Part shown: one piece after another, positions 1 through 64,000 of the stretch
Layout of the letters: each line of letters begins with the position of its first letter
How positions within the stretch are numbered: position 1 is the first letter of the stretch
DNA from: Minisyncoccota bacterium
Lineage (GTDB): Bacteria; Patescibacteriota; Minisyncoccia; Phycocordibacterales; UBA1006
NCBI GenBank assembly: GCA_028697455.1
Contig: JAQVEZ010000002.1
Coordinates: forward strand, 89,921 to 153,920
DNA length: 64,000 nt
Reading direction: 5' to 3'
The notes under the pieces: generated by a model
The model's input: only the letters and a program-made list of their open reading frames with translations
The model's database searches: none
What the model was told of the DNA's origin: nothing
Translations under genes and position numbers: made by a program

Positions 1-368
1 ATAATAGAATAAGAACGGGGGTCCTTGATAAAGAAACAGGGAAAACTCAATACCTCACTCTTCAAACCTTGGCTGATAAATGCGTCTGGTCAAAAGAAAG
101 TCTTTATATTTATTGTGGGGTTCCCCTTTCTCTTGTTGGAAATGAATACCCTGATCTTTGGTATCAAGGGCTTCAATCATTTACCGATAGTCTTTGGGGG
201 ATTAGTGTTGAGAGTTTCAAGGAGGTTCAAATTTCTAACCTTTCAAGAGAGTACGAAGTAAACCTTGATATAGAAAAAATGGGAATTGACGAAAGAAACG
301 GCTACCTTTATTTTATTGATAAGAATACAGAATTCCTTTGGAGTTATAGATTAGATGCCTCTTCATAG
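1..368 (+). CDS. 3' end of a hypothetical protein (probable beta-propeller-like CPR protein), 5'-truncated by the window edge
   Basis: Frame open from position 3 (NRIRTGVLDKETGKTQYLTLQTLADKCVWS...YCGVP...PDLWYQG...FTDSLW) to TAG at 366-368; the listed ORF start at 69 is internal. Confidence 0.7.
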   Translation, partial: NRIRTGVLDKETGKTQYLTLQTLADKCVWSKESLYIYCGVPLSLVGNEYPDLWYQGLQSFTDSLWGISVESFKEVQISNLSREYEVNLDIEKMGIDERNGYLYFIDKNTEFLWSYRLDASS

Positions 369-411
369 AAGAGGTTTTTCTATTATAATGAAAGTATAGT
401 ATACTTTTAGT

Positions 412-2256
412 ATGTCATTTTTGTCGAGACTTTTTGGATCTTCTCAAAAAGAAGAACCTAAAAAAACAGTTTCTCCTATTTTACCAGGAGAAATTTATAA
501 AACAGCAAAACTCCAACTCCAAGATATTCTTGCACCCGCTGCCGTTGAAATTAATTCAAAGTTTGTAAAGATTGCAGGAAAAACTTCAAAGACTTTTTTT
601 ATCATGTCGTATCCGCGATTTCTTACTGATGGATGGCTCGCCCCTATTATCAATCTTGATAAGGTTTTTGATGTGGGGATACACATACAGCCAATTGCAA
701 CTGATAAAATCCTTAACGAGTTCAAGAAAAAAGTAGCTGAAGTTCAATCACAAATTAGTATCCGAGAGTCAAAAGGGCTTGTTCGTGATCCTATTCTTGA
801 TACTGCTTATCGAGATCTTGAGCAATTACGAGACGCTCTTCAACAAGCACAAGAAAAAATCTTTTCTGTAGGATTGTATTTTACTATTTATGCCGAAGAC
901 GAAGACGAGCTTTTCAAAACAGAAAATGAAATTCGCTCTCTCCTTGAATCAAAACTTATTTATGCAAAACCTGCGCTTTTTCAGCAAATGGAAGGATTTC
1001 TTTCGGTTGCCCCTCTTGCAAAAGACCGGCTTGAAGTCTATACCAAACTCAACACGGGGCCAGTGTCATCCTTCTTCCCGTTTATTTCTTCTGAACTTAC
1101 TGATGATAAGGGGATTCTCTATGGAATAAACCGACATAACTCGGGACTTATTATCTTTGACCGCTATTCTCTTCCAAACTACAACTCTGTTATTTTTGCT
1201 ACTTCGGGAGCGGGAAAATCATACGCAACAAAACTTGAAATTTTGAGAACCATGATGTTTGAAACAGAAGTTATTGTCATTGACCCCGAGCGAGAGTATG
1301 AATATCTTGCAGAAGCTGTTGGGGGAAGATATTTCAACATCTCTCTATCCTCAGAGCATCATATCAACCCCTTCGATGTGCCAAAACCTCTTGATGATGA
1401 AGATCCCGCTGATGTTTTGCGGACGCATACTATTCACCTTGTAGGACTTTTTAGAATCCTTTTAGGAGGACTCACTCCAGAAGAGGATTCCGTTATCGAC
1501 AGAGCCATCACTGAAACCTACGCACTCAAGGACATCACCCCTCAAACTGACTATTCACGAATTCAACCACCACTAATGTCAGATTTTGAAATGGTTCTTT
1601 CCTCTATGGAAGGGAGCGAATCACTGCTCACTCGACTCACCAAATATACTCACGGTACATGGGCTGGTTTTATTAATAAACCTTCAAACGTTGATATCAA
1701 CAAAAAACTTGTTGTTTTCTCTATTCGAGATATGGAAGATGAGCTGAAGCCAGCAGCGATGTACATTATTACTCAGTTTATCTGGAACGCCGTAAGAAAG
1801 AACATCAAAAAGAGACTTCTCGTTGTTGATGAGGCATGGTGGATGATGAAATCAGACGATACTGCTTCATTCCTCTTTATGATTGCAAAAAGAGGTCGTA
1901 AATACTATCTTGGACTTGCTACGATTACTCAAGACGTAGGGGACTTTATCAAGTCACGTTATGGAGTTCCTATTATCACCAACTCATCGATGCAAATCCT
2001 CCTCAAACAATCCCCAAGCGCCATCGATGATCTCCAAAAGATTTTTAGACTCACTGATGAGGAAAAATTCCTCCTTATAGAATCAGGGCTCGGAGAAGGA
2101 ATTTTCTTTGCGGGGCTTAAACATGTTGCTATCAAGGTTGTTGCTTCTTATACCGAAGACCAAATTATTACTTCAGATCCAGCTCAAGTTCTCGCTATCA
2201 AAAAATCAAAACAAGAGCTTCGATCGTCTGGAGGAGAAACTGCTTTTGTAAACTAA
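412..2256 (+). CDS. VirB4/TraC-like (HerA/FtsK superfamily) secretion ATPase
   Basis: Walker A ATSGAGKS, VIDPEREY, Walker B LLVVDEAW, KRGRKY..ITQ motifs; TATACT 6 nt before ATG. Confidence 0.85.
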   Translation: MSFLSRLFGSSQKEEPKKTVSPILPGEIYKTAKLQLQDILAPAAVEINSKFVKIAGKTSKTFFIMSYPRFLTDGWLAPIINLDKVFDVGIHIQPIATDKILNEFKKKVAEVQSQISIRESKGLVRDPILDTAYRDLEQLRDALQQAQEKIFSVGLYFTIYAEDEDELFKTENEIRSLLESKLIYAKPALFQQMEGFLSVAPLAKDRLEVYTKLNTGPVSSFFPFISSELTDDKGILYGINRHNSGLIIFDRYSLPNYNSVIFATSGAGKSYATKLEILRTMMFETEVIVIDPEREYEYLAEAVGGRYFNISLSSEHHINPFDVPKPLDDEDPADVLRTHTIHLVGLFRILLGGLTPEEDSVIDRAITETYALKDITPQTDYSRIQPPLMSDFEMVLSSMEGSESLLTRLTKYTHGTWAGFINKPSNVDINKKLVVFSIRDMEDELKPAAMYIITQFIWNAVRKNIKKRLLVVDEAWWMMKSDDTASFLFMIAKRGRKYYLGLATITQDVGDFIKSRYGVPIITNSSMQILLKQSPSAIDDLQKIFRLTDEEKFLLIESGLGEGIFFAGLKHVAIKVVASYTEDQIITSDPAQVLAIKKSKQELRSSGGETAFVN

Positions 2257-2264
2257 AACTCCTT

Positions 2265-2732
2265 TTATTTGGGAGTTTTTTTCTTGATAATAAGATAACG
2301 TTCTTTTCCTTCTCCCTCTGAATAAGAGTAGAGGAGGGGGTTTTTTTTGATCATTGAGTGAATAATCATTCGTTCAAAAGCATTACTATACTTAAACTCA
2401 TACGGCTTATCAAAAAAGAGTACCCGTTCTGCTGCAATGAGTGCTTTTTGTTTTGCTTCTGCAACAAAATGGATATTCTTTTTGTTAATATCAAAAATAC
2501 TATCTTGGTAGAAATGATATTTTTTTTCAAAAAGAAGTTTAAAAAAATGGCTAAAATCTCGAAGCACTTCATTATTATTTTCAAAAAAAATACGTTCCTC
2601 ATAAGAGGGGACACGTATTGAAAAAAAGAGGATACGAAGATCGTTATCGAAAAAGGTTGTTATTTCTTTGGTTTTTATGCCCATCATTTCAAGAACAAGC
2701 TTTATTTCTTTGATATAAAGATCCTTTTCCAT
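2265..2732 (-). CDS. Jag/KhpB (EloR)-like R3H-domain RNA-binding protein, short form
   Basis: C-terminal R3H motif (NAFERMIIH...SYSEGEGKERYLII); canonical position downstream of yidC. Confidence 0.75.
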   Translation of the reverse strand: MEKDLYIKEIKLVLEMMGIKTKEITTFFDNDLRILFFSIRVPSYEERIFFENNNEVLRDFSHFFKLLFEKKYHFYQDSIFDINKKNIHFVAEAKQKALIAAERVLFFDKPYEFKYSNAFERMIIHSMIKKNPLLYSYSEGEGKERYLIIKKKTPK

Positions 2733-2768
2733 TAAAAATAATTATAGCACTTTTTGAAGGAAAATAAA

Positions 2769-3482
2769 CTATGCTTGTTTTTTAAGGAGTTTTTTATGAA
2801 AAATCAATTCCTGAATAATCATAAAGAGGTTTGACGTTACCCAATAAACAGAAACCTCAGGCCCAATAACATAAGAAAAGATCATGAGCATCCCTGGAAT
2901 AATATATTTCATAAAACCATTCATAAGAGCCATAACTTTTTCTTGGTCAGTTGAATCATTCGTTAGGGTTGGTTGGTTGACCTTGTTAGACCTATGCATG
3001 TAAATATACTGTGTTACCCCCACAAAGAAAGCAAGGATGAGATTCTTTTTTGAAAAATCAATAATCCAATGAGCATTCACAAAACCTGGGTTATCAACAA
3101 AAGAATAAAGGAGATCAGTATTAATTTCTATTCCCCCATCACGAAAAACAAGGTACAGGGCAATGATAATAGGAAATTGTATCAGCAAGAGAAAGAAACT
3201 TGAAAAAGGATTAATCCCTTCTCTTCGATAAATTTCAAGAGTTTTTTTTGCCTGCTCTTGTTTATCTTTAATTTTTTTAATTTCCCGAAGTTCTGGTTCG
3301 ATAAGCTTGTTTTTTATTTGCGTTTTAACAACCTTATATGAAAGAGGAGAGATAATGAATCTCACAATAACAGTAAGGAGAACGACCGCAAGGAAAAGTG
3401 AATTATGAGGTAAAAATCCTACAAAAAAAACAAGCGCATTGTAAAGGGGTTGGTAAAAAAGAATATTCCAGAGAGTAATCAT
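2769..3482 (-). CDS. yidC: YidC/Oxa1 membrane protein insertase
   Basis: YQPLYNALV, LTVIVRFIISPL, EGINPFSS..LLIQFPIIIALY, YWVTSNLF; rpmH-rnpA-yidC-jag synteny. Confidence 0.92.
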   Translation of the reverse strand: MITLWNILFYQPLYNALVFFVGFLPHNSLFLAVVLLTVIVRFIISPLSYKVVKTQIKNKLIEPELREIKKIKDKQEQAKKTLEIYRREGINPFSSFFLLLIQFPIIIALYLVFRDGGIEINTDLLYSFVDNPGFVNAHWIIDFSKKNLILAFFVGVTQYIYMHRSNKVNQPTLTNDSTDQEKVMALMNGFMKYIIPGMLMIFSYVIGPEVSVYWVTSNLFMIIQELIFHKKLLKKQA

Positions 3483-3521
3483 AAAAAGAATTGTAGCATG
3501 ATCTTCAAAAAGAAGGTAGGA

Positions 3522-3842
3522 CTAAACAAGCGATTCCATTATTTTTTTTAATTCTTTTTCTAAATCAACAAAAGAGAGGTCTTTTGTATCTTTAAAGACA
3601 GTAATAACAACAGCAAATGAAAGCTTTTCTTGATAAGATCTCAAGAGGGCAAGAATTCTTCTTTTTTGTTTATTCCTTAAAACTCTTTTTTTGATAATTT
3701 TTTTAGGAACAAGAACCGCTGCTTTAAAGTGTTTGGAAGGAAGATATCGTAATTTAAGAAAAGACGATTTATTAACAGAACGTCCTTTTGTATAGATTTT
3801 TTTAAAATCACTACTTTTAATTCTCTGTCTTTTTGAAAGCAT
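3522..3842 (-). CDS. rnpA: RNase P protein component
   Basis: MLSKRQRI..SDF, VPKK...VLRNKQKRR (RNR-like motif); synteny. Confidence 0.9.
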   Translation of the reverse strand: MLSKRQRIKSSDFKKIYTKGRSVNKSSFLKLRYLPSKHFKAAVLVPKKIIKKRVLRNKQKRRILALLRSYQEKLSFAVVITVFKDTKDLSFVDLEKELKKIMESLV

Positions 3843-3881
3843 AGTTCTTTTTTATACTAAAAATCCCTTTTTAAAAAGGGT

Positions 3882-4028
3882 TTAAAGTGTGGTTAATTTA
3901 TTTCTTCCTTTTCGTCGTCGAGCAAGAATCACTGCGCGTCCACCAACAGTCTTCATTCGAGAAAGAAATCCATGAGTTTTATGAGCTTTTCTCACTTTAA
4001 GCTTTTTTAAGGTTTGAGATTTTGCCAT
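3882..4028 (-). CDS. rpmH: 50S ribosomal protein L34 (not in ORF track, 48 aa)
   Basis: Hand translation [48 protein letters not shown]; HGF..RM...GR.V..RRRKGR signature; divergent from dnaA. Confidence 0.95.
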
Positions 4029-4109
4029 AACAATAGTAACTAAGGTTTAATAATAATATGCACCTTATACTATAGAAAAAAGAAAAAGAATCAAGTGTCT
4101 TTTAATCAA

Positions 4110-4165
4110 AAAAATTATCCACAGACTTATACACGTTTTACAATTTTTGTCTTTTTTTCCACATA
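4110..4165. promoter_or_regulatory. DnaA-box cluster upstream of dnaA (oriC part 1 / dnaA autoregulation)
   Basis: TTATCCACA 4115-4123, TTATACACG 4127-4135, TTTTCCACA 4155-4163. Confidence 0.75.
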
Positions 4166-4201
4166 TGAGATTCTCTAGTATAATAAGAAAGTAATTGCTC
4201 T

Positions 4202-5554
4202 ATGAATACTATTGATAAAATCTGGAAAAACATTCTAACAGAAATAGAACTCGAAATATCAAAACCTAATTTTAATACTTGGTTCAAAAAAACCTTCGCT
4301 CTCAATAAAGAAGGTGGTGTTTTTATCATTGGTGTTCCTAACGAGTTTAATAAGGAGTGGCTTCATAGTAAGTTTCACGAAATGATCCTCGAAAAACTTC
4401 AAAAATACGATGAAGGAATAAATTCAATAGAATATAGGGTTAAAAAACAAAATCTCGAGAAGAAACCTGCTCCTTTTGAAGAAGAGGGGAAGAAAAATTC
4501 AGGAAGAACACTTCCTTTTGAAATGAACACGGTAAACAAGGAAACGGGATTAAACGAAAAGTATTCGTTCCATTCGTTCGTTGTAGGACCCTTTAATGAA
4601 CTCGCTTACTCAGCGGCTCAAGCTATTATAAAGAAACCAGGAGTATATAATCCTCTCTTCATCTATGGATCAACAGGATTGGGGAAAACTCATCTTATTC
4701 AAGCAACAGGTAACAAAATAGCTCAGGATTATGAAAATTTAAAGATTTTTTATACGAGTTCAGAAAAATTTTCTCAAGATTACGTAAACGCTCTCAAAAA
4801 CAACTCAATAAACGCCTTCAAAAACAAATACCGAAGTTATGACCTCCTTATTATGGATGATATTCAATTCTTTTCAGGAAAAGAAAAACTTCAAGAAGAA
4901 CTCTTTCATTTGTTCAATATTCTTTATGATAAAGAAAAACAAATAATCTTTTCATCTGATAAACACCCAAATTATATTATTGGGCTTGAAGATAGATTAC
5001 GGTCTCGATTTTCTGCAGGGATGATTGTTGATATAACCAAACCCGATTACGAATCAAGATCTGCCCTCCTTAAAACAAAAGCAAGTCAAAGAAAGATACC
5101 TATTAATGAAGACGTTGTAGATTTCTTGGCATCAAATCTTGATGGAAATATTCGTGACCTCGAAGGAATCCTTAATTCTATTAATATTCAAACAGAATTA
5201 AAACAAAAGAAACTTTCAATTCAGGATGTTAAAGCTCTTATAAAAAATAATATAAAACCCAAAAAACATCTTGCAGTGGATGAGATTATAAAAATAGTTT
5301 CTGAATTCTATAATACTGAGACAGAAAAGATATACGACAAAACAAGAAAAAAAGAAGTTGTATATGTAAGACAAATTATTATGTATATCCTAAGAGAATT
5401 CTTTAATGTCTCATATCCAACAATTGGGAAAGAAATTGGTGGAAGAGATCATACGACCGTTATTCATTCATACGAAAGGGTAAAAGAATTTATGAAAGAA
5501 GATCCAAACATTGTTCAAGAAATAGATCAATTAAAAGCAATCCTTGATGTGTAA
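4202..5554 (+). CDS. dnaA: Chromosomal replication initiator DnaA
   Basis: YNPLFIYGSTGLGKTHL, LLIMDDIQF, RLRSRF, GGRDHTTVIHS. Confidence 0.98.
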   Translation: MNTIDKIWKNILTEIELEISKPNFNTWFKKTFALNKEGGVFIIGVPNEFNKEWLHSKFHEMILEKLQKYDEGINSIEYRVKKQNLEKKPAPFEEEGKKNSGRTLPFEMNTVNKETGLNEKYSFHSFVVGPFNELAYSAAQAIIKKPGVYNPLFIYGSTGLGKTHLIQATGNKIAQDYENLKIFYTSSEKFSQDYVNALKNNSINAFKNKYRSYDLLIMDDIQFFSGKEKLQEELFHLFNILYDKEKQIIFSSDKHPNYIIGLEDRLRSRFSAGMIVDITKPDYESRSALLKTKASQRKIPINEDVVDFLASNLDGNIRDLEGILNSINIQTELKQKKLSIQDVKALIKNNIKPKKHLAVDEIIKIVSEFYNTETEKIYDKTRKKEVVYVRQIIMYILREFFNVSYPTIGKEIGGRDHTTVIHSYERVKEFMKEDPNIVQEIDQLKAILDV

Positions 5555-5761
5555 AAAGCTGTTAATAAACTTCTCATAAGTTCTGAACAATTTGTTAACA
5601 AAAAAGTTAATAAATAATATTCACAAAATTATTCAGTTTCCACATTTTTTATCCACAAGAAAAAAATAAAAAATCTCTTTAATTTATTAAACATTTTATT
5701 TAATCCCCAGAATTAACAGCCCTAATAATAGATAATAATTTTATTCTATTAAATTAATATT
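5555..5761. other. Probable oriC unwinding region (dnaA-dnaN intergenic)
   Basis: Perfect DnaA box 5649-5657 plus several degenerate boxes; tandem degenerate boxes 5701-5718, GCCC, then TAA TAA TAG ATA ATA trinucleotide run and an AT-rich tract. Confidence 0.8.
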
Positions 5762-6862
5762 ATGAAAATAGAAGCTCACTTAGAAAAAATTAAAGATGCT
5801 ATCTCTCGAATACAAAAAGTATCAGCAAAGAATATTAGTCTTCCTATTCTTGAAAATGTCCTTATAACATCTGGTAATAATACTCTTGTTTTAAGGACAA
5901 CGAATCTTCATGTTGGGGTTGAGATAACGGTACCAGTAAAGGTCATTGAAAAAGGGGAGGCGTTGGTTAAGCTTGAAGTCTTTAATGCCATTATTAATAA
6001 TTTAGGAAATGAAGAAGTTGTTATTTTTGAAGTTATTGATAACATACTAAAAATTACAACAGAAAAATCAGAAATGAGTATTAATCTTTTTCCTGTTGAT
6101 GACTTTCCAACACTTCCAAAAAAAGAAAATGAAGTTGAGATTAAACTTCCTCTCCCACTTTTTCTTGATGGAATACGATCGGTTATTTACGCTGCGTCAA
6201 CATCTGATATAAAACCTGAAATATCGAGTGTATATATTTATAGCGATAACAACGAAGTTATCTTTGTTTCAACAGATTCATTTCGGCTTGCAGAAAAACG
6301 AGTTGTTTTTGAAGGAAATGCTGATTTTCCAGGAATTATTATCCCTGTAAAAAATATCAATGAGTTTGTAAAAATCTTTTCTGGAATTGACGAAGAAGTA
6401 AGTGTTTTTATAGGAAAAAATCAATTTTTTGTGCAATCAGAAAATATTTTCTTTACTTCACGTTTAATCGATGGAAATTATCCAGATTACAAACAAATTA
6501 TTCCAAAAGAATCAAAAACAGAGTTTGTACTTCTCAAAGAAGAGCTTGTTCAGTCATTACGACTTGTAAATATCTTTTCAGATAGTTTTAATCAAATACT
6601 CATTAAAACAAAAAATAAAGACGGAAAAGTTGAGATTTTTTCTCGAAATACTGATGTTGGGGAAAATGAAACAGCCATAGACGCGGCAATAAAAGGCGAT
6701 GATATTGATGTGTATCTAAACCATAAATATCTTACTGATGTTTTTCCTGTTATTGGAAGTGATAGTATGAGTTTTTCATTTCTTGATAAAAACAAAGCAG
6801 CTGTTGTGCGATCAGTGGGAGATCCTTCATTTTTGTATTTGATTATGCCAATGAATCGATAA
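5762..6862 (+). CDS. dnaN: DNA polymerase III beta clamp
   Basis: STDSFRLA, SRLIDGNYPDYKQIIP, C-terminal YLIMPM; follows dnaA. Confidence 0.97.
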   Translation: MKIEAHLEKIKDAISRIQKVSAKNISLPILENVLITSGNNTLVLRTTNLHVGVEITVPVKVIEKGEALVKLEVFNAIINNLGNEEVVIFEVIDNILKITTEKSEMSINLFPVDDFPTLPKKENEVEIKLPLPLFLDGIRSVIYAASTSDIKPEISSVYIYSDNNEVIFVSTDSFRLAEKRVVFEGNADFPGIIIPVKNINEFVKIFSGIDEEVSVFIGKNQFFVQSENIFFTSRLIDGNYPDYKQIIPKESKTEFVLLKEELVQSLRLVNIFSDSFNQILIKTKNKDGKVEIFSRNTDVGENETAIDAAIKGDDIDVYLNHKYLTDVFPVIGSDSMSFSFLDKNKAAVVRSVGDPSFLYLIMPMNR

Positions 6863-6872
6863 TACTTTTGTT

Positions 6873-7118
6873 ATGGATATAAAAAAAGTTAAAGAGTTTC
6901 TCAAGCAACGTATTCCTCTTGATGAAGAAAAAGTAATTATTTTTGAAATACTCAAAAATTATTATCCAGAACTTGATTATTTTGATTTTAAATACAGTAA
7001 AGGAACCTTATATCTCTCAAAAATTCCTCCCTTGTATCGTACTCATATCAAATTAAATAAAATGACCATCAAAAAACTCGCAAAAGAAAAAGGGCTTGGT
7101 ATCTATGATATAATATAA
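6873..7118 (+). CDS. Small basic protein, possibly DciA (DUF721)-like
   Basis: 81 aa after dnaN; KGTLYL...helix...IYDI pattern resembles the DciA KH-like fold (by eye only). Confidence 0.45.
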   Translation: MDIKKVKEFLKQRIPLDEEKVIIFEILKNYYPELDYFDFKYSKGTLYLSKIPPLYRTHIKLNKMTIKKLAKEKGLGIYDII

Positions 7119-7120
7119 CC

Positions 7121-7603
7121 ATGATTATTATCGCTATTGATCCTGGGTACGATAGGCTAGGAATAGCAATCCTCCAAAAAGAAAAAAACAGCAAAGAAAA
7201 AATTCTTTTTTCTGAATGTTTTATAACAGAACGAGAAGAAAGTTTTTATAAGAGACTTTTTGCTCTTGGAAAAAGAATTGATGATCTTATCAAAAAATTT
7301 GAACCAAAAGCTCTTGTTCTTGAAGACTTGTTCTTTTCTCGAAACACCAAAACAGCACTCAAGGTAAGTGAAGCACGTGGTGTTATTGTTTTTCAAGCAC
7401 TTAATAACAATATTCCTATCTTTGAATATAAACCGAATCAAATAAAAGTAGCCATCACAGGTTATGGATCGGCAAAAAAAGAAGATGTTTTTTTTATGGT
7501 CAAAAAGCTTATTTCTCTTGAGGGGAGAAAATATATCGATGATGAAATCGATGCTATTGCAGCAGGGCTTACTTTTTTTGCTCACACGAATAATTTTGTG
7601 TAA
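7121..7603 (+). CDS. ruvC: Holliday junction resolvase RuvC
   Basis: IAIDPG..RLG, EDLFFSRN, EARGV, EYKPNQIK.AITGYGSAKK, DDEIDAIA. Confidence 0.95.
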   Translation: MIIIAIDPGYDRLGIAILQKEKNSKEKILFSECFITEREESFYKRLFALGKRIDDLIKKFEPKALVLEDLFFSRNTKTALKVSEARGVIVFQALNNNIPIFEYKPNQIKVAITGYGSAKKEDVFFMVKKLISLEGRKYIDDEIDAIAAGLTFFAHTNNFV

Positions 7604-7648
7604 AGTCCCTTTTTTTGTAAAAAATCTCAGCTGTGTATAATAATAACA

Positions 7649-10399
7649 ATGGAAGAAAAGAAAAAGAATTTTTTATCACAACAAAAAGAATCAGCAAAAA
7701 AACATAGAGATTATATGGAAATTCGAAGACAGCGAAGCGTTCAAAAAAAAGAAGAAGAAAAGAAAAAGAACAAAATATCTTACTTTTTCTTCTCGGTGAG
7801 TAAAAAAATAAAGACGTTTTATTTTGATATGAGTAAAAAAACAAAAAAAATAATAGAAGATAAAAAGCTTGAAGAAAAAGGGAATTCATTTTTAACCCTT
7901 AAAAATATAGCGTTTTTTATCCTTATTACTCTTTTTGTTCTTGCTGGAATATTTTTCATTTGGTTTGCAACACTCAAAATCCCAGATATTACCAATTTTG
8001 AAAACCGCAAAATTGCAAACTCAACAAAAATTTACGACAAAACAGGTGAAGTTCTTTTGTACGATATTCATGAAAACATCAGAAGAACCGTTGTTGACCT
8101 TGATAATATTGCACCATCAGCAAAGGACGCGATTATTGCTATCGAAGATCATTCTTTCTATGACCACAAAGGAGTCGTGGTGAGTTCAACTCTGCGGGCA
8201 ATTTTTCAAACAGCACTTTCAAAGATAGGAATGAGAAAAGGAGGAAGTGTTGGAGGGTCAACGCTCACTCAACAAGTGATAAAAAACACCCTTCTCACAC
8301 GAGATAAAGTTCTTTCACGAAAGGCAAAAGAATGGGTTCTCGCATATAAAATAGAACAACGCTTTACCAAAGATGAAATTCTTGAAATCTACCTCAACGA
8401 AGCTCCTTATGGAGGAACTCTCTATGGAATTGAAGAAGCTTCAAAACATTTCTTTGGTGTTTCTGCTTCAGAGCTCACCCTTGCTCAATCAGCATATCTT
8501 GCAGCTATTCCAAATCTTCCTACCTACTATTCTCCATACGGACCCAACAAAGATAAGCTTGATGCACGACAAAAAATTGTTTTGCAGCAAATGAAAAAGT
8601 ATGGATTCATTTCAAACGATGAATATAAAGAAGCCATGGTTGAAGAAGTCACTTTTCTCCCCCAAGAAGATAACTTTGCAAAATCACTACACTTTGTTCA
8701 GTACATACGAGCTTATCTTGAAGAAAAATATGGAGCCGATCTTGTCCAAAACGGTGGACTTAAGGTTATTACAACTCTTGATTATGAACTCCAAGAACGA
8801 GCTGAAGAAATAATCAAAGATCACGTTGAAGAGGTAAAAGATGTTTACAATGCCTCAAACGCAGCTCTTATGGCTATTGATGCCAAAACGGGACAAATCC
8901 TCAGTATGGTTGGTTCTCGAGATTATTCTGACACAGAAGACTTTGACGGAAACTTTAATGTAACCCTCTCACCACGACAGCCAGGGTCATCGTTCAAACC
9001 AATTGCCTATGCAACTGCCTTTGAAAAAGGGTATTTACCAGAAACATTTGTATTTGATACAGAAACACAATTCAACGCTCGCTGTGACGCAAGTGATACC
9101 ACCAGCAATAGCGGATGTTATTCTCCGCGAAATTATGATAACGCCTTTAAGGGACCTATTTCTTTAAGGTCAGCACTTGCAGAATCACGAAACATTCCTG
9201 CAGTAAAGGTAAACTACCTTGCAGGAATTAACAACGTTATCCAAAAAGCAAAAGATATGGGGATAACATCTCTTACCAAACCTGCAAGTTTTTATGGGCT
9301 TGGACTTGTTTTGGGAGGAGGAGAAGTTTCTCTCCTTGAAATGACAAGTGCCTATTCTGTTTTTGCTACCGACGGTATTTATCATAAACCAACAGGAATT
9401 CTCGAGGTCACTGATATGGACGGTACCGTTCTTGAAAAATTTACCCCAAACGAACAACGAGTATTGGGGGCAAATTCTGCTCGGATGATTAACAGCATTC
9501 TCTCAGATAATGTTGCACGAACGCCACTTTTTGGAGCCCAATCATTTCTTTATTTTGGTGAACGACCGGTTGCAGGTAAAACCGGAACGACCAACGACAA
9601 CAAAGATGCGTGGCTTATTGGTTACACTCCTGATGTGGTTGTTGGTGTGTGGACGGGGAACAATGATAACAAACCAATGAAGAAAGGTTCTTCAATTTCT
9701 GGAAAACCATGGCGACAATATATGGATGAAGTTTTGAAGAAGTACCCATCTTCTCGTTTTGATGGATATGCACTTCCAGACGATTTTGAAAGTCTCCCAG
9801 GAATGGTCCGAGGAGACTGGTATGGTGGAACAACCGTGTACCTTGATAGCGTTTCAGGAAAGCTTGCAACAGAGTTCACTCCTGAAGAATCAAAAATTGC
9901 GGTCCCTCAACCAGATCCTCATACTATTTTGTATAGTATCAACAAAGACAATCCGAGAGTTTTGGATTATTCACAAAGCGATCAACAATATCAAAACTGG
10001 GAATATGGTGTTCGGCAATATGTAGAAAAGAATATCGCGCCTCTTCTTTCCCAATTTAATATTCCTCTCCCTGAAGAAGAAGATGATATTCACACCGAAG
10101 AAGAGGCAGAAAGTGATTTTAACATCCTTCTTTCTGGGTATAGTCCCGAGAATGTTTATATGAAAGATCAGACGATTCACTTTATTCTTTCTTTTGTAGG
10201 AAGAGAGCTCAGTGAGATAAAAGACGTACAGTTCTTTATAAACAACGCCTTTGTCTCAAGTGATACCGATGCACCTTTTGATATTTCTTTTGTTCCTCAT
10301 GATCTCTCATACCTTGAACAAAATAACATTCTCAAGGTAGTTGCAACTGACACCAAGGGTTATAGCTCAAGCAAAGAATTCACGATCAATGTTCAGTAA
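7649..10399 (+). CDS. Class A penicillin-binding protein (transglycosylase-transpeptidase) with C-terminal Ig-like domain
   Basis: AIEDHSFY, GGSTLTQQ, RKAKE, QPGSSFKP (SxxK), SRN (SxN), KTGTT (KTG); single N-terminal TM. Confidence 0.93.
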   Translation: MEEKKKNFLSQQKESAKKHRDYMEIRRQRSVQKKEEEKKKNKISYFFFSVSKKIKTFYFDMSKKTKKIIEDKKLEEKGNSFLTLKNIAFFILITLFVLAGIFFIWFATLKIPDITNFENRKIANSTKIYDKTGEVLLYDIHENIRRTVVDLDNIAPSAKDAIIAIEDHSFYDHKGVVVSSTLRAIFQTALSKIGMRKGGSVGGSTLTQQVIKNTLLTRDKVLSRKAKEWVLAYKIEQRFTKDEILEIYLNEAPYGGTLYGIEEASKHFFGVSASELTLAQSAYLAAIPNLPTYYSPYGPNKDKLDARQKIVLQQMKKYGFISNDEYKEAMVEEVTFLPQEDNFAKSLHFVQYIRAYLEEKYGADLVQNGGLKVITTLDYELQERAEEIIKDHVEEVKDVYNASNAALMAIDAKTGQILSMVGSRDYSDTEDFDGNFNVTLSPRQPGSSFKPIAYATAFEKGYLPETFVFDTETQFNARCDASDTTSNSGCYSPRNYDNAFKGPISLRSALAESRNIPAVKVNYLAGINNVIQKAKDMGITSLTKPASFYGLGLVLGGGEVSLLEMTSAYSVFATDGIYHKPTGILEVTDMDGTVLEKFTPNEQRVLGANSARMINSILSDNVARTPLFGAQSFLYFGERPVAGKTGTTNDNKDAWLIGYTPDVVVGVWTGNNDNKPMKKGSSISGKPWRQYMDEVLKKYPSSRFDGYALPDDFESLPGMVRGDWYGGTTVYLDSVSGKLATEFTPEESKIAVPQPDPHTILYSINKDNPRVLDYSQSDQQYQNWEYGVRQYVEKNIAPLLSQFNIPLPEEEDDIHTEEEAESDFNILLSGYSPENVYMKDQTIHFILSFVGRELSEIKDVQFFINNAFVSSDTDAPFDISFVPHDLSYLEQNNILKVVATDTKGYSSSKEFTINVQ

Positions 10400-10513
10400 C
10401 AGATAAAAAAAGCAATAAAGAATATTTATTGCTTTTTATTTATCCACAAATTATTTTTACTTCTCACAAAAAACTTGCTCAAGAGAAGGGCGAGGTGATA
10501 TTCTAGTAAGAAT

Positions 10514-11725
10514 ATGAAGAAAATTAATTTTATATTATTATCAATATTTTTTATAAGTCTGGCGTTTTTGGGAACAGATGCGTATGCAAATGAAATCGAA
10601 TGGTCAAGCATCGAAGCTCCTGCACAAAATTCTTGGCGTGCTGTAACCTATGGTGAAGGGAAATTTGTTGCCGTTTCTACCGATGGAACAAATCGAATTA
10701 TGATTTCAGAAGACGGTAAAAACTGGGAAGTAACTCCAACTACTTGGGGAAGCCAATGGTTTACTGGAATTGCTTACGGGAACGGAGCTTTTGTTCTTGG
10801 AAATGCTTGGAATGGCAACATTTTCTATCGATCAATAGATGGAGGACAAACGTGGACAGGAGTTACCGGAGCCGCTAGTGGAGCTCAATTGGGAGACATT
10901 GCTTATGTTGACGGGGTTTTTGTTGCTGTTGATTATTCAAGAAGCTTTACTAATCAAGCAGCAGGTCAGCAAATATTCATTTCAAATGATGGATGGACGT
11001 GGGAAGCAAAAGGAGAATCAGCCAAGAAATACTGGCATGGTATTGCTTACGGAGATGGAAAAATTGTTATTGTAGGGGGGAAAGGAGAATCAGCAACTGA
11101 TGGAAAACACATTGGAGTATCCGAAGACAAAGGACAAACCTGGCAATACTTTGCGGCACCAGTGGCTGGAGGTGGTTATTGGACCAGTGTTGCTTACGGG
11201 AATGGTAAATTCGTAGCCGTCTCAGACGACGAGGGAGCTGCTCAAGACATTATTGTATCAAGTGATGGTAAGAACTGGACAGCCTACTCTTCTCCCGACA
11301 CCAAAGCATGGTGGGAAGATATTGCTTTCGGAAATGGATATTTTGTAATGGTATCGTATGACTACGATAATAATTTGAGTGAACCAGGAAAGGCTGTTGC
11401 TATCTCTAAGGACGGAATTAACTGGGAGACCGTTGATACAGTACCGGGTCACGGATATTACTCAGTTACTTTTGGAGACGATAAGTTTGTTGTCGTAGCC
11501 CTTGACTCTGATGATAATAATCGAATCTTTCTTGGAGAATTTCCTCCACAAAAAAGCCTTTCATCTTCCAATATCTTCGGAACCCGATTCTGTTCAGCAG
11601 AAGTTACCACCTTCTGTCGACCACAAAACGGATTTATGAATAATAATCCATTAGTAAATATCTACACTGAACTTTTGGGACTCTATCAACAACTCCTTTC
11701 TGCAATGCAGGGACAAAACAGCTAA
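10514..11725 (+). CDS. Secreted beta-propeller-like repeat protein with shared conserved C-terminal tail (family member A)
   Basis: Signal peptide ending AYA; about 7 repeats W..(V/I)AYG.GKFVAV...S.DG..W; tail IFGTRFCSAEVTTFCRPQNG...IYTELLGLYQQLLSAMQ. Confidence 0.85.
   Translation: MKKINFILLSIFFISLAFLGTDAYANEIEWSSIEAPAQNSWRAVTYGEGKFVAVSTDGTNRIMISEDGKNWEVTPTTWGSQWFTGIAYGNGAFVLGNAWNGNIFYRSIDGGQTWTGVTGAASGAQLGDIAYVDGVFVAVDYSRSFTNQAAGQQIFISNDGWTWEAKGESAKKYWHGIAYGDGKIVIVGGKGESATDGKHIGVSEDKGQTWQYFAAPVAGGGYWTSVAYGNGKFVAVSDDEGAAQDIIVSSDGKNWTAYSSPDTKAWWEDIAFGNGYFVMVSYDYDNNLSEPGKAVAISKDGINWETVDTVPGHGYYSVTFGDDKFVVVALDSDDNNRIFLGEFPPQKSLSSSNIFGTRFCSAEVTTFCRPQNGFMNNNPLVNIYTELLGLYQQLLSAMQGQNS
11570..11725 (+). 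repeat. Conserved C-terminal tail module, copy 1
   Basis: 156 nt aligning without gaps to 12739-12894 and 24051-24206. Confidence 0.95.
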
Positions 11726-11740
11726 GGCTGTTTTTCTTTT
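11715..11740 (+). terminator. Intrinsic terminator overlapping the stop codon
   Basis: AAAACAGC-taag-GCTGTTTT followed by a T tract. Confidence 0.75.
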
Positions 11741-11821
11741 GTGAGATTCTTGTTGATGTTTTGGAAATAGATTATAATAAAAGAGAGAAGATCCTCTTCT
11801 GTTGAGAATAAGTTGTTTAGG

Positions 11822-11848
11822 AGCCCGCTATTCCGTAGCGGGCTTTTT
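11822..11848 (+). terminator. Orphan intrinsic terminator
   Basis: AGCCCGCTA-ttccg-TAGCGGGCT-TTTT. Confidence 0.8.
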
Positions 11849-11975
11849 GATATAAAAAGTTACCCACAGGTATCTTTTCTGATACTTGACATTTATCTTT
11901 ATTGTGATAAATTTACTAATGAATCTAACCAATTTAACAACAACACACCGCTTTAACCAAGCACCTAAACCACAA

Positions 11976-12007
11976 GGCTCCCTTTCATTCGTGAAAGGGG
12001 CTTTTTT
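11976..12007 (+). terminator. Intrinsic terminator with UUCG loop
   Basis: GGCTCCCTTTCA-ttcg-TGAAAGGGGC-TTTTTT. Confidence 0.8.
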
Positions 12008-12042
12008 CTTTATTTTATTTAATCTTGGTATACTAAAAGAGT

Positions 12043-12894
12043 ATGAAAAAATACGTTTTTACATCACTACTATCATTGTTCGTTATAGTAGGATTTACAA
12101 GCTTTATGAGTCCACACAAAGTTTCTGCTGATTTTGAAGAAGGTCCTGAGGTTGTTTTTGAGGATGGAGGAAGATCTATTGTTGCAACTTTTGATCATGT
12201 TTTTCTTTTTACTCTTAAATATTTTGAGGAGGAAGATGGTACTGGTTATGAATTTGAAGATATAAGTATTCAAAGTTCTAGTGATAAGTGCGAAACAGAA
12301 AATGATGGGGACATCTACACAATAAGTTGTTATCAAGATATTCCCTTTGAAGTACAGAGTATAGTTATTGATTTTATGTGGAAGGGAGAATCACAAGGTG
12401 GTTATGCTCCAACACTATCTTCTTCAGATGTCTATAACAGAGCATTTACTTACCCAGAAATAATCTTTGAAGAAGGTGGTAGAGTTGTTATTATCAATTT
12501 TGATTCTGAATTTTATTTTGATATTTGTTATTTTGATGACGATTGTCTAATATATCTTTCTGATGGGGATTCTCTTGGAGAGGAATGTGAGATTATAGGA
12601 GATTATTCTGTTCGTTGTGAACAAGACATTCCTAAAGGAGCACTCGGGGTTGGGGTAGATGTATACGATGGAGATGGGAACGATTTTTATGATGAATATC
12701 TTTTTTCAACTCATAATCCTTCCTCATCAAGTATTTCAAATATCTTCGGAACACGATTCTGTTCAGCAGGAGTTACGACTTTCTGTCGACCTCAAAATGG
12801 ATTTACGAATAATAACCCATTAATCAGTATCTATACTGAACTTTTGGGATTGTATCAACAACTCCTTTCTGCTCTTCAAAACGAAAACAGCTAA
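12043..12894 (+). CDS. Secreted acidic protein with two tandem Cys-containing domains and the shared C-terminal tail (family member B)
   Basis: Signal peptide ending VSA; internal repeat PE(V/I)(V/I)FE(D/E)GGR...C....C.QDIP twice; same tail as 10514. Confidence 0.85.
   Translation: MKKYVFTSLLSLFVIVGFTSFMSPHKVSADFEEGPEVVFEDGGRSIVATFDHVFLFTLKYFEEEDGTGYEFEDISIQSSSDKCETENDGDIYTISCYQDIPFEVQSIVIDFMWKGESQGGYAPTLSSSDVYNRAFTYPEIIFEEGGRVVIINFDSEFYFDICYFDDDCLIYLSDGDSLGEECEIIGDYSVRCEQDIPKGALGVGVDVYDGDGNDFYDEYLFSTHNPSSSSISNIFGTRFCSAGVTTFCRPQNGFTNNNPLISIYTELLGLYQQLLSALQNENS
12739..12894 (+). repeat. Conserved C-terminal tail module, copy 2
   Basis: NIFGTRFCSAGVTTFCRPQNGFTNNNPLISIYTELLGLYQQLLSALQNENS. Confidence 0.95.
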
Positions 12895-12907
12895 TCCTAG
12901 CTGTTTT
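12884..12907. terminator. Bidirectional terminator between convergent genes
   Basis: AAAACAGCTA-atcc-TAGCTGTTTT. Confidence 0.75.
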
Positions 12908-13434
12908 TATTCTGCGTTATAATACACATCTTGAACGTCATCGTGTTCTTCGAGAGTTTCAATAAGGGCTTCGAGTTTCTCACCTGTTTCATCATCAATT
13001 TCAATGGTGGTGTTAGGTATCCAATCACGCTCTTCGTTTTGACTAAAATTCCAAGCAACGGATCCACTTGCCCCAAGTGAAGCTCCGTTTTTTGAAAGAA
13101 GGTGTTTGATTTCTTGACTGGTTCGATTGTTGTTATCGGTAAGGCCGGTAATAATAATACCAACTCCTCCAGGGCCATAAGCTTCATAGAGAACAGGAGT
13201 CATATCTCCCGATTCAGATGCTTTTTTGATGGCACGATCGATGTTATCGTTTGGCATATTTTCTTTTCGTGCTTTTTCAATTGCTGTTTTAAGTCCAGGA
13301 GCATTCACATCCCCTCCAGATTTTTTTGCTTCAACTTGAATAAGACGAACGAGCTTTCCAAAGATTTTTGATTTTTGTGCATCAGTTGCTGCTTTTTTGT
13401 GTTTTATTTTTGACCATTTATTGTGTCCAGACAT
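12907..13434 (-). CDS. yebC: YebC/PmpR family protein (short, 175 aa)
   Basis: MSGHNKWSKIKHKK, NMPNDNIDRAIKK, YEAYGPGG, TDNNNRT, LEEHDDVQDVY. Confidence 0.93.
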   Translation of the reverse strand: MSGHNKWSKIKHKKAATDAQKSKIFGKLVRLIQVEAKKSGGDVNAPGLKTAIEKARKENMPNDNIDRAIKKASESGDMTPVLYEAYGPGGVGIIITGLTDNNNRTSQEIKHLLSKNGASLGASGSVAWNFSQNEERDWIPNTTIEIDDETGEKLEALIETLEEHDDVQDVYYNAE

Positions 13435-13469
13435 AAGTTAAGAAAGATAAGGGTGAATAATAGAGAAGG

Positions 13470-14435
13470 TTATTTTTTACCGAGATGAGCATAAGCTTTT
13501 TCGGTTGCGACACGCCCTCGTGAGGTGAGCTCGACAAGCCCCAATTGAACAAGATAGGGCTCAACGACCGATTCAAGCGTATCTTTTTCTTCATGAGTTG
13601 CAATAGCGAGCGTCCGCAAGCCAACAGGTCCTCCATTGAATTTATCAATAATAGTATTGAGAATATCGCGGTCATTCTGATGAAGCCCGATTTCATCTAC
13701 CCCAATAAGAGAAAGGGATTCAAGGACAGTGTCTTTGTTGATGGCTTTGTTATGAACATCAGCAAAGTCACGAACACGTTTTAAAAAATAATTTGCTGTC
13801 CGAGGGGTATAGCGACTTCGAATGGCAATTTCACGAGCAGCATCGGTATCAATACGAATGCCTAACTTTGCTGCTGATTGGTGGATAATTGTTTCCATTT
13901 CCTCGTTCGTATAGAATTCGAGTTTGAAAGTTCCTCCAGAAAATCGAGACCGCAATGGAGCCGAGAGCATCGCGATTTTTGTTGTCGCTGCAATGAGGGT
14001 AAAAGGAGGAAGATCGAGTTGAATCGTTCGAGCTGAAGGTCCTTTCCCAATAATAATATCGAGGAACCCAGATTCCATTGCAGGGTAGAGGACTTCCTCG
14101 ATATTTTTATTGAGACGGTGAATCTCATCAATAAAGAGAACATCTCCTTCGCTGAGGTTGGTGAGGATACTTGCGAGATCACCGACTTTTTCGATAGCAG
14201 GCCCTGAAGTTGTTTTGATATTTCGTCCGATTTCTTTTGCAATAAGATAGGAAAGCGTTGTCTTACCAAGACCAGGGGGTCCATAAAAAAGTAAGTGCTC
14301 GGGTTGTTGCCCGCGGTTTTGCGCAGCTGTGAGTAAGATGTGAAGATTATCTTTTATTGACTGCTGGCCTATGTATTCATCCCATGTTTCTGGTCTGAGC
14401 TGTGAATTAAGTGCTTGAGGTGCTTGTTCTTGCAT
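13470..14435 (-). CDS. ruvB: Holliday junction helicase RuvB
   Basis: LRPETWDEYIGQ, GPPGLGKTT, FIDEIHRL, LYPAMES, TSRGR; start chosen at MQEQ, 7 nt after TATGAT. Confidence 0.96.
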   Translation of the reverse strand: MQEQAPQALNSQLRPETWDEYIGQQSIKDNLHILLTAAQNRGQQPEHLLFYGPPGLGKTTLSYLIAKEIGRNIKTTSGPAIEKVGDLASILTNLSEGDVLFIDEIHRLNKNIEEVLYPAMESGFLDIIIGKGPSARTIQLDLPPFTLIAATTKIAMLSAPLRSRFSGGTFKLEFYTNEEMETIIHQSAAKLGIRIDTDAAREIAIRSRYTPRTANYFLKRVRDFADVHNKAINKDTVLESLSLIGVDEIGLHQNDRDILNTIIDKFNGGPVGLRTLAIATHEEKDTLESVVEPYLVQLGLVELTSRGRVATEKAYAHLGKK

Positions 14436-14492
14436 AATAGATATCATAACATTTTTTAAGCTTTTTTTGAAGAAAGGGCTTGACAATTTTAT

Positions 14493-14512
14493 TTATTCAC
14501 ATATTATCCACA
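14493..14512 (+). promoter_or_regulatory. Tandem DnaA boxes in the ruvB/ncRNA divergent promoter region
   Basis: TTATTCACA 14493-14501 and TTATCCACA 14504-14512, just after TTGACA 14480-14485. Confidence 0.55.
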
Positions 14513-14588
14513 GGAATATATGACATTGAAAAAATGCCATGTTATAGTCAAGATCCAACAGAGCTATTTATACGAGGGGAAAGGCCTC

Positions 14589-14616
14589 TTGACAAAATAA
14601 TTAGTTCTGCTATACT
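14589..14616 (+). promoter_or_regulatory. Strong sigma70 promoter
   Basis: TTGACA-16 nt-TATACT with extended -10 TG. Confidence 0.8.
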
Positions 14617-14625
14617 GTTCTTATA

Positions 14626-14795
14626 CATTGAAAGCGTGAATCTCTAAACAATCAGATCTCGCGAATTTGGCCACGTGGATAGGAATATTTGGCTCTCATC
14701 TTGTAATGAGTTCTGCTGAGTATCTCGTTGAAGCGTCGTCAACCTTTATTTTATAAAGTTTTTTTCTGGGTGTTTAGAGGTTTATGCTTTTAATG
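14626..14795 (+). ncRNA. Structured ncRNA, probable 6S RNA
   Basis: 25-bp closing stem 14626-14650/14771-14795 with several G-U pairs, central bubble, long apical stem; own promoter and terminator; no ORF. Confidence 0.65.
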
Positions 14796-14829
14796 AAAAA
14801 GCCGTTCTCATTCTGAGAGCGACTTTTTT
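14796..14829 (+). terminator. Terminator of the ncRNA
   Basis: AAAAAGCCGTTCTCA-ttc-TGAGAGCGACTTTTTT. Confidence 0.75.
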
Positions 14830-14861
14830 ATTACTGTTTTTGCTTGTATAATAGAAAGAGC

Positions 14862-17159
14862 ATGGCTGCTTTCGACGATAAGGAACAAAATAAAAAAATC
14901 CAAGACATCCGAGCGAAGGAAGAAGAAGCATTCACCGAAAAAATTGCAAAGAAATTTGACCTTCCTTATATTGATCTTACGGGAGCCACGATAGAAACAG
15001 ATGCTCTTTCTAAGGTAAAAGAAGAAGACGCGCGGAAAGCCCTCCTCGCTCCTTTTAAAATTGTTGGAAAAGATTTATATGTTGCGCTCAAGTCGCCTAA
15101 TCTCCCCGAAACAAAAAGAGTTCTTGATAATCTTGAAAAAGACTACAATCTTGGAATTCATCTTGCATCCCAACGAAGTCTTGAAAAAGCATGGGGGCGT
15201 TATGAAGACATTACCTTTACCTTTGGAATAGAAGGAGGGGTTTTAGATATTTCTGAAGAAGAAATCAAAAAACTCGCTGCAAAAATCAAAACCAACCAAG
15301 ACATTGCCTTTGAATTTGACCGGGTTCTTGCTTTGGGAGAAGAGCGAAAGGTAACGCGTCTTATGGAAATTATTTTTGCCGGAGCTATTGCAACCGATTC
15401 TTCTGATGTGCATATTGAAGCGCAAGACGGAAAGGTAAGACTTCGTTTCCGTCAAGATGGAGTTCTTCAAGATATTATTTATTTTGACCCAGCTACCTAC
15501 AAACAAATTCTTTCACGAATTAAGCTCCTTTCAGAAATGAAACTTACTCAAACAGAAAATGCTCAGGACGGAAGGTTTACGATTGATTACGATAAAAAAG
15601 AAATTGAAATCCGTGTATCGGTTGTTCCAGGAGCTTTTGGAGAATCTTTTGTGATGCGTATTTTGAATCCCGATGGGATTAAAGTTGGAGTTGAACATCT
15701 TGGAATCGAAAAACGTCTTTATGAAATCCTTCTCAAGGAAATCGAAAAACCAAACGGAATGATTTTGACAACCGGACCTACCGGATCAGGAAAGACCACA
15801 ACCTTGTATTCTTTTATGAACAAAGTCTATTCTCCTGAGGTAAAGATTCTCACGATTGAAGACCCTATTGAATATCGTATTGAAGGAATCAACCAAACAC
15901 AGGTAAATCGCCAAAAAGGCTACACTTTTTCTTCTGGACTCCGAGCGGCTTTGCGACAGGACCCAGATATTATCATGGTGGGAGAGATTCGAGACAGTGA
16001 AACGGCAAGTATCGCGGTGAACGCTTCACTTACGGGGCACTTGGTTCTTTCAACACTCCACACGAACAGTGCAGCAGGAGTTATTCCTCGACTCCTTGAC
16101 CTTGGAGTATCCCCACAAATCCTTGCGGCTGCCTTATCGGTTTCGATTGCTCAGCGTTTGGTTCGTAAGGTTTGTGAATCATGTAAAGAAATTGTTGCTC
16201 CAACACCAGAACAAGAAGGTATTATTAGAGACGTTTTGAGAGAAGCACAAAAGAACGAAAAACCTCTTCACGAATACGGAATCAGCGTAAACCAAAAAAT
16301 AGAACTCAGTCGCGGAAAGGGCTGTGAAGTATGTAATGGAACAGGATATAAAGGACGTATCGGACTTTTTGAAGCTATTATTACTGATGAATATATCGAA
16401 GAACTCCTCAACAAGAGCCCGTCCGAACAAGAAATTCGTCGTGTTGCCGAAAAGCAGAGACTTCTTAATATCCGTGAAGATGGGGTAGTAAAAATCCTTA
16501 ATGGAATTACTTCTTTTGAAGAAGTTCAAAAGGTGATCGATCTTGATATCAAAAATATCACCCAATTTAAAACTGATACAGAAACCTCTCAAGGAGAAAA
16601 TATTTCTTTGGTAAACGAAGAAAGTAATCTTCCTCAGCAAAATACTTTTGCAGAAATACCTGAAAGTTCCAAACCCATATCTCAAGAAAACAAAGAAGAA
16701 GAAAATCTTGAAAAACTCCTCGAAGAAGTAAGTAAAAAAATCGACCTTGTCAAAGGGTCTGTTATCCCAAGCAAAAAAATTATCCCCGAAGAAGGAGCCC
16801 AAATCTCTCAGATTCCCCCTGCTGCAATTCTTAATAACAAAAGTATTGAGATATCGCTTTTGATTGATTATTTAAGACGACTTGAGCAGGATCAAATTCT
16901 TCGTCCCGATGTTGATATCAGTAAACAGATCAAACAAGTACAGCTCACAATACTTGAGCTTCTCCAGCGGAAACAAGCAGAAAGTATTCTCAACGCACAA
17001 GGAAATTTTGCACAAGCACACAAAACCTATACCGAACTTGCTGATGAGCTTGATACGCTCTATCGAGAACAACTTCAGAACCCAGGAGTTGATATGTCAG
17101 AAAGGATTAAAAAAATCCGTGAAGAAATTGAGTACTATCATTCACAACAAAGTATCTAA
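14862..17159 (+). CDS. Type IV pilus/T2SS assembly ATPase (PilB/GspE family) with long C-terminal extension
   Basis: SDVHIE, RFRQDG, QDGRF, TGPTGSGKTTTLY, EDPIEY, LRQDPDIIMVGEIRD, TGHLVLSTLH, CxxC...CxxC; start at MAAF, 9 nt after TATAAT. Confidence 0.92.
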   Translation: MAAFDDKEQNKKIQDIRAKEEEAFTEKIAKKFDLPYIDLTGATIETDALSKVKEEDARKALLAPFKIVGKDLYVALKSPNLPETKRVLDNLEKDYNLGIHLASQRSLEKAWGRYEDITFTFGIEGGVLDISEEEIKKLAAKIKTNQDIAFEFDRVLALGEERKVTRLMEIIFAGAIATDSSDVHIEAQDGKVRLRFRQDGVLQDIIYFDPATYKQILSRIKLLSEMKLTQTENAQDGRFTIDYDKKEIEIRVSVVPGAFGESFVMRILNPDGIKVGVEHLGIEKRLYEILLKEIEKPNGMILTTGPTGSGKTTTLYSFMNKVYSPEVKILTIEDPIEYRIEGINQTQVNRQKGYTFSSGLRAALRQDPDIIMVGEIRDSETASIAVNASLTGHLVLSTLHTNSAAGVIPRLLDLGVSPQILAAALSVSIAQRLVRKVCESCKEIVAPTPEQEGIIRDVLREAQKNEKPLHEYGISVNQKIELSRGKGCEVCNGTGYKGRIGLFEAIITDEYIEELLNKSPSEQEIRRVAEKQRLLNIREDGVVKILNGITSFEEVQKVIDLDIKNITQFKTDTETSQGENISLVNEESNLPQQNTFAEIPESSKPISQENKEEENLEKLLEEVSKKIDLVKGSVIPSKKIIPEEGAQISQIPPAAILNNKSIEISLLIDYLRRLEQDQILRPDVDISKQIKQVQLTILELLQRKQAESILNAQGNFAQAHKTYTELADELDTLYREQLQNPGVDMSERIKKIREEIEYYHSQQSI

Positions 17160-17219
17160 ACACTCTTGACAAAGAGTGTTTTTACTTTATGATAAGGAAG
17201 AATTTAAAATATTTTAAAA

Positions 17220-17933
17220 ATGAAAATAAAAACATTGTATTTGGTGTTGACGGCATTTTTTCTGAGTGCTTGCGCAAGTAGCACTTACCAGAAGATGCCT
17301 CCACCGAACCTTCAGCTATCCTTTCAAAATTTACAGTTTGAAAGGATAGATCCTGTGTCCCTTGTAGGCGTCTATGTCTCGTTTACAACAGCGGGACAGT
17401 TCTACAAAGACTCGCGAGCCGATCGTGAGGAAGCAGTCGATGCGGGTGTTTACATCCAGCACGACATTCTGTCGGGCGAGAGTTTGTATCAACCACTGGT
17501 CACTCCTGTTTTATACCTTACTGGTAAGGATCAGGGAAAACCTGTTCGGGACAAACGAACTGGCAAGATCCTCACGGATGATTTCCTTGGTGAGATCGTC
17601 TCGGTTGAGATAATGGACGGAGGACTTCCCTTGTTCTGGGTACATATTGATTCTCCTACGGGAGGAGCGATTTTGCCCTTTGGGCTTAGAGAAAGCCCCA
17701 AGCAAAAGGGACGACTTCAGGACAAGTTCGTCCTGATGATTGATAACAAGAGCGTCAGCTCTGGGGGGAAGAATTTCTTTCCAATTACGGATCTCTCTGG
17801 ACAAACCTGGTTTGCTCAGAATCCTGGCATGGGATTGAGCAAAATCTATTTTGCGAAATCCTCGGAGAACCAATCAACCTCTGAGGTGGGAACCTCAAAA
17901 AAGGTTGGGTTACCCGCCATTCGGGAACAGTAA
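17220..17933 (+). CDS. Hypothetical protein with lipoprotein-type signal peptide
   Basis: MKIKTLYLVLTAFFLSAC lipobox; visibly more GC-rich than its neighbours. Confidence 0.7.
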   Translation: MKIKTLYLVLTAFFLSACASSTYQKMPPPNLQLSFQNLQFERIDPVSLVGVYVSFTTAGQFYKDSRADREEAVDAGVYIQHDILSGESLYQPLVTPVLYLTGKDQGKPVRDKRTGKILTDDFLGEIVSVEIMDGGLPLFWVHIDSPTGGAILPFGLRESPKQKGRLQDKFVLMIDNKSVSSGGKNFFPITDLSGQTWFAQNPGMGLSKIYFAKSSENQSTSEVGTSKKVGLPAIREQ

Positions 17934-18027
17934 TAATTAAAACAAAAACCCCAATTCTTGGACTTTTCCACAGGAGAGGGGTTTTATTCTTGACAAGTTA
18001 TCTTAATTATGATAAGATATTATCAAG

Positions 18028-18176
18028 GCTGAGTTCTTTACAAGTTCATTTTATTTAATTTTGAGAGTTAATTGTTTTTTTCAATGTAAAGTCTCAGCTC
18101 TTTAGGGAGAGTAACAGCATTATTATTCCTAAAGAGCTGAGAATGGTTCTCAGTAATTCAAAACTCAAAAAATTAA
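18028..18176 (+). promoter_or_regulatory. Structured 5' leader with mutually exclusive helices
   Basis: 18028-18042 pairs with 18085-18098; 18092-18108 pairs with 18126-18142; 18137-18143 pairs with 18147-18153. Confidence 0.5.
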
Positions 18177-18180
18177 AAAA

Positions 18181-19140
18181 ATGAAAAAAATCTTTTTTTT
18201 GTTCATTGCAATACTGGGTATTGTGGTGAACGCAAATTATCTGGCTCCTGAAGGTTATTTTGTCCTTGAGGGAAGAACACAGGCAATGCCCAATGTGAAT
18301 TGGCTGGCCTCAGAAATGAACCCAACCAATTTTCCCATCTATGCACAGGAAAACAATAGTATGGGAGCATACTTTAACTATTCTTTCGTTCAGGATGGGA
18401 GAGTGATGGGTACTGAAAGGATTCACCTTTCGGATCAGATAGTAGCGTCCATTGGGCGCCACTTGTCAAATCCGAGAACCGGAGAGTCTTTGTCATCCGT
18501 TTGTGCCCGACAGGGAGGGCAATTTAATGCTGTTAATCGTATCGCTTTGCAATACGCACAACAGCAGATACCTGCTCCTCAGCAGCAATGCTGTCCTACG
18601 CCAGCCCCCCAACAAACTCAAATTGAGTATGTGGATAGACCTGTTTATATACAGGATCCACAAACCAATGAGATGTTGGCTCAATTACAAGCTGACAACG
18701 TTCAGCTTGAAAAACAACTGAGACGCAACCAGACCTGGACCCATATTTGGGGAGGGGTGAACCTGGCGGCGACAGCAGTAGACGGGTATTTGACTCGTCG
18801 TGAGATTAAAAAAAGAAACCGCCCTGTTAACTATAATTATAAAATAGTTAACAATACTCGTACCACCAATAATACCTATAATAATGGTGGAACGACTGGT
18901 AGTGGTGAGACCTGGACTGGAAACGGTTCAGGAAACGAGAACGGTGGTAGCTGGAATCCGAACAACAATCCCGGAAATAACAACGGGAATGGTTCGGGAG
19001 CCGATCCCTTTGGGAGAGGCTATCAGCAAGGAAGTGGATACTCACAAGGCTATTCGTCTATGACGAGCCAGGTGAGAACATCAGCTTCTGGAAGAAGCTC
19101 AAACGGAACAAAATCCGTGCGCTTCCAGAAGAAGCGTTAA
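18181..19140 (+). CDS. Secreted/membrane hypothetical protein (P/Q linker, coiled coil, hydrophobic helix, G/N-rich tail)
   Basis: Signal peptide MKKIFFLFIAILG; QQQCCPTPAP; TWTHIWGG; GETWTGNGSG. Confidence 0.7.
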   Translation: MKKIFFLFIAILGIVVNANYLAPEGYFVLEGRTQAMPNVNWLASEMNPTNFPIYAQENNSMGAYFNYSFVQDGRVMGTERIHLSDQIVASIGRHLSNPRTGESLSSVCARQGGQFNAVNRIALQYAQQQIPAPQQQCCPTPAPQQTQIEYVDRPVYIQDPQTNEMLAQLQADNVQLEKQLRRNQTWTHIWGGVNLAATAVDGYLTRREIKKRNRPVNYNYKIVNNTRTTNNTYNNGGTTGSGETWTGNGSGNENGGSWNPNNNPGNNNGNGSGADPFGRGYQQGSGYSQGYSSMTSQVRTSASGRSSNGTKSVRFQKKR

Positions 19141-19254
19141 GCAAAATTTAAAACAACAAGAGCCTTACGAGTTAAGGCTCTTTTTTATTGCACCAAAACA
19201 TTGACAAGAGACTCTTACAATGCTATTTCTAGGGTAAATATAAAAAAATTAAAG

Positions 19255-20055
19255 ATGAAAAAAGTTTTCTTTTTCTTTGTTGTGCTTTTTTCAAGCTTTG
19301 CGCTTGAGGCACAACGAAATGACGGGGTTGCCCGTCCGACCCGAGGTGCTTTTTGGGATCAGGGCTGCGACGGCTCCATATCCAAGTACGTCGAAAATAA
19401 TCTTGGACCAGGGACTTACTCTGTAGAGTGTGGCGGAATTTCTTATTCCATTGTTGTTGAGCAGATGTGGGATAAAGATACTAAAATTCTTTTCCGTGAT
19501 GGAAATTTTTCCGAAAGAAATCGTAACTGGGTTACGATTTACGGAAAAAAAATCTGGAGATATTCAAGCTCAAATGACTGGACCCTTGCAGATTGTGGAA
19601 ATCGTATCTACGATATCTCTCGTGGACCAAAAGATCTCCAAGGAGGAGGGCTTGTTGTTACTGGCGATAACGGATGTAATTGTCCCGAGCCAAAAGTAAA
19701 GGACTATCAGTTCGAAACGACACCCTTGCGGGGGACAAATACTCCTATGTATTATTTTCCTCCACAACCCCAACAGCCAATGTACGCTTTTGACCAAAAT
19801 GCGTTCTTACCAAAGCAAAAAACTTGGATGGGGAGAAATTGGGGATGGTTTGTTCCACTTCTTGCTGTTGGCGTTGGTACGGGAACGTATTTCCTGATAG
19901 ACGCACTCAACAGCAACCACAGCTCAAGCAACCCACCACCTGATGATGGAGATGGTGATGAGACCTGGGGTCCGAACGACTCTGGGAGTGAACGAGGAAA
20001 AGTGTATACCGTTCCAACCCCTTCAAGAGGGTTTGTTATTCCTATTTTCCAGTAA
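19255..20055 (+). CDS. Secreted/membrane hypothetical protein, architecture similar to 18181
   Basis: Signal MKKVFFFFVVLFSSFALEA-Q; CNCPEP; TWMGRNWGW plus TM; DETWGPNDSG; the listed TTG start at 19201 coincides with a -35 box. Confidence 0.7.
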   Translation: MKKVFFFFVVLFSSFALEAQRNDGVARPTRGAFWDQGCDGSISKYVENNLGPGTYSVECGGISYSIVVEQMWDKDTKILFRDGNFSERNRNWVTIYGKKIWRYSSSNDWTLADCGNRIYDISRGPKDLQGGGLVVTGDNGCNCPEPKVKDYQFETTPLRGTNTPMYYFPPQPQQPMYAFDQNAFLPKQKTWMGRNWGWFVPLLAVGVGTGTYFLIDALNSNHSSSNPPPDDGDGDETWGPNDSGSERGKVYTVPTPSRGFVIPIFQ

Positions 20056-20164
20056 AAGAGGGAAAACTGTGGATAACTTTTAAAAAGTAAAAGGTGTAGT
20101 TGACAACTACATCTTTTTTTGCTATGATACACTTGTTATTCATTATAATTTATCACGACATAAC

Positions 20165-22804
20165 ATGAATCAATTTATCAAAAAATTTGTACAAATTGCA
20201 GTACTTACCGGATCCCTCGTTATTGCAGGGAATGCTTTGGCTGCAAATTTTGACCCCCAACCAATGGGGAATCATGGTTTTACAACCATTAACACCAATT
20301 GTTCACAAGATTGTGCAAATCAAAAAAACAGTATTTCATACAACGAGCTTCCAGCAAGCAAGGAATTTACTGTGTATTTGAATTTTCACAATAATACCCC
20401 TGGGCATATTACTAATGCTGCAGGAAAGGTGAGCTATGCTTCATCTGGAAGTTCAGGGTCTGCGACTTTCACCGGACAGCTTTCTGGGTCAGGAGCATCA
20501 ACTATTACTGACACAGCGACTATTACAAACCTTCCATCAAGTTGGCAAATTCAATTTGTTTCTGGTTTTGTAAGAGTAGAAGAACACTACAGTAACCAAG
20601 GAACTCCCTGTACTGGGACTTTTCCTGGAACATGGCCATGGCAACATAGTTTTTCAAACCCTTCTAATGCACCAATAGGAACACTTCATTACTTTAATGC
20701 TAATGAAGGAGGATGGTGTGATCAAGGATATGTTTTTGCAAAATTTAAAATCGTTGATACCACCGTTAATGATCCAACACCAGTAAACGGTCAGTGTCGT
20801 GTTTATAATGGAACCTACTCCTCACAACCTGCAACGAACACCGCAACTGGATGTCTTGCAGGAACCTATCAAGATACACAGGACACTCAAACACAATGGA
20901 GATGGCAATGTAACGGATTGCATGGTGGAGCAACAACCAGTTGTTCTGCCGCAAAGCAAACCATTAACCAACCAGAGTATAGTTATGCCTGGGGATGGAG
21001 TGCCTGGGGATCCTGTATTAACAACATTCGAACAAGAACAGCTCAGTGTTTACGAACAGAAGTAGGAACTCAAGGACCGTCAAACCCTGTTGTGGTAAAT
21101 GATAGTTACTGTATCCAAAATGTTGGGCCAAAACCAGCACCACAAACTCAATCTTGTTCAGGAACACCTTCTGAAGATACTCTTTCTATTGAAACCTTAG
21201 GAGCAACGAATATTACCCAATCAAGCGCAAAGCTTAATGGACGAGTTCTTGCGGGAAGTACTAACTATGTTTACTTTGTATTAGGAACTAACAGTAACAA
21301 TCTTACCTGTTCTTCTAATAACAAATATTTCCCTTATGATTTCAACATTAACCGAAATGCTGGGGATATGTTTAGCTATACTTTCCCTAACGGAAGTTTG
21401 AGCAGCAACTCAACCTATTACTACCGAGCATGTGCCCAAGGAGTTACCGGAATTACTCCAGGACAAATTGTTTCTTTCAAAACAAAAAAAGCTTCATCAA
21501 ATGAAAATCACGTTGAGATCGTTACCGAAGCGCCACAATCAGTAACCAAGACAACAGCTGATCTCTGTGCGAACCTTGTTGAGGATGGAGGGAGTCAAGT
21601 TCAAACATGGATTGAATATCGAAAGAGTTCAGCAAACTCATGGTCAGAGACACCTACTCATCAACGATATGCAGGATACTTCTGTCAGTCAGTTACAGGG
21701 CTTTCTTCAAACACTTCATACGTGTATCGAGCATGTACTCCAGAGGGATGTGCTTCAACCAGAACCTTTAAGACTCTTTCTTCTGGGTCTGGAAGCTATG
21801 ATCCAGGAGAAGCTCCCATTATTATTACTGACGACCCAACAAACGTTCGAAGTAACGGAGCAATCCTTAACGGTACTTATGTAACTAACGCACCAAGTGG
21901 AACCTGTTGGTTCGAATACGGACGAACAGCCAACCTTGGAAGCCAAACACGAAGCTATTCTGTGGGAAGCGGATATGGAACCTGTGTTCATAACTTTACT
22001 AATCTTGCAGCAAATCAGCTTTACTGTGTACGAGCCGTTATTCAGACCGTAAATGGAACTTCACGAGGAGGAATAAAATGTTTCACTACACCAGGAACTA
22101 CTTATACTGGAGGAGGAACAGTCTATGTACCTCCACGAGTTGTTGTTGTTGAAGAAAACCCACAAGTAGACCTCTCTGCTCTTGGACTAGGACTTTCTTT
22201 GGTGAGACTCAATATCGATGATCACAATGATGTTGTTTTTCCAGGACAACAAGTTATGTATGAGGTAACATGGGAAAATATTTCTCATATTGATCTTGAT
22301 AACTTGCAACTCAAGGTTACTATTCCTTCAAAAATCACTATCACCAGTGCTTCACGAGGACGAATTAACCCAGAGGACAACAGTATTCTCTATATGATTA
22401 GTGACCTTCGTTCAGGAGAGCGAGGAGAGCTTACCATTGGAGGACTTGTTGGGAAACCAACCATAGGAACCGCACTTACTGCACAAGCAGAACTTGCGTA
22501 TAAAAACCCTATTAACTTTGCACAAGAAAATGCTCTTGATTTTGACATCAACGATGTTGGAACAAGAATTGCAGGAGTAACGGCTTCTATCTTTGGATTA
22601 GGAAATATTACCTTCCTTGGATGGCTTGTAATTCTCCTTGGACTCTTTATTATCTTCTTGATTGCTCGGTATCTTTACCTTGAACGAGAAGAATTGAGAG
22701 CTCAGGCATATATGAGTGGATATTCACCATATAACAATCCACCAAACTTTAACCCACGACCTCAAGACGATTATTACAATCCGTATCGACCAAATCGTGG
22801 ATAA
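20165..22804 (+). CDS. Large Cys-rich surface adhesin-like protein (TSP1-like motif, 3 FN3-like repeats, DUF11-like domain, C-terminal TM)
   Basis: Signal ending ALA; PVNGQC..WRWQCNG..GG; WGWSAWGSC..RTRT.QC; T..(A/P)..(I/V)....A.L..., YYYRAC/YVYRAC repeats; TM FLGWLVILLGLFIIFLIA. Confidence 0.75.
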   Translation: MNQFIKKFVQIAVLTGSLVIAGNALAANFDPQPMGNHGFTTINTNCSQDCANQKNSISYNELPASKEFTVYLNFHNNTPGHITNAAGKVSYASSGSSGSATFTGQLSGSGASTITDTATITNLPSSWQIQFVSGFVRVEEHYSNQGTPCTGTFPGTWPWQHSFSNPSNAPIGTLHYFNANEGGWCDQGYVFAKFKIVDTTVNDPTPVNGQCRVYNGTYSSQPATNTATGCLAGTYQDTQDTQTQWRWQCNGLHGGATTSCSAAKQTINQPEYSYAWGWSAWGSCINNIRTRTAQCLRTEVGTQGPSNPVVVNDSYCIQNVGPKPAPQTQSCSGTPSEDTLSIETLGATNITQSSAKLNGRVLAGSTNYVYFVLGTNSNNLTCSSNNKYFPYDFNINRNAGDMFSYTFPNGSLSSNSTYYYRACAQGVTGITPGQIVSFKTKKASSNENHVEIVTEAPQSVTKTTADLCANLVEDGGSQVQTWIEYRKSSANSWSETPTHQRYAGYFCQSVTGLSSNTSYVYRACTPEGCASTRTFKTLSSGSGSYDPGEAPIIITDDPTNVRSNGAILNGTYVTNAPSGTCWFEYGRTANLGSQTRSYSVGSGYGTCVHNFTNLAANQLYCVRAVIQTVNGTSRGGIKCFTTPGTTYTGGGTVYVPPRVVVVEENPQVDLSALGLGLSLVRLNIDDHNDVVFPGQQVMYEVTWENISHIDLDNLQLKVTIPSKITITSASRGRINPEDNSILYMISDLRSGERGELTIGGLVGKPTIGTALTAQAELAYKNPINFAQENALDFDINDVGTRIAGVTASIFGLGNITFLGWLVILLGLFIIFLIARYLYLEREELRAQAYMSGYSPYNNPPNFNPRPQDDYYNPYRPNRG

Positions 22805-22808
22805 TACC

Positions 22809-22832
22809 AAAAAACACCTTCGGGTGTTTTTT
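22809..22832 (+). terminator. Intrinsic terminator
   Basis: AAAAAACACC-ttcg-GGTGTTTTTT. Confidence 0.85.
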
Positions 22833-22870
22833 GATATGGAACAAAGAGTACAAAAGTTTTTGACAAAAAA

Positions 22871-22902
22871 TTGACTCGGGGGGGGGGGCAGGGTGATATA
22901 CT
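22871..22902 (+). promoter_or_regulatory. Sigma70 promoter with G11 homopolymer in the -35/-10 spacer
   Basis: TTGACT 22871-22876, G11 22878-22888, TG-a-TATACT 22894-22902; spacer 20 nt. Confidence 0.7.
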
Positions 22903-22910
22903 AGATGAGT

Positions 22911-24209
22911 ATGAATAAACATATTTTTACGTCACTACTATCGTTATTTGTGATAGTAGGTTTTACAAGTTTTATTAACCCACACACGGTTTCTGCTCAA
23001 CCTATCGAATGGGAGGAGTTTGATTTGAGTCCTGATAATTATAATTCTATTGCTTACGGAAATGGAGTGTATGTTGTGGTCGGGGATGAAGCCTCAATGT
23101 ACTCCTCTGACGGAAAGAATTGGTACCCAGCAATGACCTCGTTGGCGGGAGTCCTGTACTCCGTTGTTTATGGAGATGGAAAATTTGTCGCAGTAGGAAG
23201 CAGCAACAACACAAGTACAAGCAATCCTGTAGCTTATACCTCTACAGATGGAGTAATATGGAGTCCTTCTTTTGAGGCCTTGCCCCCTAAAGTAAATACT
23301 GGAGCTGGGCTTAAAAAAGTTTCCTATGTCTATGACAATATCAACGAAAAAAACCTTTTTGTCGCAGTAGGATCTGACTTATCTAATCTTTTAGGAGGAA
23401 GTCAGATTCCTTACATTATTTATTCTTCTAATGGAAACGAGTGGTTTAAGGCTACCTTACCAATGGGGGTTAATGGTACCGCTTCAGATTTAACAGGAGG
23501 TTATAATGAAGATGGAGAGGTCGTTTTCCTATCTTCAGTAGCAACAAACCCCCTTCTCTCTTCATCAAATATTATTATGTCTACTAATGGTGGAGCAAAT
23601 TGGTTCTATCCAGACGACGCTCTTACAGGACTTGACGGTTTTAGCGGGGCAGCTATGAGCTACCTTAATGGAGAATTTTTTCTTGGAGGAACTATTTCTG
23701 ATATGGGAAGTAAGCTTATTTATGTAATGTCTTCATCGGATGGATTCAATTGGGAGCAGCATGAAGTTGGGTCAACTGTCTCATTTTTTCCTAGATTCAA
23801 TTTTGCATATGGAAATGATAATTATATATCGATAGGGGCAGAAGAATCAATATATTCTTTGGGTGGAGAAAATTGGGAATTTTTTACTCCAAGTTTTGAC
23901 AAGAGCACTGATTTTGGAGTCTATCCAATACAATTAATTTATGCAGATGATTCCTTTGTTCTTTTGGGACAAAATGAATTAGGAGAATCTATTGTTGCTT
24001 TTCCTAAACGCCTGAACGATTCATCAGAAGGGCTTTCTTCAAAATCTTCAAGCATTTTTGGAACACGATTTTGTTCAGCAGGAGTTACGACTTTCTGTAG
24101 ACCACAAAACGGATTTGTGAACAACAACCCATTGATTAGTATTTATACTGAACTTCTGGGACTGTACCAACAACTCCTTTCTGCGATGCAGAGTGAAAAT
24201 AGCTTATAA
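22911..24209 (+). CDS. Secreted beta-propeller-like repeat protein with shared C-terminal tail (family member C)
   Basis: Signal peptide nearly identical to 12043; IAYGNG/VYGDGKFVAVG/S.DG..W repeats like 10514; same tail; start 22911 preferred over 22905 from -10 spacing. Confidence 0.85.
   Translation: MNKHIFTSLLSLFVIVGFTSFINPHTVSAQPIEWEEFDLSPDNYNSIAYGNGVYVVVGDEASMYSSDGKNWYPAMTSLAGVLYSVVYGDGKFVAVGSSNNTSTSNPVAYTSTDGVIWSPSFEALPPKVNTGAGLKKVSYVYDNINEKNLFVAVGSDLSNLLGGSQIPYIIYSSNGNEWFKATLPMGVNGTASDLTGGYNEDGEVVFLSSVATNPLLSSSNIIMSTNGGANWFYPDDALTGLDGFSGAAMSYLNGEFFLGGTISDMGSKLIYVMSSSDGFNWEQHEVGSTVSFFPRFNFAYGNDNYISIGAEESIYSLGGENWEFFTPSFDKSTDFGVYPIQLIYADDSFVLLGQNELGESIVAFPKRLNDSSEGLSSKSSSIFGTRFCSAGVTTFCRPQNGFVNNNPLISIYTELLGLYQQLLSAMQSENSL
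24051..24209 (+). repeat. Conserved C-terminal tail module, copy 3
   Basis: SIFGTRFCSAGVTTFCRPQNGFVNNNPLISIYTELLGLYQQLLSAMQSENSL. Confidence 0.95.
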
Positions 24210-24222
24210 GAGCTGTTTTTTT
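24196..24222 (+). terminator. Terminator overlapping the stop codon
   Basis: AAAATAGCT-tataag-AGCTGTTTT followed by a T tract. Confidence 0.7.
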
Positions 24223-24252
24223 ATTTTCGGATTTTGTTAGTATAAGAACTGT

Positions 24253-24702
24253 ATGGAAACCTTCCTTATCAAAAATAAAAAGGAACTCGATTCTTTTGCT
24301 GATAATTTTTTGACAAAATTTGAACCTTCTTTAGAGGGAGCAAGCTTAGTACTTCTTGAAGGAGATCTTGGCTCTGGAAAAACAACCTTTGTTCAATCGT
24401 GTGCAAGGTATTTTGGTATTGAAGAAGCTCTGACAAGCCCGACTTTTGTTATCCAAAAATCCTATCCAATAAAAGCTCATCAGAATTTTCACAAGCTGGT
24501 TCACATTGATGCCTATCGTTTGGATGGACACAAAGACCTTGAATATCTTGGCTGGGAAGAATTGATTCAAGAAAAGGGGATAATTATTTTTTTGGAATGG
24601 CCTCTGATTGTTTCTGGGATTCATTTTCCTCACGATACGGTATCATTATCCTTCTCAATTCTCGAAAACGAAGAGAGAAAAATCATTTTTTCAAAGAAAT
24701 AA
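24253..24702 (+). CDS. tsaE: tRNA t6A biosynthesis ATPase TsaE
   Basis: LEGDLGSGKTTF, TSPTFVI, HIDAYRL, EWP. Confidence 0.95.
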   Translation: METFLIKNKKELDSFADNFLTKFEPSLEGASLVLLEGDLGSGKTTFVQSCARYFGIEEALTSPTFVIQKSYPIKAHQNFHKLVHIDAYRLDGHKDLEYLGWEELIQEKGIIIFLEWPLIVSGIHFPHDTVSLSFSILENEERKIIFSKK

Positions 24703-24735
24703 AAGACTCGTTGTGTGATATAATCAAAGAAGAAT

Positions 24736-27090
24736 ATGTCTTCTCGTAAGGAAAAAATCGTTCTTCTTGACGCTCACGCTATTATCCACAGGGCTTATCA
24801 CGCACTCCCTGGTTTTTCAACGAGGACCGGTATGCCAACAGGGGCTATTTTTGGCTTTGGGTCAATGATTCTGAGAATTATTGGCGATCTCAAGCCAGAC
24901 TATGTTATTGCGTGTTATGACCTTCCAGGGAAGACCTTTCGTCACGAAGCTTTTGATGAGTATAAGGGAACGAGAGGAGAAACTGATGATTCTCTCAAAT
25001 TACAATTTGATGCGACACGAGAGATGTGCGAAGCTCTTGATATTCCTATATACGACGCAGAAGGCTTTGAAGCAGATGATATCTTGGGGACCATCAGCGC
25101 AAAACTCAAGAGTTCTAATATCGACGTTGTCATTGCTTCTGGAGATATGGATACCTTACAACTGGTTGATGGTGAGAAGGTTCAGGTTTTTACTCTCAAG
25201 AAAGGACTCAACGATACGGTTGTCTATGACGAAAAGGCTGTTCGTGAGCGTTTTGGTTTTGCCCCAATTTCTATTGTTGATTTTAAAGCTCTTCGAGGAG
25301 ATGCTTCTGATAACATTCCAGGGATTAAGGGGATAGGAGAAAAGGCAGCAACAATCGCTATTACTCATTTTGCTACTATTGAAAACCTCTATGCAGCTCT
25401 TGAAAAAAACGAACAAGACCTTCTTGATGCAGGGCTTACCCAGAGAATGGTAACCCTTATTCGAGAAGGAAAAGAAGACGCTGAGTTTTCAAAAATTCTC
25501 GCGACGATTAGGAAAGATGCTCCCATACATTTTAAACTTCCAAAACAAAAATGGGGAGAAGCACTTTCTATGGAAAAAACTCTTGAGATTTTTGAACGCT
25601 ATGAGCTTCATAGTCTTGGAAAACGTCTTAAGACGTTGCTCCACATTGAAGATGAGAAAGAACAAATCAAAGAAAATTTTTCTGAAGAAGATTTAAAAAA
25701 ACTCGCACTCAAATTGTGGGTTCTTGATTCTGATGAGACGGATGCGTCTTTTATAGAAATCAAAGAGTACACCAAAGAAAAAACTTTTTCTCGAGCTCAA
25801 AAGAAAATAGACACAGAGCTTGCACAAGACGCAAGAGTCAAGGAAGTTTATGATTATATTGAAGAACCCCTTTTTCCCATTGTTCAACAAATGCAAAAAA
25901 CAGGCGTTGCTATTGATGAGAAGTTTTTTAAACAACTTAAATCAGAATATGCTGAGTGTTTAACAAAGCTTGAAGAGAAAATTTTTCAATTTTCTTCTGA
26001 GCCTTTTAATATTAAATCTCCAAAACAGCTTTCAAAAGTCCTTTTTGAAGATCTTGCGTTACCAACAAAGGGAATCAAAAAATTACAATCAGGATCATAT
26101 AGTACCAATGTTGACACCCTTGAAAAACTCGCAGAAGCCCATCCTATTATTCCTCTTTTGGTTGAGTTTCGTGAATTTGAGAAACTCCTTTCAACATATA
26201 TTGAAGTTATTCCCACTATGGTTGCCGAAGACAAACGTCTTCATGCTGAATTTCTTCAAAATGGAACATCTACTGGTCGTTTTTCTTCTCGAAATCCAAA
26301 TCTCCAAAACATTCCTACACGAACCGAGAATGGTCAAAAAATACGACAAGGGTTCGTTGCAGAAAAAGGCTATTCATTTATTTCTTTTGACTATTCTCAG
26401 ATCGAGTTAAGGTGTTTGGCACTCCTTTCAGGAGATAAAGCGCTCACAAAGATTTTCAAAGAACACGATGACATTCACTCGGGAGTCGCTGCGCTCATTG
26501 GTGGTGTTCCTATCAACGAAGTAACCAAAGAAATGCGAAGGAAGGCAAAGATTATAAACTTTGGAATTCTTTATGGAATGGGAATAAACTCCCTCAAGAA
26601 AGAGATGGATGTTTCAAGAGAGGAGGCCGAAAGTTTTTATTACGGGTTTTTTGACCAGTTTCCTGATGCGACAAAATATCTCGAAGATGCCAAGGAGCTT
26701 GCACGGAAACGGGGTTACACGGAAACCTTCTTTGGAAGAAGACGACAGTTTAAAAACATCAATTCAAAGCTCCCCTTTATTCGTGCAATGGCAGAGAGAA
26801 TGGCTCTCAATGCACCGATACAGGGAACTTCTGCTGATATGATTAAACTTGCTATGATCCATATCCACCAATGGCTTGAGGAGCAGCACTTACTTGAAAA
26901 TATTCGTCTCGTTCTCCAGATTCATGACGAAATTATTTATGAGGTTGAAGATAGTCTTTGTTCTCAGTTTGAACAAAAAGCACAAGAAATTATGGAAAAT
27001 GTTCTTGAAATTTCTTACAAAAAAGTAAAATCAGAAGTACCTTTTGTTGTAAAATCGAGTGTTGGTAAAAATTGGGGAGAGCTGAAGTAG
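24736..27090 (+). CDS. polA: DNA polymerase I (5'-3' exonuclease + polymerase; proofreading domain largely absent)
   Basis: LLDAHAIIHRAYHA, EADD, GDASDNIPGIKGIG, TGRFSS.NPNLQNIP, DYSQIELR, AKIINFGILYG, QIHDE. Confidence 0.96.
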   Translation: MSSRKEKIVLLDAHAIIHRAYHALPGFSTRTGMPTGAIFGFGSMILRIIGDLKPDYVIACYDLPGKTFRHEAFDEYKGTRGETDDSLKLQFDATREMCEALDIPIYDAEGFEADDILGTISAKLKSSNIDVVIASGDMDTLQLVDGEKVQVFTLKKGLNDTVVYDEKAVRERFGFAPISIVDFKALRGDASDNIPGIKGIGEKAATIAITHFATIENLYAALEKNEQDLLDAGLTQRMVTLIREGKEDAEFSKILATIRKDAPIHFKLPKQKWGEALSMEKTLEIFERYELHSLGKRLKTLLHIEDEKEQIKENFSEEDLKKLALKLWVLDSDETDASFIEIKEYTKEKTFSRAQKKIDTELAQDARVKEVYDYIEEPLFPIVQQMQKTGVAIDEKFFKQLKSEYAECLTKLEEKIFQFSSEPFNIKSPKQLSKVLFEDLALPTKGIKKLQSGSYSTNVDTLEKLAEAHPIIPLLVEFREFEKLLSTYIEVIPTMVAEDKRLHAEFLQNGTSTGRFSSRNPNLQNIPTRTENGQKIRQGFVAEKGYSFISFDYSQIELRCLALLSGDKALTKIFKEHDDIHSGVAALIGGVPINEVTKEMRRKAKIINFGILYGMGINSLKKEMDVSREEAESFYYGFFDQFPDATKYLEDAKELARKRGYTETFFGRRRQFKNINSKLPFIRAMAERMALNAPIQGTSADMIKLAMIHIHQWLEEQHLLENIRLVLQIHDEIIYEVEDSLCSQFEQKAQEIMENVLEISYKKVKSEVPFVVKSSVGKNWGELK

Positions 27091-27116
27091 ACAGAAGTTA
27101 TTTTAAATTCATTACC

Positions 27117-27800
27117 ATGTTGTATCTTTTTTTTGGAAATAAAAATAAAATAAAAAAAGAAACCGAGAGTCTTCTTCAGTCACGAACTGTTGATGTGTAT
27201 CATTTGTACGAAGAGGATTTTGTAGAGAAATCTTTTTTTGAGCTGACGTCTTTTCAGAAAGGACTTTTTGATGATACCAAGGTGTATATTATTCACGAAG
27301 CTTCTTCTCATGTTCCTCTCAAAAAAATTCTTCCCGAGTGTGCATCTTCTGAGAATATTTTTATTTTTTCAGAAGAAAAAGCCCCCAAAGCTACTCGAGA
27401 ATTGTTTGAAAAAAACAATGGAGAGATTAAGGATTTTTCAGAAAAAATCTTGCAAAAGAAAAATGAAGCTTTCAATATTTTTTCTCTTACTGATCTTTTG
27501 GGAAGGAGAGACAAAAAGGCTTTGTGGCTTTCTTTCCAAGAAGCAAAAAAAGAAAGTAGTCCAGAAGAAATTCATGGCGTCTTGTGGTGGGGACTTAAAA
27601 ATCTTTTTCTTGTAAAATCCTCTCCTACAAAAAATCCAGGAATGAGCCCCTATGTATATCAAAAGAATCTTAGTTTTGCAAAAAATTTTGAAGAGAAAGA
27701 ACTTCTTTCTCTTGCGGACACGCTCGTTCGTATGTTCCACGAGAGAGATTCGGTAAGTTCTCTTGAAATAGAGCTTGAGAAATTTATCTTAAATATATAA
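27117..27800 (+). CDS. Probable DNA polymerase III delta subunit (HolA-like, divergent)
   Basis: MLYLFFG start, FNIFSLTD...RDKK..W, PYVYQK, C-terminal LEKFIL. Confidence 0.6.
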   Translation: MLYLFFGNKNKIKKETESLLQSRTVDVYHLYEEDFVEKSFFELTSFQKGLFDDTKVYIIHEASSHVPLKKILPECASSENIFIFSEEKAPKATRELFEKNNGEIKDFSEKILQKKNEAFNIFSLTDLLGRRDKKALWLSFQEAKKESSPEEIHGVLWWGLKNLFLVKSSPTKNPGMSPYVYQKNLSFAKNFEEKELLSLADTLVRMFHERDSVSSLEIELEKFILNI

Positions 27801-27837
27801 AAACCAAACAATTCTCATTGTTTGGTTTTTATAGTAT

Positions 27838-27913
27838 TGGTCCCCCCGGTAGGGATCGAACCTACGACCGTCAGCTTAAAAGGCTGCTGCTCTACCAGCT
27901 GAGCTACAGGGGG
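27838..27913 (-). tRNA. tRNA-Lys(TTT)
   Basis: CCCCCTG TA GCTC AGCTGGTA GAGC A GCAGC CTTTTAA GCTGA CGGTC GTAGG TTCGATC CCTAC CGGGGGG A CCA; 76-nt cloverleaf. Confidence 0.96.
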
Positions 27914-27962
27914 AGATGTATACTCTATTTATTTAAAGTATTTTGTTACATTGTGCTCATTC

Positions 27963-28037
27963 AGCAGCCTTTTCTTAAAAGGCGTTCGGCGTGCCGTTAA
28001 GGCACCCCTCACCTCCACCAGCTGAGCTACAGGGGGA
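27963..28037 (-). repeat. tRNA-Lys-derived repeat, copy 1 (TTT-type loop)
   Basis: tRNA 5' end and D-arm, 29-nt insert, GCCTTTTAAG, then AAAAGGCTGCT; no T-arm or CCA. Confidence 0.85.
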
Positions 28038-28085
28038 GATGAATGTTATGTATCCCTCAAAAATTTTATTTCAAAATTCTCACGA

Positions 28086-28160
28086 AGCAGCCTTTTCTTA
28101 AGAGGTGTTCGGCGTGCCGTTAAGGCACCCCTCACCTCTACCGACTGAGCTACAGGGGGA
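28086..28160 (-). repeat. tRNA-Lys-derived repeat, copy 2 (CTT-type loop)
   Basis: About 5 mismatches in 75 nt versus copy 1; exactly 123 nt away. Confidence 0.85.
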
Positions 28161-28175
28161 TATCTAACAAGAATC

Positions 28176-28204
28176 ACTATAGAAAAAAAAGACAAGAAAG
28201 TCAA
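28176..28204 (-). promoter_or_regulatory. Sigma70 promoter for the repeat/tRNA-Lys transcript
   Basis: TTGACT-17 nt-TATAGT on the minus strand. Confidence 0.7.
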
Positions 28205-28247
28205 TAAAAATCTTTTGTTTTGTATTCGCTGTGATAGTATTCGCCTT

Positions 28248-28718
28248 ATGAAGACATCTTTGTGGCTCCACAATATTCGAAGTGCCTATAATGTTGGTTC
28301 TCTTTTTCGAACAGCTGATGCTGTTGGAATCCAGCACATCTATCTTTCTGGCTATACACCACTCCCAATTGATCGCTTCGGACGTTATCGTTCTGATATT
28401 GCCAAAACGGCTTTGGGTTCAGAAAAAACACTTTCATGGTCACAACTTAAAAATATTCCAAAAGATATTCTTGAGCTCAAAAGTAGGGGGAATTTTTTTG
28501 TTTGCGTAGAGCAGGATAAAAAATCAATCGATATTTTTGAAGCAAGACTCCCGCAAGGAAAAGATATTATTCTTGCTGTTGGCGAAGAAACACGTGGTTT
28601 TGAGCCAGAGCTTCTTGGGCTTGCAGATATGATTGTCGAAATTCCTATGCGTGGCAAAAAAGAATCTCTTAACGTCACGGTTGCTTTTGGAATTGCTGCT
28701 TATACCTTATTAAAATAA
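28248..28718 (+). CDS. TrmH/SpoU family RNA methyltransferase
   Basis: HNIRSAYNVGSLFRTAD, GEETRG, IPMRGKKESLNV. Confidence 0.9.
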   Translation: MKTSLWLHNIRSAYNVGSLFRTADAVGIQHIYLSGYTPLPIDRFGRYRSDIAKTALGSEKTLSWSQLKNIPKDILELKSRGNFFVCVEQDKKSIDIFEARLPQGKDIILAVGEETRGFEPELLGLADMIVEIPMRGKKESLNVTVAFGIAAYTLLK

Positions 28719-28725
28719 AAACCCA

Positions 28726-29295
28726 TTATTGAATGAATTTGAGTGCGAGACGAATCCTCTCGTTGACTTCGGTTATGGCAGGATCAACTTTTGCCAATGA
28801 CGAGTATGCTTGCGAAGGAGAGTAACCTAAGGCAATAAGAGCATCAACCACATCACTATCGTTGTCTTTGAAGGTGTTGGGTGTTTCGGGATTATAATCC
28901 TTGAGATTGTCTTTGAGTTCAATACACATGCGTTCTGCTGTTTTTTTCCCTATACCAGGAACACTCGTAAGAAAATCAATATTGTTACTCACAATTGCTT
29001 GGTAAAGGGTATCCGTCGACGCAAGGGCAATAATCCCCAGCGCTGATTTTGGACCAACACCAGACACTCCTAAAAGTTTTTTGAAAAAATAAAGCTCGTT
29101 TTTGGTTTCAAATCCGTAGAGATCAAAAATATTTTCTCGTATCACGGGGAAAATCCAAAGAGAAACTTTGTTTTGAATGAGTGCCCAGTTGAGGGTTGGT
29201 TCAGTTACATAGATAGAATACCCAACATCTCGGACATCGAGAATAAGCATTTTATCAACTTCAAAGAGAGCTTTTCCTGTTAAATAACCAATCAT
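28726..29295 (-). CDS. ruvA: Holliday junction DNA-binding protein RuvA
   Basis: MIGYLTG, DVGY, LYGF, VSGVGPKSA, VPGIGKKTAER, ALIALGY. Confidence 0.95.
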   Translation of the reverse strand: MIGYLTGKALFEVDKMLILDVRDVGYSIYVTEPTLNWALIQNKVSLWIFPVIRENIFDLYGFETKNELYFFKKLLGVSGVGPKSALGIIALASTDTLYQAIVSNNIDFLTSVPGIGKKTAERMCIELKDNLKDYNPETPNTFKDNDSDVVDALIALGYSPSQAYSSLAKVDPAITEVNERIRLALKFIQ

Positions 29296-29335
29296 AGTCA
29301 TAGTATAACACGTATTTTTGGGATATAATTTATGT

Positions 29336-30238
29336 ATGCGTTTTGAAAATAATATTAAAATAGAGATTTATGAATCATTTTCGAAAAATACAGAGAGGCA
29401 GGAGCGATATTTGAGCCTTTTGAAAAAAAGAGCAGAGCCCTATACTCCAAAAGAAGAGAACTTTACTGATCTTTATTCAGAAAAAGAGATTAACACTGAT
29501 TTAGAGAGGGTTGTGTTTTTAGAAAAAAAATTTGAAGAAGATTCCACAAAAGAAAGCAAAACACTTAAAAGAATTTCTGATGTTTTTGAGGGTGTTGTCG
29601 TTGAACAAGCAGAGCAAGGGGCATGGTTTGGAGAGAAAGTTCATTTCTACCCAACCTCGCGATATGATGATTTTGTTAATGGTGTTGATGGTGTCGCGGA
29701 ATTTTATGACGAGCAAGAAGACGAGAACGGAGAGATTGTTTCCGTTCCAAGTCATACGGCCTTGAGTTTTGATGTTGTTTTTTCTCGAGAGGCAAAAAGA
29801 ATAGAAGAAAAACTCCAAAGAACAAAAGAGATGATTGAACGAGGAGAACTTACTGAAGTAAAATATTTTGAAGATGAAGAAGGAAATAGAAAATCCTTAA
29901 GAGCCCCTCGTATTGTTTTGGGTTCACGACTTTCGTCTGCAGAAAAATTGATTGACCTCTGGGGGAGCAAAACTCCTGATAAAAATAAAAAACTTGCCCG
30001 ACACCCAATGCAGATTAAGCTCCTTTTGGAATCATATTTGCAGTTATATCATTTCTCTGAATACGCTCGAGAGCTCGGTAAGCCAGAAATAGCCCATGCT
30101 TACGGATCTCTTTGTAATCGGGTTTCTGAAATTTTAAATAATGAGAAAAAAGATCTTCTTAATGAGCACTATAATGAAATCTCAGATGATATTGTATTTG
30201 AAACGGTTCGTGATTTTTGTTCAAAAGCCTCTCTTTAG
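29336..30238 (+). CDS. Hypothetical acidic protein (possible PD-(D/E)XK-like fold)
   Basis: Long ORF with its own -10; E...TSRYDDFVNGVD...SFDV pattern; function not established. Confidence 0.6.
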   Translation: MRFENNIKIEIYESFSKNTERQERYLSLLKKRAEPYTPKEENFTDLYSEKEINTDLERVVFLEKKFEEDSTKESKTLKRISDVFEGVVVEQAEQGAWFGEKVHFYPTSRYDDFVNGVDGVAEFYDEQEDENGEIVSVPSHTALSFDVVFSREAKRIEEKLQRTKEMIERGELTEVKYFEDEEGNRKSLRAPRIVLGSRLSSAEKLIDLWGSKTPDKNKKLARHPMQIKLLLESYLQLYHFSEYARELGKPEIAHAYGSLCNRVSEILNNEKKDLLNEHYNEISDDIVFETVRDFCSKASL

Positions 30239-30283
30239 TTGTAAGGAGGCTTTTTCTTGTTCTGTGTTAGTATGATAATTACC

Positions 30284-31066
30284 ATGGATATTCCCATTAT
30301 TTTTGAAAATGAAGATTTTCTTATTATCAACAAGCCTGCAGGGCTTGTTGTTCATGCTGACGGAAAGACGAAGGAAAAAACACTCGTAGATTGGATACAG
30401 GAACATTATCCAGAACTTTCTACAGTTGGTGAGGATATGCATTTTGAAAATAAAGGAGAGGAAATTACTATCAAGAGACCAGGTATCGTTCATCGCATTG
30501 ACCGAGACACCTCGGGGATTCTGCTTATTGCTAAAACCCAGCAAAGCTTTCTCTATTTTAAAAACCTCTTTAAAGAACAAAAGATTCATAAAAAATACCA
30601 AGCACTTGTCTACGGGCTTATACGAGAAAATGAAGGAACCATTTCTGAACCAATTGGTCGTCATCCAAAAGATTTTAGAAAAAAAATGGCGGGAAGATAT
30701 TCCCGAGGAACTCAACGACCAGCAGAAACTGACTATCAAGTTCTTGCTCGCTATAAAAATGTAGTACTTGAAAAGACAAAAAATTCTTTTGAAAAAAACT
30801 TTACCCTTCTTGAGTGTTCCCCAAAAACAGGGCGAACCCACCAAATACGTGTACACCTCAAATGGATGCACCACCCCATTGTTGGGGACACTCTTTATGA
30901 AGGGCGGGGAAACAAGCATCCCTTCCCAATACAAAGAACAATGCTCCATGCGCATGAAATCTCTTTTATTGATCAAGGGGGAGAGCAACAGCATTTTGTC
31001 GCAGAACTTCCATTTGATTTTGAAGAAACGCTTCGTCTCTTAACACTTTACAAAACTTCTTTATAA
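30284..31066 (+). CDS. RluA family pseudouridine synthase
   Basis: INKPAGLVVH, PGIVHRIDRDTSG, TGRTHQIRVH, PIVGD.LY, LHA. Confidence 0.95.
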   Translation: MDIPIIFENEDFLIINKPAGLVVHADGKTKEKTLVDWIQEHYPELSTVGEDMHFENKGEEITIKRPGIVHRIDRDTSGILLIAKTQQSFLYFKNLFKEQKIHKKYQALVYGLIRENEGTISEPIGRHPKDFRKKMAGRYSRGTQRPAETDYQVLARYKNVVLEKTKNSFEKNFTLLECSPKTGRTHQIRVHLKWMHHPIVGDTLYEGRGNKHPFPIQRTMLHAHEISFIDQGGEQQHFVAELPFDFEETLRLLTLYKTSL

Positions 31067-31073
31067 TAAAGAT

Positions 31074-31799
31074 ATGAATCTTCGTATAAAGAAGTCCGCT
31101 CTTTTTCTTATTGCTCTTGGTTTTATTCTTTTGACAATAAGTATCTATTTTGGAGGTGGAGAATATCTTGTTATTCAAAAAGGAGAAAAAATTGAAGGAA
31201 CGGTTGTTCGCGTAGAGGAAATTATAAAAACAAACGAAGAAAAAAGTTATCGTTTCTATATTTGGTATCCTCTTCCTTCTCCCGATAAAATTTTTGTAAC
31301 CTCTGAATACTCTAAAACTTCTTTTACCCTCGACCAAACCATACCCCTTTCTTTATATAAAGGAGAGTTGTCTCTTCATAATGAAAAACTCCTCTTTCCG
31401 ATTCTTTTGGGTGTGTTCTTTGGGCTTGTGTTTTTTATCTGGGGATTGTGGTCCTTTCTTAAGAATCTCAAACCCTACTCTGATGAAGAGTACTTAAAAC
31501 TTTTTGGAAAAAAAGTCGTTGCTCGTTTTGTGGAGGCAGAAGTCGTCCATAACATTCTCGGAGAACAAGATGGGTATATTCTCCACCTCGAAAGCCTTGA
31601 ATCGGAAAAAGTTTTTTCCTCAAAACCAATTCTTGATACGCGATCAATACACGATCTTGAGAGAACTTTTTTTGATGTGTACTACAACCCTCAAAAACCA
31701 GAGAGATATTATATTGACCTTGAAAAATATTTTGGAAAACCCGTTATTTTTGAAAAAACAAAACGAAAGAAAAACAAACGAGAAAGTCTTGATAATTAA
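31074..31799 (+). CDS. Membrane protein, DUF3592-like
   Basis: Two TM helices each followed by an OB-like segment (G.VV..., V.Y.P.KPERYYID). Confidence 0.55.
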   Translation: MNLRIKKSALFLIALGFILLTISIYFGGGEYLVIQKGEKIEGTVVRVEEIIKTNEEKSYRFYIWYPLPSPDKIFVTSEYSKTSFTLDQTIPLSLYKGELSLHNEKLLFPILLGVFFGLVFFIWGLWSFLKNLKPYSDEEYLKLFGKKVVARFVEAEVVHNILGEQDGYILHLESLESEKVFSSKPILDTRSIHDLERTFFDVYYNPQKPERYYIDLEKYFGKPVIFEKTKRKKNKRESLDN

Positions 31800-31825
31800 C
31801 AATTTTGTGTTAAGGTGGCTATATT

Positions 31826-32419
31826 ATGAGTAAAATAAAAGAACAATTCCTTCCAGAATCAGTTCGAAATCGTAAAGATCTCGACATCCGAGCAGGTGAT
31901 ACTGTTCGTGTTAACGTAAAGATTCAAGAAAAAGGAAAAACTCGAATTCAAACATTTGAAGGGCTCGTTTTGGCTCGCAAACACGGGAGCGAAAACGGTG
32001 GAACATTTACTGTTCGAAAAATTTCAAAAGGTATTGGAGTAGAAAGAATCTTTCCTCTCTATGCACCTTCTATAGACTCGATTGAAATCTTGAGAAGAGC
32101 AAAGGTACGACAATCAAAACTTTACTTCTTGCGAGATTCAGTTTCTAAGAAGATCCGATACAAACTTCGACGTATTACGAATATCGGAACAGGAACAAAC
32201 GACTTACCTGAGTGGATCAACGAGACACCTGAAGAAATTTCAAACGAAGATCTTCTTGATGAAGAAACGGTTCTCGAAGAAGGATCTGATACACAAGTAG
32301 CCGAAGAAGTTTCGTCTGACGATGTTACGGCAGAACCAGAGGAGACTCCTGAACAAGTTGCTGAAACTGAAGATGTTTCTCCAGAAGAAACTCCTTCCGA
32401 AGAAGCAGCTGCTGAATAA
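31826..32419 (+). CDS. rplS: 50S ribosomal protein L19 with acidic C-terminal extension
   Basis: GDTVRV, R.QTFEG, TFTVRK...[18 protein letters not shown]. Confidence 0.95.
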
Positions 32420-32483
32420 GAAAAAACCCTTTGTGGGTTTTTTTATTTCCTTTACAAAGTATTTATTGGTATACTAAAGAAGT

Positions 32484-33497
32484 ATGATATGGATAACTTT
32501 AGGTATTATTATTACTTCAATTGCTGGTATTTTTTTAGCACAACACATCGAAAAACATCGCTCTGATGAGAATCACAGTATTTGCCCAATAGGAAGTAAC
32601 TGTGAACCACTTCTCAACGGAAGATTCTCACATTTTTTTGGAATTTCTGTTGAGAAAATTGGAAAATGGTATTTTGCATTTATTCTTGCTCTTTATACGG
32701 CAAGTCTTGTTGTTCCCCTTCCTTTGTGGATTTTATTTATAGGACTTTCGTCTTCTCTTGTTGCGTTCGCTTTCTCTTTATACCTTTCAATCGTTCAGGT
32801 TTTTGTTGTGAGGCGATGGTGTACGCTTGCGCTCTTTTCAACAGCCCTTAGTTTCCTGGTTCTCGTATTGGCTTTTCTTGGTTATGAAAAAACCTTTATA
32901 GAGTTTACCTATTCTCATCGAGATCTTTTTAGGTGGGTGTATGTTCTTGCTGTGTGGGGAGGAACACTTATCACAACGTTCCATGCAGGAACTTTTATAA
33001 AATTCCTTAAAGATTTTAAAATTTCAAAACGAGAAGAGAAACGACTCACTATGTTTTCTCAGGTAGCGTGGACTGCTCTTGGACTTGCTTTCCTTGCGGG
33101 GATAGGACTTGTTTTGACAGATCAATGGAGAGAAATTGTCGACAGTACTTCCTTTGTTGTTATGGTTTTTGTTATGGGGATGCTTATTGTCTATGAGGTT
33201 GTCGCAAATATGATTGTAGCGCCTTGGCTTATTCATCTTAATTTTGAAGAAGGTCTCTCGGAAGAAGAGCTCACACGACACGCTTTTTATAGAAAAACTG
33301 CCTTTAGTTTTATTGGGGTTGGGGTTGTTTCTTGGTATTCGCTCCTCCTCCTCACTACCTTTGACTGGTTCAGTTATTCAAGCTTACAAATTTTCCTTAT
33401 TTACGTAGGACTTATTATTGCATCAGTTATTTGTGCACTCTATCTTGAGCTTATTATTTCTAGAAAATCACAACTTTTCCAAAAAAAAGAACTCTAA
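32484..33497 (+). CDS. VKOR-family disulfide-bond formation protein fused to an extra multi-TM domain
   Basis: CPIGSNC...S.FFG, WCTLA at the CxxC position; about 9 TM helices. Confidence 0.75.
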   Translation: MIWITLGIIITSIAGIFLAQHIEKHRSDENHSICPIGSNCEPLLNGRFSHFFGISVEKIGKWYFAFILALYTASLVVPLPLWILFIGLSSSLVAFAFSLYLSIVQVFVVRRWCTLALFSTALSFLVLVLAFLGYEKTFIEFTYSHRDLFRWVYVLAVWGGTLITTFHAGTFIKFLKDFKISKREEKRLTMFSQVAWTALGLAFLAGIGLVLTDQWREIVDSTSFVVMVFVMGMLIVYEVVANMIVAPWLIHLNFEEGLSEEELTRHAFYRKTAFSFIGVGVVSWYSLLLLTTFDWFSYSSLQIFLIYVGLIIASVICALYLELIISRKSQLFQKKEL

Positions 33498-33592
33498 CTA
33501 AAGAGTCCAAAGAAGTTACCTACGTTTGATTTTTATCTTGAAAAAGATATACTTTTTGACACGCCAGCCTCTTTGGGGTAGTGGCGTAGTAT

Positions 33593-33665
33593 GGTGGCTA
33601 TGGTGTAACGGTTAACACAGCGGGTTGTGGTTCCGCTGATCTGGGTTCGATTCCCAGTAGCCACC
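33593..33665 (+). tRNA. tRNA-His(GTG)
   Basis: G-1, GTGGCTA acceptor, GCGGG TTGTGGT TCCGC anticodon arm, CTGGG TTCGATT CCCAG T-arm, C73; followed by CTA, so CCA is not fully encoded. Confidence 0.93.
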
Positions 33666-33723
33666 CTAGAAAAAGGCGAGAGCCTTTTTTATTTTATTTT
33701 TTATTTTATAGAAAATTGCTATA

Positions 33724-34485
33724 ATGAGCACCATGAAAAAACGAAGAAAAATAGTATTTATTATTATCCTTATTGTTCTTGCGACTATCGCAGCCCTTGT
33801 GTTCTCTCTTTTGAAGAAAGATGCTTTTCAAGAAGTTCAGGAAAATGTTCCTGAAGAGCTCGTACAAGAAACAAACGGAGGAGAAGAGAACGCTCTTCCT
33901 GGAATTGGAAAAACATTAACGCTCAACGAAGAAAATATCGAAGGGTCATACCCACAGATTGAAGGAAATAATTTTGTTGCAAAAAGTGCACGAGAATATA
34001 TTAATAACTTTATCCGTGAAAATACCAATCTTGCAAATACTGATCTTCCGGGTTTGAGAGTAGACTTTCCAGAATTTGCTGATCGAAAATACGCAGTAAA
34101 CGTAAATGCTCATTATTTTAAATCACCATACGGTGACTCTATTGTTCTTGAGCAGTTCCTCTATACTGCTGGAGCTAATGGAAACTCATTTTTTATGAGC
34201 TTTAACCAAAATCCTCAAGGAGAAAAAATAACACTCAAAGATATCATTCCAGAAGAGAAGCGCGCTTCATTTACTGCTGAAGTAAAAGCAAGACTTTCTC
34301 ATTATGAAAGAGAGGGAGAGAGTATTGAGCTCTTCCCAGAAGAGGTTGAGGCACTTACCTTTGACCGATTCACACGCTTTGCTTTTGATGGAGAGACATT
34401 GATGCTTTATTTTGATAAATATGAGCTTGCTCCAGGGGCTGTTGGACCCATTACCTTAGTAATACAAAACTTTAAAAATATCTAA
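33724..34485 (+). CDS. Membrane-anchored RsiV/PdaC-like (DUF3298) protein
   Basis: N-terminal TM; YPQ, YTAGANG, ITLKDI, F.....LYFDKYELAPGAVG. Confidence 0.75.
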   Translation: MSTMKKRRKIVFIIILIVLATIAALVFSLLKKDAFQEVQENVPEELVQETNGGEENALPGIGKTLTLNEENIEGSYPQIEGNNFVAKSAREYINNFIRENTNLANTDLPGLRVDFPEFADRKYAVNVNAHYFKSPYGDSIVLEQFLYTAGANGNSFFMSFNQNPQGEKITLKDIIPEEKRASFTAEVKARLSHYEREGESIELFPEEVEALTFDRFTRFAFDGETLMLYFDKYELAPGAVGPITLVIQNFKNI

Positions 34486-34526
34486 GCTAAAAAACCATAC
34501 AAACCGTATGGTTTTTTTGATAAGAA

Positions 34527-35270
34527 TTAATGATGAGAAAAAATACTTATTATAATAAACATGAAAACAAGACCAAGAGTAAAAGGGATAATTTTTTTTC
34601 TTAGTTGTTTTTCTTTGTAAAGTTTGAGAGCAGGAAAGAGATCAGTAAAGATAATTCCTAGGAAAAAACTTCCACTCACCCCAAGGAGGAGTCCGCTCAG
34701 AGATCCAGTATCAGCAATCATAATACCAAAGAGAACCCCAACAAGAATAGCAAGGGCAGATATGAAATTCCGCGCAACAGCCTTGAGGTTAGAATATCCT
34801 GATTTTTTTAATACAAAGAACTCTGATACTTCTTGAGGAATTTCATGAAAAATAATTGAAAGAGCAACTCCTATTCCCAATGCAGAGTTAACACTAAAGG
34901 AAGCAACAAGAAAAAGTCCGTCTGCAAGATTGTGGAGAGTATCTCCGATAATGACTTTCCAAGCAAGGTGTTTGTGCCGGTGATCCTTTCCAAGAAGTCG
35001 GTGAGGTTTGAAAAGAAGATGAATAAGTAAAAAAAGAAAAACTCCAGCAAGAACACTGAGAAGGAAGAAAGATGTTTTAAGTGATTCAAAACTTTCGTTG
35101 AGGACGAGAGTGCTCGTAACAAAGAAGATTCCAGCACTGAAGGTCGTTATGGTTATGAGGTTTTTTTCAATATATTCTTGTGCTCTTTTGTTGAGCATGA
35201 GAATAAAAATTCCACTCAAGGAAAGAAGGGCAATAGCAAGCCCATAAATCATAATGGTGAGTTGGGTCAT
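34527..35270 (-). CDS. ZIP family metal transporter
   Basis: GDTLHNLADG, IIFHEIPQE. Confidence 0.9.
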   Translation of the reverse strand: MTQLTIMIYGLAIALLSLSGIFILMLNKRAQEYIEKNLITITTFSAGIFFVTSTLVLNESFESLKTSFFLLSVLAGVFLFLLIHLLFKPHRLLGKDHRHKHLAWKVIIGDTLHNLADGLFLVASFSVNSALGIGVALSIIFHEIPQEVSEFFVLKKSGYSNLKAVARNFISALAILVGVLFGIMIADTGSLSGLLLGVSGSFFLGIIFTDLFPALKLYKEKQLRKKIIPFTLGLVFMFIIISIFSHH

Positions 35271-35365
35271 AGATAGTATCAGTATATTTTTAAATAGAAT
35301 ATTTGCAAAACAAAAACCTCGAGAGAGGTTCTTGTTCGTAAGAGTGTTATTAGGTTTATCTGAGA

Positions 35366-35545
35366 TTATTCAAGGTCTTCGTCGTCGTCTTCCCAAGGCT
35401 CATCGTCTTGATAATCCTCATCATCCTCATCATCATCAAAGTAATTGTCTTCAATTGGATATCCTTCGTCGTCGTAACGAGCGTAACTATCAAGAGTAGA
35501 AAAGGATAATCGCATATTATTAAATAATAATTCGAAGAGTGACAT
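35366..35545 (-). CDS. Small very acidic protein (49-59 aa; not in ORF track)
   Basis: (MSLFELLFNN)MRLSFSTLDSYARYDDEGYPIEDNYFDDDEDDEDYQDDEPWEDDDEDLE*; alternative start 35515. Confidence 0.65.
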   Translation of the reverse strand: MSLFELLFNNMRLSFSTLDSYARYDDEGYPIEDNYFDDDEDDEDYQDDEPWEDDDEDLE

Positions 35546-35674
35546 ATGTGTTCTGTTTAAAGATATATATCTTGTACTTATTTTTTTAAATAATTAACCT
35601 AAACTTAGGTTAATCGGATTATGAACTTTTTTCAATTTTTGGCAATACTTTTTTGATAGTTTATACTGTGGATT

Positions 35675-36904
35675 ATGAAACGAAAGCACATTGTTATTGC
35701 GGGGGTTGGATTTGCTGGTTTGAATGCCTACAAGTCGCTTCCTCGTTGGATCTCAAGATCTGCTGATATCACCCTTATTGATCAAAAAAATCACTTTCTC
35801 TTCACACCGCTTCTTCATGAGGTTGCAAGTGCAAGCCTCGACGATATGAGTGTTGTGGAACCGTTTCGGGATATTATTCGACCTTCTCACACCTTCATCC
35901 AAGGGTTTGTAGACAGAATTGACCCTGAAAAAAATACTCTCTATCTAGATGAAAAAGAAATTCCCTATGATATTCTTGTGAGCTCATTTGGATCGACAAC
36001 GAATACGTTTGGAATTAAGGGGGTTGATGAATATTCTTTCACGCTAAAAACACTTGAAGATGCTGTTGTTTTAAGGAATCATTGTATTGATATTTTTGAA
36101 AAGGCTTCTCAGATTGAGAACAACGAAGAACGAAAAAAACTCCTTTCTTTTGTTATTGTTGGTGGTGGACCTACAGGAGTAGAACTTGCGGGAGAATTTT
36201 CAGAACTTTTTTTTAAGACGCTTGTGAGAAAACACAAAAATATTCATCCACGAGATATTTCTCTCACCTTGGTAAATGCTGGACCTTCTTTGCTTTCTAC
36301 TTTTCCGAAGCGACTTCAAGATTACGCAGAGAATACGTTGCGTCTAAAAAATGTTATTGTACACAATAATTTTTTTGTTACTGAGGTTCAAAAAGAAGCA
36401 CTTCTTGTTCAGGATGGGAATTTTTTGGATGCGCATACTATTGTTTGGACGGCTGGGGTTCGGGCTCAAGAGCTCAATCTTTCAGGAGTCGAGGCGCAGT
36501 ACCAACAGGGGAAAATTGTTGTTGATCCGAACCTCTTGGTTTCGGGATCTCACAATATTTTTGCTGCGGGTGATATGTCTTTTTTGGAGAACGAAGAAGG
36601 GGGACTCCCTATGACAGCACAGGTAGCAAAACAGCAAGGAATTCATATTGCAAAAAATATTGGGAATCTTATTAAGGGGAAAGAGCTACGTTCTTTTTCT
36701 TATAAGGAGTCAGGAGTTCTTGCTTCACTTGGATTTCTTGATGCTGTTGCATCAATAGGAAAGGTTAAATTTATGGGATTCCCCGCTTGGATTTTGTGGA
36801 GAGCGATTTATCTCTTTAACTTTTCTTCTTGGAAAAAAAGATTCAGGGTTCTCATTGATTGGATTTTCAACGCTTTTACGGGGAGAGAAACAACAAGGCT
36901 TTAA
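35675..36904 (+). CDS. ndh: Type II NADH dehydrogenase family FAD oxidoreductase
   Basis: GVGFAG, FLFTPLLHEV, VGGGPTGVELAGE, WTAG, AGD, TAQVAKQQG. Confidence 0.88.
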   Translation: MKRKHIVIAGVGFAGLNAYKSLPRWISRSADITLIDQKNHFLFTPLLHEVASASLDDMSVVEPFRDIIRPSHTFIQGFVDRIDPEKNTLYLDEKEIPYDILVSSFGSTTNTFGIKGVDEYSFTLKTLEDAVVLRNHCIDIFEKASQIENNEERKKLLSFVIVGGGPTGVELAGEFSELFFKTLVRKHKNIHPRDISLTLVNAGPSLLSTFPKRLQDYAENTLRLKNVIVHNNFFVTEVQKEALLVQDGNFLDAHTIVWTAGVRAQELNLSGVEAQYQQGKIVVDPNLLVSGSHNIFAAGDMSFLENEEGGLPMTAQVAKQQGIHIAKNIGNLIKGKELRSFSYKESGVLASLGFLDAVASIGKVKFMGFPAWILWRAIYLFNFSSWKKRFRVLIDWIFNAFTGRETTRL

Positions 36905-36944
36905 GAGCTTTTGTTTTCATTTATTTCTAGACTATACTGATACT

Positions 36945-38120
36945 ATGACACATCGAGATAAAGATAAGATTGAATACCTCCTTACTCGCGGAGTAGAGAA
37001 AATATTTCCCTCAGAGGATTTTGTACGGTCACGACTTCTTTCGGGAGAAAAACTCACCTTGTATATGGGAATTGACCCAACAGGACCTGCACTTCATCTT
37101 GGGCATCTTATTCCTCTTATTAAGCTTTCTCAGTTTCAAGACCTTGGACACAAGGTGATTCTCCTTATTGGAGATTTTACGGCTCAAATTGGGGACCCTG
37201 ACAAAACACAAGTACGGAAACAATTGACTCATAAAGAAGTTTTGGAGAATGCAAAAAACTATAAAAAACAAGCTTCAAAAATTCTCGCTTTTAGCGGTCG
37301 GAACAAGGCGGAGCTTCGGTATAATAGCAAATGGCTCAAAAAGATTGCTTTTCCAGAACTCATCAACCTTGCTTCTCAGATGACGGTACAACGAATGTTG
37401 GATCGAGATATGTTCAGGCGAAGGATGAAAGAGGGAAGTCCTATTTATATACATGAATTTATGTACCCATTGATGCAGGGGTACGATTCAGTTGTTTTGG
37501 CAGTGGATGGCGAGGTTGGAGGAAATGATCAGACCTTCAACATGCTTGTTGGAAGGGACCTTCAAAAAAAGGGAGATGAAAAGAAAGAAAAGTTTATTAT
37601 CCCAATGAAACTCCTTGTCGACTCACAAGGGAATAAAATGGGAAAGACAACAGGAAATATGCTCTCTCTTTCTGATAGCGCAGAAGAACAATTTAAAAAG
37701 ATTATGCGCTGGGAAGACGAAAATATCCTCCTTGCCTTTGAGCTCCTTACTGACGAAGATCTTTCAGTTCTCAAAAAACGAATAGAGCAGAATGAAAATC
37801 CTCGAGATCTTAAGTTGCTACTAGCAGAAAAAATTCTTACCCGATTACACGGAGAAGCACCAGCCTTGAAAGCCAAAGAAATATGGATTCAAGAAGTGAG
37901 CCTTCACAAACAACCAGACAAGTTTCCAGAAATAAAAAACGATGTTGATTTTCTTACAACACTCCAAAAAGGTACGGGAGAAAGTAAGAGTCAATTACGG
38001 CGACTTATCAAAGAAGGAGCTGTTCGAGTTAATGACGAGAGGGTTTCTCGGGAAGATGTTCTTCTCAAAAAAAATGATCTTGTGCAAATAGGTAAGAAAA
38101 AATGGCTTAAAATTATTTAA
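36945..38120 (+). CDS. tyrS: Tyrosine-tRNA ligase
   Basis: GIDPTG..LHLGH, YPLMQGYDS, GG.DQ.FN, KMGKT, C-terminal S4 domain. Confidence 0.96.
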   Translation: MTHRDKDKIEYLLTRGVEKIFPSEDFVRSRLLSGEKLTLYMGIDPTGPALHLGHLIPLIKLSQFQDLGHKVILLIGDFTAQIGDPDKTQVRKQLTHKEVLENAKNYKKQASKILAFSGRNKAELRYNSKWLKKIAFPELINLASQMTVQRMLDRDMFRRRMKEGSPIYIHEFMYPLMQGYDSVVLAVDGEVGGNDQTFNMLVGRDLQKKGDEKKEKFIIPMKLLVDSQGNKMGKTTGNMLSLSDSAEEQFKKIMRWEDENILLAFELLTDEDLSVLKKRIEQNENPRDLKLLLAEKILTRLHGEAPALKAKEIWIQEVSLHKQPDKFPEIKNDVDFLTTLQKGTGESKSQLRRLIKEGAVRVNDERVSREDVLLKKNDLVQIGKKKWLKII

Positions 38121-38167
38121 GCTTTTTATCTTGCAATACTTTTCAGTTCTTTTATAATACGGAGCAT

Positions 38168-38842
38168 ATGACAAGTACATCAAAACGACGAAACAAAAGA
38201 GCTTGGATTATTAGTATTATTGCCATCGTAGCACTTTTGATTATTGCTTTTATTATTTCTCGAACAGAGAAAACTGTCGACCCAGCATCTTTTGCTGATG
38301 TTGTAACCTTTGATTTAGGAGCTCATGAAAAAGGAAATCTTGATTCTCAAATACGACTTATTGAATATTCTGATTTTCAATGTCCTGCATGTAAATCAGC
38401 TGAACCTGCTGTTGAAGATCTTGTAAATACTTTCGGTGATCAGTTTGTGTTTGAATATCGACACTATCCACTGAGATCAATTCACCCTAATGCACAAAAA
38501 GCAGCAGAAGCTTCAGAAGCAGCCGCAAAGCAGGGAAAGTTTTGGGAGATGCATGACATTCTTTTTGCTCGACAAAACGAATGGTCACAATCATTTAACC
38601 CAGAAAAAATGTTTAGCTCTTACGCAAAAGAAATTGGGTTGAACGTTGACCGCTTTAAATATGATTTGAAATCAGATGAGGTTAAGAAGGTGGTTAATGA
38701 TTCTTATAATGAAGCAGTAAGTCTTAACCTTCCAGGGACACCTTCATTTGTGTACGACGGAAAAGAGATTGATTTTAATGACTTTATTAACCAGCACCTT
38801 GATCTTTCTCAATTTATTCAGCCAGAGATTATCGAAGAATAA
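38168..38842 (+). CDS. DsbA-family thioredoxin-fold protein
   Basis: EYSDFQCPAC, RHYPL, GKFWEMHD, GTPSF; N-terminal TM. Confidence 0.92.
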   Translation: MTSTSKRRNKRAWIISIIAIVALLIIAFIISRTEKTVDPASFADVVTFDLGAHEKGNLDSQIRLIEYSDFQCPACKSAEPAVEDLVNTFGDQFVFEYRHYPLRSIHPNAQKAAEASEAAAKQGKFWEMHDILFARQNEWSQSFNPEKMFSSYAKEIGLNVDRFKYDLKSDEVKKVVNDSYNEAVSLNLPGTPSFVYDGKEIDFNDFINQHLDLSQFIQPEIIEE

Positions 38843-38896
38843 AACCCTTTTGGGTTTTTTCTTTTACCTGCCTTGTGCATGGTATACTGGTACTAT

Positions 38897-39562
38897 ATGT
38901 TGCGATTAGCAAGTCTCAAGAAAATTACTATTCCACGCCCTAATACACTTCTTTTTGAAGAAAAATGTTATATTCCCGGAGAAATATTTAAGAAAGATTG
39001 GAGTAAAATATATGAACAACTGAGAACATTCTCTCTTAAATCTCCGATACGAGAAAACTTTCTTGATTACATACCCAAAGAGACTGGCTTTTTTGGCTTC
39101 CAAACTCACCCTCAGACAAAAAAGGAAAATTACTTTCATCTTGGGATTTCATTAGCACTTCCTTCAAATACTAAAATTTTCCCTGTTCTTTCTGGAATTC
39201 TTGAGTATTCGGGATACGGAGCAGTAAATGGACACTATGTTCTTCTTTCTCATCCAGAAATCCAAACAGAAGATGGATACGTCCTTCATAGTATGTACTG
39301 CCACCTCAAAAAGCCTTTGGTAAAATTCAGCTCCTATCAAAAAATGCTGAGAGAGATAAGTCTTGGAAGCTACCCCCTTGTTGAGATAGCTGAGGATACG
39401 GAGCTTGGGATTGCTTCATTTTCTGGAGTGGCATCAAAAGATACCCCAACGCTATATTTGCAACTCAGCTTTAGGAAATTTGGGGAAGACCCCATTATTC
39501 TTGATCCAGCACGTGTCTTTTATAGAAGGGATGAAACAAAGAAGAGCAAGGCTCGGGATTAA
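38897..39562 (+). CDS. M23 peptidase-like protein, degenerate active site
   Basis: FHLGISL, G.YV...H, SMYCHL, LG..SG...P.LY.QL, LDP. Confidence 0.65.
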   Translation: MLRLASLKKITIPRPNTLLFEEKCYIPGEIFKKDWSKIYEQLRTFSLKSPIRENFLDYIPKETGFFGFQTHPQTKKENYFHLGISLALPSNTKIFPVLSGILEYSGYGAVNGHYVLLSHPEIQTEDGYVLHSMYCHLKKPLVKFSSYQKMLREISLGSYPLVEIAEDTELGIASFSGVASKDTPTLYLQLSFRKFGEDPIILDPARVFYRRDETKKSKARD

Positions 39563-39600
39563 ATTGATTGTCTTGGTTCTCAATGTTATGATAAATATAT

Positions 39601-40410
39601 ATGAACAATAACCATAAAGAAATAAAATACATTATCTACGTAGGAATCATTTGTTTGATGAGCCTCTCTTTGTTTTTTCTTCAAAAAACTTTTCAATCAG
39701 CAAAAGAAACGAATAGTGCTGAACACACAATAGAGGTTTCTGGATCAGGAGAATTTGTAGCCGTTCCTGATGTTGCAACCTTCTCATTTGTATTTGAGGA
39801 AACTGCGGAAAAAGGAGAGGATGCACAACAAGCTCTTTCTTTGCGTATAAAAACCTTTCTTGAAAAATCAAAGGAACTTGGCATTGACGAAAAAAATATA
39901 AAAACAGAGTCGTACACCATCACTCCTAAATACGAATGGCTCACTCGACCCCAAACTCCTATTATTGCTATCGACGGGACCCCATATCTTCCTGATCCAA
40001 CAGAAAGAAAGCAAGTACAAGTTGGTTTTATTGTTCGGCAAGGAATCAAAATAAAACTCTATGATTTTGAAAAAATACCCTCATTACTAACCCTTCTTAC
40101 TAGTGAGAAAGTCAATAATCTTTATGGCCCTTCATTTGAAGTTGATGATATGGAAGCGGCTCAGGCTGAAGCGCGGAAGGAAGCAATTATCAACGCAAAA
40201 AAGAAGGCTCAAGTGTTGGCACGTATGCTGGGGGTAAAACTTGATACTATTGTTTCTTTTTACGAAAACAACAATAATTATCCTGTGTATCGAGAGGCGA
40301 TGCTTCAATCAAAAGCCCTTGATATGGATGGGGGAATGGTAGAACCCTCACTTCCTACGGGCGAAAATACTATTTCTTCTCAAGTTACTATTGGATACAG
40401 CATTCGCTAA
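39601..40410 (+). CDS. SIMPL (DUF541) domain protein
   Basis: IEVSGSGE..AVPDVA, AR.EAI.NA..KA..LA..LGV.L, GE..I...V. Confidence 0.9.
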   Translation: MNNNHKEIKYIIYVGIICLMSLSLFFLQKTFQSAKETNSAEHTIEVSGSGEFVAVPDVATFSFVFEETAEKGEDAQQALSLRIKTFLEKSKELGIDEKNIKTESYTITPKYEWLTRPQTPIIAIDGTPYLPDPTERKQVQVGFIVRQGIKIKLYDFEKIPSLLTLLTSEKVNNLYGPSFEVDDMEAAQAEARKEAIINAKKKAQVLARMLGVKLDTIVSFYENNNNYPVYREAMLQSKALDMDGGMVEPSLPTGENTISSQVTIGYSIR

Positions 40411-40561
40411 AAGACTCAACACCCCAAAAGGGTGTGTTTCTTTAATCCTGTCTTTATTGACTTTGCTTGTTGCGAGTGATAAACTAAAATTAATTAAAAG
40501 ACCCCTCGGAAAATCTGACGGGTTTTTTAAATAGATTATTGGATGTTAACCAAAATAATAT

Positions 40562-40735
40562 ATGAGCTATTTTAAGCATATTTGGGGTGAGTTAAAAAAA
40601 GTAATATGGCCAGACAAAAACACAACCGTTCTCTATACTATTGTTGTGGTATTGATTTCTCTTTTTGTTGCCTATTATTTGGGACTTTTTGATTATATTT
40701 TTACTAATTTTGGGCTACGCTCCCTTCTTCAATAA
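40562..40735 (+). CDS. secE: Preprotein translocase SecE (not in ORF track, 57 aa)
   Basis: MSYFKHIWGELKKVIWPDKNTTVLYTIVVVLISLFVAYYLGLFD...; directly before nusG. Confidence 0.93.
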   Translation: MSYFKHIWGELKKVIWPDKNTTVLYTIVVVLISLFVAYYLGLFDYIFTNFGLRSLLQ

Positions 40736-40740
40736 GAGAT

Positions 40741-41295
40741 ATGCCAGAACAGCAAGAAAAAGTTAAAAAAGAACGTGGGTGGTATGCCATCCATACCTAC
40801 GCTGGGTACGAGAACGCTGTTGAACGAAATCTCAAACAGCGTATTGAATCTCTTAATATGCAGGATTTAATTTTTGACGTTCTCGTTCCTGTTGAGAAAA
40901 AAATCAAAATCAAAAACGGAAAACGAGTTGAGGTTGAGGAAAAAATTTACCCAGGATATGTGCTCGTCGATATGATTGTTACCGAAGATTCTTGGTTTGT
41001 CGTGCGAAATACCCCTCGCGTTACTGGGTTTATTGGGGCAGGAGGAACTGACCCTGTGCCAGTAAAACAATCAGAGGTTGATGCTATTTTTTCACAAATG
41101 AAAAAATCAACACTTGAACAAGAGCATGGCTATGAGTTAGGAGAAATTGTTCTTGTCATCGATGGACCTTTCTCAGATTTTCAAGGAAAGATAGATACTA
41201 TTGATAACGAAAAAGGGAAGGTGCGACTCCTTGTTTCTATGTTTGGGAGAGAAACTCCTGTTGAGCTTGATTTTCTTCAAATCAAGAAACTCTAA
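40741..41295 (+). CDS. nusG: Transcription factor NusG
   Basis: WYAIHTYAGYE, YPGYVLV, VRNTPRVTGF, GPFSDF.G, MFGRETPVEL. Confidence 0.97.
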   Translation: MPEQQEKVKKERGWYAIHTYAGYENAVERNLKQRIESLNMQDLIFDVLVPVEKKIKIKNGKRVEVEEKIYPGYVLVDMIVTEDSWFVVRNTPRVTGFIGAGGTDPVPVKQSEVDAIFSQMKKSTLEQEHGYELGEIVLVIDGPFSDFQGKIDTIDNEKGKVRLLVSMFGRETPVELDFLQIKKL

Positions 41296-41387
41296 ACCCT
41301 CTTTCTGTACAAAAATTTTCTTTTTGTTATAGTAATTTTTGTTACGCACATGCTTCATTTTTAGTAAATTTATTTTAACGGTATTAT

Positions 41388-41810
41388 ATGGCAAAACTTA
41401 TCAAACAACTTAAACTTCAAATTGATGCCGGAAAAGCTGTTCCTGCTCCTCCTCTTGGACCAGCGTTAGGACAAGCTGGAGTAAATATTGGAGAATTCGT
41501 TAATCAATTTAACGCCCAAACCCAAGATCAAATGGGAAGTAAGGTTTCAGTTCTCATCAATGTATACGAAGACCGATCTTTTGATTTTGTTATCAAGACT
41601 CCTCCTGTTACAAGCCTCATTTTGAAAGCTGCTGGGGTAAAAGGCGGATCAGGAAAACCTAATGCTAAAAAAGTAGGGAAAATCACTGAAGCGCAATTAA
41701 CTGAAATTGCAGAAATAAAAATGCCAGATCTCAATGCACACGATATTGAAGCTGCAAAAAAGATTGTGGCAGGCTCATGTAGATCAATGGGAATTGACAT
41801 TGTCGCTTAA
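41388..41810 (+). CDS. rplK: 50S ribosomal protein L11
   Basis: [30 protein letters not shown]. Confidence 0.97.
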
Positions 41811-41829
41811 ACTTAAAAACCCACGAGAA

Positions 41830-42336
41830 TTACTTCTCGAGGGTTTTTTTGTTGCGCTTCCACATTTCTGTTTGATATGGAAGCTTCTTTTCTTTTTGAA
41901 ATTTCCCCTTTCCGATGATTTCAAAATTATCCCGAAAAAAAGGAAAAAATTTTGAAGAAGAGAATTTTCCTTTTGGATAAATCCTCAAGACCAAAATCCT
42001 ATCGGAATAGGGGAGAAAGTTTTGTATTATTTCTTCACTCCCAAGTATCCAAAAGGTTTTTTCTGGGTTTTCGCGAATGATCTTGTGGACTTCTCCCAGC
42101 TGTTCCTTGCTAAGGATACAATGCTCTCTTTCCTTAACAAAAAAATCAAACTCTTTTTCATTTTCTCGAACCCAATCTTCGTCAGTGACGATTGTAGAGC
42201 CCCATGTAATGAAGTTAAGTTCCTCTATCGCTTCTCTGGGAAAAAAGTGAAAGCTTTCAGCGTTTGAAATGCCGTCATCCTCAGTTTGGCAGCTGAGAAT
42301 ACCAACACCTCCTTTAAAGAAATATTTTTTATTCAT
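41830..42336 (-). CDS. Dihydrofolate reductase-like protein, degenerate
   Basis: DHFR spacing (ITWGSTIV, R..CILS, FWILGSEEI...FLPY.DRI, KFFP) but the MGRKT/GG motifs are altered. Confidence 0.55.
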   Translation of the reverse strand: MNKKYFFKGGVGILSCQTEDDGISNAESFHFFPREAIEELNFITWGSTIVTDEDWVRENEKEFDFFVKEREHCILSKEQLGEVHKIIRENPEKTFWILGSEEIIQNFLPYSDRILVLRIYPKGKFSSSKFFPFFRDNFEIIGKGKFQKEKKLPYQTEMWKRNKKTLEK

Positions 42337-42421
42337 ATTCTCATATTTTTTTATATTATTTCATTTTTAAAATATTTGTCAACACTCCCTTTTACAGAGA
42401 ATAGTGTGCTATTATAGAGAT

Positions 42422-43036
42422 ATGTATAGGAAACCAGTTGTATCATTTATTGTTTCTCTTTCAGTTTTTGCCCTTGCTCTTTCATTATTGCGTTTATTTC
42501 TATCGGAAGAGACCTCGTATCTGTGGCTCAATTGGAATTTATTTCTCGCACTTCTCCCCCTACTCTTTGCATGGCTTGCTATTCATTTTTCTCGCCAGTT
42601 TCTTTTAAATAAAGTCTTCCTTTTTCTCTGGCTGTTTTTTCTTCCCAATGCACCGTATCTTATTACGGATCTTATCCATCTCAATACTGTTGCTCCAAGA
42701 TCTTTGGTTTGGTATGACGGGGTAATGATTTTTTCATATGCCCTTGTCGGGGTTTTCGTTTGGCTTACAAGCACACTTCTTCTTGAACAACATTTTCACT
42801 GGAAAAAATGGGTGATTTGGCTTATTGCTCTTCTCACTGGTTGTGGAATATACCTTGGAAGAAATCTTCGTTTTAATAGTTGGGATATTTTTTATCGACC
42901 GCATCATATTTTTCAAGAAACACTTTCTTTTTTTGAGGGCCCTTTTATTGATTCCATCTTTTTTATGTCCCTTATTTTTGCCACCTTTTTACTTGTTTGC
43001 TATTTTGCTATGCAAAAGATTTTTAAGGATAAATAA
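42422..43036 (+). CDS. DUF1361 family membrane protein
   Basis: WNLFLA..P, WLFFLPNAPY.ITD.IHL, GIYLGR.LRFNSWD. Confidence 0.85.
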   Translation: MYRKPVVSFIVSLSVFALALSLLRLFLSEETSYLWLNWNLFLALLPLLFAWLAIHFSRQFLLNKVFLFLWLFFLPNAPYLITDLIHLNTVAPRSLVWYDGVMIFSYALVGVFVWLTSTLLLEQHFHWKKWVIWLIALLTGCGIYLGRNLRFNSWDIFYRPHHIFQETLSFFEGPFIDSIFFMSLIFATFLLVCYFAMQKIFKDK

Positions 43037-43059
43037 AACTTTTGTGATACTATAAACGT

Positions 43060-44088
43060 ATGAAAGATATTCGAATATCATTTGATAAATACAACCTTTT
43101 TGAGATTTTTCTCGGGGCTTTGTTGGTTTTTATCCTTTGGAAACTTGGAAACCTCCTTCTTATGTTTGGGGTTTCTCTCCTTATTTCTATTTTCATTGAA
43201 GATTTTATACGTTTTGGTAAAAAGTATCGTATTCCTAGAGCAGCTTCTATTATAAGCTTCTATCTTTTTGCCCTTATTATTCTTGCGATTATACTTATTT
43301 TTGTTCTTCCGATTTTCCTCAGGGAACTTTCGAGTATCGCAATGGTGTATCCAGAAATTCATAATTTCTTTAATATCAAAGGAATTTCCCTTGGAGAAAA
43401 CGTAAATGTTAATTTTTCTGAAATTCTTTCAGGGCTCCAGGATCAAGAAATACGAAGGCAGATGATCTCAGGGGTAACTCAGTTTTTTGGCGGAGTTGTT
43501 AACTTCTTGTTCATTTTTATTATTTCTTTATACCTCTCTCTTCAGGAGGGAACTGTTGTTAAGACACTCAAAATTATTACCCCTCTTCGTTATGAAGAGA
43601 GGGTTATTGCCATTTGGGAACGAGCTCAACGAAAAATTGGTTCATGGTTTAGAGGGCACCTTTTGCTTGCTTTACTTATTTTCGTTCTAACCTTTATCTT
43701 TTTGAACCTTTTGGGGGTCCCTTATGCATTTGCATTATCATTCCTCACAGCTATTGTTGAGTTTATCCCCTATGCTGTTTGGGTTATTGGTTTTTTGTCG
43801 GTGAGCGTTGGAGCTGTGTACCAAGGGCTTTGGATTGCTGTCTTTATTGCTATTTTCTACTTTACACTCCAGCAGCTCATTGATCTTGCGGTTCTCCCAT
43901 TTGTTATGAGAAAAATGACAGGAATTCCTTCGCTTATTGTGATTCTTTCTCTTTTGATTGGAGCAAAACTTTTTGGCTTTTATGGGCTTCTCTTGGCGGT
44001 TCCTCTTGCGCTCTTTGTTATGGAACTCGTTTATGAGTCCGAAAAAAACAAAAAAGCAAAGAGAAATCTTTTTTCTCATGATAAATAA
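43060..44088 (+). CDS. AI-2E (PerM) family transporter
   Basis: KIGSWFRG, FIPY, P.VM....G, GAKLFG.YGLLLAVP. Confidence 0.85.
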   Translation: MKDIRISFDKYNLFEIFLGALLVFILWKLGNLLLMFGVSLLISIFIEDFIRFGKKYRIPRAASIISFYLFALIILAIILIFVLPIFLRELSSIAMVYPEIHNFFNIKGISLGENVNVNFSEILSGLQDQEIRRQMISGVTQFFGGVVNFLFIFIISLYLSLQEGTVVKTLKIITPLRYEERVIAIWERAQRKIGSWFRGHLLLALLIFVLTFIFLNLLGVPYAFALSFLTAIVEFIPYAVWVIGFLSVSVGAVYQGLWIAVFIAIFYFTLQQLIDLAVLPFVMRKMTGIPSLIVILSLLIGAKLFGFYGLLLAVPLALFVMELVYESEKNKKAKRNLFSHDK

Positions 44089-44096
44089 ATTTATTT

Positions 44097-45542
44097 ATGA
44101 CTAAATCTTTTTTAAAACAATATATTACAACAACACTTCCGTACGTAAATTCAGATCCCCATGTTGGGTTTGCTCTTGAACTCGTACGTGCTGATGTCCT
44201 TTCTCGCTACTACTCACTCAATGGCTATGATGTTTTTTTTAACACGGGAACCGATGAACACGGGCTTAAAATTTGGGAACGAGCTAAAAATAACAACATC
44301 CCTGTCCAAGAGTATGTTGACCAATATGCAAAGAAATTTCAGGAACTCATCCTGCTCCTCAATATTTCAGAATCAATTCATTTTATTCGTACAACCGATA
44401 AAAATCATATTCAAGCAGCTCAAACTTTTTGGAAGCGCTGTGATGAAAGAGGATTTATTTACAAAAAACAATATCAAACAAAATATTGTATGGGGTGTGA
44501 GCTCGAAAAAACTGATTCTGAGCTTGACCATGGTAAATGTCCTCTCCACCCAAGTCTTGAGCTTGTGTTAATTGATGAAGAAAATTATTTTTTTAAATTT
44601 TCTGCATGTCAGGATTTCCTTCTTGGTTTTTATAAGGAAAATTCAAATTTTGTAATTCCAAAAACACGTTTTCTTGAAATTCAAAAATTTGTTGAAAACG
44701 GATTACAAGATTTTTCAATTTCTCGTTTAAAAGAGAAGATGCCGTGGGGGATTCCTGTCCCAGGAGATGAAGAGCAGGTAATGTATGTTTGGTTTGACGC
44801 TTTGGTAAATTATATTTCAACTCTTGGATGGCCAGAAGATCTGGATACTTTTGAATCATATTGGACTGAAGGGAACCCTATTCAATACGCAGGAAAAGAT
44901 AACCTCAGACAACAAAGCGCCATGTGGCAAGCAATGCTTTACGCAGCAGGGCTTCCTCAATCAAAGCAAATTATCATTAATGGATTCATTACTTCGGGCG
45001 GGCAAAAGATGTCAAAATCACTTGGTAACGTTATCGATCCGTTGAAACTGGTTGAGGAATATGGGGCTGATGCTTTAAGGTACTATCTCCTACGACACGT
45101 TCAATCCTTTGAGGATTCTGACATGACTCTCGAAAAATTTCATGAAGCATATAATGCACATCTTGCAAATGGCATAGGAAATCTTGTTCAAAGAGTGATG
45201 AAAATGGTAACTTCTTATGACGTTGATATCTCTGAGGTTAATTTCAAGGACCCTGTGCTTGCTTATAATCGTGAATATATTGAACAATTTGATTTTAGTA
45301 AAGCCCTTGATGATATTTGGCGACTTATCGCAGAGGTTGATCAATTTATTGCTGAGCATAAACCTTTTTCAAAAATTAAAGAAAACCCCGAAGGAGCCCA
45401 TGATGATTTACGCTACTGCGTTCGTGAATTATCAAGAATTGCTATAAGTTTATATCCATTTCTTCCTGAGACAGCAGAGAAAATTCAAGAATATATTACT
45501 GAAAAGAAAGTTTCTGAAATTCCCCTTTTCCCAAGAAAATAA
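44097..45542 (+). CDS. metG: Methionine-tRNA ligase
   Basis: TTLPYVN..PHVG, GTDEHG, YVWFDAL.NY, KMSKSLGN. Confidence 0.96.
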   Translation: MTKSFLKQYITTTLPYVNSDPHVGFALELVRADVLSRYYSLNGYDVFFNTGTDEHGLKIWERAKNNNIPVQEYVDQYAKKFQELILLLNISESIHFIRTTDKNHIQAAQTFWKRCDERGFIYKKQYQTKYCMGCELEKTDSELDHGKCPLHPSLELVLIDEENYFFKFSACQDFLLGFYKENSNFVIPKTRFLEIQKFVENGLQDFSISRLKEKMPWGIPVPGDEEQVMYVWFDALVNYISTLGWPEDLDTFESYWTEGNPIQYAGKDNLRQQSAMWQAMLYAAGLPQSKQIIINGFITSGGQKMSKSLGNVIDPLKLVEEYGADALRYYLLRHVQSFEDSDMTLEKFHEAYNAHLANGIGNLVQRVMKMVTSYDVDISEVNFKDPVLAYNREYIEQFDFSKALDDIWRLIAEVDQFIAEHKPFSKIKENPEGAHDDLRYCVRELSRIAISLYPFLPETAEKIQEYITEKKVSEIPLFPRK

Positions 45543-45561
45543 AAAGAGGTTTTACCTCTTT

Positions 45562-46824
45562 TTATTTTAGGTTTCTTGTTTTCGTTTCGATATGAATCAT
45601 TTTTTCAAGCTTTCGTTTATCTTCAATAAATTGTTCTTTGTTTGTGTTGAAAAGGGTAACCTTGAGTACGGAAGAACCACCATTCTTTGCATAAAGAGAT
45701 TTTCCACCCTTTTTAAGATGCTGGATACTTTCAAGGTAGCTTGTGAGTTTTTTTACTTTTTTAACTCCCTTGATCCCTTTAATAAAACCTTCTTTTTTCG
45801 GGTAAAAATAAATTGTTGAAAGATAGCCGAGAACCTTTTCTTTTATAACAGGTTTTTTATTTGGCATTCGAATGAGAAGATCATTGAGCGTGTGGTTGAT
45901 CCCATAACATTTTTCATAAAGGGTTTCTCTGTTTCCCCCCATACGAGGACCAATTTCAATAATTTTCCAGTCACCGTTTTCAGTAATAACGAGTTCGATG
46001 TGGGTTGTTGTATTTCGTAAACCAAGAGCGTGGACTCCTTTTGTTGCAACAATTTGAGCTTTTGCTATCTTTTCTTTTGAAAGTTTTGCTGGTGCAAGGC
46101 GTTCATAGAGGAAAAAATCATCAAAACCTTTTTGTGCACTTGTTTTATATTTTACAAAAGGAGTAAAAGATATTTCTCCTAAATTATTAACATAAGCATC
46201 AACTGAATAGATTGTTCCTTCGAGGAGTTCTTCTACGAGAACAGCGGGAGTTCCTCTACCTTTTTGCTCTCTATATACAGAGGAGATTTTCTTTTTCATT
46301 TTTTTTAAGATTTCCTCAAGCTCTTCGGGATAATGAGCTGATTGAATGAGGAGACTTGCTGCAAGTCCAGAAGGTTTAACAATGACAGGGAATTGAAGGT
46401 TTTTCATGATTGACTTAACGTCAAAATCTTCATCGAGGTTTTTAATAATTTTAAATTTTGGGGTTATTGAAGGGTCACTTTTTCTGAAAGCCTTTCTCAT
46501 AAGTGTTTTTTCAGTTGATTTTTGTAAAGCATCAACACTTGGAACAAGAACATTTTCAGGAAGGAAGGGAATAATTTTTTGAAAAAGAGGAATATTTTTT
46601 TCTCCGCGAGCGGAAACACAAAGAATGTCTTTCCCATTCGCATCTACCCATTTTTTAAGAGAGCTTTCATCTGAAAAATCGAGATAGACAGTTTCTTTTT
46701 TGGCGATACTTTCTGGTTCTTGGAGAAGAACAATTTCCCACTTCTTATTTTTTTCAGAAATATATTCTCTTATTCTCTCAAGGGAAGAATCACTAACTCC
46801 CCCAATATAAACAATTTTTTTCAT
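45562..46824 (-). CDS. ATP-grasp domain protein (peptide ligase-like)
   Basis: FPVIVKP...ASL, VLVEELLEG..YSVD, HIE, IIEIGPRMGG. Confidence 0.8.
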   Translation of the reverse strand: MKKIVYIGGVSDSSLERIREYISEKNKKWEIVLLQEPESIAKKETVYLDFSDESSLKKWVDANGKDILCVSARGEKNIPLFQKIIPFLPENVLVPSVDALQKSTEKTLMRKAFRKSDPSITPKFKIIKNLDEDFDVKSIMKNLQFPVIVKPSGLAASLLIQSAHYPEELEEILKKMKKKISSVYREQKGRGTPAVLVEELLEGTIYSVDAYVNNLGEISFTPFVKYKTSAQKGFDDFFLYERLAPAKLSKEKIAKAQIVATKGVHALGLRNTTTHIELVITENGDWKIIEIGPRMGGNRETLYEKCYGINHTLNDLLIRMPNKKPVIKEKVLGYLSTIYFYPKKEGFIKGIKGVKKVKKLTSYLESIQHLKKGGKSLYAKNGGSSVLKVTLFNTNKEQFIEDKRKLEKMIHIETKTRNLK

Positions 46825-46917
46825 AATAATATACTGAATAGGCTTAAGATACAGGAATTATACACAAAAAAGGATTTTTTACTATACTTTTCACACTGTT
46901 CCGAGTACACTAAAGAT

Positions 46918-47730
46918 ATGAAATTCATAGACACACATGCGCATCTTAACTTTCAAGATTTTCAAGGAGAAGAGGAATCTCTTCAGGAAAAACTCAGCAG
47001 TAACGAGATCACGGTCATTAATGTTGGTATTGATAAATTTTCATCAGGACAGGTGGTAGAACTTGCTCAAAAATATGAAAACTATTTTGCTATTATTGGG
47101 CTTCACCCTATTTCAACGGTTATTACTCGAGAAGATGATTATATTCTTGGAGAAACCTTTGGGTATGAGTTTTTTAAAATGCTAATTCTCACCAACAAGA
47201 AAATTGTTGGAATCGGAGAGTGTGGTTTTGATTACGTGCATAACCCACGAAGCTCACAAGAGGTTCAAGAAAAAGCTTTTCGTGCCCAAATTGAGCTTGC
47301 TCTTGAGATGGATCTTCCGCTGATGCTACACCTCAGACCTTCTCAAAATACGTATGATGCTTATGAGGAGGCTCTTGTTATTCTTCGAGAGTATAAAGAA
47401 CGCAACCCCAACCTTCGTGGGCAAGCACACTTTTTTTCCGGAACAGAAAAAATTGCGCAAGAGTTTATAGAGCTTGGTTTTTATATTTCTTTTACTGGGG
47501 TAATTACCTTTGCCCCATATGACGAGCTTGTTGCTTCAATTCCTATGAACCGCATTCTTTCCGAAACGGATTCCCCTTACGCCGCACCCGTACCTCACCG
47601 AGGGAAGAGAAATGAATCAAGTTATGTTGTTGAGGTTGTTAACAAAATGGCAGAGATTTATCAGGTGCCAATAGATACAATGTCACAGCAAATTATTCAA
47701 AATGCTAAAAAGCTTTATCGACTGGGATAG
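46918..47730 (+). CDS. TatD family hydrolase
   Basis: IDTHAHL, GLHP, IGECGFDY, HFFSG, ETDSPY; start at MKFIDTHAH. Confidence 0.93.
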   Translation: MKFIDTHAHLNFQDFQGEEESLQEKLSSNEITVINVGIDKFSSGQVVELAQKYENYFAIIGLHPISTVITREDDYILGETFGYEFFKMLILTNKKIVGIGECGFDYVHNPRSSQEVQEKAFRAQIELALEMDLPLMLHLRPSQNTYDAYEEALVILREYKERNPNLRGQAHFFSGTEKIAQEFIELGFYISFTGVITFAPYDELVASIPMNRILSETDSPYAAPVPHRGKRNESSYVVEVVNKMAEIYQVPIDTMSQQIIQNAKKLYRLG

Positions 47731-47777
47731 ACTTTTTATAAAGAATCTTTTATACTACTTCAAAATTATTCTTTCTT

Positions 47778-48056
47778 ATGAATGTATTGCTGAGTGGTTT
47801 AGTGTTAGGACTTTTTTCTCTTTTTCTATGGAAACAAAGCATGAGTTCTCCAAAAAACCTTAATGTCTATCTCTCGATGAAAACGTCAGCCTTGGTTCCT
47901 GAAGAGCTCATTTTGACTTTCCCGATTGAGTTACAAAAGACACGCTCTCCAAAGAAAAGACAGAAGAAAAATTTTTTTTCTCGAAAACCTTTTCAAAAGC
48001 CTGTAGTTGTACAAAGCGTTTCGCCACGATACGTTATCAAACAGCCTCGTAGTTAG
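47778..48056 (+). CDS. Small hypothetical protein with N-terminal hydrophobic helix and basic tail
   Basis: Fills the intergenic space, preceded by TATACT and followed by a hairpin. Confidence 0.5.
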   Translation: MNVLLSGLVLGLFSLFLWKQSMSSPKNLNVYLSMKTSALVPEELILTFPIELQKTRSPKKRQKKNFFSRKPFQKPVVVQSVSPRYVIKQPRS

Positions 48057-48147
48057 CAGAAAAGAAAAACCCTTAAACATCCCGTCTTCTGATGGGATTT
48101 TTTTTCACTCTGTACATTTTCCAAAAAATCGGTAATATGCTCTTTGT

Positions 48148-48882
48148 ATGAATGAGAAAAATACAGCAGGTTCTCAAGAAGGTGTTTATTCACCTGAGCC
48201 ACGCGTTTACGAATTAGGGTATATCCTTAGCTCAGATGTAAACGAAGGGAACCTTGGAGAAGAGCGAGATGCTCTTGTGGCTCTTATTACTAATTACAAA
48301 GGAATTGTTATTTCAGAAGGACAGCCAGAACTCATTGATCTAGCATATCCAATGTCAAAAGTTATTAATAACAAACGAAAAACCTTTTCACAAGGGTATT
48401 TTGGCTGGATAAAGTTTGATATTATTCCAGATGTTATTAACAAATTTGAAGAAGAGGTAGACGAAAGAACCTCTCTTTTGCGAAAACTTCTTATTAAAAC
48501 GGTCCGAGAAAATACTATTTTTTCAGAACAACCTTACAAGCTTTCAAAATCTTCATCACATAACGAAGAAGGCGATTCAGGATTTTCGTCAGAAGAAGTC
48601 AGTGGTACTTCTCACGAAGACGAGGGGGGAGAAGGAGACGATCTCACCAAGATAGAAGGAATTGGTCCTGTTATTGCTGGGATTCTTAACCAAAATGGAA
48701 TTCACAGTTTCCAAGACCTTTCGTCTTCAAAGGTTGGAGATTTGAGAAATATTCTTAAAGAAAACGAACTTTCTCAACATGACCCTAAGACATGGTCAAA
48801 GCAAGCAACTCTTGCTAAAAATGGAAAATGGGACGAGCTCAAAGTTCTCCAAGATGAACTTATTGGAGGAAGAGAGGCGTAA
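48148..48882 (+). CDS. rpsF: 30S ribosomal protein S6 fused to C-terminal HhH (DUF4332-like) domain
   Basis: YELGYIL, LAYPM.K, GYF; rpsF-ssb-rpsR synteny; tail DDLTKIEGIGP...W.KQA.LA..GKWDELK. Confidence 0.88.
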   Translation: MNEKNTAGSQEGVYSPEPRVYELGYILSSDVNEGNLGEERDALVALITNYKGIVISEGQPELIDLAYPMSKVINNKRKTFSQGYFGWIKFDIIPDVINKFEEEVDERTSLLRKLLIKTVRENTIFSEQPYKLSKSSSHNEEGDSGFSSEEVSGTSHEDEGGEGDDLTKIEGIGPVIAGILNQNGIHSFQDLSSSKVGDLRNILKENELSQHDPKTWSKQATLAKNGKWDELKVLQDELIGGREA

Positions 48883-48931
48883 TCCGTGTTATACTAGAAA
48901 GGTAATTATTCATTAATCTCTTAACTAATAT

Positions 48932-49384
48932 ATGTACTTAAACAAAGCTGTTGTTATTGGGAATCTTACCCGAGACCCAGAACTTAAAAGTCTTCCGTCT
49001 GGAATTAAGGTAACAAGTTTTTCTGTTGCCACTAATCGAGTATGGAAAGACCAAGCAGGACAAAAACAAGAAGCCGTTGATTATCATAACGTTGTTGTTT
49101 TTGGTCGTCAGGCAGAAACAGCCGCACAATATCTTTCAAAGGGATCACAAGTTCTCATCGAAGGAAGAATGCAGACACGCTCTTGGGATGATGCTGGTTC
49201 TGGTAAAAAAATGTACCGAACTGAAATTGTTGCCGATAAAGTACAGTTTGGAAACAGGGGAGGAGGAATGTCTGCTCCGCGGGAAGAAAACCCACAGGGA
49301 GCACCAGAAGCCCCTGAAGCCCCAGATTTTGATGGAATTGACTACCCAGAAGAAGAGATTAATCCAGACGATATTCCTTTCTAA
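48932..49384 (+). CDS. ssb: Single-stranded DNA-binding protein
   Basis: [21 protein letters not shown]-terminal DDIPF. Confidence 0.97.
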
Positions 49385-49425
49385 TACAGTTTTTATTAAA
49401 AATTAGTTTACTTGATATTTATTTT

Positions 49426-49629
49426 ATGAAACAGAATTGTTTTTTTAAACAAAACGGTATTAAACATATCGACTACAAAGACGCTGAACTTTTGAAAAAA
49501 TTCCTCACTCCTAATGCTCGAATTATGGGAAGAAAACGAACAGGAACATCAGCAAAGATGCAACGACAATTAGCCCTTGCTATCAAACGAGCACGATTTA
49601 TGGGACTACTCCCTTATATCCGATCATAA
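49426..49629 (+). CDS. rpsR: 30S ribosomal protein S18
   Basis: IDYKD, RTG, QRQL..AIKRAR..GLLPY. Confidence 0.96.
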
Positions 49630-49657
49630 AAAAATACCTCAAAAGAGGTATTTTTTT
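49628..49657. terminator. Bidirectional terminator rpsR/efp
   Basis: AAAAAAATACCTC-aaaa-GAGGTATTTTTTT. Confidence 0.85.
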
Positions 49658-50240
49658 ATGCTTTTGAAACTCGTTCGGTATAAGAACCCGTTTCAGTATT
49701 AAGAGCAATAACGTCTCCCGTGTTAATAAAGAGAGGAACGGTTATTTTATATCCGGTTGAGAGCGTTACTAATTTGTCTCCGCCCGTTGCAGTATTTCCT
49801 TTGATAGATGGGGGGGCCTCAACAACCTCAAGCTCAACGCGAATAGGAAGTTTGAGCCCAATAATTTTTTCCTCACCCTCATCATTGGTAAAGACGATGG
49901 CTTCAATGGTATCTTTTTCCTTAATAAAATTGAAGGCATTTCCAACAACTTCTTCAGTCAAAGCAAAACGGTCACGAGGATTTCCTTCTGGGTGAAAATA
50001 AAATTCTGGTCCTTTTCGGTAAATATACGAAATATTTTTTCGTGACATATCTGCTTCTTCGGCAGTATCAGATGATTGGAAAGTATACTCAATGACTCTT
50101 CCTGATATGAGCGATTTGAGCTTAGTTTTATTTACTGGTTTTCGTTGTTGCTGTCGAGAAACCTGTGAATCAACAACCTCAAAAGGCTCATTGTTAAGGA
50201 TAATATATTTTCTTTCTTTGATTTCGTTATAATTTAACAT
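49656..50240 (-). CDS. efp: Elongation factor P
   Basis: KLKSLISG, PPSIKGNTATGG.K, L.TG....VPLFI..GD.I..NT.TG.Y.ER. Confidence 0.93.
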   Translation of the reverse strand: MLNYNEIKERKYIILNNEPFEVVDSQVSRQQQRKPVNKTKLKSLISGRVIEYTFQSSDTAEEADMSRKNISYIYRKGPEFYFHPEGNPRDRFALTEEVVGNAFNFIKEKDTIEAIVFTNDEGEEKIIGLKLPIRVELEVVEAPPSIKGNTATGGDKLVTLSTGYKITVPLFINTGDVIALNTETGSYTERVSKA

Positions 50241-50289
50241 ACCTATTTATAGTAACGATAAGCCATTTTTCTGCAAGCCAAAACCCTTC

Positions 50290-50634
50290 CTAAGAAGGGT
50301 TTTCAATTTCTTGCTTATATTCTTTTTCAATTCCTTTTTGTAATTGTTTGCGAGCTCTTTCGTAATCCCAGTCACTAAAAGTTTGGTGAGTCCAGAGAAA
50401 ATTAAAGATTCCAATAAGCACCGGAATAATAAATCTCTTTTCTTCAAAAGAGGAGATAAGCCCGATACAAACGAGAATGAGAAGGGTAAGGAAAATGTAA
50501 TTGGCACGCCAGATGAAGGCTCTCTTCTTTCTTGAGGAAAAGAGAACATAGACTGAATTTGAAAAGAAAAATAATACTGAAATAACAAGAACGGTCCAAA
50601 ACAAGATACTCGGGATAAGGACTATAAATTTCAT
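50290..50634 (-). CDS. Small membrane protein, unknown function
   Basis: Three hydrophobic segments; co-oriented between recJ and efp. Confidence 0.55.
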   Translation of the reverse strand: MKFIVLIPSILFWTVLVISVLFFFSNSVYVLFSSRKKRAFIWRANYIFLTLLILVCIGLISSFEEKRFIIPVLIGIFNFLWTHQTFSDWDYERARKQLQKGIEKEYKQEIENPS

Positions 50635-50657
50635 TGCATAAGGTTCTTTTGTTTATT

Positions 50658-52373
50658 TTAACCTTTTTCAAGATAATCAACAATACGAATACGAAGTTCT
50701 TTTTTTCCCATAAAATAAGATTGTTCAATGTGTCCAAGAATGAGTCCTCCGACGCCAAGCTCAGGAACAAAGGAGAAATCTTCTTTTTCACGGAAGAATG
50801 AAATGGCTCGTAATGATGTATTCCCGTTTTTGAAAGAAAGTTCAAAATGCTCAGAACCTTTTCCAAATTGTTTTACCGACGTGGGAATAATTCCCTTAAA
50901 GAGGAAAAGAGGTTTCTCGTTCCCAGCGCCAAAGGGACCAAGTTTTTGTATTTCTTTATAAAGAGATTCGTTTATTTCATGAAGTTCAATAACATCATCA
51001 TAGACAAAAGATTCTTCATCAGGAACCTCTTTTGTGGGGAAGTTTTTTAAAAGGCGTTCTTCGAGAAAATGAACTTCGTTTTTATCACAACTAAAACCAC
51101 CTGCCTCCTTATGCCCACCAAACTGAATAAAAGTTTCTTTTGGAGCACGTTCCATAATTTCAACAAGGTTGAATCCATTGTAGCTCCGGCAAGATCCTTT
51201 GACGACCCCATTTTCAAGGGACCAAACGAAAGCTGGTTTTTGGTATTTTTCTACGAGCTTTGAGGCAATGAGCCCAAGAATTCCGGCTTGCCAGTCAGGA
51301 CTTCCAACAACAATAATATCTTTGAGCTCTTTTTTCTCTACTTTTGCATAGGCTTGTTTTGACGTTTGAGCAACGAGTAATTTTCTTTTTTTGTTGAGAT
51401 CTTCGAGATGCTTAACACTGCTTTCGGCATCAACATCACTCTCCGCAAGAAAGACCGCAAGGGCATCCTCTGGTTTTCCCATACGAGAAGCAGCATTGAT
51501 TTTGGGAGCAATTCCAAAAGAAACGTCTTCCTCATTAAGGTGATTGAGAGAAGCCCCGCTTTTCCAGATGAGACTTTTGAGACCCTTTCGTTTTGTTTTT
51601 TGTATAACCTTGAGCCCAAAATAAGCAAAAATTCTATTTTCATTAAGGAGAGGAACCATATCAGAAATAGTTGCGATTCCTACCATATCCAAAAGCCATT
51701 TTTCCCAACCCTTTGAAATATGAAATTCCTTTCCGTAACGAATAAGAAACGCCTGCACAAGTTTAAAAGCAACGCCACTCCCTGCAAGCATGGGGTCAGG
51801 ATAGAAACATTCTTCTCGTTTTGGGTTTACAACGGCAAAAGCCTTTGGGAGAAATTCTTTGCCGTCTTTTGTTTCAGGAAGATGGTGATCGGTAATAATG
51901 AGATCGATATCATTGTTCGTGCACCAATCTGCTGCTTCATGTGCTGTGATGCCCACATCAACACTAATGATGAGAGGTTTTTTTTCGGAGGTAATTTTCT
52001 CAAGAGCTTCTTGGTGAATACCATAGCCTTCGTCATAACGATGGGGAATGTAAATCTCGTAATGAGGGTAGTGTATTTTTTTAAAAAGAGAAGAGAGAAT
52101 GATAGCCGCAGGAATTCCGTCAGCATCATAATCAGCATAAATAACAATGGACTCTTTATTTTGTATTGCTCGATAAAGTCTTTCTACAGCAAGAAGCATG
52201 TCTTTCATGAGGAAGGGGTCGTAATTTTTTTCAAATTGAGGATTTAAAAAATCCTCTGCGTCAGAAACACTGAGGATGTTTCTATTATAGAGAAGCTGTG
52301 CAAGGTGAGGTGAATATTTTTTGCGAAGCTCGTGTTGTTCTGGAATGCTCTCTTGTCGTTCAATCAGCGCCAT
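50658..52373 (-). CDS. recJ: Single-stranded DNA exonuclease RecJ
   Basis: DYDADG, EGYG, TDHH, P.INAASR, GS.RS, FGGH..AGG, PFG.GN..P.F. Confidence 0.95.
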   Translation of the reverse strand: MALIERQESIPEQHELRKKYSPHLAQLLYNRNILSVSDAEDFLNPQFEKNYDPFLMKDMLLAVERLYRAIQNKESIVIYADYDADGIPAAIILSSLFKKIHYPHYEIYIPHRYDEGYGIHQEALEKITSEKKPLIISVDVGITAHEAADWCTNNDIDLIITDHHLPETKDGKEFLPKAFAVVNPKREECFYPDPMLAGSGVAFKLVQAFLIRYGKEFHISKGWEKWLLDMVGIATISDMVPLLNENRIFAYFGLKVIQKTKRKGLKSLIWKSGASLNHLNEEDVSFGIAPKINAASRMGKPEDALAVFLAESDVDAESSVKHLEDLNKKRKLLVAQTSKQAYAKVEKKELKDIIVVGSPDWQAGILGLIASKLVEKYQKPAFVWSLENGVVKGSCRSYNGFNLVEIMERAPKETFIQFGGHKEAGGFSCDKNEVHFLEERLLKNFPTKEVPDEESFVYDDVIELHEINESLYKEIQKLGPFGAGNEKPLFLFKGIIPTSVKQFGKGSEHFELSFKNGNTSLRAISFFREKEDFSFVPELGVGGLILGHIEQSYFMGKKELRIRIVDYLEKG

Positions 52374-52423
52374 ATATATCAAGTATAACATAAATTTCCG
52401 TTTATTTTTGGTATACTTTTCTT

Positions 52424-52804
52424 ATGGAAAAAAGTATTTTTAAGAAAATTATTGATAAAGAGATCCCCGCACACATTCTCTATGAAGACGAGCATTTTTT
52501 AGTGTTTCTTGATAATAACCCAGAGGCTCTGGGACACAGCCTTGTGATTCCCAAAGAAGAAGTTCGTTGGGTTTGGGATACTGAGCATTATCAAGAATAC
52601 TGGAATCTCGTGAGAAAGATTGCAAAAACACTCCAAAGAGTATTCAAAACAGAATGGATTATTTCAAAGGTGGTAGGAGATGAGGTTCCTCACGCCCACG
52701 TGCATCTTTTTCCGGGAGGGATGACAAAAGATGGTACAGAAAAAGATTTTGAAACTATCGCCAAGGTAATAAAAAAAGAGCTTCACGAGGAAACCCTTTT
52801 GTGA
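52424..52804 (+). CDS. HIT family nucleotide hydrolase
   Basis: IFKKII..EIP, GH.LVIPK, VPHAHVH. Confidence 0.93.
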   Translation: MEKSIFKKIIDKEIPAHILYEDEHFLVFLDNNPEALGHSLVIPKEEVRWVWDTEHYQEYWNLVRKIAKTLQRVFKTEWIISKVVGDEVPHAHVHLFPGGMTKDGTEKDFETIAKVIKKELHEETLL

Positions 52805-52819
52805 GAGAAATAAAAAATT

Positions 52820-53335
52820 TTAATAAAAAGCTTTCTCTCTTTTCTTTTTCGTTGTAACAGTAAGTGCGTTATCAAGGTCTCGTGTTATTTCTTCCGTGAG
52901 CCTTGTGAGCCATTGGATGTTGTTAATTCTTTCACCGAGCTTCATTTGAAAATTTTTCTCTTGAATCTCTTCAAGGGCCTCGATGATGTAAATCATTTTT
53001 TTCATTGATGGATAAAAATGAATTTCATCACAGGTGACAGAACTCATTTCTTCTTTACTGAGTCCATTCTCCTTAAGAAGAATTAAAACTTCTTTACTTT
53101 TTTCTAAAAAGTTTTTTGTAAGAGTTTGATGACCCTTTTCAATTTTTTTTGGAGTATTTCCATTCAGAGTCACAGTGTTTTCCCCGATAAGAGGTGCAAC
53201 TTTTTGTTGTAAGAATTTTTGATATCGTACCGCCCCATCTTTAAACTCTTTGAAAATCTTTGAACGAAGAATCCAAAATACCGTTAAATAACTTTTCCTG
53301 TCCATATATAAAATTTTTAGTTTATTTTCTTCCAT
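52820..53335 (-). CDS. Hypothetical protein
   Basis: Open frame between the HIT gene and comEC; start at MEENK avoids overlap with comEC. Confidence 0.55.
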   Translation of the reverse strand: MEENKLKILYMDRKSYLTVFWILRSKIFKEFKDGAVRYQKFLQQKVAPLIGENTVTLNGNTPKKIEKGHQTLTKNFLEKSKEVLILLKENGLSKEEMSSVTCDEIHFYPSMKKMIYIIEALEEIQEKNFQMKLGERINNIQWLTRLTEEITRDLDNALTVTTKKKREKAFY

Positions 53336-53353
53336 ATTACAATAGAAAGGATT

Positions 53354-54835
53354 GTGGTCAAGTCTTTTGTTATAGGTTTTATCATAGGCATTTTGGGACA
53401 ATCTCTTTTTGCTCCTCATACACACTTGTTTCTTTTGTCACTTGTGCTTTCGCTTGTTTCGCTCTTTTTTATTTTTTTGAGGTCAAAAAAATATCTTATT
53501 ATTACCTGCGCTCTTTTAGGAATATCTACCGGTCTTTTAAGATTTTCTTTTACAGTTTCTGATCATGAAGCTCATATTTTTGATGCTTTTACAGAAGAAA
53601 GAGAAAAAATTGCAGTTCGTGGAACGATATCTTCCGATCCTGTGTATGGTCTTTCATATACAGAGTTTGTTCTTAATACAGAAGGTCTTTTTATCCCAGG
53701 AGGAGATGAAGAAATTATTTCAACAAAAGTTTTAGTCAGAGCTGACAGTTATCAAACTTTTGAATACGGTGAGAGAGTTCTGGTTCAGGCAATTCCTCAA
53801 AAACCCCAGGCATTTGAAACAGAGACTGAACGTATTTTTAACTATGATAATTATCTTGCGAAGGATTCTATTTATTACATTTTTTCTTATGCTGAGGTAA
53901 ACAAACTCGAAGAAGGAAAAAAGAGCCTCCAAAGGTCTCTGTATCGTTTAAAAACTTTTTTCCTTTCTCATGCATATCGCTCAATACCAAATCCTGAATC
54001 AGGATTTCTTGCTGGAATTCTTTTTGGAGAAAAGTCAGCACTCTCAAAAGATTATGATGAAGCTTTTCGTGTTGTTGGGCTGAGTCACATCGTTGTTCTT
54101 TCTGGGTATAACATGAGTGTTGTTGTAGTACTGCTCATGTCGATTCTTTCTTTCCTACGAAGGGAAGTGCGTTCGGTTGTTGCTCTTTGTGGCATTACGG
54201 CCTTTGCTCTTCTGGTTGGGGCAGGTCCGACGGTGGTGCGTGCGTCACTGATGGCATCATTGCTTGTTATTGCAAATCTTTTTGGACGAGAGTATCGTAT
54301 TGACCGAGCTTTGATAATAGCAGGTGTTGTTATGGTGGTGTTTAATCCACGGATTCTTTTGTTTGATATTTCGTTTCAACTTTCATTCCTTGCTACCTAC
54401 GGCCTCATTAAAATTTCTCCGTGGATGACTTATGTTGTACGCTTTCTCCCAACAAAGTTTCTCATTCGAGAAAGTGCTTCGGCAACACTTTCTGCTCAGC
54501 TTATGGTGACGCCTCTTATTTTGTACAAGATGGGAAATATGTCACTCATTTCTCCTCTTGCTAATATTCTTGTGCTCCCCATTATTCCTCTTGCGATGGG
54601 AGTTGGTTTTCTCGAAGCCCTTGTTTCAATGGTGATTCCCGTTGCGCTCGAACCCTTTGCTTTTGTTGCTACGATAATTCTCCGATACCCACTCTGGATT
54701 GCAAAAACCTTCTCTTCAATTACTCTCGCATCTTTTAATATTCCACCTTTTCATTGGGCACTGATGATTCTTGCCTACGTTCTTCTTCTTCGGTATATAA
54801 ACAAGTTTTCAGAGAAACAAACGACCACCCTGTGA
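53354..54835 (+). CDS. comEC: ComEC/Rec2 competence channel (DUF4131 + competence domain)
   Basis: G.SHIVVLSGYN, VRASLM, NP..L.DISFQLSFLAT, N...LP. Confidence 0.92.
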   Translation: MVKSFVIGFIIGILGQSLFAPHTHLFLLSLVLSLVSLFFIFLRSKKYLIITCALLGISTGLLRFSFTVSDHEAHIFDAFTEEREKIAVRGTISSDPVYGLSYTEFVLNTEGLFIPGGDEEIISTKVLVRADSYQTFEYGERVLVQAIPQKPQAFETETERIFNYDNYLAKDSIYYIFSYAEVNKLEEGKKSLQRSLYRLKTFFLSHAYRSIPNPESGFLAGILFGEKSALSKDYDEAFRVVGLSHIVVLSGYNMSVVVVLLMSILSFLRREVRSVVALCGITAFALLVGAGPTVVRASLMASLLVIANLFGREYRIDRALIIAGVVMVVFNPRILLFDISFQLSFLATYGLIKISPWMTYVVRFLPTKFLIRESASATLSAQLMVTPLILYKMGNMSLISPLANILVLPIIPLAMGVGFLEALVSMVIPVALEPFAFVATIILRYPLWIAKTFSSITLASFNIPPFHWALMILAYVLLLRYINKFSEKQTTTL

Positions 54836-54847
54836 TATAATAAAAAT

Positions 54848-55441
54848 ATGAAACATTCTCATCAACAGCACATTATTACTATTGGAGGGAAACCAGGAAG
54901 CGGAAAAAGTAGCACAGCAAAACAGCTCGCGGAGCTTCTTGGATATCAGCATTTTTCAAGTGGAGATTTCTTGCGAGAAGTTGCTCACAAAAGAGGAATG
55001 AGTATTAAAGAACTCATTGAACAAGCTGAAAAAGACGAATCGATTGATAAAGAGATTGATGAGCTTCTTGCGGCAAAGGCACAGGATGAAAATTTTGTTC
55101 TCGATTCACGCCTTGCTTTTCATTGGATTCCTCATTCATACAAGGTCTTTCTCGATATCCAGCCCGAACAAGCTGCCGCGAGGGTTTTTCACGATCTTAA
55201 AAACAACCCACTTCGTCAAAAAAGCGAAGGAACTTCCGAAGAAAATCTTTTAGCTCATGAATTAAGATTAAGGCATGAAAAAGATCTCGAACGTTATCAA
55301 AAATACTATCAGGTTGACTATGCAAATCCTGAGCACTTTGATCTTGTTATCGATACGGGAAATCCCAAGCACGATCTTCCGTATGTCGTCCAAAAGATAC
55401 ATGCTTCATACGAAGAATCATTGAGAAAAAATAATCTATGA
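54848..55441 (+). CDS. Cytidylate kinase (archaeal-type family)
   Basis: ITIGGKPGSGKS, S.G..R, ID..ID, DSRL, RY..YY.VD, DLVIDT. Confidence 0.8.
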   Translation: MKHSHQQHIITIGGKPGSGKSSTAKQLAELLGYQHFSSGDFLREVAHKRGMSIKELIEQAEKDESIDKEIDELLAAKAQDENFVLDSRLAFHWIPHSYKVFLDIQPEQAAARVFHDLKNNPLRQKSEGTSEENLLAHELRLRHEKDLERYQKYYQVDYANPEHFDLVIDTGNPKHDLPYVVQKIHASYEESLRKNNL

Positions 55442-56304
55442 AATTACAGAAGCTCACCTTTGTTATTGGATCTTTTGTAATACTCTGTCTTTCTTTTGTA
55501 TATCTTTCGTCTTTATTAAAAAAACCACAAGATCTCAAAATCATTTTTCTTGACGTAGGACAAGGCGATTCAATTCTTATTCTTACCCCTATGAAAAAAG
55601 TCCTCCTCATTGATGCGGGAGGAGGAAATGATATTGACCGAAAAATTAATACCTATCTTCCCATAAACAAAAGAACTCTCGACATGTTGTTTTTTACTCA
55701 CCCAGACCTCGATCATGTTGGAGGAGCTTTAAGTCTCTTTCGAAGATTCAAAATCAAAAATCTTTTTCATTCAGGACTCTTTGCTGGAAACGAAGTTTAT
55801 GAGGCAATAGCAAATTATAGTCATAAGGCACTCATTCCAAGCAGAGAGCTTTCTCTTGGCGACACCTTTATGATTGAACCAGGGCTTTCTTTAGTAGTTT
55901 TTTCTCCTCATCCAGAGCTCAGGTCGTATGAAGCGAATGATTATTCATTGGTGATGAAACTTGTCTATCACAACACCTCAGTTCTTCTTACGGGAGACGC
56001 AACACAGTTTGTTGAAAATGAACTTATAAATATTTTTGGAAATAATCTTGATTCCGATATTCTCAAGGTAGGGCATCATGGCTCAAACACCTCAACCTCA
56101 GCAGCATTCCTTGATGCTGTTCATCCTGAATACACCGTCCTCTCGTATGGGTGTACCAATAGCTACGGACATCCTCATCCAAACGTTGTCAGCACACTCT
56201 ACAAAAAGAAAGTCCAGGTTCTCGACACCTGTATGATGGGGGACATTGTCTTTCGGTCTGATGGAGAGAGTTTTTTTCTTGAAACAACTCACATAAAAAA
56301 ATAA
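55438..56304 (+). CDS. ComEC-type metallo-beta-lactamase fold nuclease (stand-alone)
   Basis: FLDVGQGD, THPDLDHVGG, LLTGD, LKVGHHGS, N.YGHPH. Confidence 0.9.
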   Translation: MKLQKLTFVIGSFVILCLSFVYLSSLLKKPQDLKIIFLDVGQGDSILILTPMKKVLLIDAGGGNDIDRKINTYLPINKRTLDMLFFTHPDLDHVGGALSLFRRFKIKNLFHSGLFAGNEVYEAIANYSHKALIPSRELSLGDTFMIEPGLSLVVFSPHPELRSYEANDYSLVMKLVYHNTSVLLTGDATQFVENELINIFGNNLDSDILKVGHHGSNTSTSAAFLDAVHPEYTVLSYGCTNSYGHPHPNVVSTLYKKKVQVLDTCMMGDIVFRSDGESFFLETTHIKK

Positions 56305-56324
56305 CAACGAAGTTTCCTTCGTTG

Positions 56325-56570
56325 TTATTTTATCAAACCAGCTTTTTTAAGGGTTTGGTAAGCTCCATTTTTCTTGATAGTTTTGATAGCGTTTGTTGAA
56401 ATACGCATAACAAAGGTTTGATCAAGCTCTGGAACATAAATTCTCTTCTTCTGGAGGTTAGGGAATCGTCGTCGTTTTCCTCGAGGGTTAAACTCAGTCG
56501 CACGAGTTCGATTGCTGTAACCACCTCCTACTTGAGAACTTTTCTGTGTAATTGGACAAGTTCGTGACAT
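56325..56570 (-). CDS. rpmB: 50S ribosomal protein L28
   Basis: MSRTCPIT.K, RR.FPNLQKK, IST.AIKTI.K.G. Confidence 0.92.
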   Translation of the reverse strand: MSRTCPITQKSSQVGGGYSNRTRATEFNPRGKRRRFPNLQKKRIYVPELDQTFVMRISTNAIKTIKKNGAYQTLKKAGLIK

Positions 56571-56649
56571 ATTATTGTTGTTTATTACATACAAACGTGC
56601 GCTGCACGCCCTCTTGGTAATAAAAGGATATTAGCATATACTTGAAACT

Positions 56650-57246
56650 ATGCAAGTTGAAAGTATCTTTTTTATTATCACTCTTCTCATCTCTATTATC
56701 TTTCATGAGGTCGCTCATGGCTATGTTGCGTATCGCTTAGGAGACCCAACTGCCAAGTCTTTAGGGCGACTTTCGTTGAACCCTTTGGTTCACCTTGAAT
56801 GGTTTGGTTCCGTAATTCTTCCAGGAATGATGATTCTTACAGGGATGCCTTTTGTCTTTGGTTGGGCAAAACCAGTCCCTTTCAACGTAACTTATTTCAA
56901 AAAACCAGAACAGGGAACACGTCTCGTTGCTGCTGCAGGTCCTTTGACCAATATAGCCCTCGCATTATTTGGGGCAGCGATGTACCACCTTCTTCCTTTG
57001 GGAGAAACAGGAGCGCTCTTTTTTGGAACTTTGGTCGTTATCAATATTGTTCTCGCTATTTTTAACCTCCTTCCCATTCCACCGCTTGATGGTCATCATA
57101 TTCTTTTTTCCCTTCTCCCACGTTCTTTTGACGGGATTAAGGCCTTTTTACGTCAATATGCGCTCATTATTTTGATAGCTTTTCTTGTCTTTGGTTTTGG
57201 TCTTATCGAGCCATTGATGATGTTTGTTATTAACATTCTCCTTTAG
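56650..57246 (+). CDS. Site-2 protease (M50) family
   Basis: HEVAHG, GDPTAK..GRLSLNP, AAGP..N, FNLLPIPPLDG. Confidence 0.93.
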   Translation: MQVESIFFIITLLISIIFHEVAHGYVAYRLGDPTAKSLGRLSLNPLVHLEWFGSVILPGMMILTGMPFVFGWAKPVPFNVTYFKKPEQGTRLVAAAGPLTNIALALFGAAMYHLLPLGETGALFFGTLVVINIVLAIFNLLPIPPLDGHHILFSLLPRSFDGIKAFLRQYALIILIAFLVFGFGLIEPLMMFVINILL

Positions 57247-57347
57247 AGAGGAAAAAGACTCCCACGTTCTTGCAATTTTTATAATTTATAGTAATGTCTT
57301 CAACATATGACCCTCCACAAGGAGGCGTTATTTTGTAAAGAATATAT

Positions 57348-57761
57348 ATGCCGAAAATTAATCAACTTATTAGAAAGGGTCGACAGTCTCAAAAAGCACA
57401 GCCAAAAGCCATTGCTCTCCGACGTGGATTCAACTCCCTTCAAAATAAACCAACTCGATACCCATCTCCATTCAAACGTGGAGTGTGTACCAAGGTAACC
57501 ACTACGACTCCAAAAAAGCCTAACTCAGCGCTTCGAAAGATTGCTCGAGTTCGACTTACCAACCATATGGAGGTAACTGCGTATATCCCAGGAATGGGAC
57601 ACAAATTGCAGGAACACAGCGTGGTACTCTTGCGAGGAGGTCGTGTGAAAGACTTGATTGGAGTTCGTTATACCGTTGTGCGAGGAGTTCTCGATGCTAC
57701 GGGAGTAGACGGACGAAAGAAATCACGATCACGATACGGAGTAAAGAAACCAAAGGAATAA
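57348..57761 (+). CDS. rpsL: 30S ribosomal protein S12
   Basis: [33 protein letters not shown]. Confidence 0.98.
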
Positions 57762-57778
57762 GAGATATATAATAGATT

Positions 57779-58252
57779 ATGCGAAGACCAGTAAAAAACA
57801 GAAGAAAACCAGGTCCTGATTCAGTATACGATTCAGTTGCCGTTTCTCGATTCATCAACTACGTAATGCTTGATGGAAAAAAAGAAACCGCACGAAAAAT
57901 CGTCTACGGAGCACTTAAGCTTGCCGAAGAAAAAAATGCTGAAAAGAAAGGAGCTCTTGAGATTTTTGAAGCAGCGTTGAAAAACGCAGGTCCTTCTACC
58001 GAAGTTCGTTCACGACGTGTCGGAGGAGCAAACTATCAAGTTCCAATGCCTGTTCGTCCAGAACGACAACAAGCACTTGCGATGCGATGGATTATCGAAA
58101 GTGCCCGAAGCAAAAAAGGAGGAGAGATGTTTACCTTTCTTTCTGAAGAACTTCTTGCTGCAGCTGCAGGAGAAGGGGACGCAGTAAAGAAAAAAGAAAA
58201 CGTTCACAAAATGGCCGAAGCCAACAAGGCTTTTGCTCATCTCTCTTGGTAA
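57779..58252 (+). CDS. rpsG: 30S ribosomal protein S7
   Basis: DGKK..A, RRVGGANYQVP, HKMAEANKAFAH. Confidence 0.98.
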   Translation: MRRPVKNRRKPGPDSVYDSVAVSRFINYVMLDGKKETARKIVYGALKLAEEKNAEKKGALEIFEAALKNAGPSTEVRSRRVGGANYQVPMPVRPERQQALAMRWIIESARSKKGGEMFTFLSEELLAAAAGEGDAVKKKENVHKMAEANKAFAHLSW

Positions 58253-58391
58253 TATTCACGAAAAAGAAAACAAGATACATTTCTTGTTTTCTTTTTTTTC
58301 TTTTTCACGCTATACTATCAATAACAGTGATGCGGATAATATTCACAGGCTGTTGTTAATATATTAATTCAGAATAATCGATAGATACACT

Positions 58392-58658
58392 ATGACAGAA
58401 CCACAAGATTTCCTTGCCTATATTGTAAAAGGACTCGTAAGTAATCCTGATGATGTAAAGGTAGAAAAAACCGTTGATGATATGGGAGTACTGCTTACCC
58501 TCTCACTTAACCCAGCTGATATGGGACAAGTAATCGGACGACAAGGAGCTACGGCAAAAGCTATTCGAACCCTCGTTCGTGTAGCAGGGATGAAATCCAA
58601 CGCCCGCGTGAATGTTCGTATTAACGAACCACAAAGAGAATCTTCTGCAACAGAATAA
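58392..58658 (+). CDS. khpA: KhpA KH-domain RNA-binding protein
   Basis: LV.NPDDV.V, DMGQVIGRQG.TAKAIRTL. Confidence 0.9.
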   Translation: MTEPQDFLAYIVKGLVSNPDDVKVEKTVDDMGVLLTLSLNPADMGQVIGRQGATAKAIRTLVRVAGMKSNARVNVRINEPQRESSATE

Positions 58659-58706
58659 AGAAAACGCCGAGAGCGTTTTTTTTATTTATGCTATACTCAA
58701 TACTCT

Positions 58707-59324
58707 ATGAAATTGAACGAAACATTTATTGTTATTGGCCCTTCAGGGTCAGGAAAAGGAACTCAAATCAAACTCCTCAAAGAGTACATCGCGACTCATT
58801 ACCCAGAAACAGACCTTTACTATTTCGAAGCAGGTTCTCATTTTAGGGATTTTACAGAACAAAAAAACAACTACACCAGTAAGATTATGAAATCAATTCT
58901 TGATCGAGGAATGCTTGCGCCAGATTTTGTAACCGAGTGGTTTATCACCGATGCGCTGGTTCACCATATGACAGGAGAAGCCCAAACATTGATTTTTGAT
59001 GGAACACCACGAACCGAAGGACAGGCAAAAACCATCAACGCTATTATGGAATACTATGGGCGAAGGAACATGAAAGTTCTTAACTTTACCGTTCCCGAAG
59101 ACGTTGTTCGCGAACGAATGACCTCACGTGGTCGAGCTGATGATATTGATCCAGAAGCCATCGAAAACAGAATTACATGGTATCGAGAGAAGGTTACCAA
59201 AGCCATCGAATATTTTAGAAACCACGCTGACTATGAAGTCATCGATATTAATGGAGTTGGAGATATTACTGAAATTCACCACAATATTATCGCAAGACTC
59301 CAGCTCGACAAATCAAACGCATAA
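58707..59324 (+). CDS. Adenylate kinase-family nucleoside monophosphate kinase
   Basis: GPSGSGKGTQ, G.L.PD, FDGTPRT..QA, RGRADD. Confidence 0.88.
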   Translation: MKLNETFIVIGPSGSGKGTQIKLLKEYIATHYPETDLYYFEAGSHFRDFTEQKNNYTSKIMKSILDRGMLAPDFVTEWFITDALVHHMTGEAQTLIFDGTPRTEGQAKTINAIMEYYGRRNMKVLNFTVPEDVVRERMTSRGRADDIDPEAIENRITWYREKVTKAIEYFRNHADYEVIDINGVGDITEIHHNIIARLQLDKSNA

Positions 59325-59355
59325 GGCTTCGATTTTTCTTTGATATACTAGAGCT

Positions 59356-60501
59356 ATGAATAATTTTTTTGAAAAATTTTCTCTCATCCATATTCCTGAT
59401 ACCGAGATTCAAGGGCGTGCAGTTCTCATTCGTGTTGACTTTAATGTTCCAATTACCGAAGGGCATGTTGATGACACAGGAGACGGAAGAATCCAATCAA
59501 GCCTCAAAACCATTCGTTATGTTATGGAAAGGGGAGGAACACCGATCCTTATCAGCCACCACGGCAAAAAAGAAGACTCCCTCCTTCCGATTGCAGAATA
59601 TCTCAAAAAATTCTTTGATGTTGTTTTCTTAAAAAATTTCGAAGATTTTAGCCAAGAAAAAAACAACAAAAACTTCCACGGAAAAGTCATTCTCTTTGAG
59701 AACCTCAGACAGTTTGATGGAGAACTCGAAAATGATAGCTCCTATCTCAACCCGTTAATCTCAGAATCTTCATGTTATATCAACGAAGCTTTCCCTGCGT
59801 CTCACCGCGCTCACGGGAGTCTTGATGATATTGTAGGACGATTACCGTCCTATCTTGGCTTCCAATTTCTCGCGGAGCTCGAGGGGCTTGCACTCTTTAA
59901 CAAAGATCACCTTCCACAGAACACAACCCTTGTTCTCGGAGGAGCAAAATTTGGAACCAAACTCAATTTACTCAAAAGTTTTCTCCCGCACCTCGAATAC
60001 GTCCTTATGGGAGGAGCTCTCGCAAACCTTTTCTTGAGAGAACGAGGTTTTGAAGTGGGAAAATCTTTTATTGATGAAGTTGATATTAGCGATATCAAAG
60101 ACAGTGAGAAAATCATTCTCCCAATAGATATCGTTGACCAAGAGGGCGACATTCTCCGCATCGATCGTGTTGGAAGAAATGACAGCATTCTCGATATCGG
60201 CCCAGAAACAGGAGCACTGTTTGAAACCATTATCAAAAAGAGCGCCCTCGTTCTCTGGAATGGCCCTATGGGAAAATACGAAGACAATTATTACGAAGGA
60301 TCACATGCCGTCGTCAAGGCAATGGCAGAAACAACAGCGCGAACACTTATCGGAGGAGGGGATTCTCTTGCGATTATCAAAAAAGAAGGATTCTCCGAAG
60401 AGCAGTTTGATGTTATTTCTATGGGAGGAGGGGCTATGTTGGAATACCTTATTTCAGGAACACTTCCTGTTCTCGAAGCCTACAAAAAACTCACCCAATA
60501 A
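59356..60501 (+). CDS. pgk: Phosphoglycerate kinase
   Basis: RVDFNVP, ENLR, SHRAH.S, GGAK..TK, DIGP, WNGPMG, GGGDS, SMGGGAMLE. Confidence 0.95.
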   Translation: MNNFFEKFSLIHIPDTEIQGRAVLIRVDFNVPITEGHVDDTGDGRIQSSLKTIRYVMERGGTPILISHHGKKEDSLLPIAEYLKKFFDVVFLKNFEDFSQEKNNKNFHGKVILFENLRQFDGELENDSSYLNPLISESSCYINEAFPASHRAHGSLDDIVGRLPSYLGFQFLAELEGLALFNKDHLPQNTTLVLGGAKFGTKLNLLKSFLPHLEYVLMGGALANLFLRERGFEVGKSFIDEVDISDIKDSEKIILPIDIVDQEGDILRIDRVGRNDSILDIGPETGALFETIIKKSALVLWNGPMGKYEDNYYEGSHAVVKAMAETTARTLIGGGDSLAIIKKEGFSEEQFDVISMGGGAMLEYLISGTLPVLEAYKKLTQ

Positions 60502-60525
60502 TAAAAAGCTCATCCGAGCTTTTTA

Positions 60526-61254
60526 TTATTCCGTAACACCCCAGTCTTTGATAATTTCTTTTTCGTGTTCGAGAGAGAGAGCCTTTCTAAATTTTGCTGA
60601 TCGTCCTGTTACGCGCGCTTCACAGTCAGCCCAATTACTAAAGCGTTCAACCTTACCATCAATCAATGCAATATATGAATATGCTGTTCCCGCTTTTCTT
60701 CCTTTGTAGAGTTCTTTTTGCTCTGCATCTTTTGGAATCGTGAGAATATCGTGAATGCCGTATTGAGAGAGTTTCCCTCGATAAAGATTTACCTTGCTTC
60801 CTTCAGCAAGTCCTCGCGCGATATCATCGACACGCTCATTTCCAGGAACGCCAACATGCCCATGAACATGGTGGAAATGAATCGTATTTTTCCCGCGCGT
60901 CTCAATGAGCTCAAGAAGACTCTGCCACAAAGCTTTGTTTTTTACATCTTCCTTCTCACTTGTTTTCCAGCCGTTGCGAGACCAGCGATAGATCCATTCA
61001 GTTGCTCCCTGAATCGTATAACGAGAATCAGTATAAATATGGAGCGGGGCATTACTGTTCAGAGCGTAACCTAGGGCAGAAACAACCGCTGTGAGTTCCA
61101 TTTCATTATTGGTAGTGTGGGCCTTGTTTCCACCAAGTTCAATCACCTCATCAAGTTTCTGATAAATAAGAATCGCTCCCCAGCCTCCAACTCCAGGATT
61201 TCCAAGGGATGATCCATCAGCAAATACAACTAAATCATTTTCGTGCTTTTTCAT
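60526..61254 (-). CDS. rnhA: Ribonuclease HI with C-terminal hybrid-binding-like domain
   Basis: DGSSLGNPG.GGWG, TTNNEMEL, TDS.Y, GH.G..GNE.VD; tail W.DCEARV.G. Confidence 0.9.
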   Translation of the reverse strand: MKKHENDLVVFADGSSLGNPGVGGWGAILIYQKLDEVIELGGNKAHTTNNEMELTAVVSALGYALNSNAPLHIYTDSRYTIQGATEWIYRWSRNGWKTSEKEDVKNKALWQSLLELIETRGKNTIHFHHVHGHVGVPGNERVDDIARGLAEGSKVNLYRGKLSQYGIHDILTIPKDAEQKELYKGRKAGTAYSYIALIDGKVERFSNWADCEARVTGRSAKFRKALSLEHEKEIIKDWGVTE

Positions 61255-61305
61255 ATTGTTATCCTAACACATTCAAACAAAAAAACAGAGATTGCTCTCT
61301 ATTTT

Positions 61306-62427
61306 TTATTTAAGGGTCATTTCCTTTCGCATACTTGCTCGGATTTCTTTTTCAAGTTGATTCATAATCTTCTTGTCTTCTTCAAGTTTCTTTCGAGCAG
61401 CATCGTATCCACGACCAAGTTTTAACTCATCAGGATACTTTGCATCGGGGGCAGGGGTATAGGTATACGAAGCACCAGCCTTTTTGATAAATCCATATTT
61501 TTCTCCAAGAGCAAGCAACTCTCCATTACGAGCAATTCCTTCTCCATAAATGATATCAAACTCAGTTTGCCGAAACGGTGCAGAGACTTTGTTCTTGGCT
61601 ACCTTTACGCGTGTTCGTGAGCCAACAACTTCTTCTCCTTTTTTAATAGAAGCAATACGTCTAATATCAATACGAACAGAAGAATAGAACTTGAGCGCTT
61701 TTCCTCCCGTAGTTGTTTCAGGTGATCCAAACATCACACCAATCTTCATACGAATTTGGTTGATAAAGATAACCGTTGTTTTTGATTTCGCAACGAGCCC
61801 AGTAAGCTTTCGCAATGCTTGTGACATAAGTCGCGCTTGTTTCCCAACATGGTGAGCTCCCATATCTCCCTCAATCTCATCTTTTGGAGTAAGCGCTGCC
61901 ACCGAGTCAACGACCACAACGCTAATATTTCCAGAACGAACGAGACTATCAACAATCTCCAAAGCCTGCTCTCCGGTATCTGGTTGCGAGATGAGGAGGC
62001 TATCAGTCTTGACCCCAATGTTCTTTGCATAAATAGGATCGAGCGCATGCTCCGCATCAATAAAGGCACACACGCCACCAGCTTTTTGGGCTTCGGCAAT
62101 AATGTGGAGTGTCAGGGTTGTCTTTCCAGATGATTCAGGTCCGTAAATTTCAATAATTCTTCCACGAGGAATTCCTCCGACTCCCAAGGCTTCATCAAGC
62201 CCAATAGATCCTGTTGGAATAGTATCAATATCCACCTTTGGAGCATCTCCCAATTTGATAATAGATCCTTCTCCAAATTTTGTTTGAATAAGATCAATCG
62301 TTTCCTTGATATGTTCGTCGCGGATATCTTTTTCGGTCATTTTTTCTTTTACTTCTTTTGTTTCCTTTTCTGCTTTTGGAGCGGTCTCTTTAGCAGTTTT
62401 TTTTGTCGTTGTTTTTTTTGTTGCCAT
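61306..62427 (-). CDS. recA: Recombinase RecA
   Basis: [43 protein letters not shown]. Confidence 0.98.
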
Positions 62428-62442
62428 AATGCTTAGGTATAA

Positions 62443-62913
62443 TTATTCATTCGTAATAACAAGGCTCTCGTCCAAAGAAGATTCGTCGTGTTCAATCAGG
62501 TCTTCTTCGGGATTGATTTCATTTCCTTGCTGAGAAGCTTTTGCTTCACTGAGCGTTTTCGAGAACGGCTCGGGTTTTTGGGTACTTATAATCGTATAGT
62601 GATAGATACGGTGATGCTTAAAGATATCAGATACATCTACCTCAAGTATAGTCTCTCCTGGAGGAACAACAATAGTTTCCTCAAAGCTGTCTTCTTCTCG
62701 CAAGGTAATGCTTCTTCCGTTAATGAGCATCTCATTTACGTTTTTGATTTTGCCACGAAAGACCAAATGCGCACCGCTAATTTCCGAAATAGGGGAGAGA
62801 GAACTCTCAACAATCAGGGGGCCACGAAACACACGTTCAAACCTTCCAAGGGCAAACAAGAGAACAAAGGCAAAGAACGCAATACCAATACCACTGAGGA
62901 TAACTTTCTTCAT
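62443..62913 (-). CDS. Membrane-anchored Ig-like hypothetical protein
   Basis: N-terminal TM, GP.I, G...N....INGR.I, F.E......G.....V..D. Confidence 0.6.
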   Translation of the reverse strand: MKKVILSGIGIAFFAFVLLFALGRFERVFRGPLIVESSLSPISEISGAHLVFRGKIKNVNEMLINGRSITLREEDSFEETIVVPPGETILEVDVSDIFKHHRIYHYTIISTQKPEPFSKTLSEAKASQQGNEINPEEDLIEHDESSLDESLVITNE

Positions 62914-62918
62914 ATCAT

Positions 62919-64000
62919 TTATGAGCTCAGAATATCGTTGCCATATTCTTCGTTGCGGTTCTTTGTTTCTTCTTCGCTATACACCTCACGAGCTTTCGAG
63001 CCATCAGCGGGACTAATAATTCTCCGTTCCTCAAGGATATCCATGATACGAGCTGCGCGACTATATCCAATGGCAAGCTTCCTTTGAAGATATGAAGTCG
63101 AAGCCTTGTCGGCTTCTCGTACCGCTGCGATAGCGTCTTCGAGGAGAGGATCTTCTGATTCATCATCAGAGAGAAGAATACCTCCCGTTCCATCGTTTAT
63201 TTGTTCATCAGGAAGGCTAATCGTATCGTCAAGATCATAACGGTGATTTTTTTGGAGATACGCGACGACTTTCTTGACCTCTTCTTCTGATACGAAAGGA
63301 CACTGAATTCGAATGGGTTCATTCGCACCCTCTCCTTTATAAAGCATATCTCCATAACCAAGGAGCTTCTCCGCTCCTGCAGAATCCAAAATCGTTCGTG
63401 AGTCTATTTGTGACGTTACCTTCATGGCAAGTCGTGTTGGAACGTTTGCCTTGATAATTCCAGTAATAACGTTGACCGATGGACGCTGCGTTGCAAGGAG
63501 AAGGTGAATTCCCACCGCTCGTGACATCTGTGCCAATCGTACGATTGAGGCTTCAAGTTCTCGTGGATAGCTACTCATAATATCCGAGAGCTCATCAATA
63601 ATCACCACAATAAACGGCATTTTCTCTGGAAGCTCTTCTTGCATACTTTCGATTTCTTCTTCATCGAGATCTTTATACGCAGGTTGCACAATTGATTTGT
63701 GATAGGACTGGATATCTCGTACCGAATATTGTTGAAGCATTTCCAGTCGCCGCTCCATTTCTCGTACTGCCCATTTGAGCGCCAGCACGGCTTTCTTGGG
63801 GTCGGTAATCACAGGGGTCAAGAGATGCGGAATCTTTTTATAGAGTGTCATCTCAACACGTTTCGGATCCACCATAATGAATCTGAGCATATCAGGCCCA
63901 TTACGATAAAGAAGAGAAAGGATAATGTTGTGAATCGTTACCGATTTTCCTGCCCCGGTTGCTCCCGCAATCAAGGCGTGAGGCATCTTGGAAATGTTCA
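62919..64000 (-). CDS. ftsK: DNA translocase FtsK/SpoIIIE (C-terminal part; 5' end outside the window)
   Basis: PH.LIAGATGAGKS, DPKRVE, IDEL.D, ATQRPS, GAEKLLG.GDML, gamma domain LQRKL.IGYSRAARIMD. Confidence 0.95.
   Translation of the reverse strand, partial: NISKMPHALIAGATGAGKSVTIHNIILSLLYRNGPDMLRFIMVDPKRVEMTLYKKIPHLLTPVITDPKKAVLALKWAVREMERRLEMLQQYSVRDIQSYHKSIVQPAYKDLDEEEIESMQEELPEKMPFIVVIIDELSDIMSSYPRELEASIVRLAQMSRAVGIHLLLATQRPSVNVITGIIKANVPTRLAMKVTSQIDSRTILDSAGAEKLLGYGDMLYKGEGANEPIRIQCPFVSEEEVKKVVAYLQKNHRYDLDDTISLPDEQINDGTGGILLSDDESEDPLLEDAIAAVREADKASTSYLQRKLAIGYSRAARIMDILEERRIISPADGSKAREVYSEEETKNRNEEYGNDILSS

Follow-up and report, generated by a model that had tools for sequence, protein, structure and literature searches.

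A candidate phase-variable, cassette-shuffled family of predicted surface proteins sharing a C-terminal tail in a 531-kb Paceibacteria genome

Results

A whole-genome search of a 531-kb Paceibacteria genome found 13 signal-peptide-like ORFs (genes A to M), scattered over the genome, that end in one conserved tail. Seven of these genes carry G runs in their predicted promoters, and the genes appear to exchange promoters, signal peptides, passengers, and 3' ends. The family is likely a phase-variable, cassette-shuffled set of surface proteins, working like Mycoplasma Vlp or Treponema Tpr. Genes A, B, and C lie in the window, the whole stretch of 64,000 nucleotides that was analysed (Table 1). 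The original prediction had reported these three tails; it overlooked two aspects with better support, the poly-G promoters and the shuffling of modules.

Table 1. Features of the tail-bearing genes and their context in the window
Feature	Position	Strand	Remarks
Box TTATCCACA upstream of gene A	10440..10448	+	sequence match
Promoter-like site of gene A (TTGCTC, 18 nt, TATTCT)	10475..10504	+	weak consensus match only
Gene A, 403 aa	10514..11725	+	signal-peptide-like N-terminus, propeller, Ser-rich linker, tail
Tail of A	11573..11722	+	Cys codons 11591 and 11615 (C-x7-C); amphipathic helix from about 11645
Terminator-like hairpin	11715..11734	+	left arm is formed by the last tail codons of A
Promoter-like extended -10 of gene B (TGG TATACT)	12026..12034	+	no G run; 8 nt before ATG
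Gene B, 283 aa	12043..12894	+	C/D/F/I-type signal peptide, acidic passenger, tail
Tail of B	12742..12891	+
-35-like hexamer of gene C (TTGACT)	22871..22876	+
G11 tract of gene C	22878..22888	+	in promoter spacer (spacer 20 nt)
-10-like hexamer of gene C (TATACT)	22897..22902	+	8 nt before ATG
Gene C, 432 aa	22911..24209	+	signal-peptide-like N-terminus, divergent beta-propeller, Ser-rich linker, tail
Tail of C	24054..24206	+
VKOR-family membrane protein	32484..33497	+	context only
DsbA-like thioredoxin	38168..38842	+	context only

The tail is a conserved C-terminal module on unrelated passengers

The three ORFs of the window are present and end in the motif described by the original prediction, with IFG at the tail starts of Table 1, one codon later than had been noted. 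All three carriers are real, but the count was too low, the genome having 13. The tail is C-terminal in every carrier, and all 13 N-termini resemble signal peptides, as called by eye and hydropathy only. The passengers are unrelated to one another (propeller, Ig-like, or low-complexity), as expected of the portable C-terminal module that had been proposed. Both cysteines and the flanking G, R, F, and T residues are invariant in 13/13 carriers. Pairwise dN/dS values were 0.128 (A/B), 0.036 (A/C), and 0.040 (B/C), and the pooled value was 0.064 (45 pairs from the 10 closest tails, leaving out the divergent K, L, and M). With dS of about 0.96 against dN of 0.06, the conservation is at the protein level. 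The tail is thus under purifying selection, in agreement with the mostly synonymous differences first noticed.

The tail looks bipartite, combining a Cys-pair module with an amphipathic helix. The helix is amphipathic by sequence, with a wide hydrophobic face, and was modelled as a helix; the Cys loop had a pLDDT of about 30 in the model. Complex prediction with four tail copies gave a score of 0.09 (mark 0.42). The tail profile had no match among solved structures, and the Atlas search gave no usable match. No Pfam or NCBIfam model matched the tails of A, B, and C at E≤1. As the original prediction held, they do not resemble established signals: the LPXTG motif and a TM segment with a basic end are absent, and there were no matches to GlyGly-CTERM, PEP-CTERM, or T9SS CTD models (Pfam, NCBIfam) or to Pfam profiles of the anchor domains PG_binding_1, SLH, and CWB2. 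The PF01471 matches of the genome fall in other genes and overlap none of the 13 carriers. The co-occurring processing enzyme that had been envisaged did not emerge; sortase (PF04203), exosortase (PF09721), and rhomboid (PF01694) domains were not found in the genome, and no partner gene was found to travel with the carriers. We regard the tail as an undescribed, lineage-restricted module and a candidate surface anchor.

Passenger A was modelled as a closed beta-propeller with 28 strands (7 four-stranded blades; pLDDT 66). Its best Foldseek match was Ycf48 (E 1e-12, 15% identity), which concerns the fold and implies no function, and no solved structure matched. Passenger B is unrelated to the propellers and has two predicted Ig-like repeats in a low-confidence model; its single-sequence model was unusable (pLDDT 37). 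The expected division into propellers A and C and an unrelated B stands. No match to a catalytic family reached cut-off in Pfam or NCBIfam. BNR-like propellers may also be enzymes. Genes A and B are inserted between two genes that adjoin in relatives, and a terminator-like hairpin with tail codons as its left arm closes 8 of the 10 closest carriers. Gene C has alternative starts at 22905 (434 aa) and 22911 (432 aa); the latter, 8 nt after the -10 hexamer, fits the promoter layout. The DsbA-like and VKOR genes are both in the window, as predicted, about 4.7 kb apart and not adjoining the tail genes.

The tail family is restricted to one lineage

An exhaustive profile search returned 13 true matches, all from the tail family, and one spurious repeat (P0141), which was rejected. 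Neither the 400 class genomes nor the 118 listed propeller homologues yielded the full tail. Profile A2 gave 13 weak matches in the class genomes (E 0.006-0.04); 9 were translated and none is a tail, and the other 4 contained internal stops and were dropped. Pattern-seeded scans of genome contigs (24 stretches) and metagenome contigs (78 stretches) confirmed no tail. The wider signal across taxa that had been suggested is thus not supported: the family is confined to one lineage and is not a wide sorting signal, so that by itself the tail matters less than had been supposed.

Strict terminality holds for the full tail, whereas the Cys half alone is found internally in two relatives, where it lies between Ig-like domains and PG_binding_1 (P0019 and P0020). 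Among 54 genomes of the family and 400 of the order, G033 alone matched the Cys-module profile; 4 and 4 weak matches in frames of at most 103 aa were dropped untranslated. The last 11 residues of an M23 peptidase (P0021) match the tail helix at E 9.9, which is a lead only. Fibre-like proteins of G126 have Cys-pair/QL ends as well, but hhalign gave a probability of 0.5%, and their homology to the tail was rejected.

G runs occupy the predicted promoter spacers of seven tail genes

All 7 G/C runs of at least 8 nt in the genome sit between the -35 and -10 hexamers (assigned by consensus only) of tail genes, gene C included; from run-length decay, 0.1-0.5 runs of at least 9 nt would be expected. 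The runs lie on both strands and vary from G9 to G11 among the paralogues, and the spacers measure 20 nt in C and E, 19 nt in D, H, and J, 18 nt in I, and 17 nt in G. The seven promoters are clearly homologous and hence do not represent seven independent origins. The other six carriers, A and B among them, have no G run; the promoter-like site of gene A has the same layout without it. A DnaA-type box is often found upstream of family promoters: TTATCCACA, the DnaA-box consensus, occupies the same position in A, D, E, and H, and in J with one mismatch.

Among the genome's non-TG promoters, 24 of 63 have a 15-17 nt spacer, with a mode of 16, against about 2 expected per offset. Most tracts are accordingly at lengths predicted to give low or no expression. 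No preferred -35 spacing was seen among the 90 TG promoters; C, E, and H have TG before the -10, which makes their spacer dependence uncertain. The gene C promoter was not called by the promoter scanner, its 20-nt spacer being outside the 16-18 range. A search of the genome, which is 96% complete, found no MutS_I or MutL domain.

Across public runs, the gene C tract, one of the seven, was compared. One contig of run X5, from another study, spans the gene C promoter with 2 bases fewer in the G run and 1 fewer elsewhere in the spacer, giving 17 nt; here two strains of about 96% identity differ, rather than members of a single population. One contig of run X1 is 1 base shorter with no mismatch, the position of the gap not being listed. 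In run X11, 103 differences and 25 gaps were counted over the 1202 nt of the gene C contig, and 1 difference over 560 nt of the upstream contig. G runs recur in independent studies. None of the metagenome contigs matched the exact promoter pattern of G000, and no RNA record was listed.

We also searched other genomes for G9 or longer runs before a -10 hexamer. Matches were obtained in 11 of 400 other class genomes (2 for the backwards control). In 9/11, the gene that follows encodes a secreted, membrane-anchored, or pilin-like protein, compared with 51/158 background genes of G000; the 11 matches are not independent, four coming from one genus and G101 and G126 sharing promoter and gene start. 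These genes encode, for example, a pilin, a CBM35 protein, an S74/Ig fibre, and a CWB2 protein; unrelated surface genes of other lineages are thus preceded by the same layout. One tract of G126 precedes a housekeeping gene, and the G370 gene lacks a signal peptide. In the phylum sample, 9/390 genomes matched and the control gave 6; no surface gene was seen in four of the nine. A G8 pattern matched 1/60 relatives, not before a tail-family gene.

Modules have probably been exchanged between loci

D and E have promoters that are 93% identical and signals that are 57% identical. In the passenger tree, A clusters with H, and F, C, D, and I cluster together; in the 3' tree, F clusters with H. Each of the three clusters is starred. 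A public-assembly allele (P0011) joins the signal (92%) and tail (100%) of J to a full propeller, and P0007 and P0009 agree in signal (100%) and tail (98%) while their passengers share only 37% identity. From these comparisons, it is very likely that promoters, signal peptides, passengers, and 3' ends have been shuffled between loci.

Discussion

We propose that the tail proteins are exported by Sec with signal cleavage and that DsbA and VKOR would close the C-x7-C loop. The uncleaved tail would then hold the protein on the cell surface through its terminal helix, which appears to occupy the position of the peptidoglycan-binding domain in two relatives. G-run slippage during replication, left unrepaired without MutS/MutL, would shift the spacer in and out of the 15-17 nt range, so that in most cells the majority of copies would be weakly expressed or silent. 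Passengers could be swapped by recombination within the conserved promoter/signal and tail blocks. If the passengers bind host surfaces, the population would hedge over hosts or host variants; the organism is likely host-dependent, living on another microbe. Judged from sequence, promoter switching by G runs is quite probable, an adhesin role of the passengers is reasonably probable, and anchoring by the tail, likely non-covalent, is slightly favoured. The model as a whole, in which tail-anchored exported proteins include seven likely adhesins independently switched by G-run slippage, is on balance the one that we prefer.

Mycoplasma hyorhinis Vlp proteins are described as paralogous surface proteins with their own transcripts, switched by promoter homopolymer indels (PMC10502178). 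The tail family shares the per-gene promoter homopolymer in a paralogous family of predicted surface proteins. It differs in having poly-G instead of poly-A, no lipobox Cys, a C-terminal tail, and propeller or Ig-like passengers, whereas Vlp are lipoproteins with an N-terminal lipid anchor. Promoter poly-G is reported to set transcription of tpr and tp0126 in Treponema pallidum and of porA in Neisseria meningitidis, where it lies between -10 and -35 and transcription is lost when the spacing departs from 17 nt (PMC7864442). These human pathogens are diderm and the proteins in question belong to the outer membrane; we claim no shared sequence with them; the spacer preferred here is apparently 16 nt, and a DnaA-type box often lies upstream. 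Neisseria Opa is described as about 11 scattered, independently switched adhesin genes (PMC3745409). The switch proposed here is in the promoter, unlike the coding switch of Opa. Opa switching acts by frameshift in a coding repeat. Secreted PG_binding_1 (PF01471) proteins are reported to reach high expression in parasitic Paceibacteria, where a part in attachment to the host has been proposed (PMC10936435). They resemble the tail carriers in having an exported passenger, a Ser-rich linker, and a C-terminal module, with the Cys module present in P0019 and P0020, but the 13 carriers end in an amphipathic helix. LPXTG, PEP-CTERM, GlyGly-CTERM, and T9SS signals are likewise short conserved C-terminal modules on interchangeable exported passengers; the tail lacks their motif-TM-basic layout, model matches, cognate enzymes, and taxonomic spread.

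The tail could instead be an assembly or oligomerisation domain that packs into helical bundles or builds a surface polymer. K and M, which have almost no passenger, would then be the fixed scaffold on which the propellers are displayed as switchable subunits. In support, K (130 aa) and M (194 aa) lack a G run, their passengers are of low complexity, and other assemblies retain them (P0015 and P0016); the helix has a wide hydrophobic face, and similar Q/L-rich stretches are present in other secreted proteins of the genome. However, the helix lies where relatives have a cell-wall-binding domain, which points to anchoring, and homology to the G126 ends is undetectable; we consider this reading unlikely. 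A processed sorting signal, which a dedicated enzyme or else the machinery of type IV pili would read and which would end in covalent attachment, is the strong form of the original prediction. It would agree with the strictly terminal position, the invariant residues, and a PilB/GspE-type ATPase gene within the window. This reading is highly improbable given the missing enzyme domains, the absence of a TM segment with a basic end, the confinement to one lineage with no co-travelling partner gene, and the internal Cys module of relatives.

Concerning the promoters, switching may be real but serve to evade phages or host defence, with the propellers as receptors, decoys, or enzymes. The tracts at predicted low or off lengths and the internal stop of E are as expected if display is costly, and many of the listed homologues of propeller A look phage-borne from their termini, as judged by eye. 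We find this quite doubtful, as the genes behind G-run promoters elsewhere are typical attachment parts and no catalytic family was matched. The G runs might also be fixed parts of a promoter that was itself duplicated, or errors of sequencing, the tail being merely the conserved end of recent paralogues. The homology of the seven promoters, the tail codons doubling as a terminator arm, and the restriction to one lineage fit this reading. Nevertheless, tract lengths differ among paralogues and between strains, runs are present on either strand and in more than one independent study, the layout precedes unrelated surface genes in other lineages, and the tail is conserved at the protein level, making it very unlikely.

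Promoter-homopolymer switching is already known from animal pathogens; our literature searches found no report of it in Patescibacteria, for which it is largely an open question how microbial hosts are recognised, kept, and changed. If the preferred model of switched, tail-anchored adhesins holds, adhesin bet-hedging would extend to microbe-on-microbe parasites with half-megabase genomes, and the G-run promoter would mark candidate host-interaction genes. More speculatively, Patescibacteria might possess a recurring contingency promoter, made of a DnaA-type box, a slippery G run, and a -10, that gates host-recognition proteins such as propeller adhesins, fibres, pilins, and wall-binding proteins stochastically, perhaps also by replication state, and that here drives swappable binding heads carried by a new Cys-loop/helix anchor. 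If so, the host-specificity genes of uncultured episymbionts could be picked out with a one-line sequence pattern. Metagenome reads that already exist give the tract lengths, which can be compared with host abundance, and this makes the question testable without cultures.

The tail occurs on thirteen predicted secreted proteins with different passengers

The genome (G000; 530,960 bases in 6 contigs, C1-C6, 96% complete) contains 13 carriers of the tail, A to M. In all 13, the tail lies at the end of the protein and the N-terminus resembles a signal peptide, as judged by eye. Nine carriers have full propeller passengers and J has a short one. The passenger of B consists of two predicted Ig-like repeats (low-confidence model), and those of K and M are short and of low complexity. 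The carriers stand singly, surrounded by housekeeping genes. A and B are likely insertions judging from gene order, since the PBP gene directly adjoins yebC in the two closest YebC relatives. The internal TAG of E marks either a pseudogene or an assembly error.

Features located in this genome and in other genomes
Feature	Location	Remarks
Carrier A	window 10514-11725	
Carrier B	window 12043-12894	
Carrier C	window 22911-24209	
Carrier D	C2:18756-20054	
Carrier E	C3:8598-9875, minus strand	one in-frame TAG after codon 279; L070
Carrier F	C4:54080-55399	
Carrier G	C4:80339-81580	
Carrier H	C4:99594-100817	
Carrier I	C1:30349-31665	
Carrier J	C1:8629-9180	
Carrier K	C6:7497-7889	
Carrier L	C4:33254-34654	
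Carrier M	C4:75895-76479	
Exact TTATCCACA boxes upstream of tail genes	window 10440-10448; C2:20128; C3:9950; C4:100893	
G9 promoter, G348	L230	before type IV pilin gene
G9 promoter, G342	L229	before prepilin-like gene cluster
Box/G12-G15/-10 promoters	G126: L209, L215, L220, L221, L223, L239; G101: L203	multi-copy fibre-like secreted family
G893 paralogues	L258, L263, L264	another class of the phylum; no Pfam family

The tail is conserved, lineage-restricted and a predicted anchor

The 10 closest tails gave a dS of 0.96 and a dN of 0.06 (dN/dS 0.064). Part of the conserved ending is explained by a terminator-like hairpin, the left arm of which is formed by the last tail codons. Searches with the tails found no counterpart in Pfam, NCBIfam or PDB. 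When 1.84 billion representatives were searched exhaustively with HMMER, 14 matches came back, comprising 13 tail-family members, all with a C-terminal match, and one spurious repeat. A word-seeded search of a 5.8-billion set gave 21 matches, 18 of them from the tail family. No true tail was present in 400 class genomes. Passenger A is part of a widespread propeller family (2429 matches) and has a weak match in only 1 of 54 family genomes; the tail is absent from all 118 of its homologues listed. The distribution of the tail is narrow and lineage-restricted. The original prediction described three ORFs with a common tail, which are present in the window as described, and read the tail as a portable tag for surface attachment, an interpretation that is partly supported. 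Its further suggestion of a wider signal is not supported, because the tail is confined to its own family and missing from the class genomes and the propeller homologues listed.

The tail appears to be bipartite. P0019 (from G033, of the same family as G000) and P0020, proteins of two relatives, carry a Cys module that lacks the helix and sits between Ig-like domains and a PG_binding_1 domain at the C-terminus. As the helix fills the slot held by a wall-binding domain in these relatives, we infer that the tail is a non-covalent envelope anchor. The helix is amphipathic (moment 0.35-0.57), contains no segment of transmembrane strength, and is modelled as a helix with a pLDDT of about 77, the Cys loop being unresolved in the model. 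Sortase, exosortase and rhomboid domains were not found in G000. Ten of the 13 carriers have no cysteines besides the tail pair beyond the signal region and the first residues (B and M have extra Cys; E was counted through its stop), and VKOR and DsbA-like genes exist in the window, which makes a disulfide within the tail pair plausible.

At its end, the M23 peptidase P0021 shares 11 identical residues with the tail helix (E 9.9). Q/L-rich amphipathic stretches, N- or C-terminal, occur in other secreted G000 proteins (C6:1247, C6:8741, C3:24822), two of them adjoining PG-binding domains; these stretches may be partners of the helix or analogous to it. The end of a 488-aa secreted protein (C2:41452-42924, minus strand) resembles by eye a T9SS C-terminal domain, which is odd for the lineage.

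Poly-G runs lie in the predicted promoters of tail genes

G000 contains seven G/C runs of 9-11 bases and four of 7, with none in between; run-length decay predicts 0.1-0.5 of the long runs genome-wide. All seven long runs fall between TTGACT or TTGCAT and the -10 hexamer of tail genes (C, D, E, G, H, I and J), and the hexamer is located 8-9 nt before the ATG. The seven promoters are mutually homologous, so the runs are not seven independent events. We consider switching by the G-run promoters probable. Neither a MutS nor a MutL domain was found in G000 (96% complete).

The spacers of the seven promoters are 17-20 nt. For comparison, we used the other short-leader promoter-like sites in G000, 63 without TG and 90 with TG. 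TTG stands at 15-17 nt in 24 of the 63 (mode 16), and no spacer preference was seen among the 90. The preferred -35/-10 spacer in G000 appears to be 16 nt rather than 17, and most G-run copies would be low or off in the assembled state, since their spacers exceed the preferred length. C, E and H may depend less on spacing because they carry TG before the -10. Near-leaderless layout is common in this genome, with 160 promoter-like -10 hexamers lying 6-11 nt before an ATG. The TTATCCACA box, presumably a DnaA box, has 16 exact copies in G000, 4 of them upstream of tail genes.

Contigs from 4 of the 22 public sequencing runs listed were compared with window 22200-24700, around gene C, a comparison that displays differences between assemblies and not variation within a population. 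A single contig of X5, which comes from another study and is about 96% identical, covers the whole stretch; 2 bases of its G run and 1 further spacer base are missing, giving a spacer of 17 nt. One contig of X1, possibly the source run, has no mismatch and is 1 base shorter, perhaps in the G run. In X10 and X11, contigs start exactly where the G run does, as would be expected either from mixed tract lengths or from shared promoters. Over 1202 nt the X11 gene contig shows 103 differences and 25 gaps, and the upstream contig has 1 difference in 560. In X1 and X5, loose ends join the promoter (22871-22915) to other downstream sequences, so these populations may hold further G-run genes.

G-run promoter-like patterns often precede predicted surface genes in other genomes

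The pattern G9-N4-10-TAYAMT matches 11 of 400 other class genomes versus 2 for the backwards control; the 11 are not independent, as four share a genus and G101 and G126 share an element. In 9 of the 11, the gene behind the pattern encodes a secreted, membrane-anchored or pilin-like protein (background in G000, 51/158 genes); among these are a pilin with the Pfam N_methyl domain, a CBM35 protein and an S74/Ig fibre. One exception lies at a contig end and the other lacks a signal peptide. A TTATCCACA box (at most 1 mismatch, within 45 nt upstream) is found in 8/11 class genomes and 4/7 G000 loci, compared with 6/237 background sites. G126 has six such promoters (G12-G15, five near contig ends). 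Most stand before members of one fibre-like secreted paralogue family, which do not carry the tail, and one stands before a housekeeping gene. G101, filed under a different family, shares the promoter and the gene start with G126, through either transfer or binning.

In the phylum sample, the pattern was found in 9 of 390 genomes (control, 6). It precedes exported or anchored proteins in G904 (CWB2), G1157, G946 and G893, lies at a contig end in G1042, and four matches show no surface gene. In G893, three paralogous secreted proteins follow TTGACA/G-run/TATAAT promoters with runs of G11, G9 and G11. The signal, clear within the class, weakens outside it.

The G-run tail family would work like Mycoplasma hyorhinis Vlp (PMC10502178) and like the poly-G promoters of tpr, tp0126 and porA (PMC7864442); it is a member of none of these families. 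Earlier work describes a gracilibacterium with a hypervariable coding repeat (PMC6851277) and PG-binding surface proteins expressed by parasitic Paceibacteria and proposed for attachment (PMC10936435). Searches for phase variation in CPR, Parcubacteria, Saccharibacteria or Patescibacteria at large yielded no published case of promoter-tract switching; they covered mainly open-access papers and do not prove that none is in print. Where the term turned up, it concerned the host, water phases or the title of a reference, and it does not occur in the 2026 review PMC13293708.

Passengers and ends are probably shuffled among carriers

Different parts of the carriers have different nearest relatives. 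The passenger of A is nearest to H (84%), and its 3' end to D (87%); the 3' end of H is nearest to F (83%). D and E are 93% identical in upstream DNA and 57% in signal DNA. Compared by their groupings, all starred, the trees appear incongruent: the passenger tree has A with H and joins F, C, D and I, and the 3' tree pairs F with H. B, J, K and M are absent from both trees, and L and the five public-assembly proteins also from the 3' tree. In P0011, P0007 and P0009, from public assemblies, the same ends are attached to different passengers. RecA and RuvABC genes and ComEC are present in the window, and recombination in conserved blocks is the likely route of shuffling. We narrowly favour the whole chain, in which the tail genes of G000 would form a repertoire of surface proteins that is phase-variable and shuffled and has a new tail restricted to the lineage.

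Two further loci were observed. A tandem pair of nearly identical ORFs, each about 760 aa long, lies at C2:83979-88561. Three secreted-looking ORFs, one Gly/Asn-rich, with no Pfam or NCBIfam match lie at window 17220-20055, flanked by pilB and the gene of an 879-aa surface protein; they are possibly acquired genes.

Follow-up and report, generated by a model that had tools for sequence, protein, structure and literature searches.

We have analysed a window of 64,000 nucleotides belonging to contig C2 of a 531-kb, 96%-complete genome (G000); the sequencing runs containing this DNA come from sludge, digester, bioreactor and landfill metagenomes. At the tRNA-Lys(UUU) locus the minus strand carries, in this order, a promoter-like site, a distal unit (28159–28037), a proximal unit (28036–27914), the intact tRNA gene with its CCA encoded (27838–27913; detected by ARAGORN and scoring 66.9 bits against Rfam RF00005) and a 17-bp perfect inverted repeat (27796–27833, from the inverted-repeat search), which is terminator-like and lies between the tRNA and a convergent gene. 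The latter is probably holA; in L061, L063 and L065 the gene downstream of tRNA-Lys matches DNA_pol3_delta_C, the window counterpart having no Pfam match. On the other side lies a divergent SpoU-family RNA methyltransferase gene (28215–28718, plus strand), which adjoins the tRNA in cassette-free relatives also and stands outside the element.

Structure of the array

The first-pass annotation had described a tRNA 5' end recurring upstream of the gene, and it does recur, at 28036 and 28159 with a period of 123 nt. Each 123-nt unit consists of tRNA nt 1–24, a 29-nt hairpin, tRNA nt 30–39, an 11–12-nt inverted copy of tRNA nt 36 to 25/26 and a 48-nt spacer, all on the minus strand. In the proximal unit, the stub (28013–28036) is identical to the tRNA at 23 of 24 positions, the difference being A21G, and is followed by the hairpin with its tandem G·A pairs (27984–28012), nt 30–39 with a UUU anticodon loop devoid of a stem partner (27974–27983), the 12-nt inverted copy of nt 36 to 25 of the uninterrupted tRNA (27962–27973) and an AT-rich spacer with the tRNA leader at its end (27914–27961). 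The distal unit comprises a stub identical at 22/24 positions (28136–28159), the same hairpin without a single change (28107–28135), nt 30–39 with a CUU anticodon loop (28097–28106), an 11-nt inverted copy of nt 36 to 26 (28086–28096) and its own 48-nt spacer (28037–28084). The D-loop of the distal stub is that of the tRNA-Lys(CUU) of the same genome and of the tRNA-Lys(UUU) of L005 and L009, and two changes in the distal nt 30–39 perfect a 7-bp stem with nt 21–24 and the foot of the hairpin.

Several of the initial descriptions of these units have had to be adjusted. The 29-nt piece had been taken for an insert, and a hairpin-forming piece is indeed there, but nothing has been simply inserted, as nt 25–29 are replaced and the tRNA resumes at nt 30. 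The first 75 positions differ at six sites (16, 17, 21, 54, 58 and 75; none in the hairpin) instead of about five, and the spacers, credited earlier with a match at only about half of positions, agree at 28 of 48 positions against 15 in shuffles (p ~1e-4) and are thus diverged homologues. The selection on the repeat deduced from that contrast is plausible for the hairpin, which covaries among relatives (see below), but gene conversion explains the conservation of the stub equally well. A proposed pairing of AGGGG with the 5' CCCCT is absent from the minimum-energy folds of single 75-nt units and is not conserved in relatives. The presence of both Lys anticodons holds for the window, but in strain X14 the two copies are apparently identical over 27963–28015 (deduced from a collapsed 53-nt piece). 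Finally, the sigma-70-type promoter-like site TTGACT-17-TATAGT does exist (28204–28176, promoter scan) and relatives have it at the same position whether or not they carry the cassette, but by itself it is not significant (2 sites per 800 nt against 1.5 expected). In the tRNA-Lys leaders of L002, L003, L005, L006, L009 and L018 the -10 box is followed by a small hairpin and a T-run, an attenuator-like arrangement.

The 29-mer occurs exactly twice in the window (0 expected from 100 shuffles). Neither blastn of the region nor the covariance model found a third unit in the genome, the model giving only these two full-length matches. The 123-nt units contain no ORF, Rfam matches no family to them (above the gathering score it reports only tRNA), and the array is absent from the output of Tandem Repeats Finder. 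An intron or split tRNA was rejected, because the units lack nt 25–29 and 40–76 and removal of the hairpin cannot restore a tRNA; both Lys tRNAs exist intact, tRNA-Lys(CUU) being located, as had been asked, elsewhere in the genome (contig C1). A T-box leader was discarded as well (no T-box antiterminator motif and no Rfam match), as was a CRISPR, TIGR or type III antitoxin array (homologous spacers, and a SpoU methyltransferase and a holA-like gene as neighbours).

Misassembly, which would have disposed of the array altogether, is rejected. Contigs from two further studies (X2 from P2; X8 and X10 from P5) carry the unique junction between the copies (27986–28136) letter for letter, with 0 differences, and the diverged strains X6, X7, X14 and X17 keep most of it with up to 6 differences. 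In X1 the contig of the middle piece is about twice as deep as its flanks, and in X10 and X17 about half as deep, which hints at variation in copy number.

A cassette family in the Paceibacterales

Among 40 relatives searched at the DNA level, 4 genomes have this layout but with hairpins that differ, and with sequence patterns and two covariance models we have extended it to a family within the order Paceibacterales that comprises 44 copies at 28 loci, in tandems of one to three, with 35 distinct hairpins (duplicates and loci L043, L066 and L084 are left out of the 28-locus set). Rows dropped as chance or unrelated matches were 5 of 10 in the GTDB scan (L048–L050, L053, L054) and 2 of 12 in the metagenome scan (L057, L059); the order scan lost 3 of 10 genomes (an ordinary tRNA-Thr, an intron-bearing tRNA-Asn and a tRNA-less site) and the family scan lost G070. 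The covariance-model genome searches scored 37–104 candidates per genome, so that their counts are to be read as "at least". Presence is patchy, with 9 of 55 genomes of the family positive and others scattered over further families of the order, and the Lys pattern was found in 7 of 401 genomes of the order. A search of limited sensitivity in 150 phylum-wide genomes gave no full-length match.

Similar arrays at other tRNAs, which the first-pass annotation had suggested looking for, are therefore real: the cassettes lie at tRNA-Lys(UUU, CUU), tRNA-Thr(UGU, CGU) and tRNA-Asn(GUU). A restriction to tRNAs with U36 is only hinted at, because the earlier searches were biased to tRNA-Lys. An anticodon-blind pattern gave 45 matches against ~38 in a reversed control; 36 loci were inspected, and 14 matches in 10 genomes were hairpins at tRNA-Lys or tRNA-Thr (one match, in G321, lay outside the inspected set). 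At L202 a cassette of the right shape has no tRNA nearby.

This breadth of targets bears on the proposal, also made at first, that the units act as decoys for anticodon nucleases, that is, as a decoy or inhibitor RNA array comparable to type III antitoxin repeats. It is true that the tandem repeats keep the Lys anticodon loop, with both Lys anticodons in the window, and that tRNA-Lys is a known target of anticodon nucleases. However, the family occurs at tRNA-Thr and tRNA-Asn too, the units are unable to form an anticodon stem and their loop is paired in the predicted folds, none of the adjacent genes is a toxin gene, and this 96%-complete genome has no match to an AAA_13 (PrrC/RloC-type) protein. 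We consider such a decoy very improbable.

Cassettes are found upstream of the tRNA at 26 loci, downstream at 8 and on both sides at 6. Upstream copies consist of stub, hairpin, anticodon loop and inverted copy, and downstream ones of a partial D-arm, the hairpin and most of the 3' half, devoid of an inverted part and in some cases head-to-tail (84-nt units in L118, 96-nt units in L117). Copy number varies, being 1 versus 2 in L056/L041 and 3 in L065. The hairpin follows G24, which is partly a product of the search patterns, and the tRNA resumes at nt 30 in 26 of the 35 hairpins and at nt 29 in the remaining 9. The A21G change appears in 8 of 9 distinct downstream hairpins.

The hairpins are 23–30 nt long and all 12 stem pairs show changes on both sides. 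Covariation reaches 0.59 in a MAFFT alignment (at most 0.26 in slid controls) and 0.70 in a model-fitted one (at most 0.21), values to be read with the caveat that palindrome correction can mimic compensatory change. Of the cells in the outer eight pairs, 218 are Watson-Crick, 51 are G·A, 6 are G·T and 1 is A·C; tandem G·A occurs in 25/35 hairpins and GGG in the loop region in 18/35. The sense strand is the more stable one in 28/35 with RNA energies and in 30/35 with DNA energies and, being favoured under both sets, it fits RNA and single-stranded DNA alike. For 13 of the 35 the nearest neighbour is at another isotype; the window hairpin has a similarity of 0.79 to L083, a tRNA-Thr copy of the same genus, and Lys–Thr pairs reach 0.89 (L007 and L163) and 0.93 (L055 and L201). 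In 21 of 26 loci, on the other hand, the acceptor strand of the stub agrees with the local tRNA at 7/7 positions; with tRNAs from other loci of that isotype the figure is 21%. A hairpin module that keeps its identity while taking local flanks has, we infer, the look of a mobile element. In L201 (G321 C1, ~5830) the T-arm and acceptor strand of the downstream copy behind tRNA-Thr(CGU) resemble the tRNA-Thr(CGU) of L112 and not the local gene, so this copy appears to preserve an older or foreign allele.

The match between the units and the anticodon arm, reported as antisense from the start, is in the proximal unit a 12-nt perfect inverted repeat (27962–27973 versus 27878–27889 of the tRNA). Among 29 distinct upstream copies the inverted copy beats all 30 shuffles in 23 and matches the cognate tRNA better than all other-isotype tRNAs in 25. 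It includes nt 25–29, which the stub lacks, and thus its template was the uninterrupted gene. Its register ranges from 18–33 to 33–43, and its mismatches (6 G·U-type, 7 A·C-type and 4 other) have no G·U bias and so give no sign of selection for RNA pairing. Together with the spacer of L181, which is a 37-nt duplicate of the tRNA leader, we read the unit as a direct duplication plus a short inverted segment, probably generated by template switching. An inverted target copy is also present in the 3'-end inserts at tRNA genes of the window genome.

A different account is that the units are a functional leader or small RNA, co-transcribed with tRNA-Lys, which tunes its maturation or acts as a tRNA sponge, either by pairing with the anticodon arm or through capture of the 3' acceptor strand by the stub. 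The units do sit between a promoter-like site and the tRNA, strains ~94–97% identical in the flanks keep the array, the hairpin is strand-specific with its frequent tandem G·A, and the inverted copy tracks the cognate tRNA, with which it is predicted to pair better (-18.7 kcal/mol) than with the anticodon copy of its own unit (-8.3 kcal/mol). The distal unit also folds with z = -4.7. In the precursor the cloverleaf would cost 5–11 kcal/mol, but the same program misfolds the lone tRNA, giving no cloverleaf even there, and for this reason the precursor energies count for little. Against a leader RNA stand also the varying register and the near equality of G·U-type and A·C-type mismatches, stems that are almost purely Watson-Crick (218 cells against 6 G·T), a strand preference that is the same with DNA energies, downstream copies with no inverted part, a patchy presence with most congeners having none, and the lack of any Rfam family or T-box motif in the units. 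The tRNA-maturation regulator of the first-pass annotation is left without positive support; the inverted copy is missing or at chance in 6 of the 29 upstream copies and the cassettes are patchy and lie also downstream of tRNAs. We regard a leader RNA as unlikely; such an RNA might also have arisen when a selfish cassette was later domesticated.

Seven other tRNA genes viewed in the window genome carry partial copies with inserts, upstream of tRNA-Gln(UUG), tRNA-Arg(GCG), tRNA-Ser(GCU) and tRNA-Ile(UAU) and downstream of tRNA-Tyr, tRNA-Leu(CAA), tRNA-Arg(UCG) and tRNA-Ser(GCU), which makes a tRNA-Lys-specific regulator less parsimonious than a general process at tRNA genes. At tRNA-Gln(UUG) (C1, ~144800–145140, minus strand) there are two tandem units of ~170 nt, each with a 5' stub through the D-arm, a ~27-nt hairpin at the same junction and further hairpins, a parallel type of cassette. 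Other 5' stub cassettes are those of tRNA-Arg(GCG) (C2, 760–925, 96-nt units), tRNA-Ser(GCU) (C4, 26264–26440) and tRNA-Ile(UAU) (C4, 29580–29740), the last two with a short GC-rich palindrome as in the GIY-YIG cassettes described below. In L006, L015, L023, L025, L039, L041, L044 and L113, inverted copies of the T-arm and acceptor end lie downstream of tRNA genes with a conserved module after them, a mirror image of the upstream cassette.

In viral contigs the exact 18-nt hairpin core has no match, and blastn against phages and plasmids found none. A looser pattern picked up one phage tRNA-Lys with a different insert; another pattern gave two matches, at places with no tRNAs, which were taken as chance. 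A 116-kb viral contig (L068:2494–2592) has a tRNA-Lys(UUU) that is complete, its acceptor, anticodon and T stems being entire, but that contains a ~26-nt insert after nt 24; it seems to be an intron-like or extra-arm tRNA of a phage.

Small GIY-YIG nucleases at tRNA genes

The 82 selected ORFs at cassette loci gave no transposase, integrase or reverse transcriptase match, and their one nuclease match is a deliberately included GIY-YIG gene beside tmRNA. This small gene is located, in the window genome, between smpB and tmRNA (L069:1501–1794, contig C4); L228 carries one at the same position, and L244 has one upstream of tmRNA. Among 20 genomes examined, a stub, a GIY-YIG ORF and an intact tRNA follow one another in L224, L233, L234 and L247. 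With the L247 protein as query against 331 genomes, 17 of the best 30 loci consisted of a 5' tRNA stub, an ORF and an intact tRNA (as classified by a script), the tRNAs being Asn, Lys, Val, Ser, Leu, Tyr and Gln, mostly with a GC-rich hairpin splitting the stub. At tRNA-Lys, the loci L263, L264 and L285 carry stub 1–23, a 16-nt hairpin, the anticodon loop, the ORF, the leader and the intact gene, which is the layout of the window with the ORF standing in the place of the inverted copy and spacer. Their ORFs belong to an 85-aa class (the candidate nucleases have 80–90 aa and a single domain), and ORF-less copies lie beside such cassettes, downstream in L285 and upstream in L259. Six aligned GIY-YIG proteins share invariant Tyr, Gly, Arg, His and Glu, which we take to be the residues expected for GIY-YIG catalysis.

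The tRNA-Lys GIY-YIG cassettes have another hairpin, and their junction is 23|32 as against 24|30 in the window family. Model R2 recovered no window-family hairpin joined to an ORF from 66 nuclease or transposase loci; L262 has only a degenerate look-alike behind its ORF. Of the 15 cassette-positive genomes tested, four (G012, G013, G089 and G246) yielded no small GIY-YIG gene, and 2 of 5 cassette-negative genomes did yield one. The L264 nuclease has no relative in viral contigs. A link to RAYT/Y1 transposases was dropped (4 of 9 positive versus 11 of 46 other genomes of the family, and none in G000), and no reverse transcriptase was found in this 96%-complete genome.

Another account is that the units are scars of neutral repair and have no mobiliser of their own. 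Template-switch duplications would result from breaks in tRNA genes or from forks stalled there, and an existing palindrome would spread among non-essential stubs by gene conversion and natural transformation via the shared D-arm. No mobility gene appears among the 82 selected ORFs, neither Y1 transposase nor reverse transcriptase was found in the window genome, and a direct duplication with an inverted segment resembles template switching. Yet neutral scars leave unexplained the narrow range of hairpin lengths, the retention of tandem G·A, the presence of A21G in nearly all downstream hairpins and the same layout around intact GIY-YIG genes, and we find them quite improbable.

A few further inserts deserve mention. 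A small GIY-YIG ORF lies in a hairpin-bounded insert in sequence that, judged by eye, resembles 23S rRNA (L300, G179 C60, ~4063–4266). In L117 (1200–1420), L224, L234 and L280 a short CCTGCC-type palindrome occupies the D-loop of the stub, in places nested repeatedly. Long inserts that are probably group I introns break the anticodon loop of the tRNA-Asn and tRNA-Pro(GGG) genes of L038, L109, L110, L255 and L261, and two of these loci also have an upstream GIY-YIG stub cassette.

Possible origin and relation to known systems

From the comparison of sequences we favour, with a probability of roughly 0.55, the reading that the units are ORF-less, non-autonomous members of a selfish, tRNA-targeted, homing-like cassette family, probably moved by tiny GIY-YIG nucleases. 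Of the three options first put forward (a maturation regulator, a decoy, or scars of a small element inserting repeatedly) the last is the best supported, but the site is the D-arm/anticodon-stem junction (24|29–30) and not the anticodon loop. A single-domain GIY-YIG nuclease acting in trans would cut the tRNA gene near this junction, and a donor hairpin would be copied in during repair, guided by homology in the D-arm at its left end and by microhomology in the anticodon loop at its right; what is observed of this step is the hairpin after G24 and the tRNA resuming at nt 29 or 30. Synthesis would then switch template to an uninterrupted allele, producing the inverted 36-to-25 copy, and restart in the leader so that the intact gene is rebuilt. 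Here the observed part is that the inverted copy has the nt 25–29 missing from the stub and that the L181 spacer duplicates the leader. Simple homing leaves unexplained that an intact target persists beside the cassette. The hairpin may be the recognised structure, a shield of the stub from re-cutting, or both, and recognition or protection of this kind would lead to a covarying stem. Unequal recombination may account for the one to three copies seen, and gene conversion for stubs that stay like the local tRNA.

The nearest known counterparts include homing endonucleases. According to the available portions of the sources (PMC2330249; PMC13096335), SegB of T-even phages is a free-standing GIY-YIG homing endonuclease among tRNA genes, which recognises a conserved tRNA motif (the T-loop) and drives homing and tandem amplification of tRNA-bearing segments. 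The likeness lies in a GIY-YIG nuclease acting on tRNA genes, here a candidate; the differences, as far as those portions go, are a bacterial chromosome, single-domain candidates of 80–90 aa, a site at the D-arm/anticodon-stem junction and ORF-less units in the window. The fungal mitochondrial mORFs (Glomus and Allomyces atp6) create "gene hybrids" in essential genes, with one gene end duplicated and a working gene plus a displaced end left behind, although their targets are protein genes whose 3' end is replaced; stubs split by a hairpin, inverted copies of the target and tandem derivatives lacking an ORF are not described in the portion of that paper at hand (PMC3630166). In our array a displaced gene end (stub 1–24) stands beside a restored gene and the endonuclease ORF is absent. 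It would thus seem to work most like a non-autonomous derivative of a homing-endonuclease cassette and, because the units have no ORF, to fall outside the SegB/mORF class.

Integrated islands provide another precedent. In the part of the Islander sources available (PMC4383910; PMC9897764), partial tRNAs lie beside restored genes in direct orientation and tandem arrays occur, and the arrangement with a displaced 5' fragment upstream of the restored gene is known from 159 of 3919 islands (PMC4383910). The units could on this ground be attL/attR remnants of an integrase island in the anticodon loop of tRNA-Lys with the 5' half restored, or a decoy att site, and the downstream copies resemble 3'-fragment scars. 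But set against such islands, as that part portrays them, the array lacks both integrase and cargo, and its fragment, which a hairpin divides, is followed by an inverted copy of the target. The split, at nt 24|30, coincides with none of the anticodon-loop, T-loop and acceptor subsites, the interval measures just ~100 nt, the one tyrosine recombinase match of the genome is ~55 kb away, and no large island with this hairpin at its end was seen in scans that included GTDB genomes and viral contigs. An integrase remnant has, in our opinion, hardly any likelihood.

With REP/REPIN elements, as described in the accessible text of PMC8266576 and PMC3733652, the hairpins share a short imperfect palindrome, GTAG or GTGG near its foot, CT 3' of it, unpaired G·A in some stems and the lack of an ORF, but this likeness is superficial. 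GTAG, GTGG or GGAG stands 2 nt before the hairpin in 34 of 35 cases; here, however, the tetramer is the D-loop of the tRNA itself and was part of the search pattern, and there are 1–3 copies per genome, only at tRNA genes, with neither a cognate Y1 transposase nor many dispersed copies. REPs are mobilised with RAYT (TnpA-REP) HUH transposases, and Y1 transposases are not linked to the cassettes. In the REP guide rule, as given in the available text of PMC8266576, GTGG selects CC and GTAG selects CT; the rule does not hold here, and the GTGG copies in L042, L061, L063 and L065 have no CC after the hairpin.

The array is a real, structured element, and apparently an undescribed one; the full-text literature, with most subscription journals outside its coverage, yielded no description of such cassettes. 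What is new here is the hairpin family and its 24|29–30 site, its occurrence at several tRNA types and, at tRNA-Lys, the twins that bear an ORF. In a bolder version, which we hold to be speculative and doubtful, the Paceibacterales would harbour an undescribed selfish system in which GIY-YIG nucleases and interchangeable hairpins retarget tRNA types, rebuild the gene and write an antisense copy, some cassettes, this pair among them, having become domesticated leader switches that would determine the level of an essential tRNA. If the cassette reading that we favour is right, a minimal parasite of tRNA genes lives in reduced genomes in which almost no mobile DNA is thought to exist, and it has both gene-less forms of 80–130 nt and an autonomous form encoding an 80–90-aa nuclease. 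It would permit direct tests of site finding by a single-domain GIY-YIG nuclease and of the way in which insertion rebuilds an essential gene, and would account for partial tRNA repeats that are easily mistaken for att scars or small RNAs. A different kind of tRNA-Lys duplication is seen in L162 (G096 C7, 15100–16000), where tandem 5' duplications extend into the T-loop and carry a different insert.
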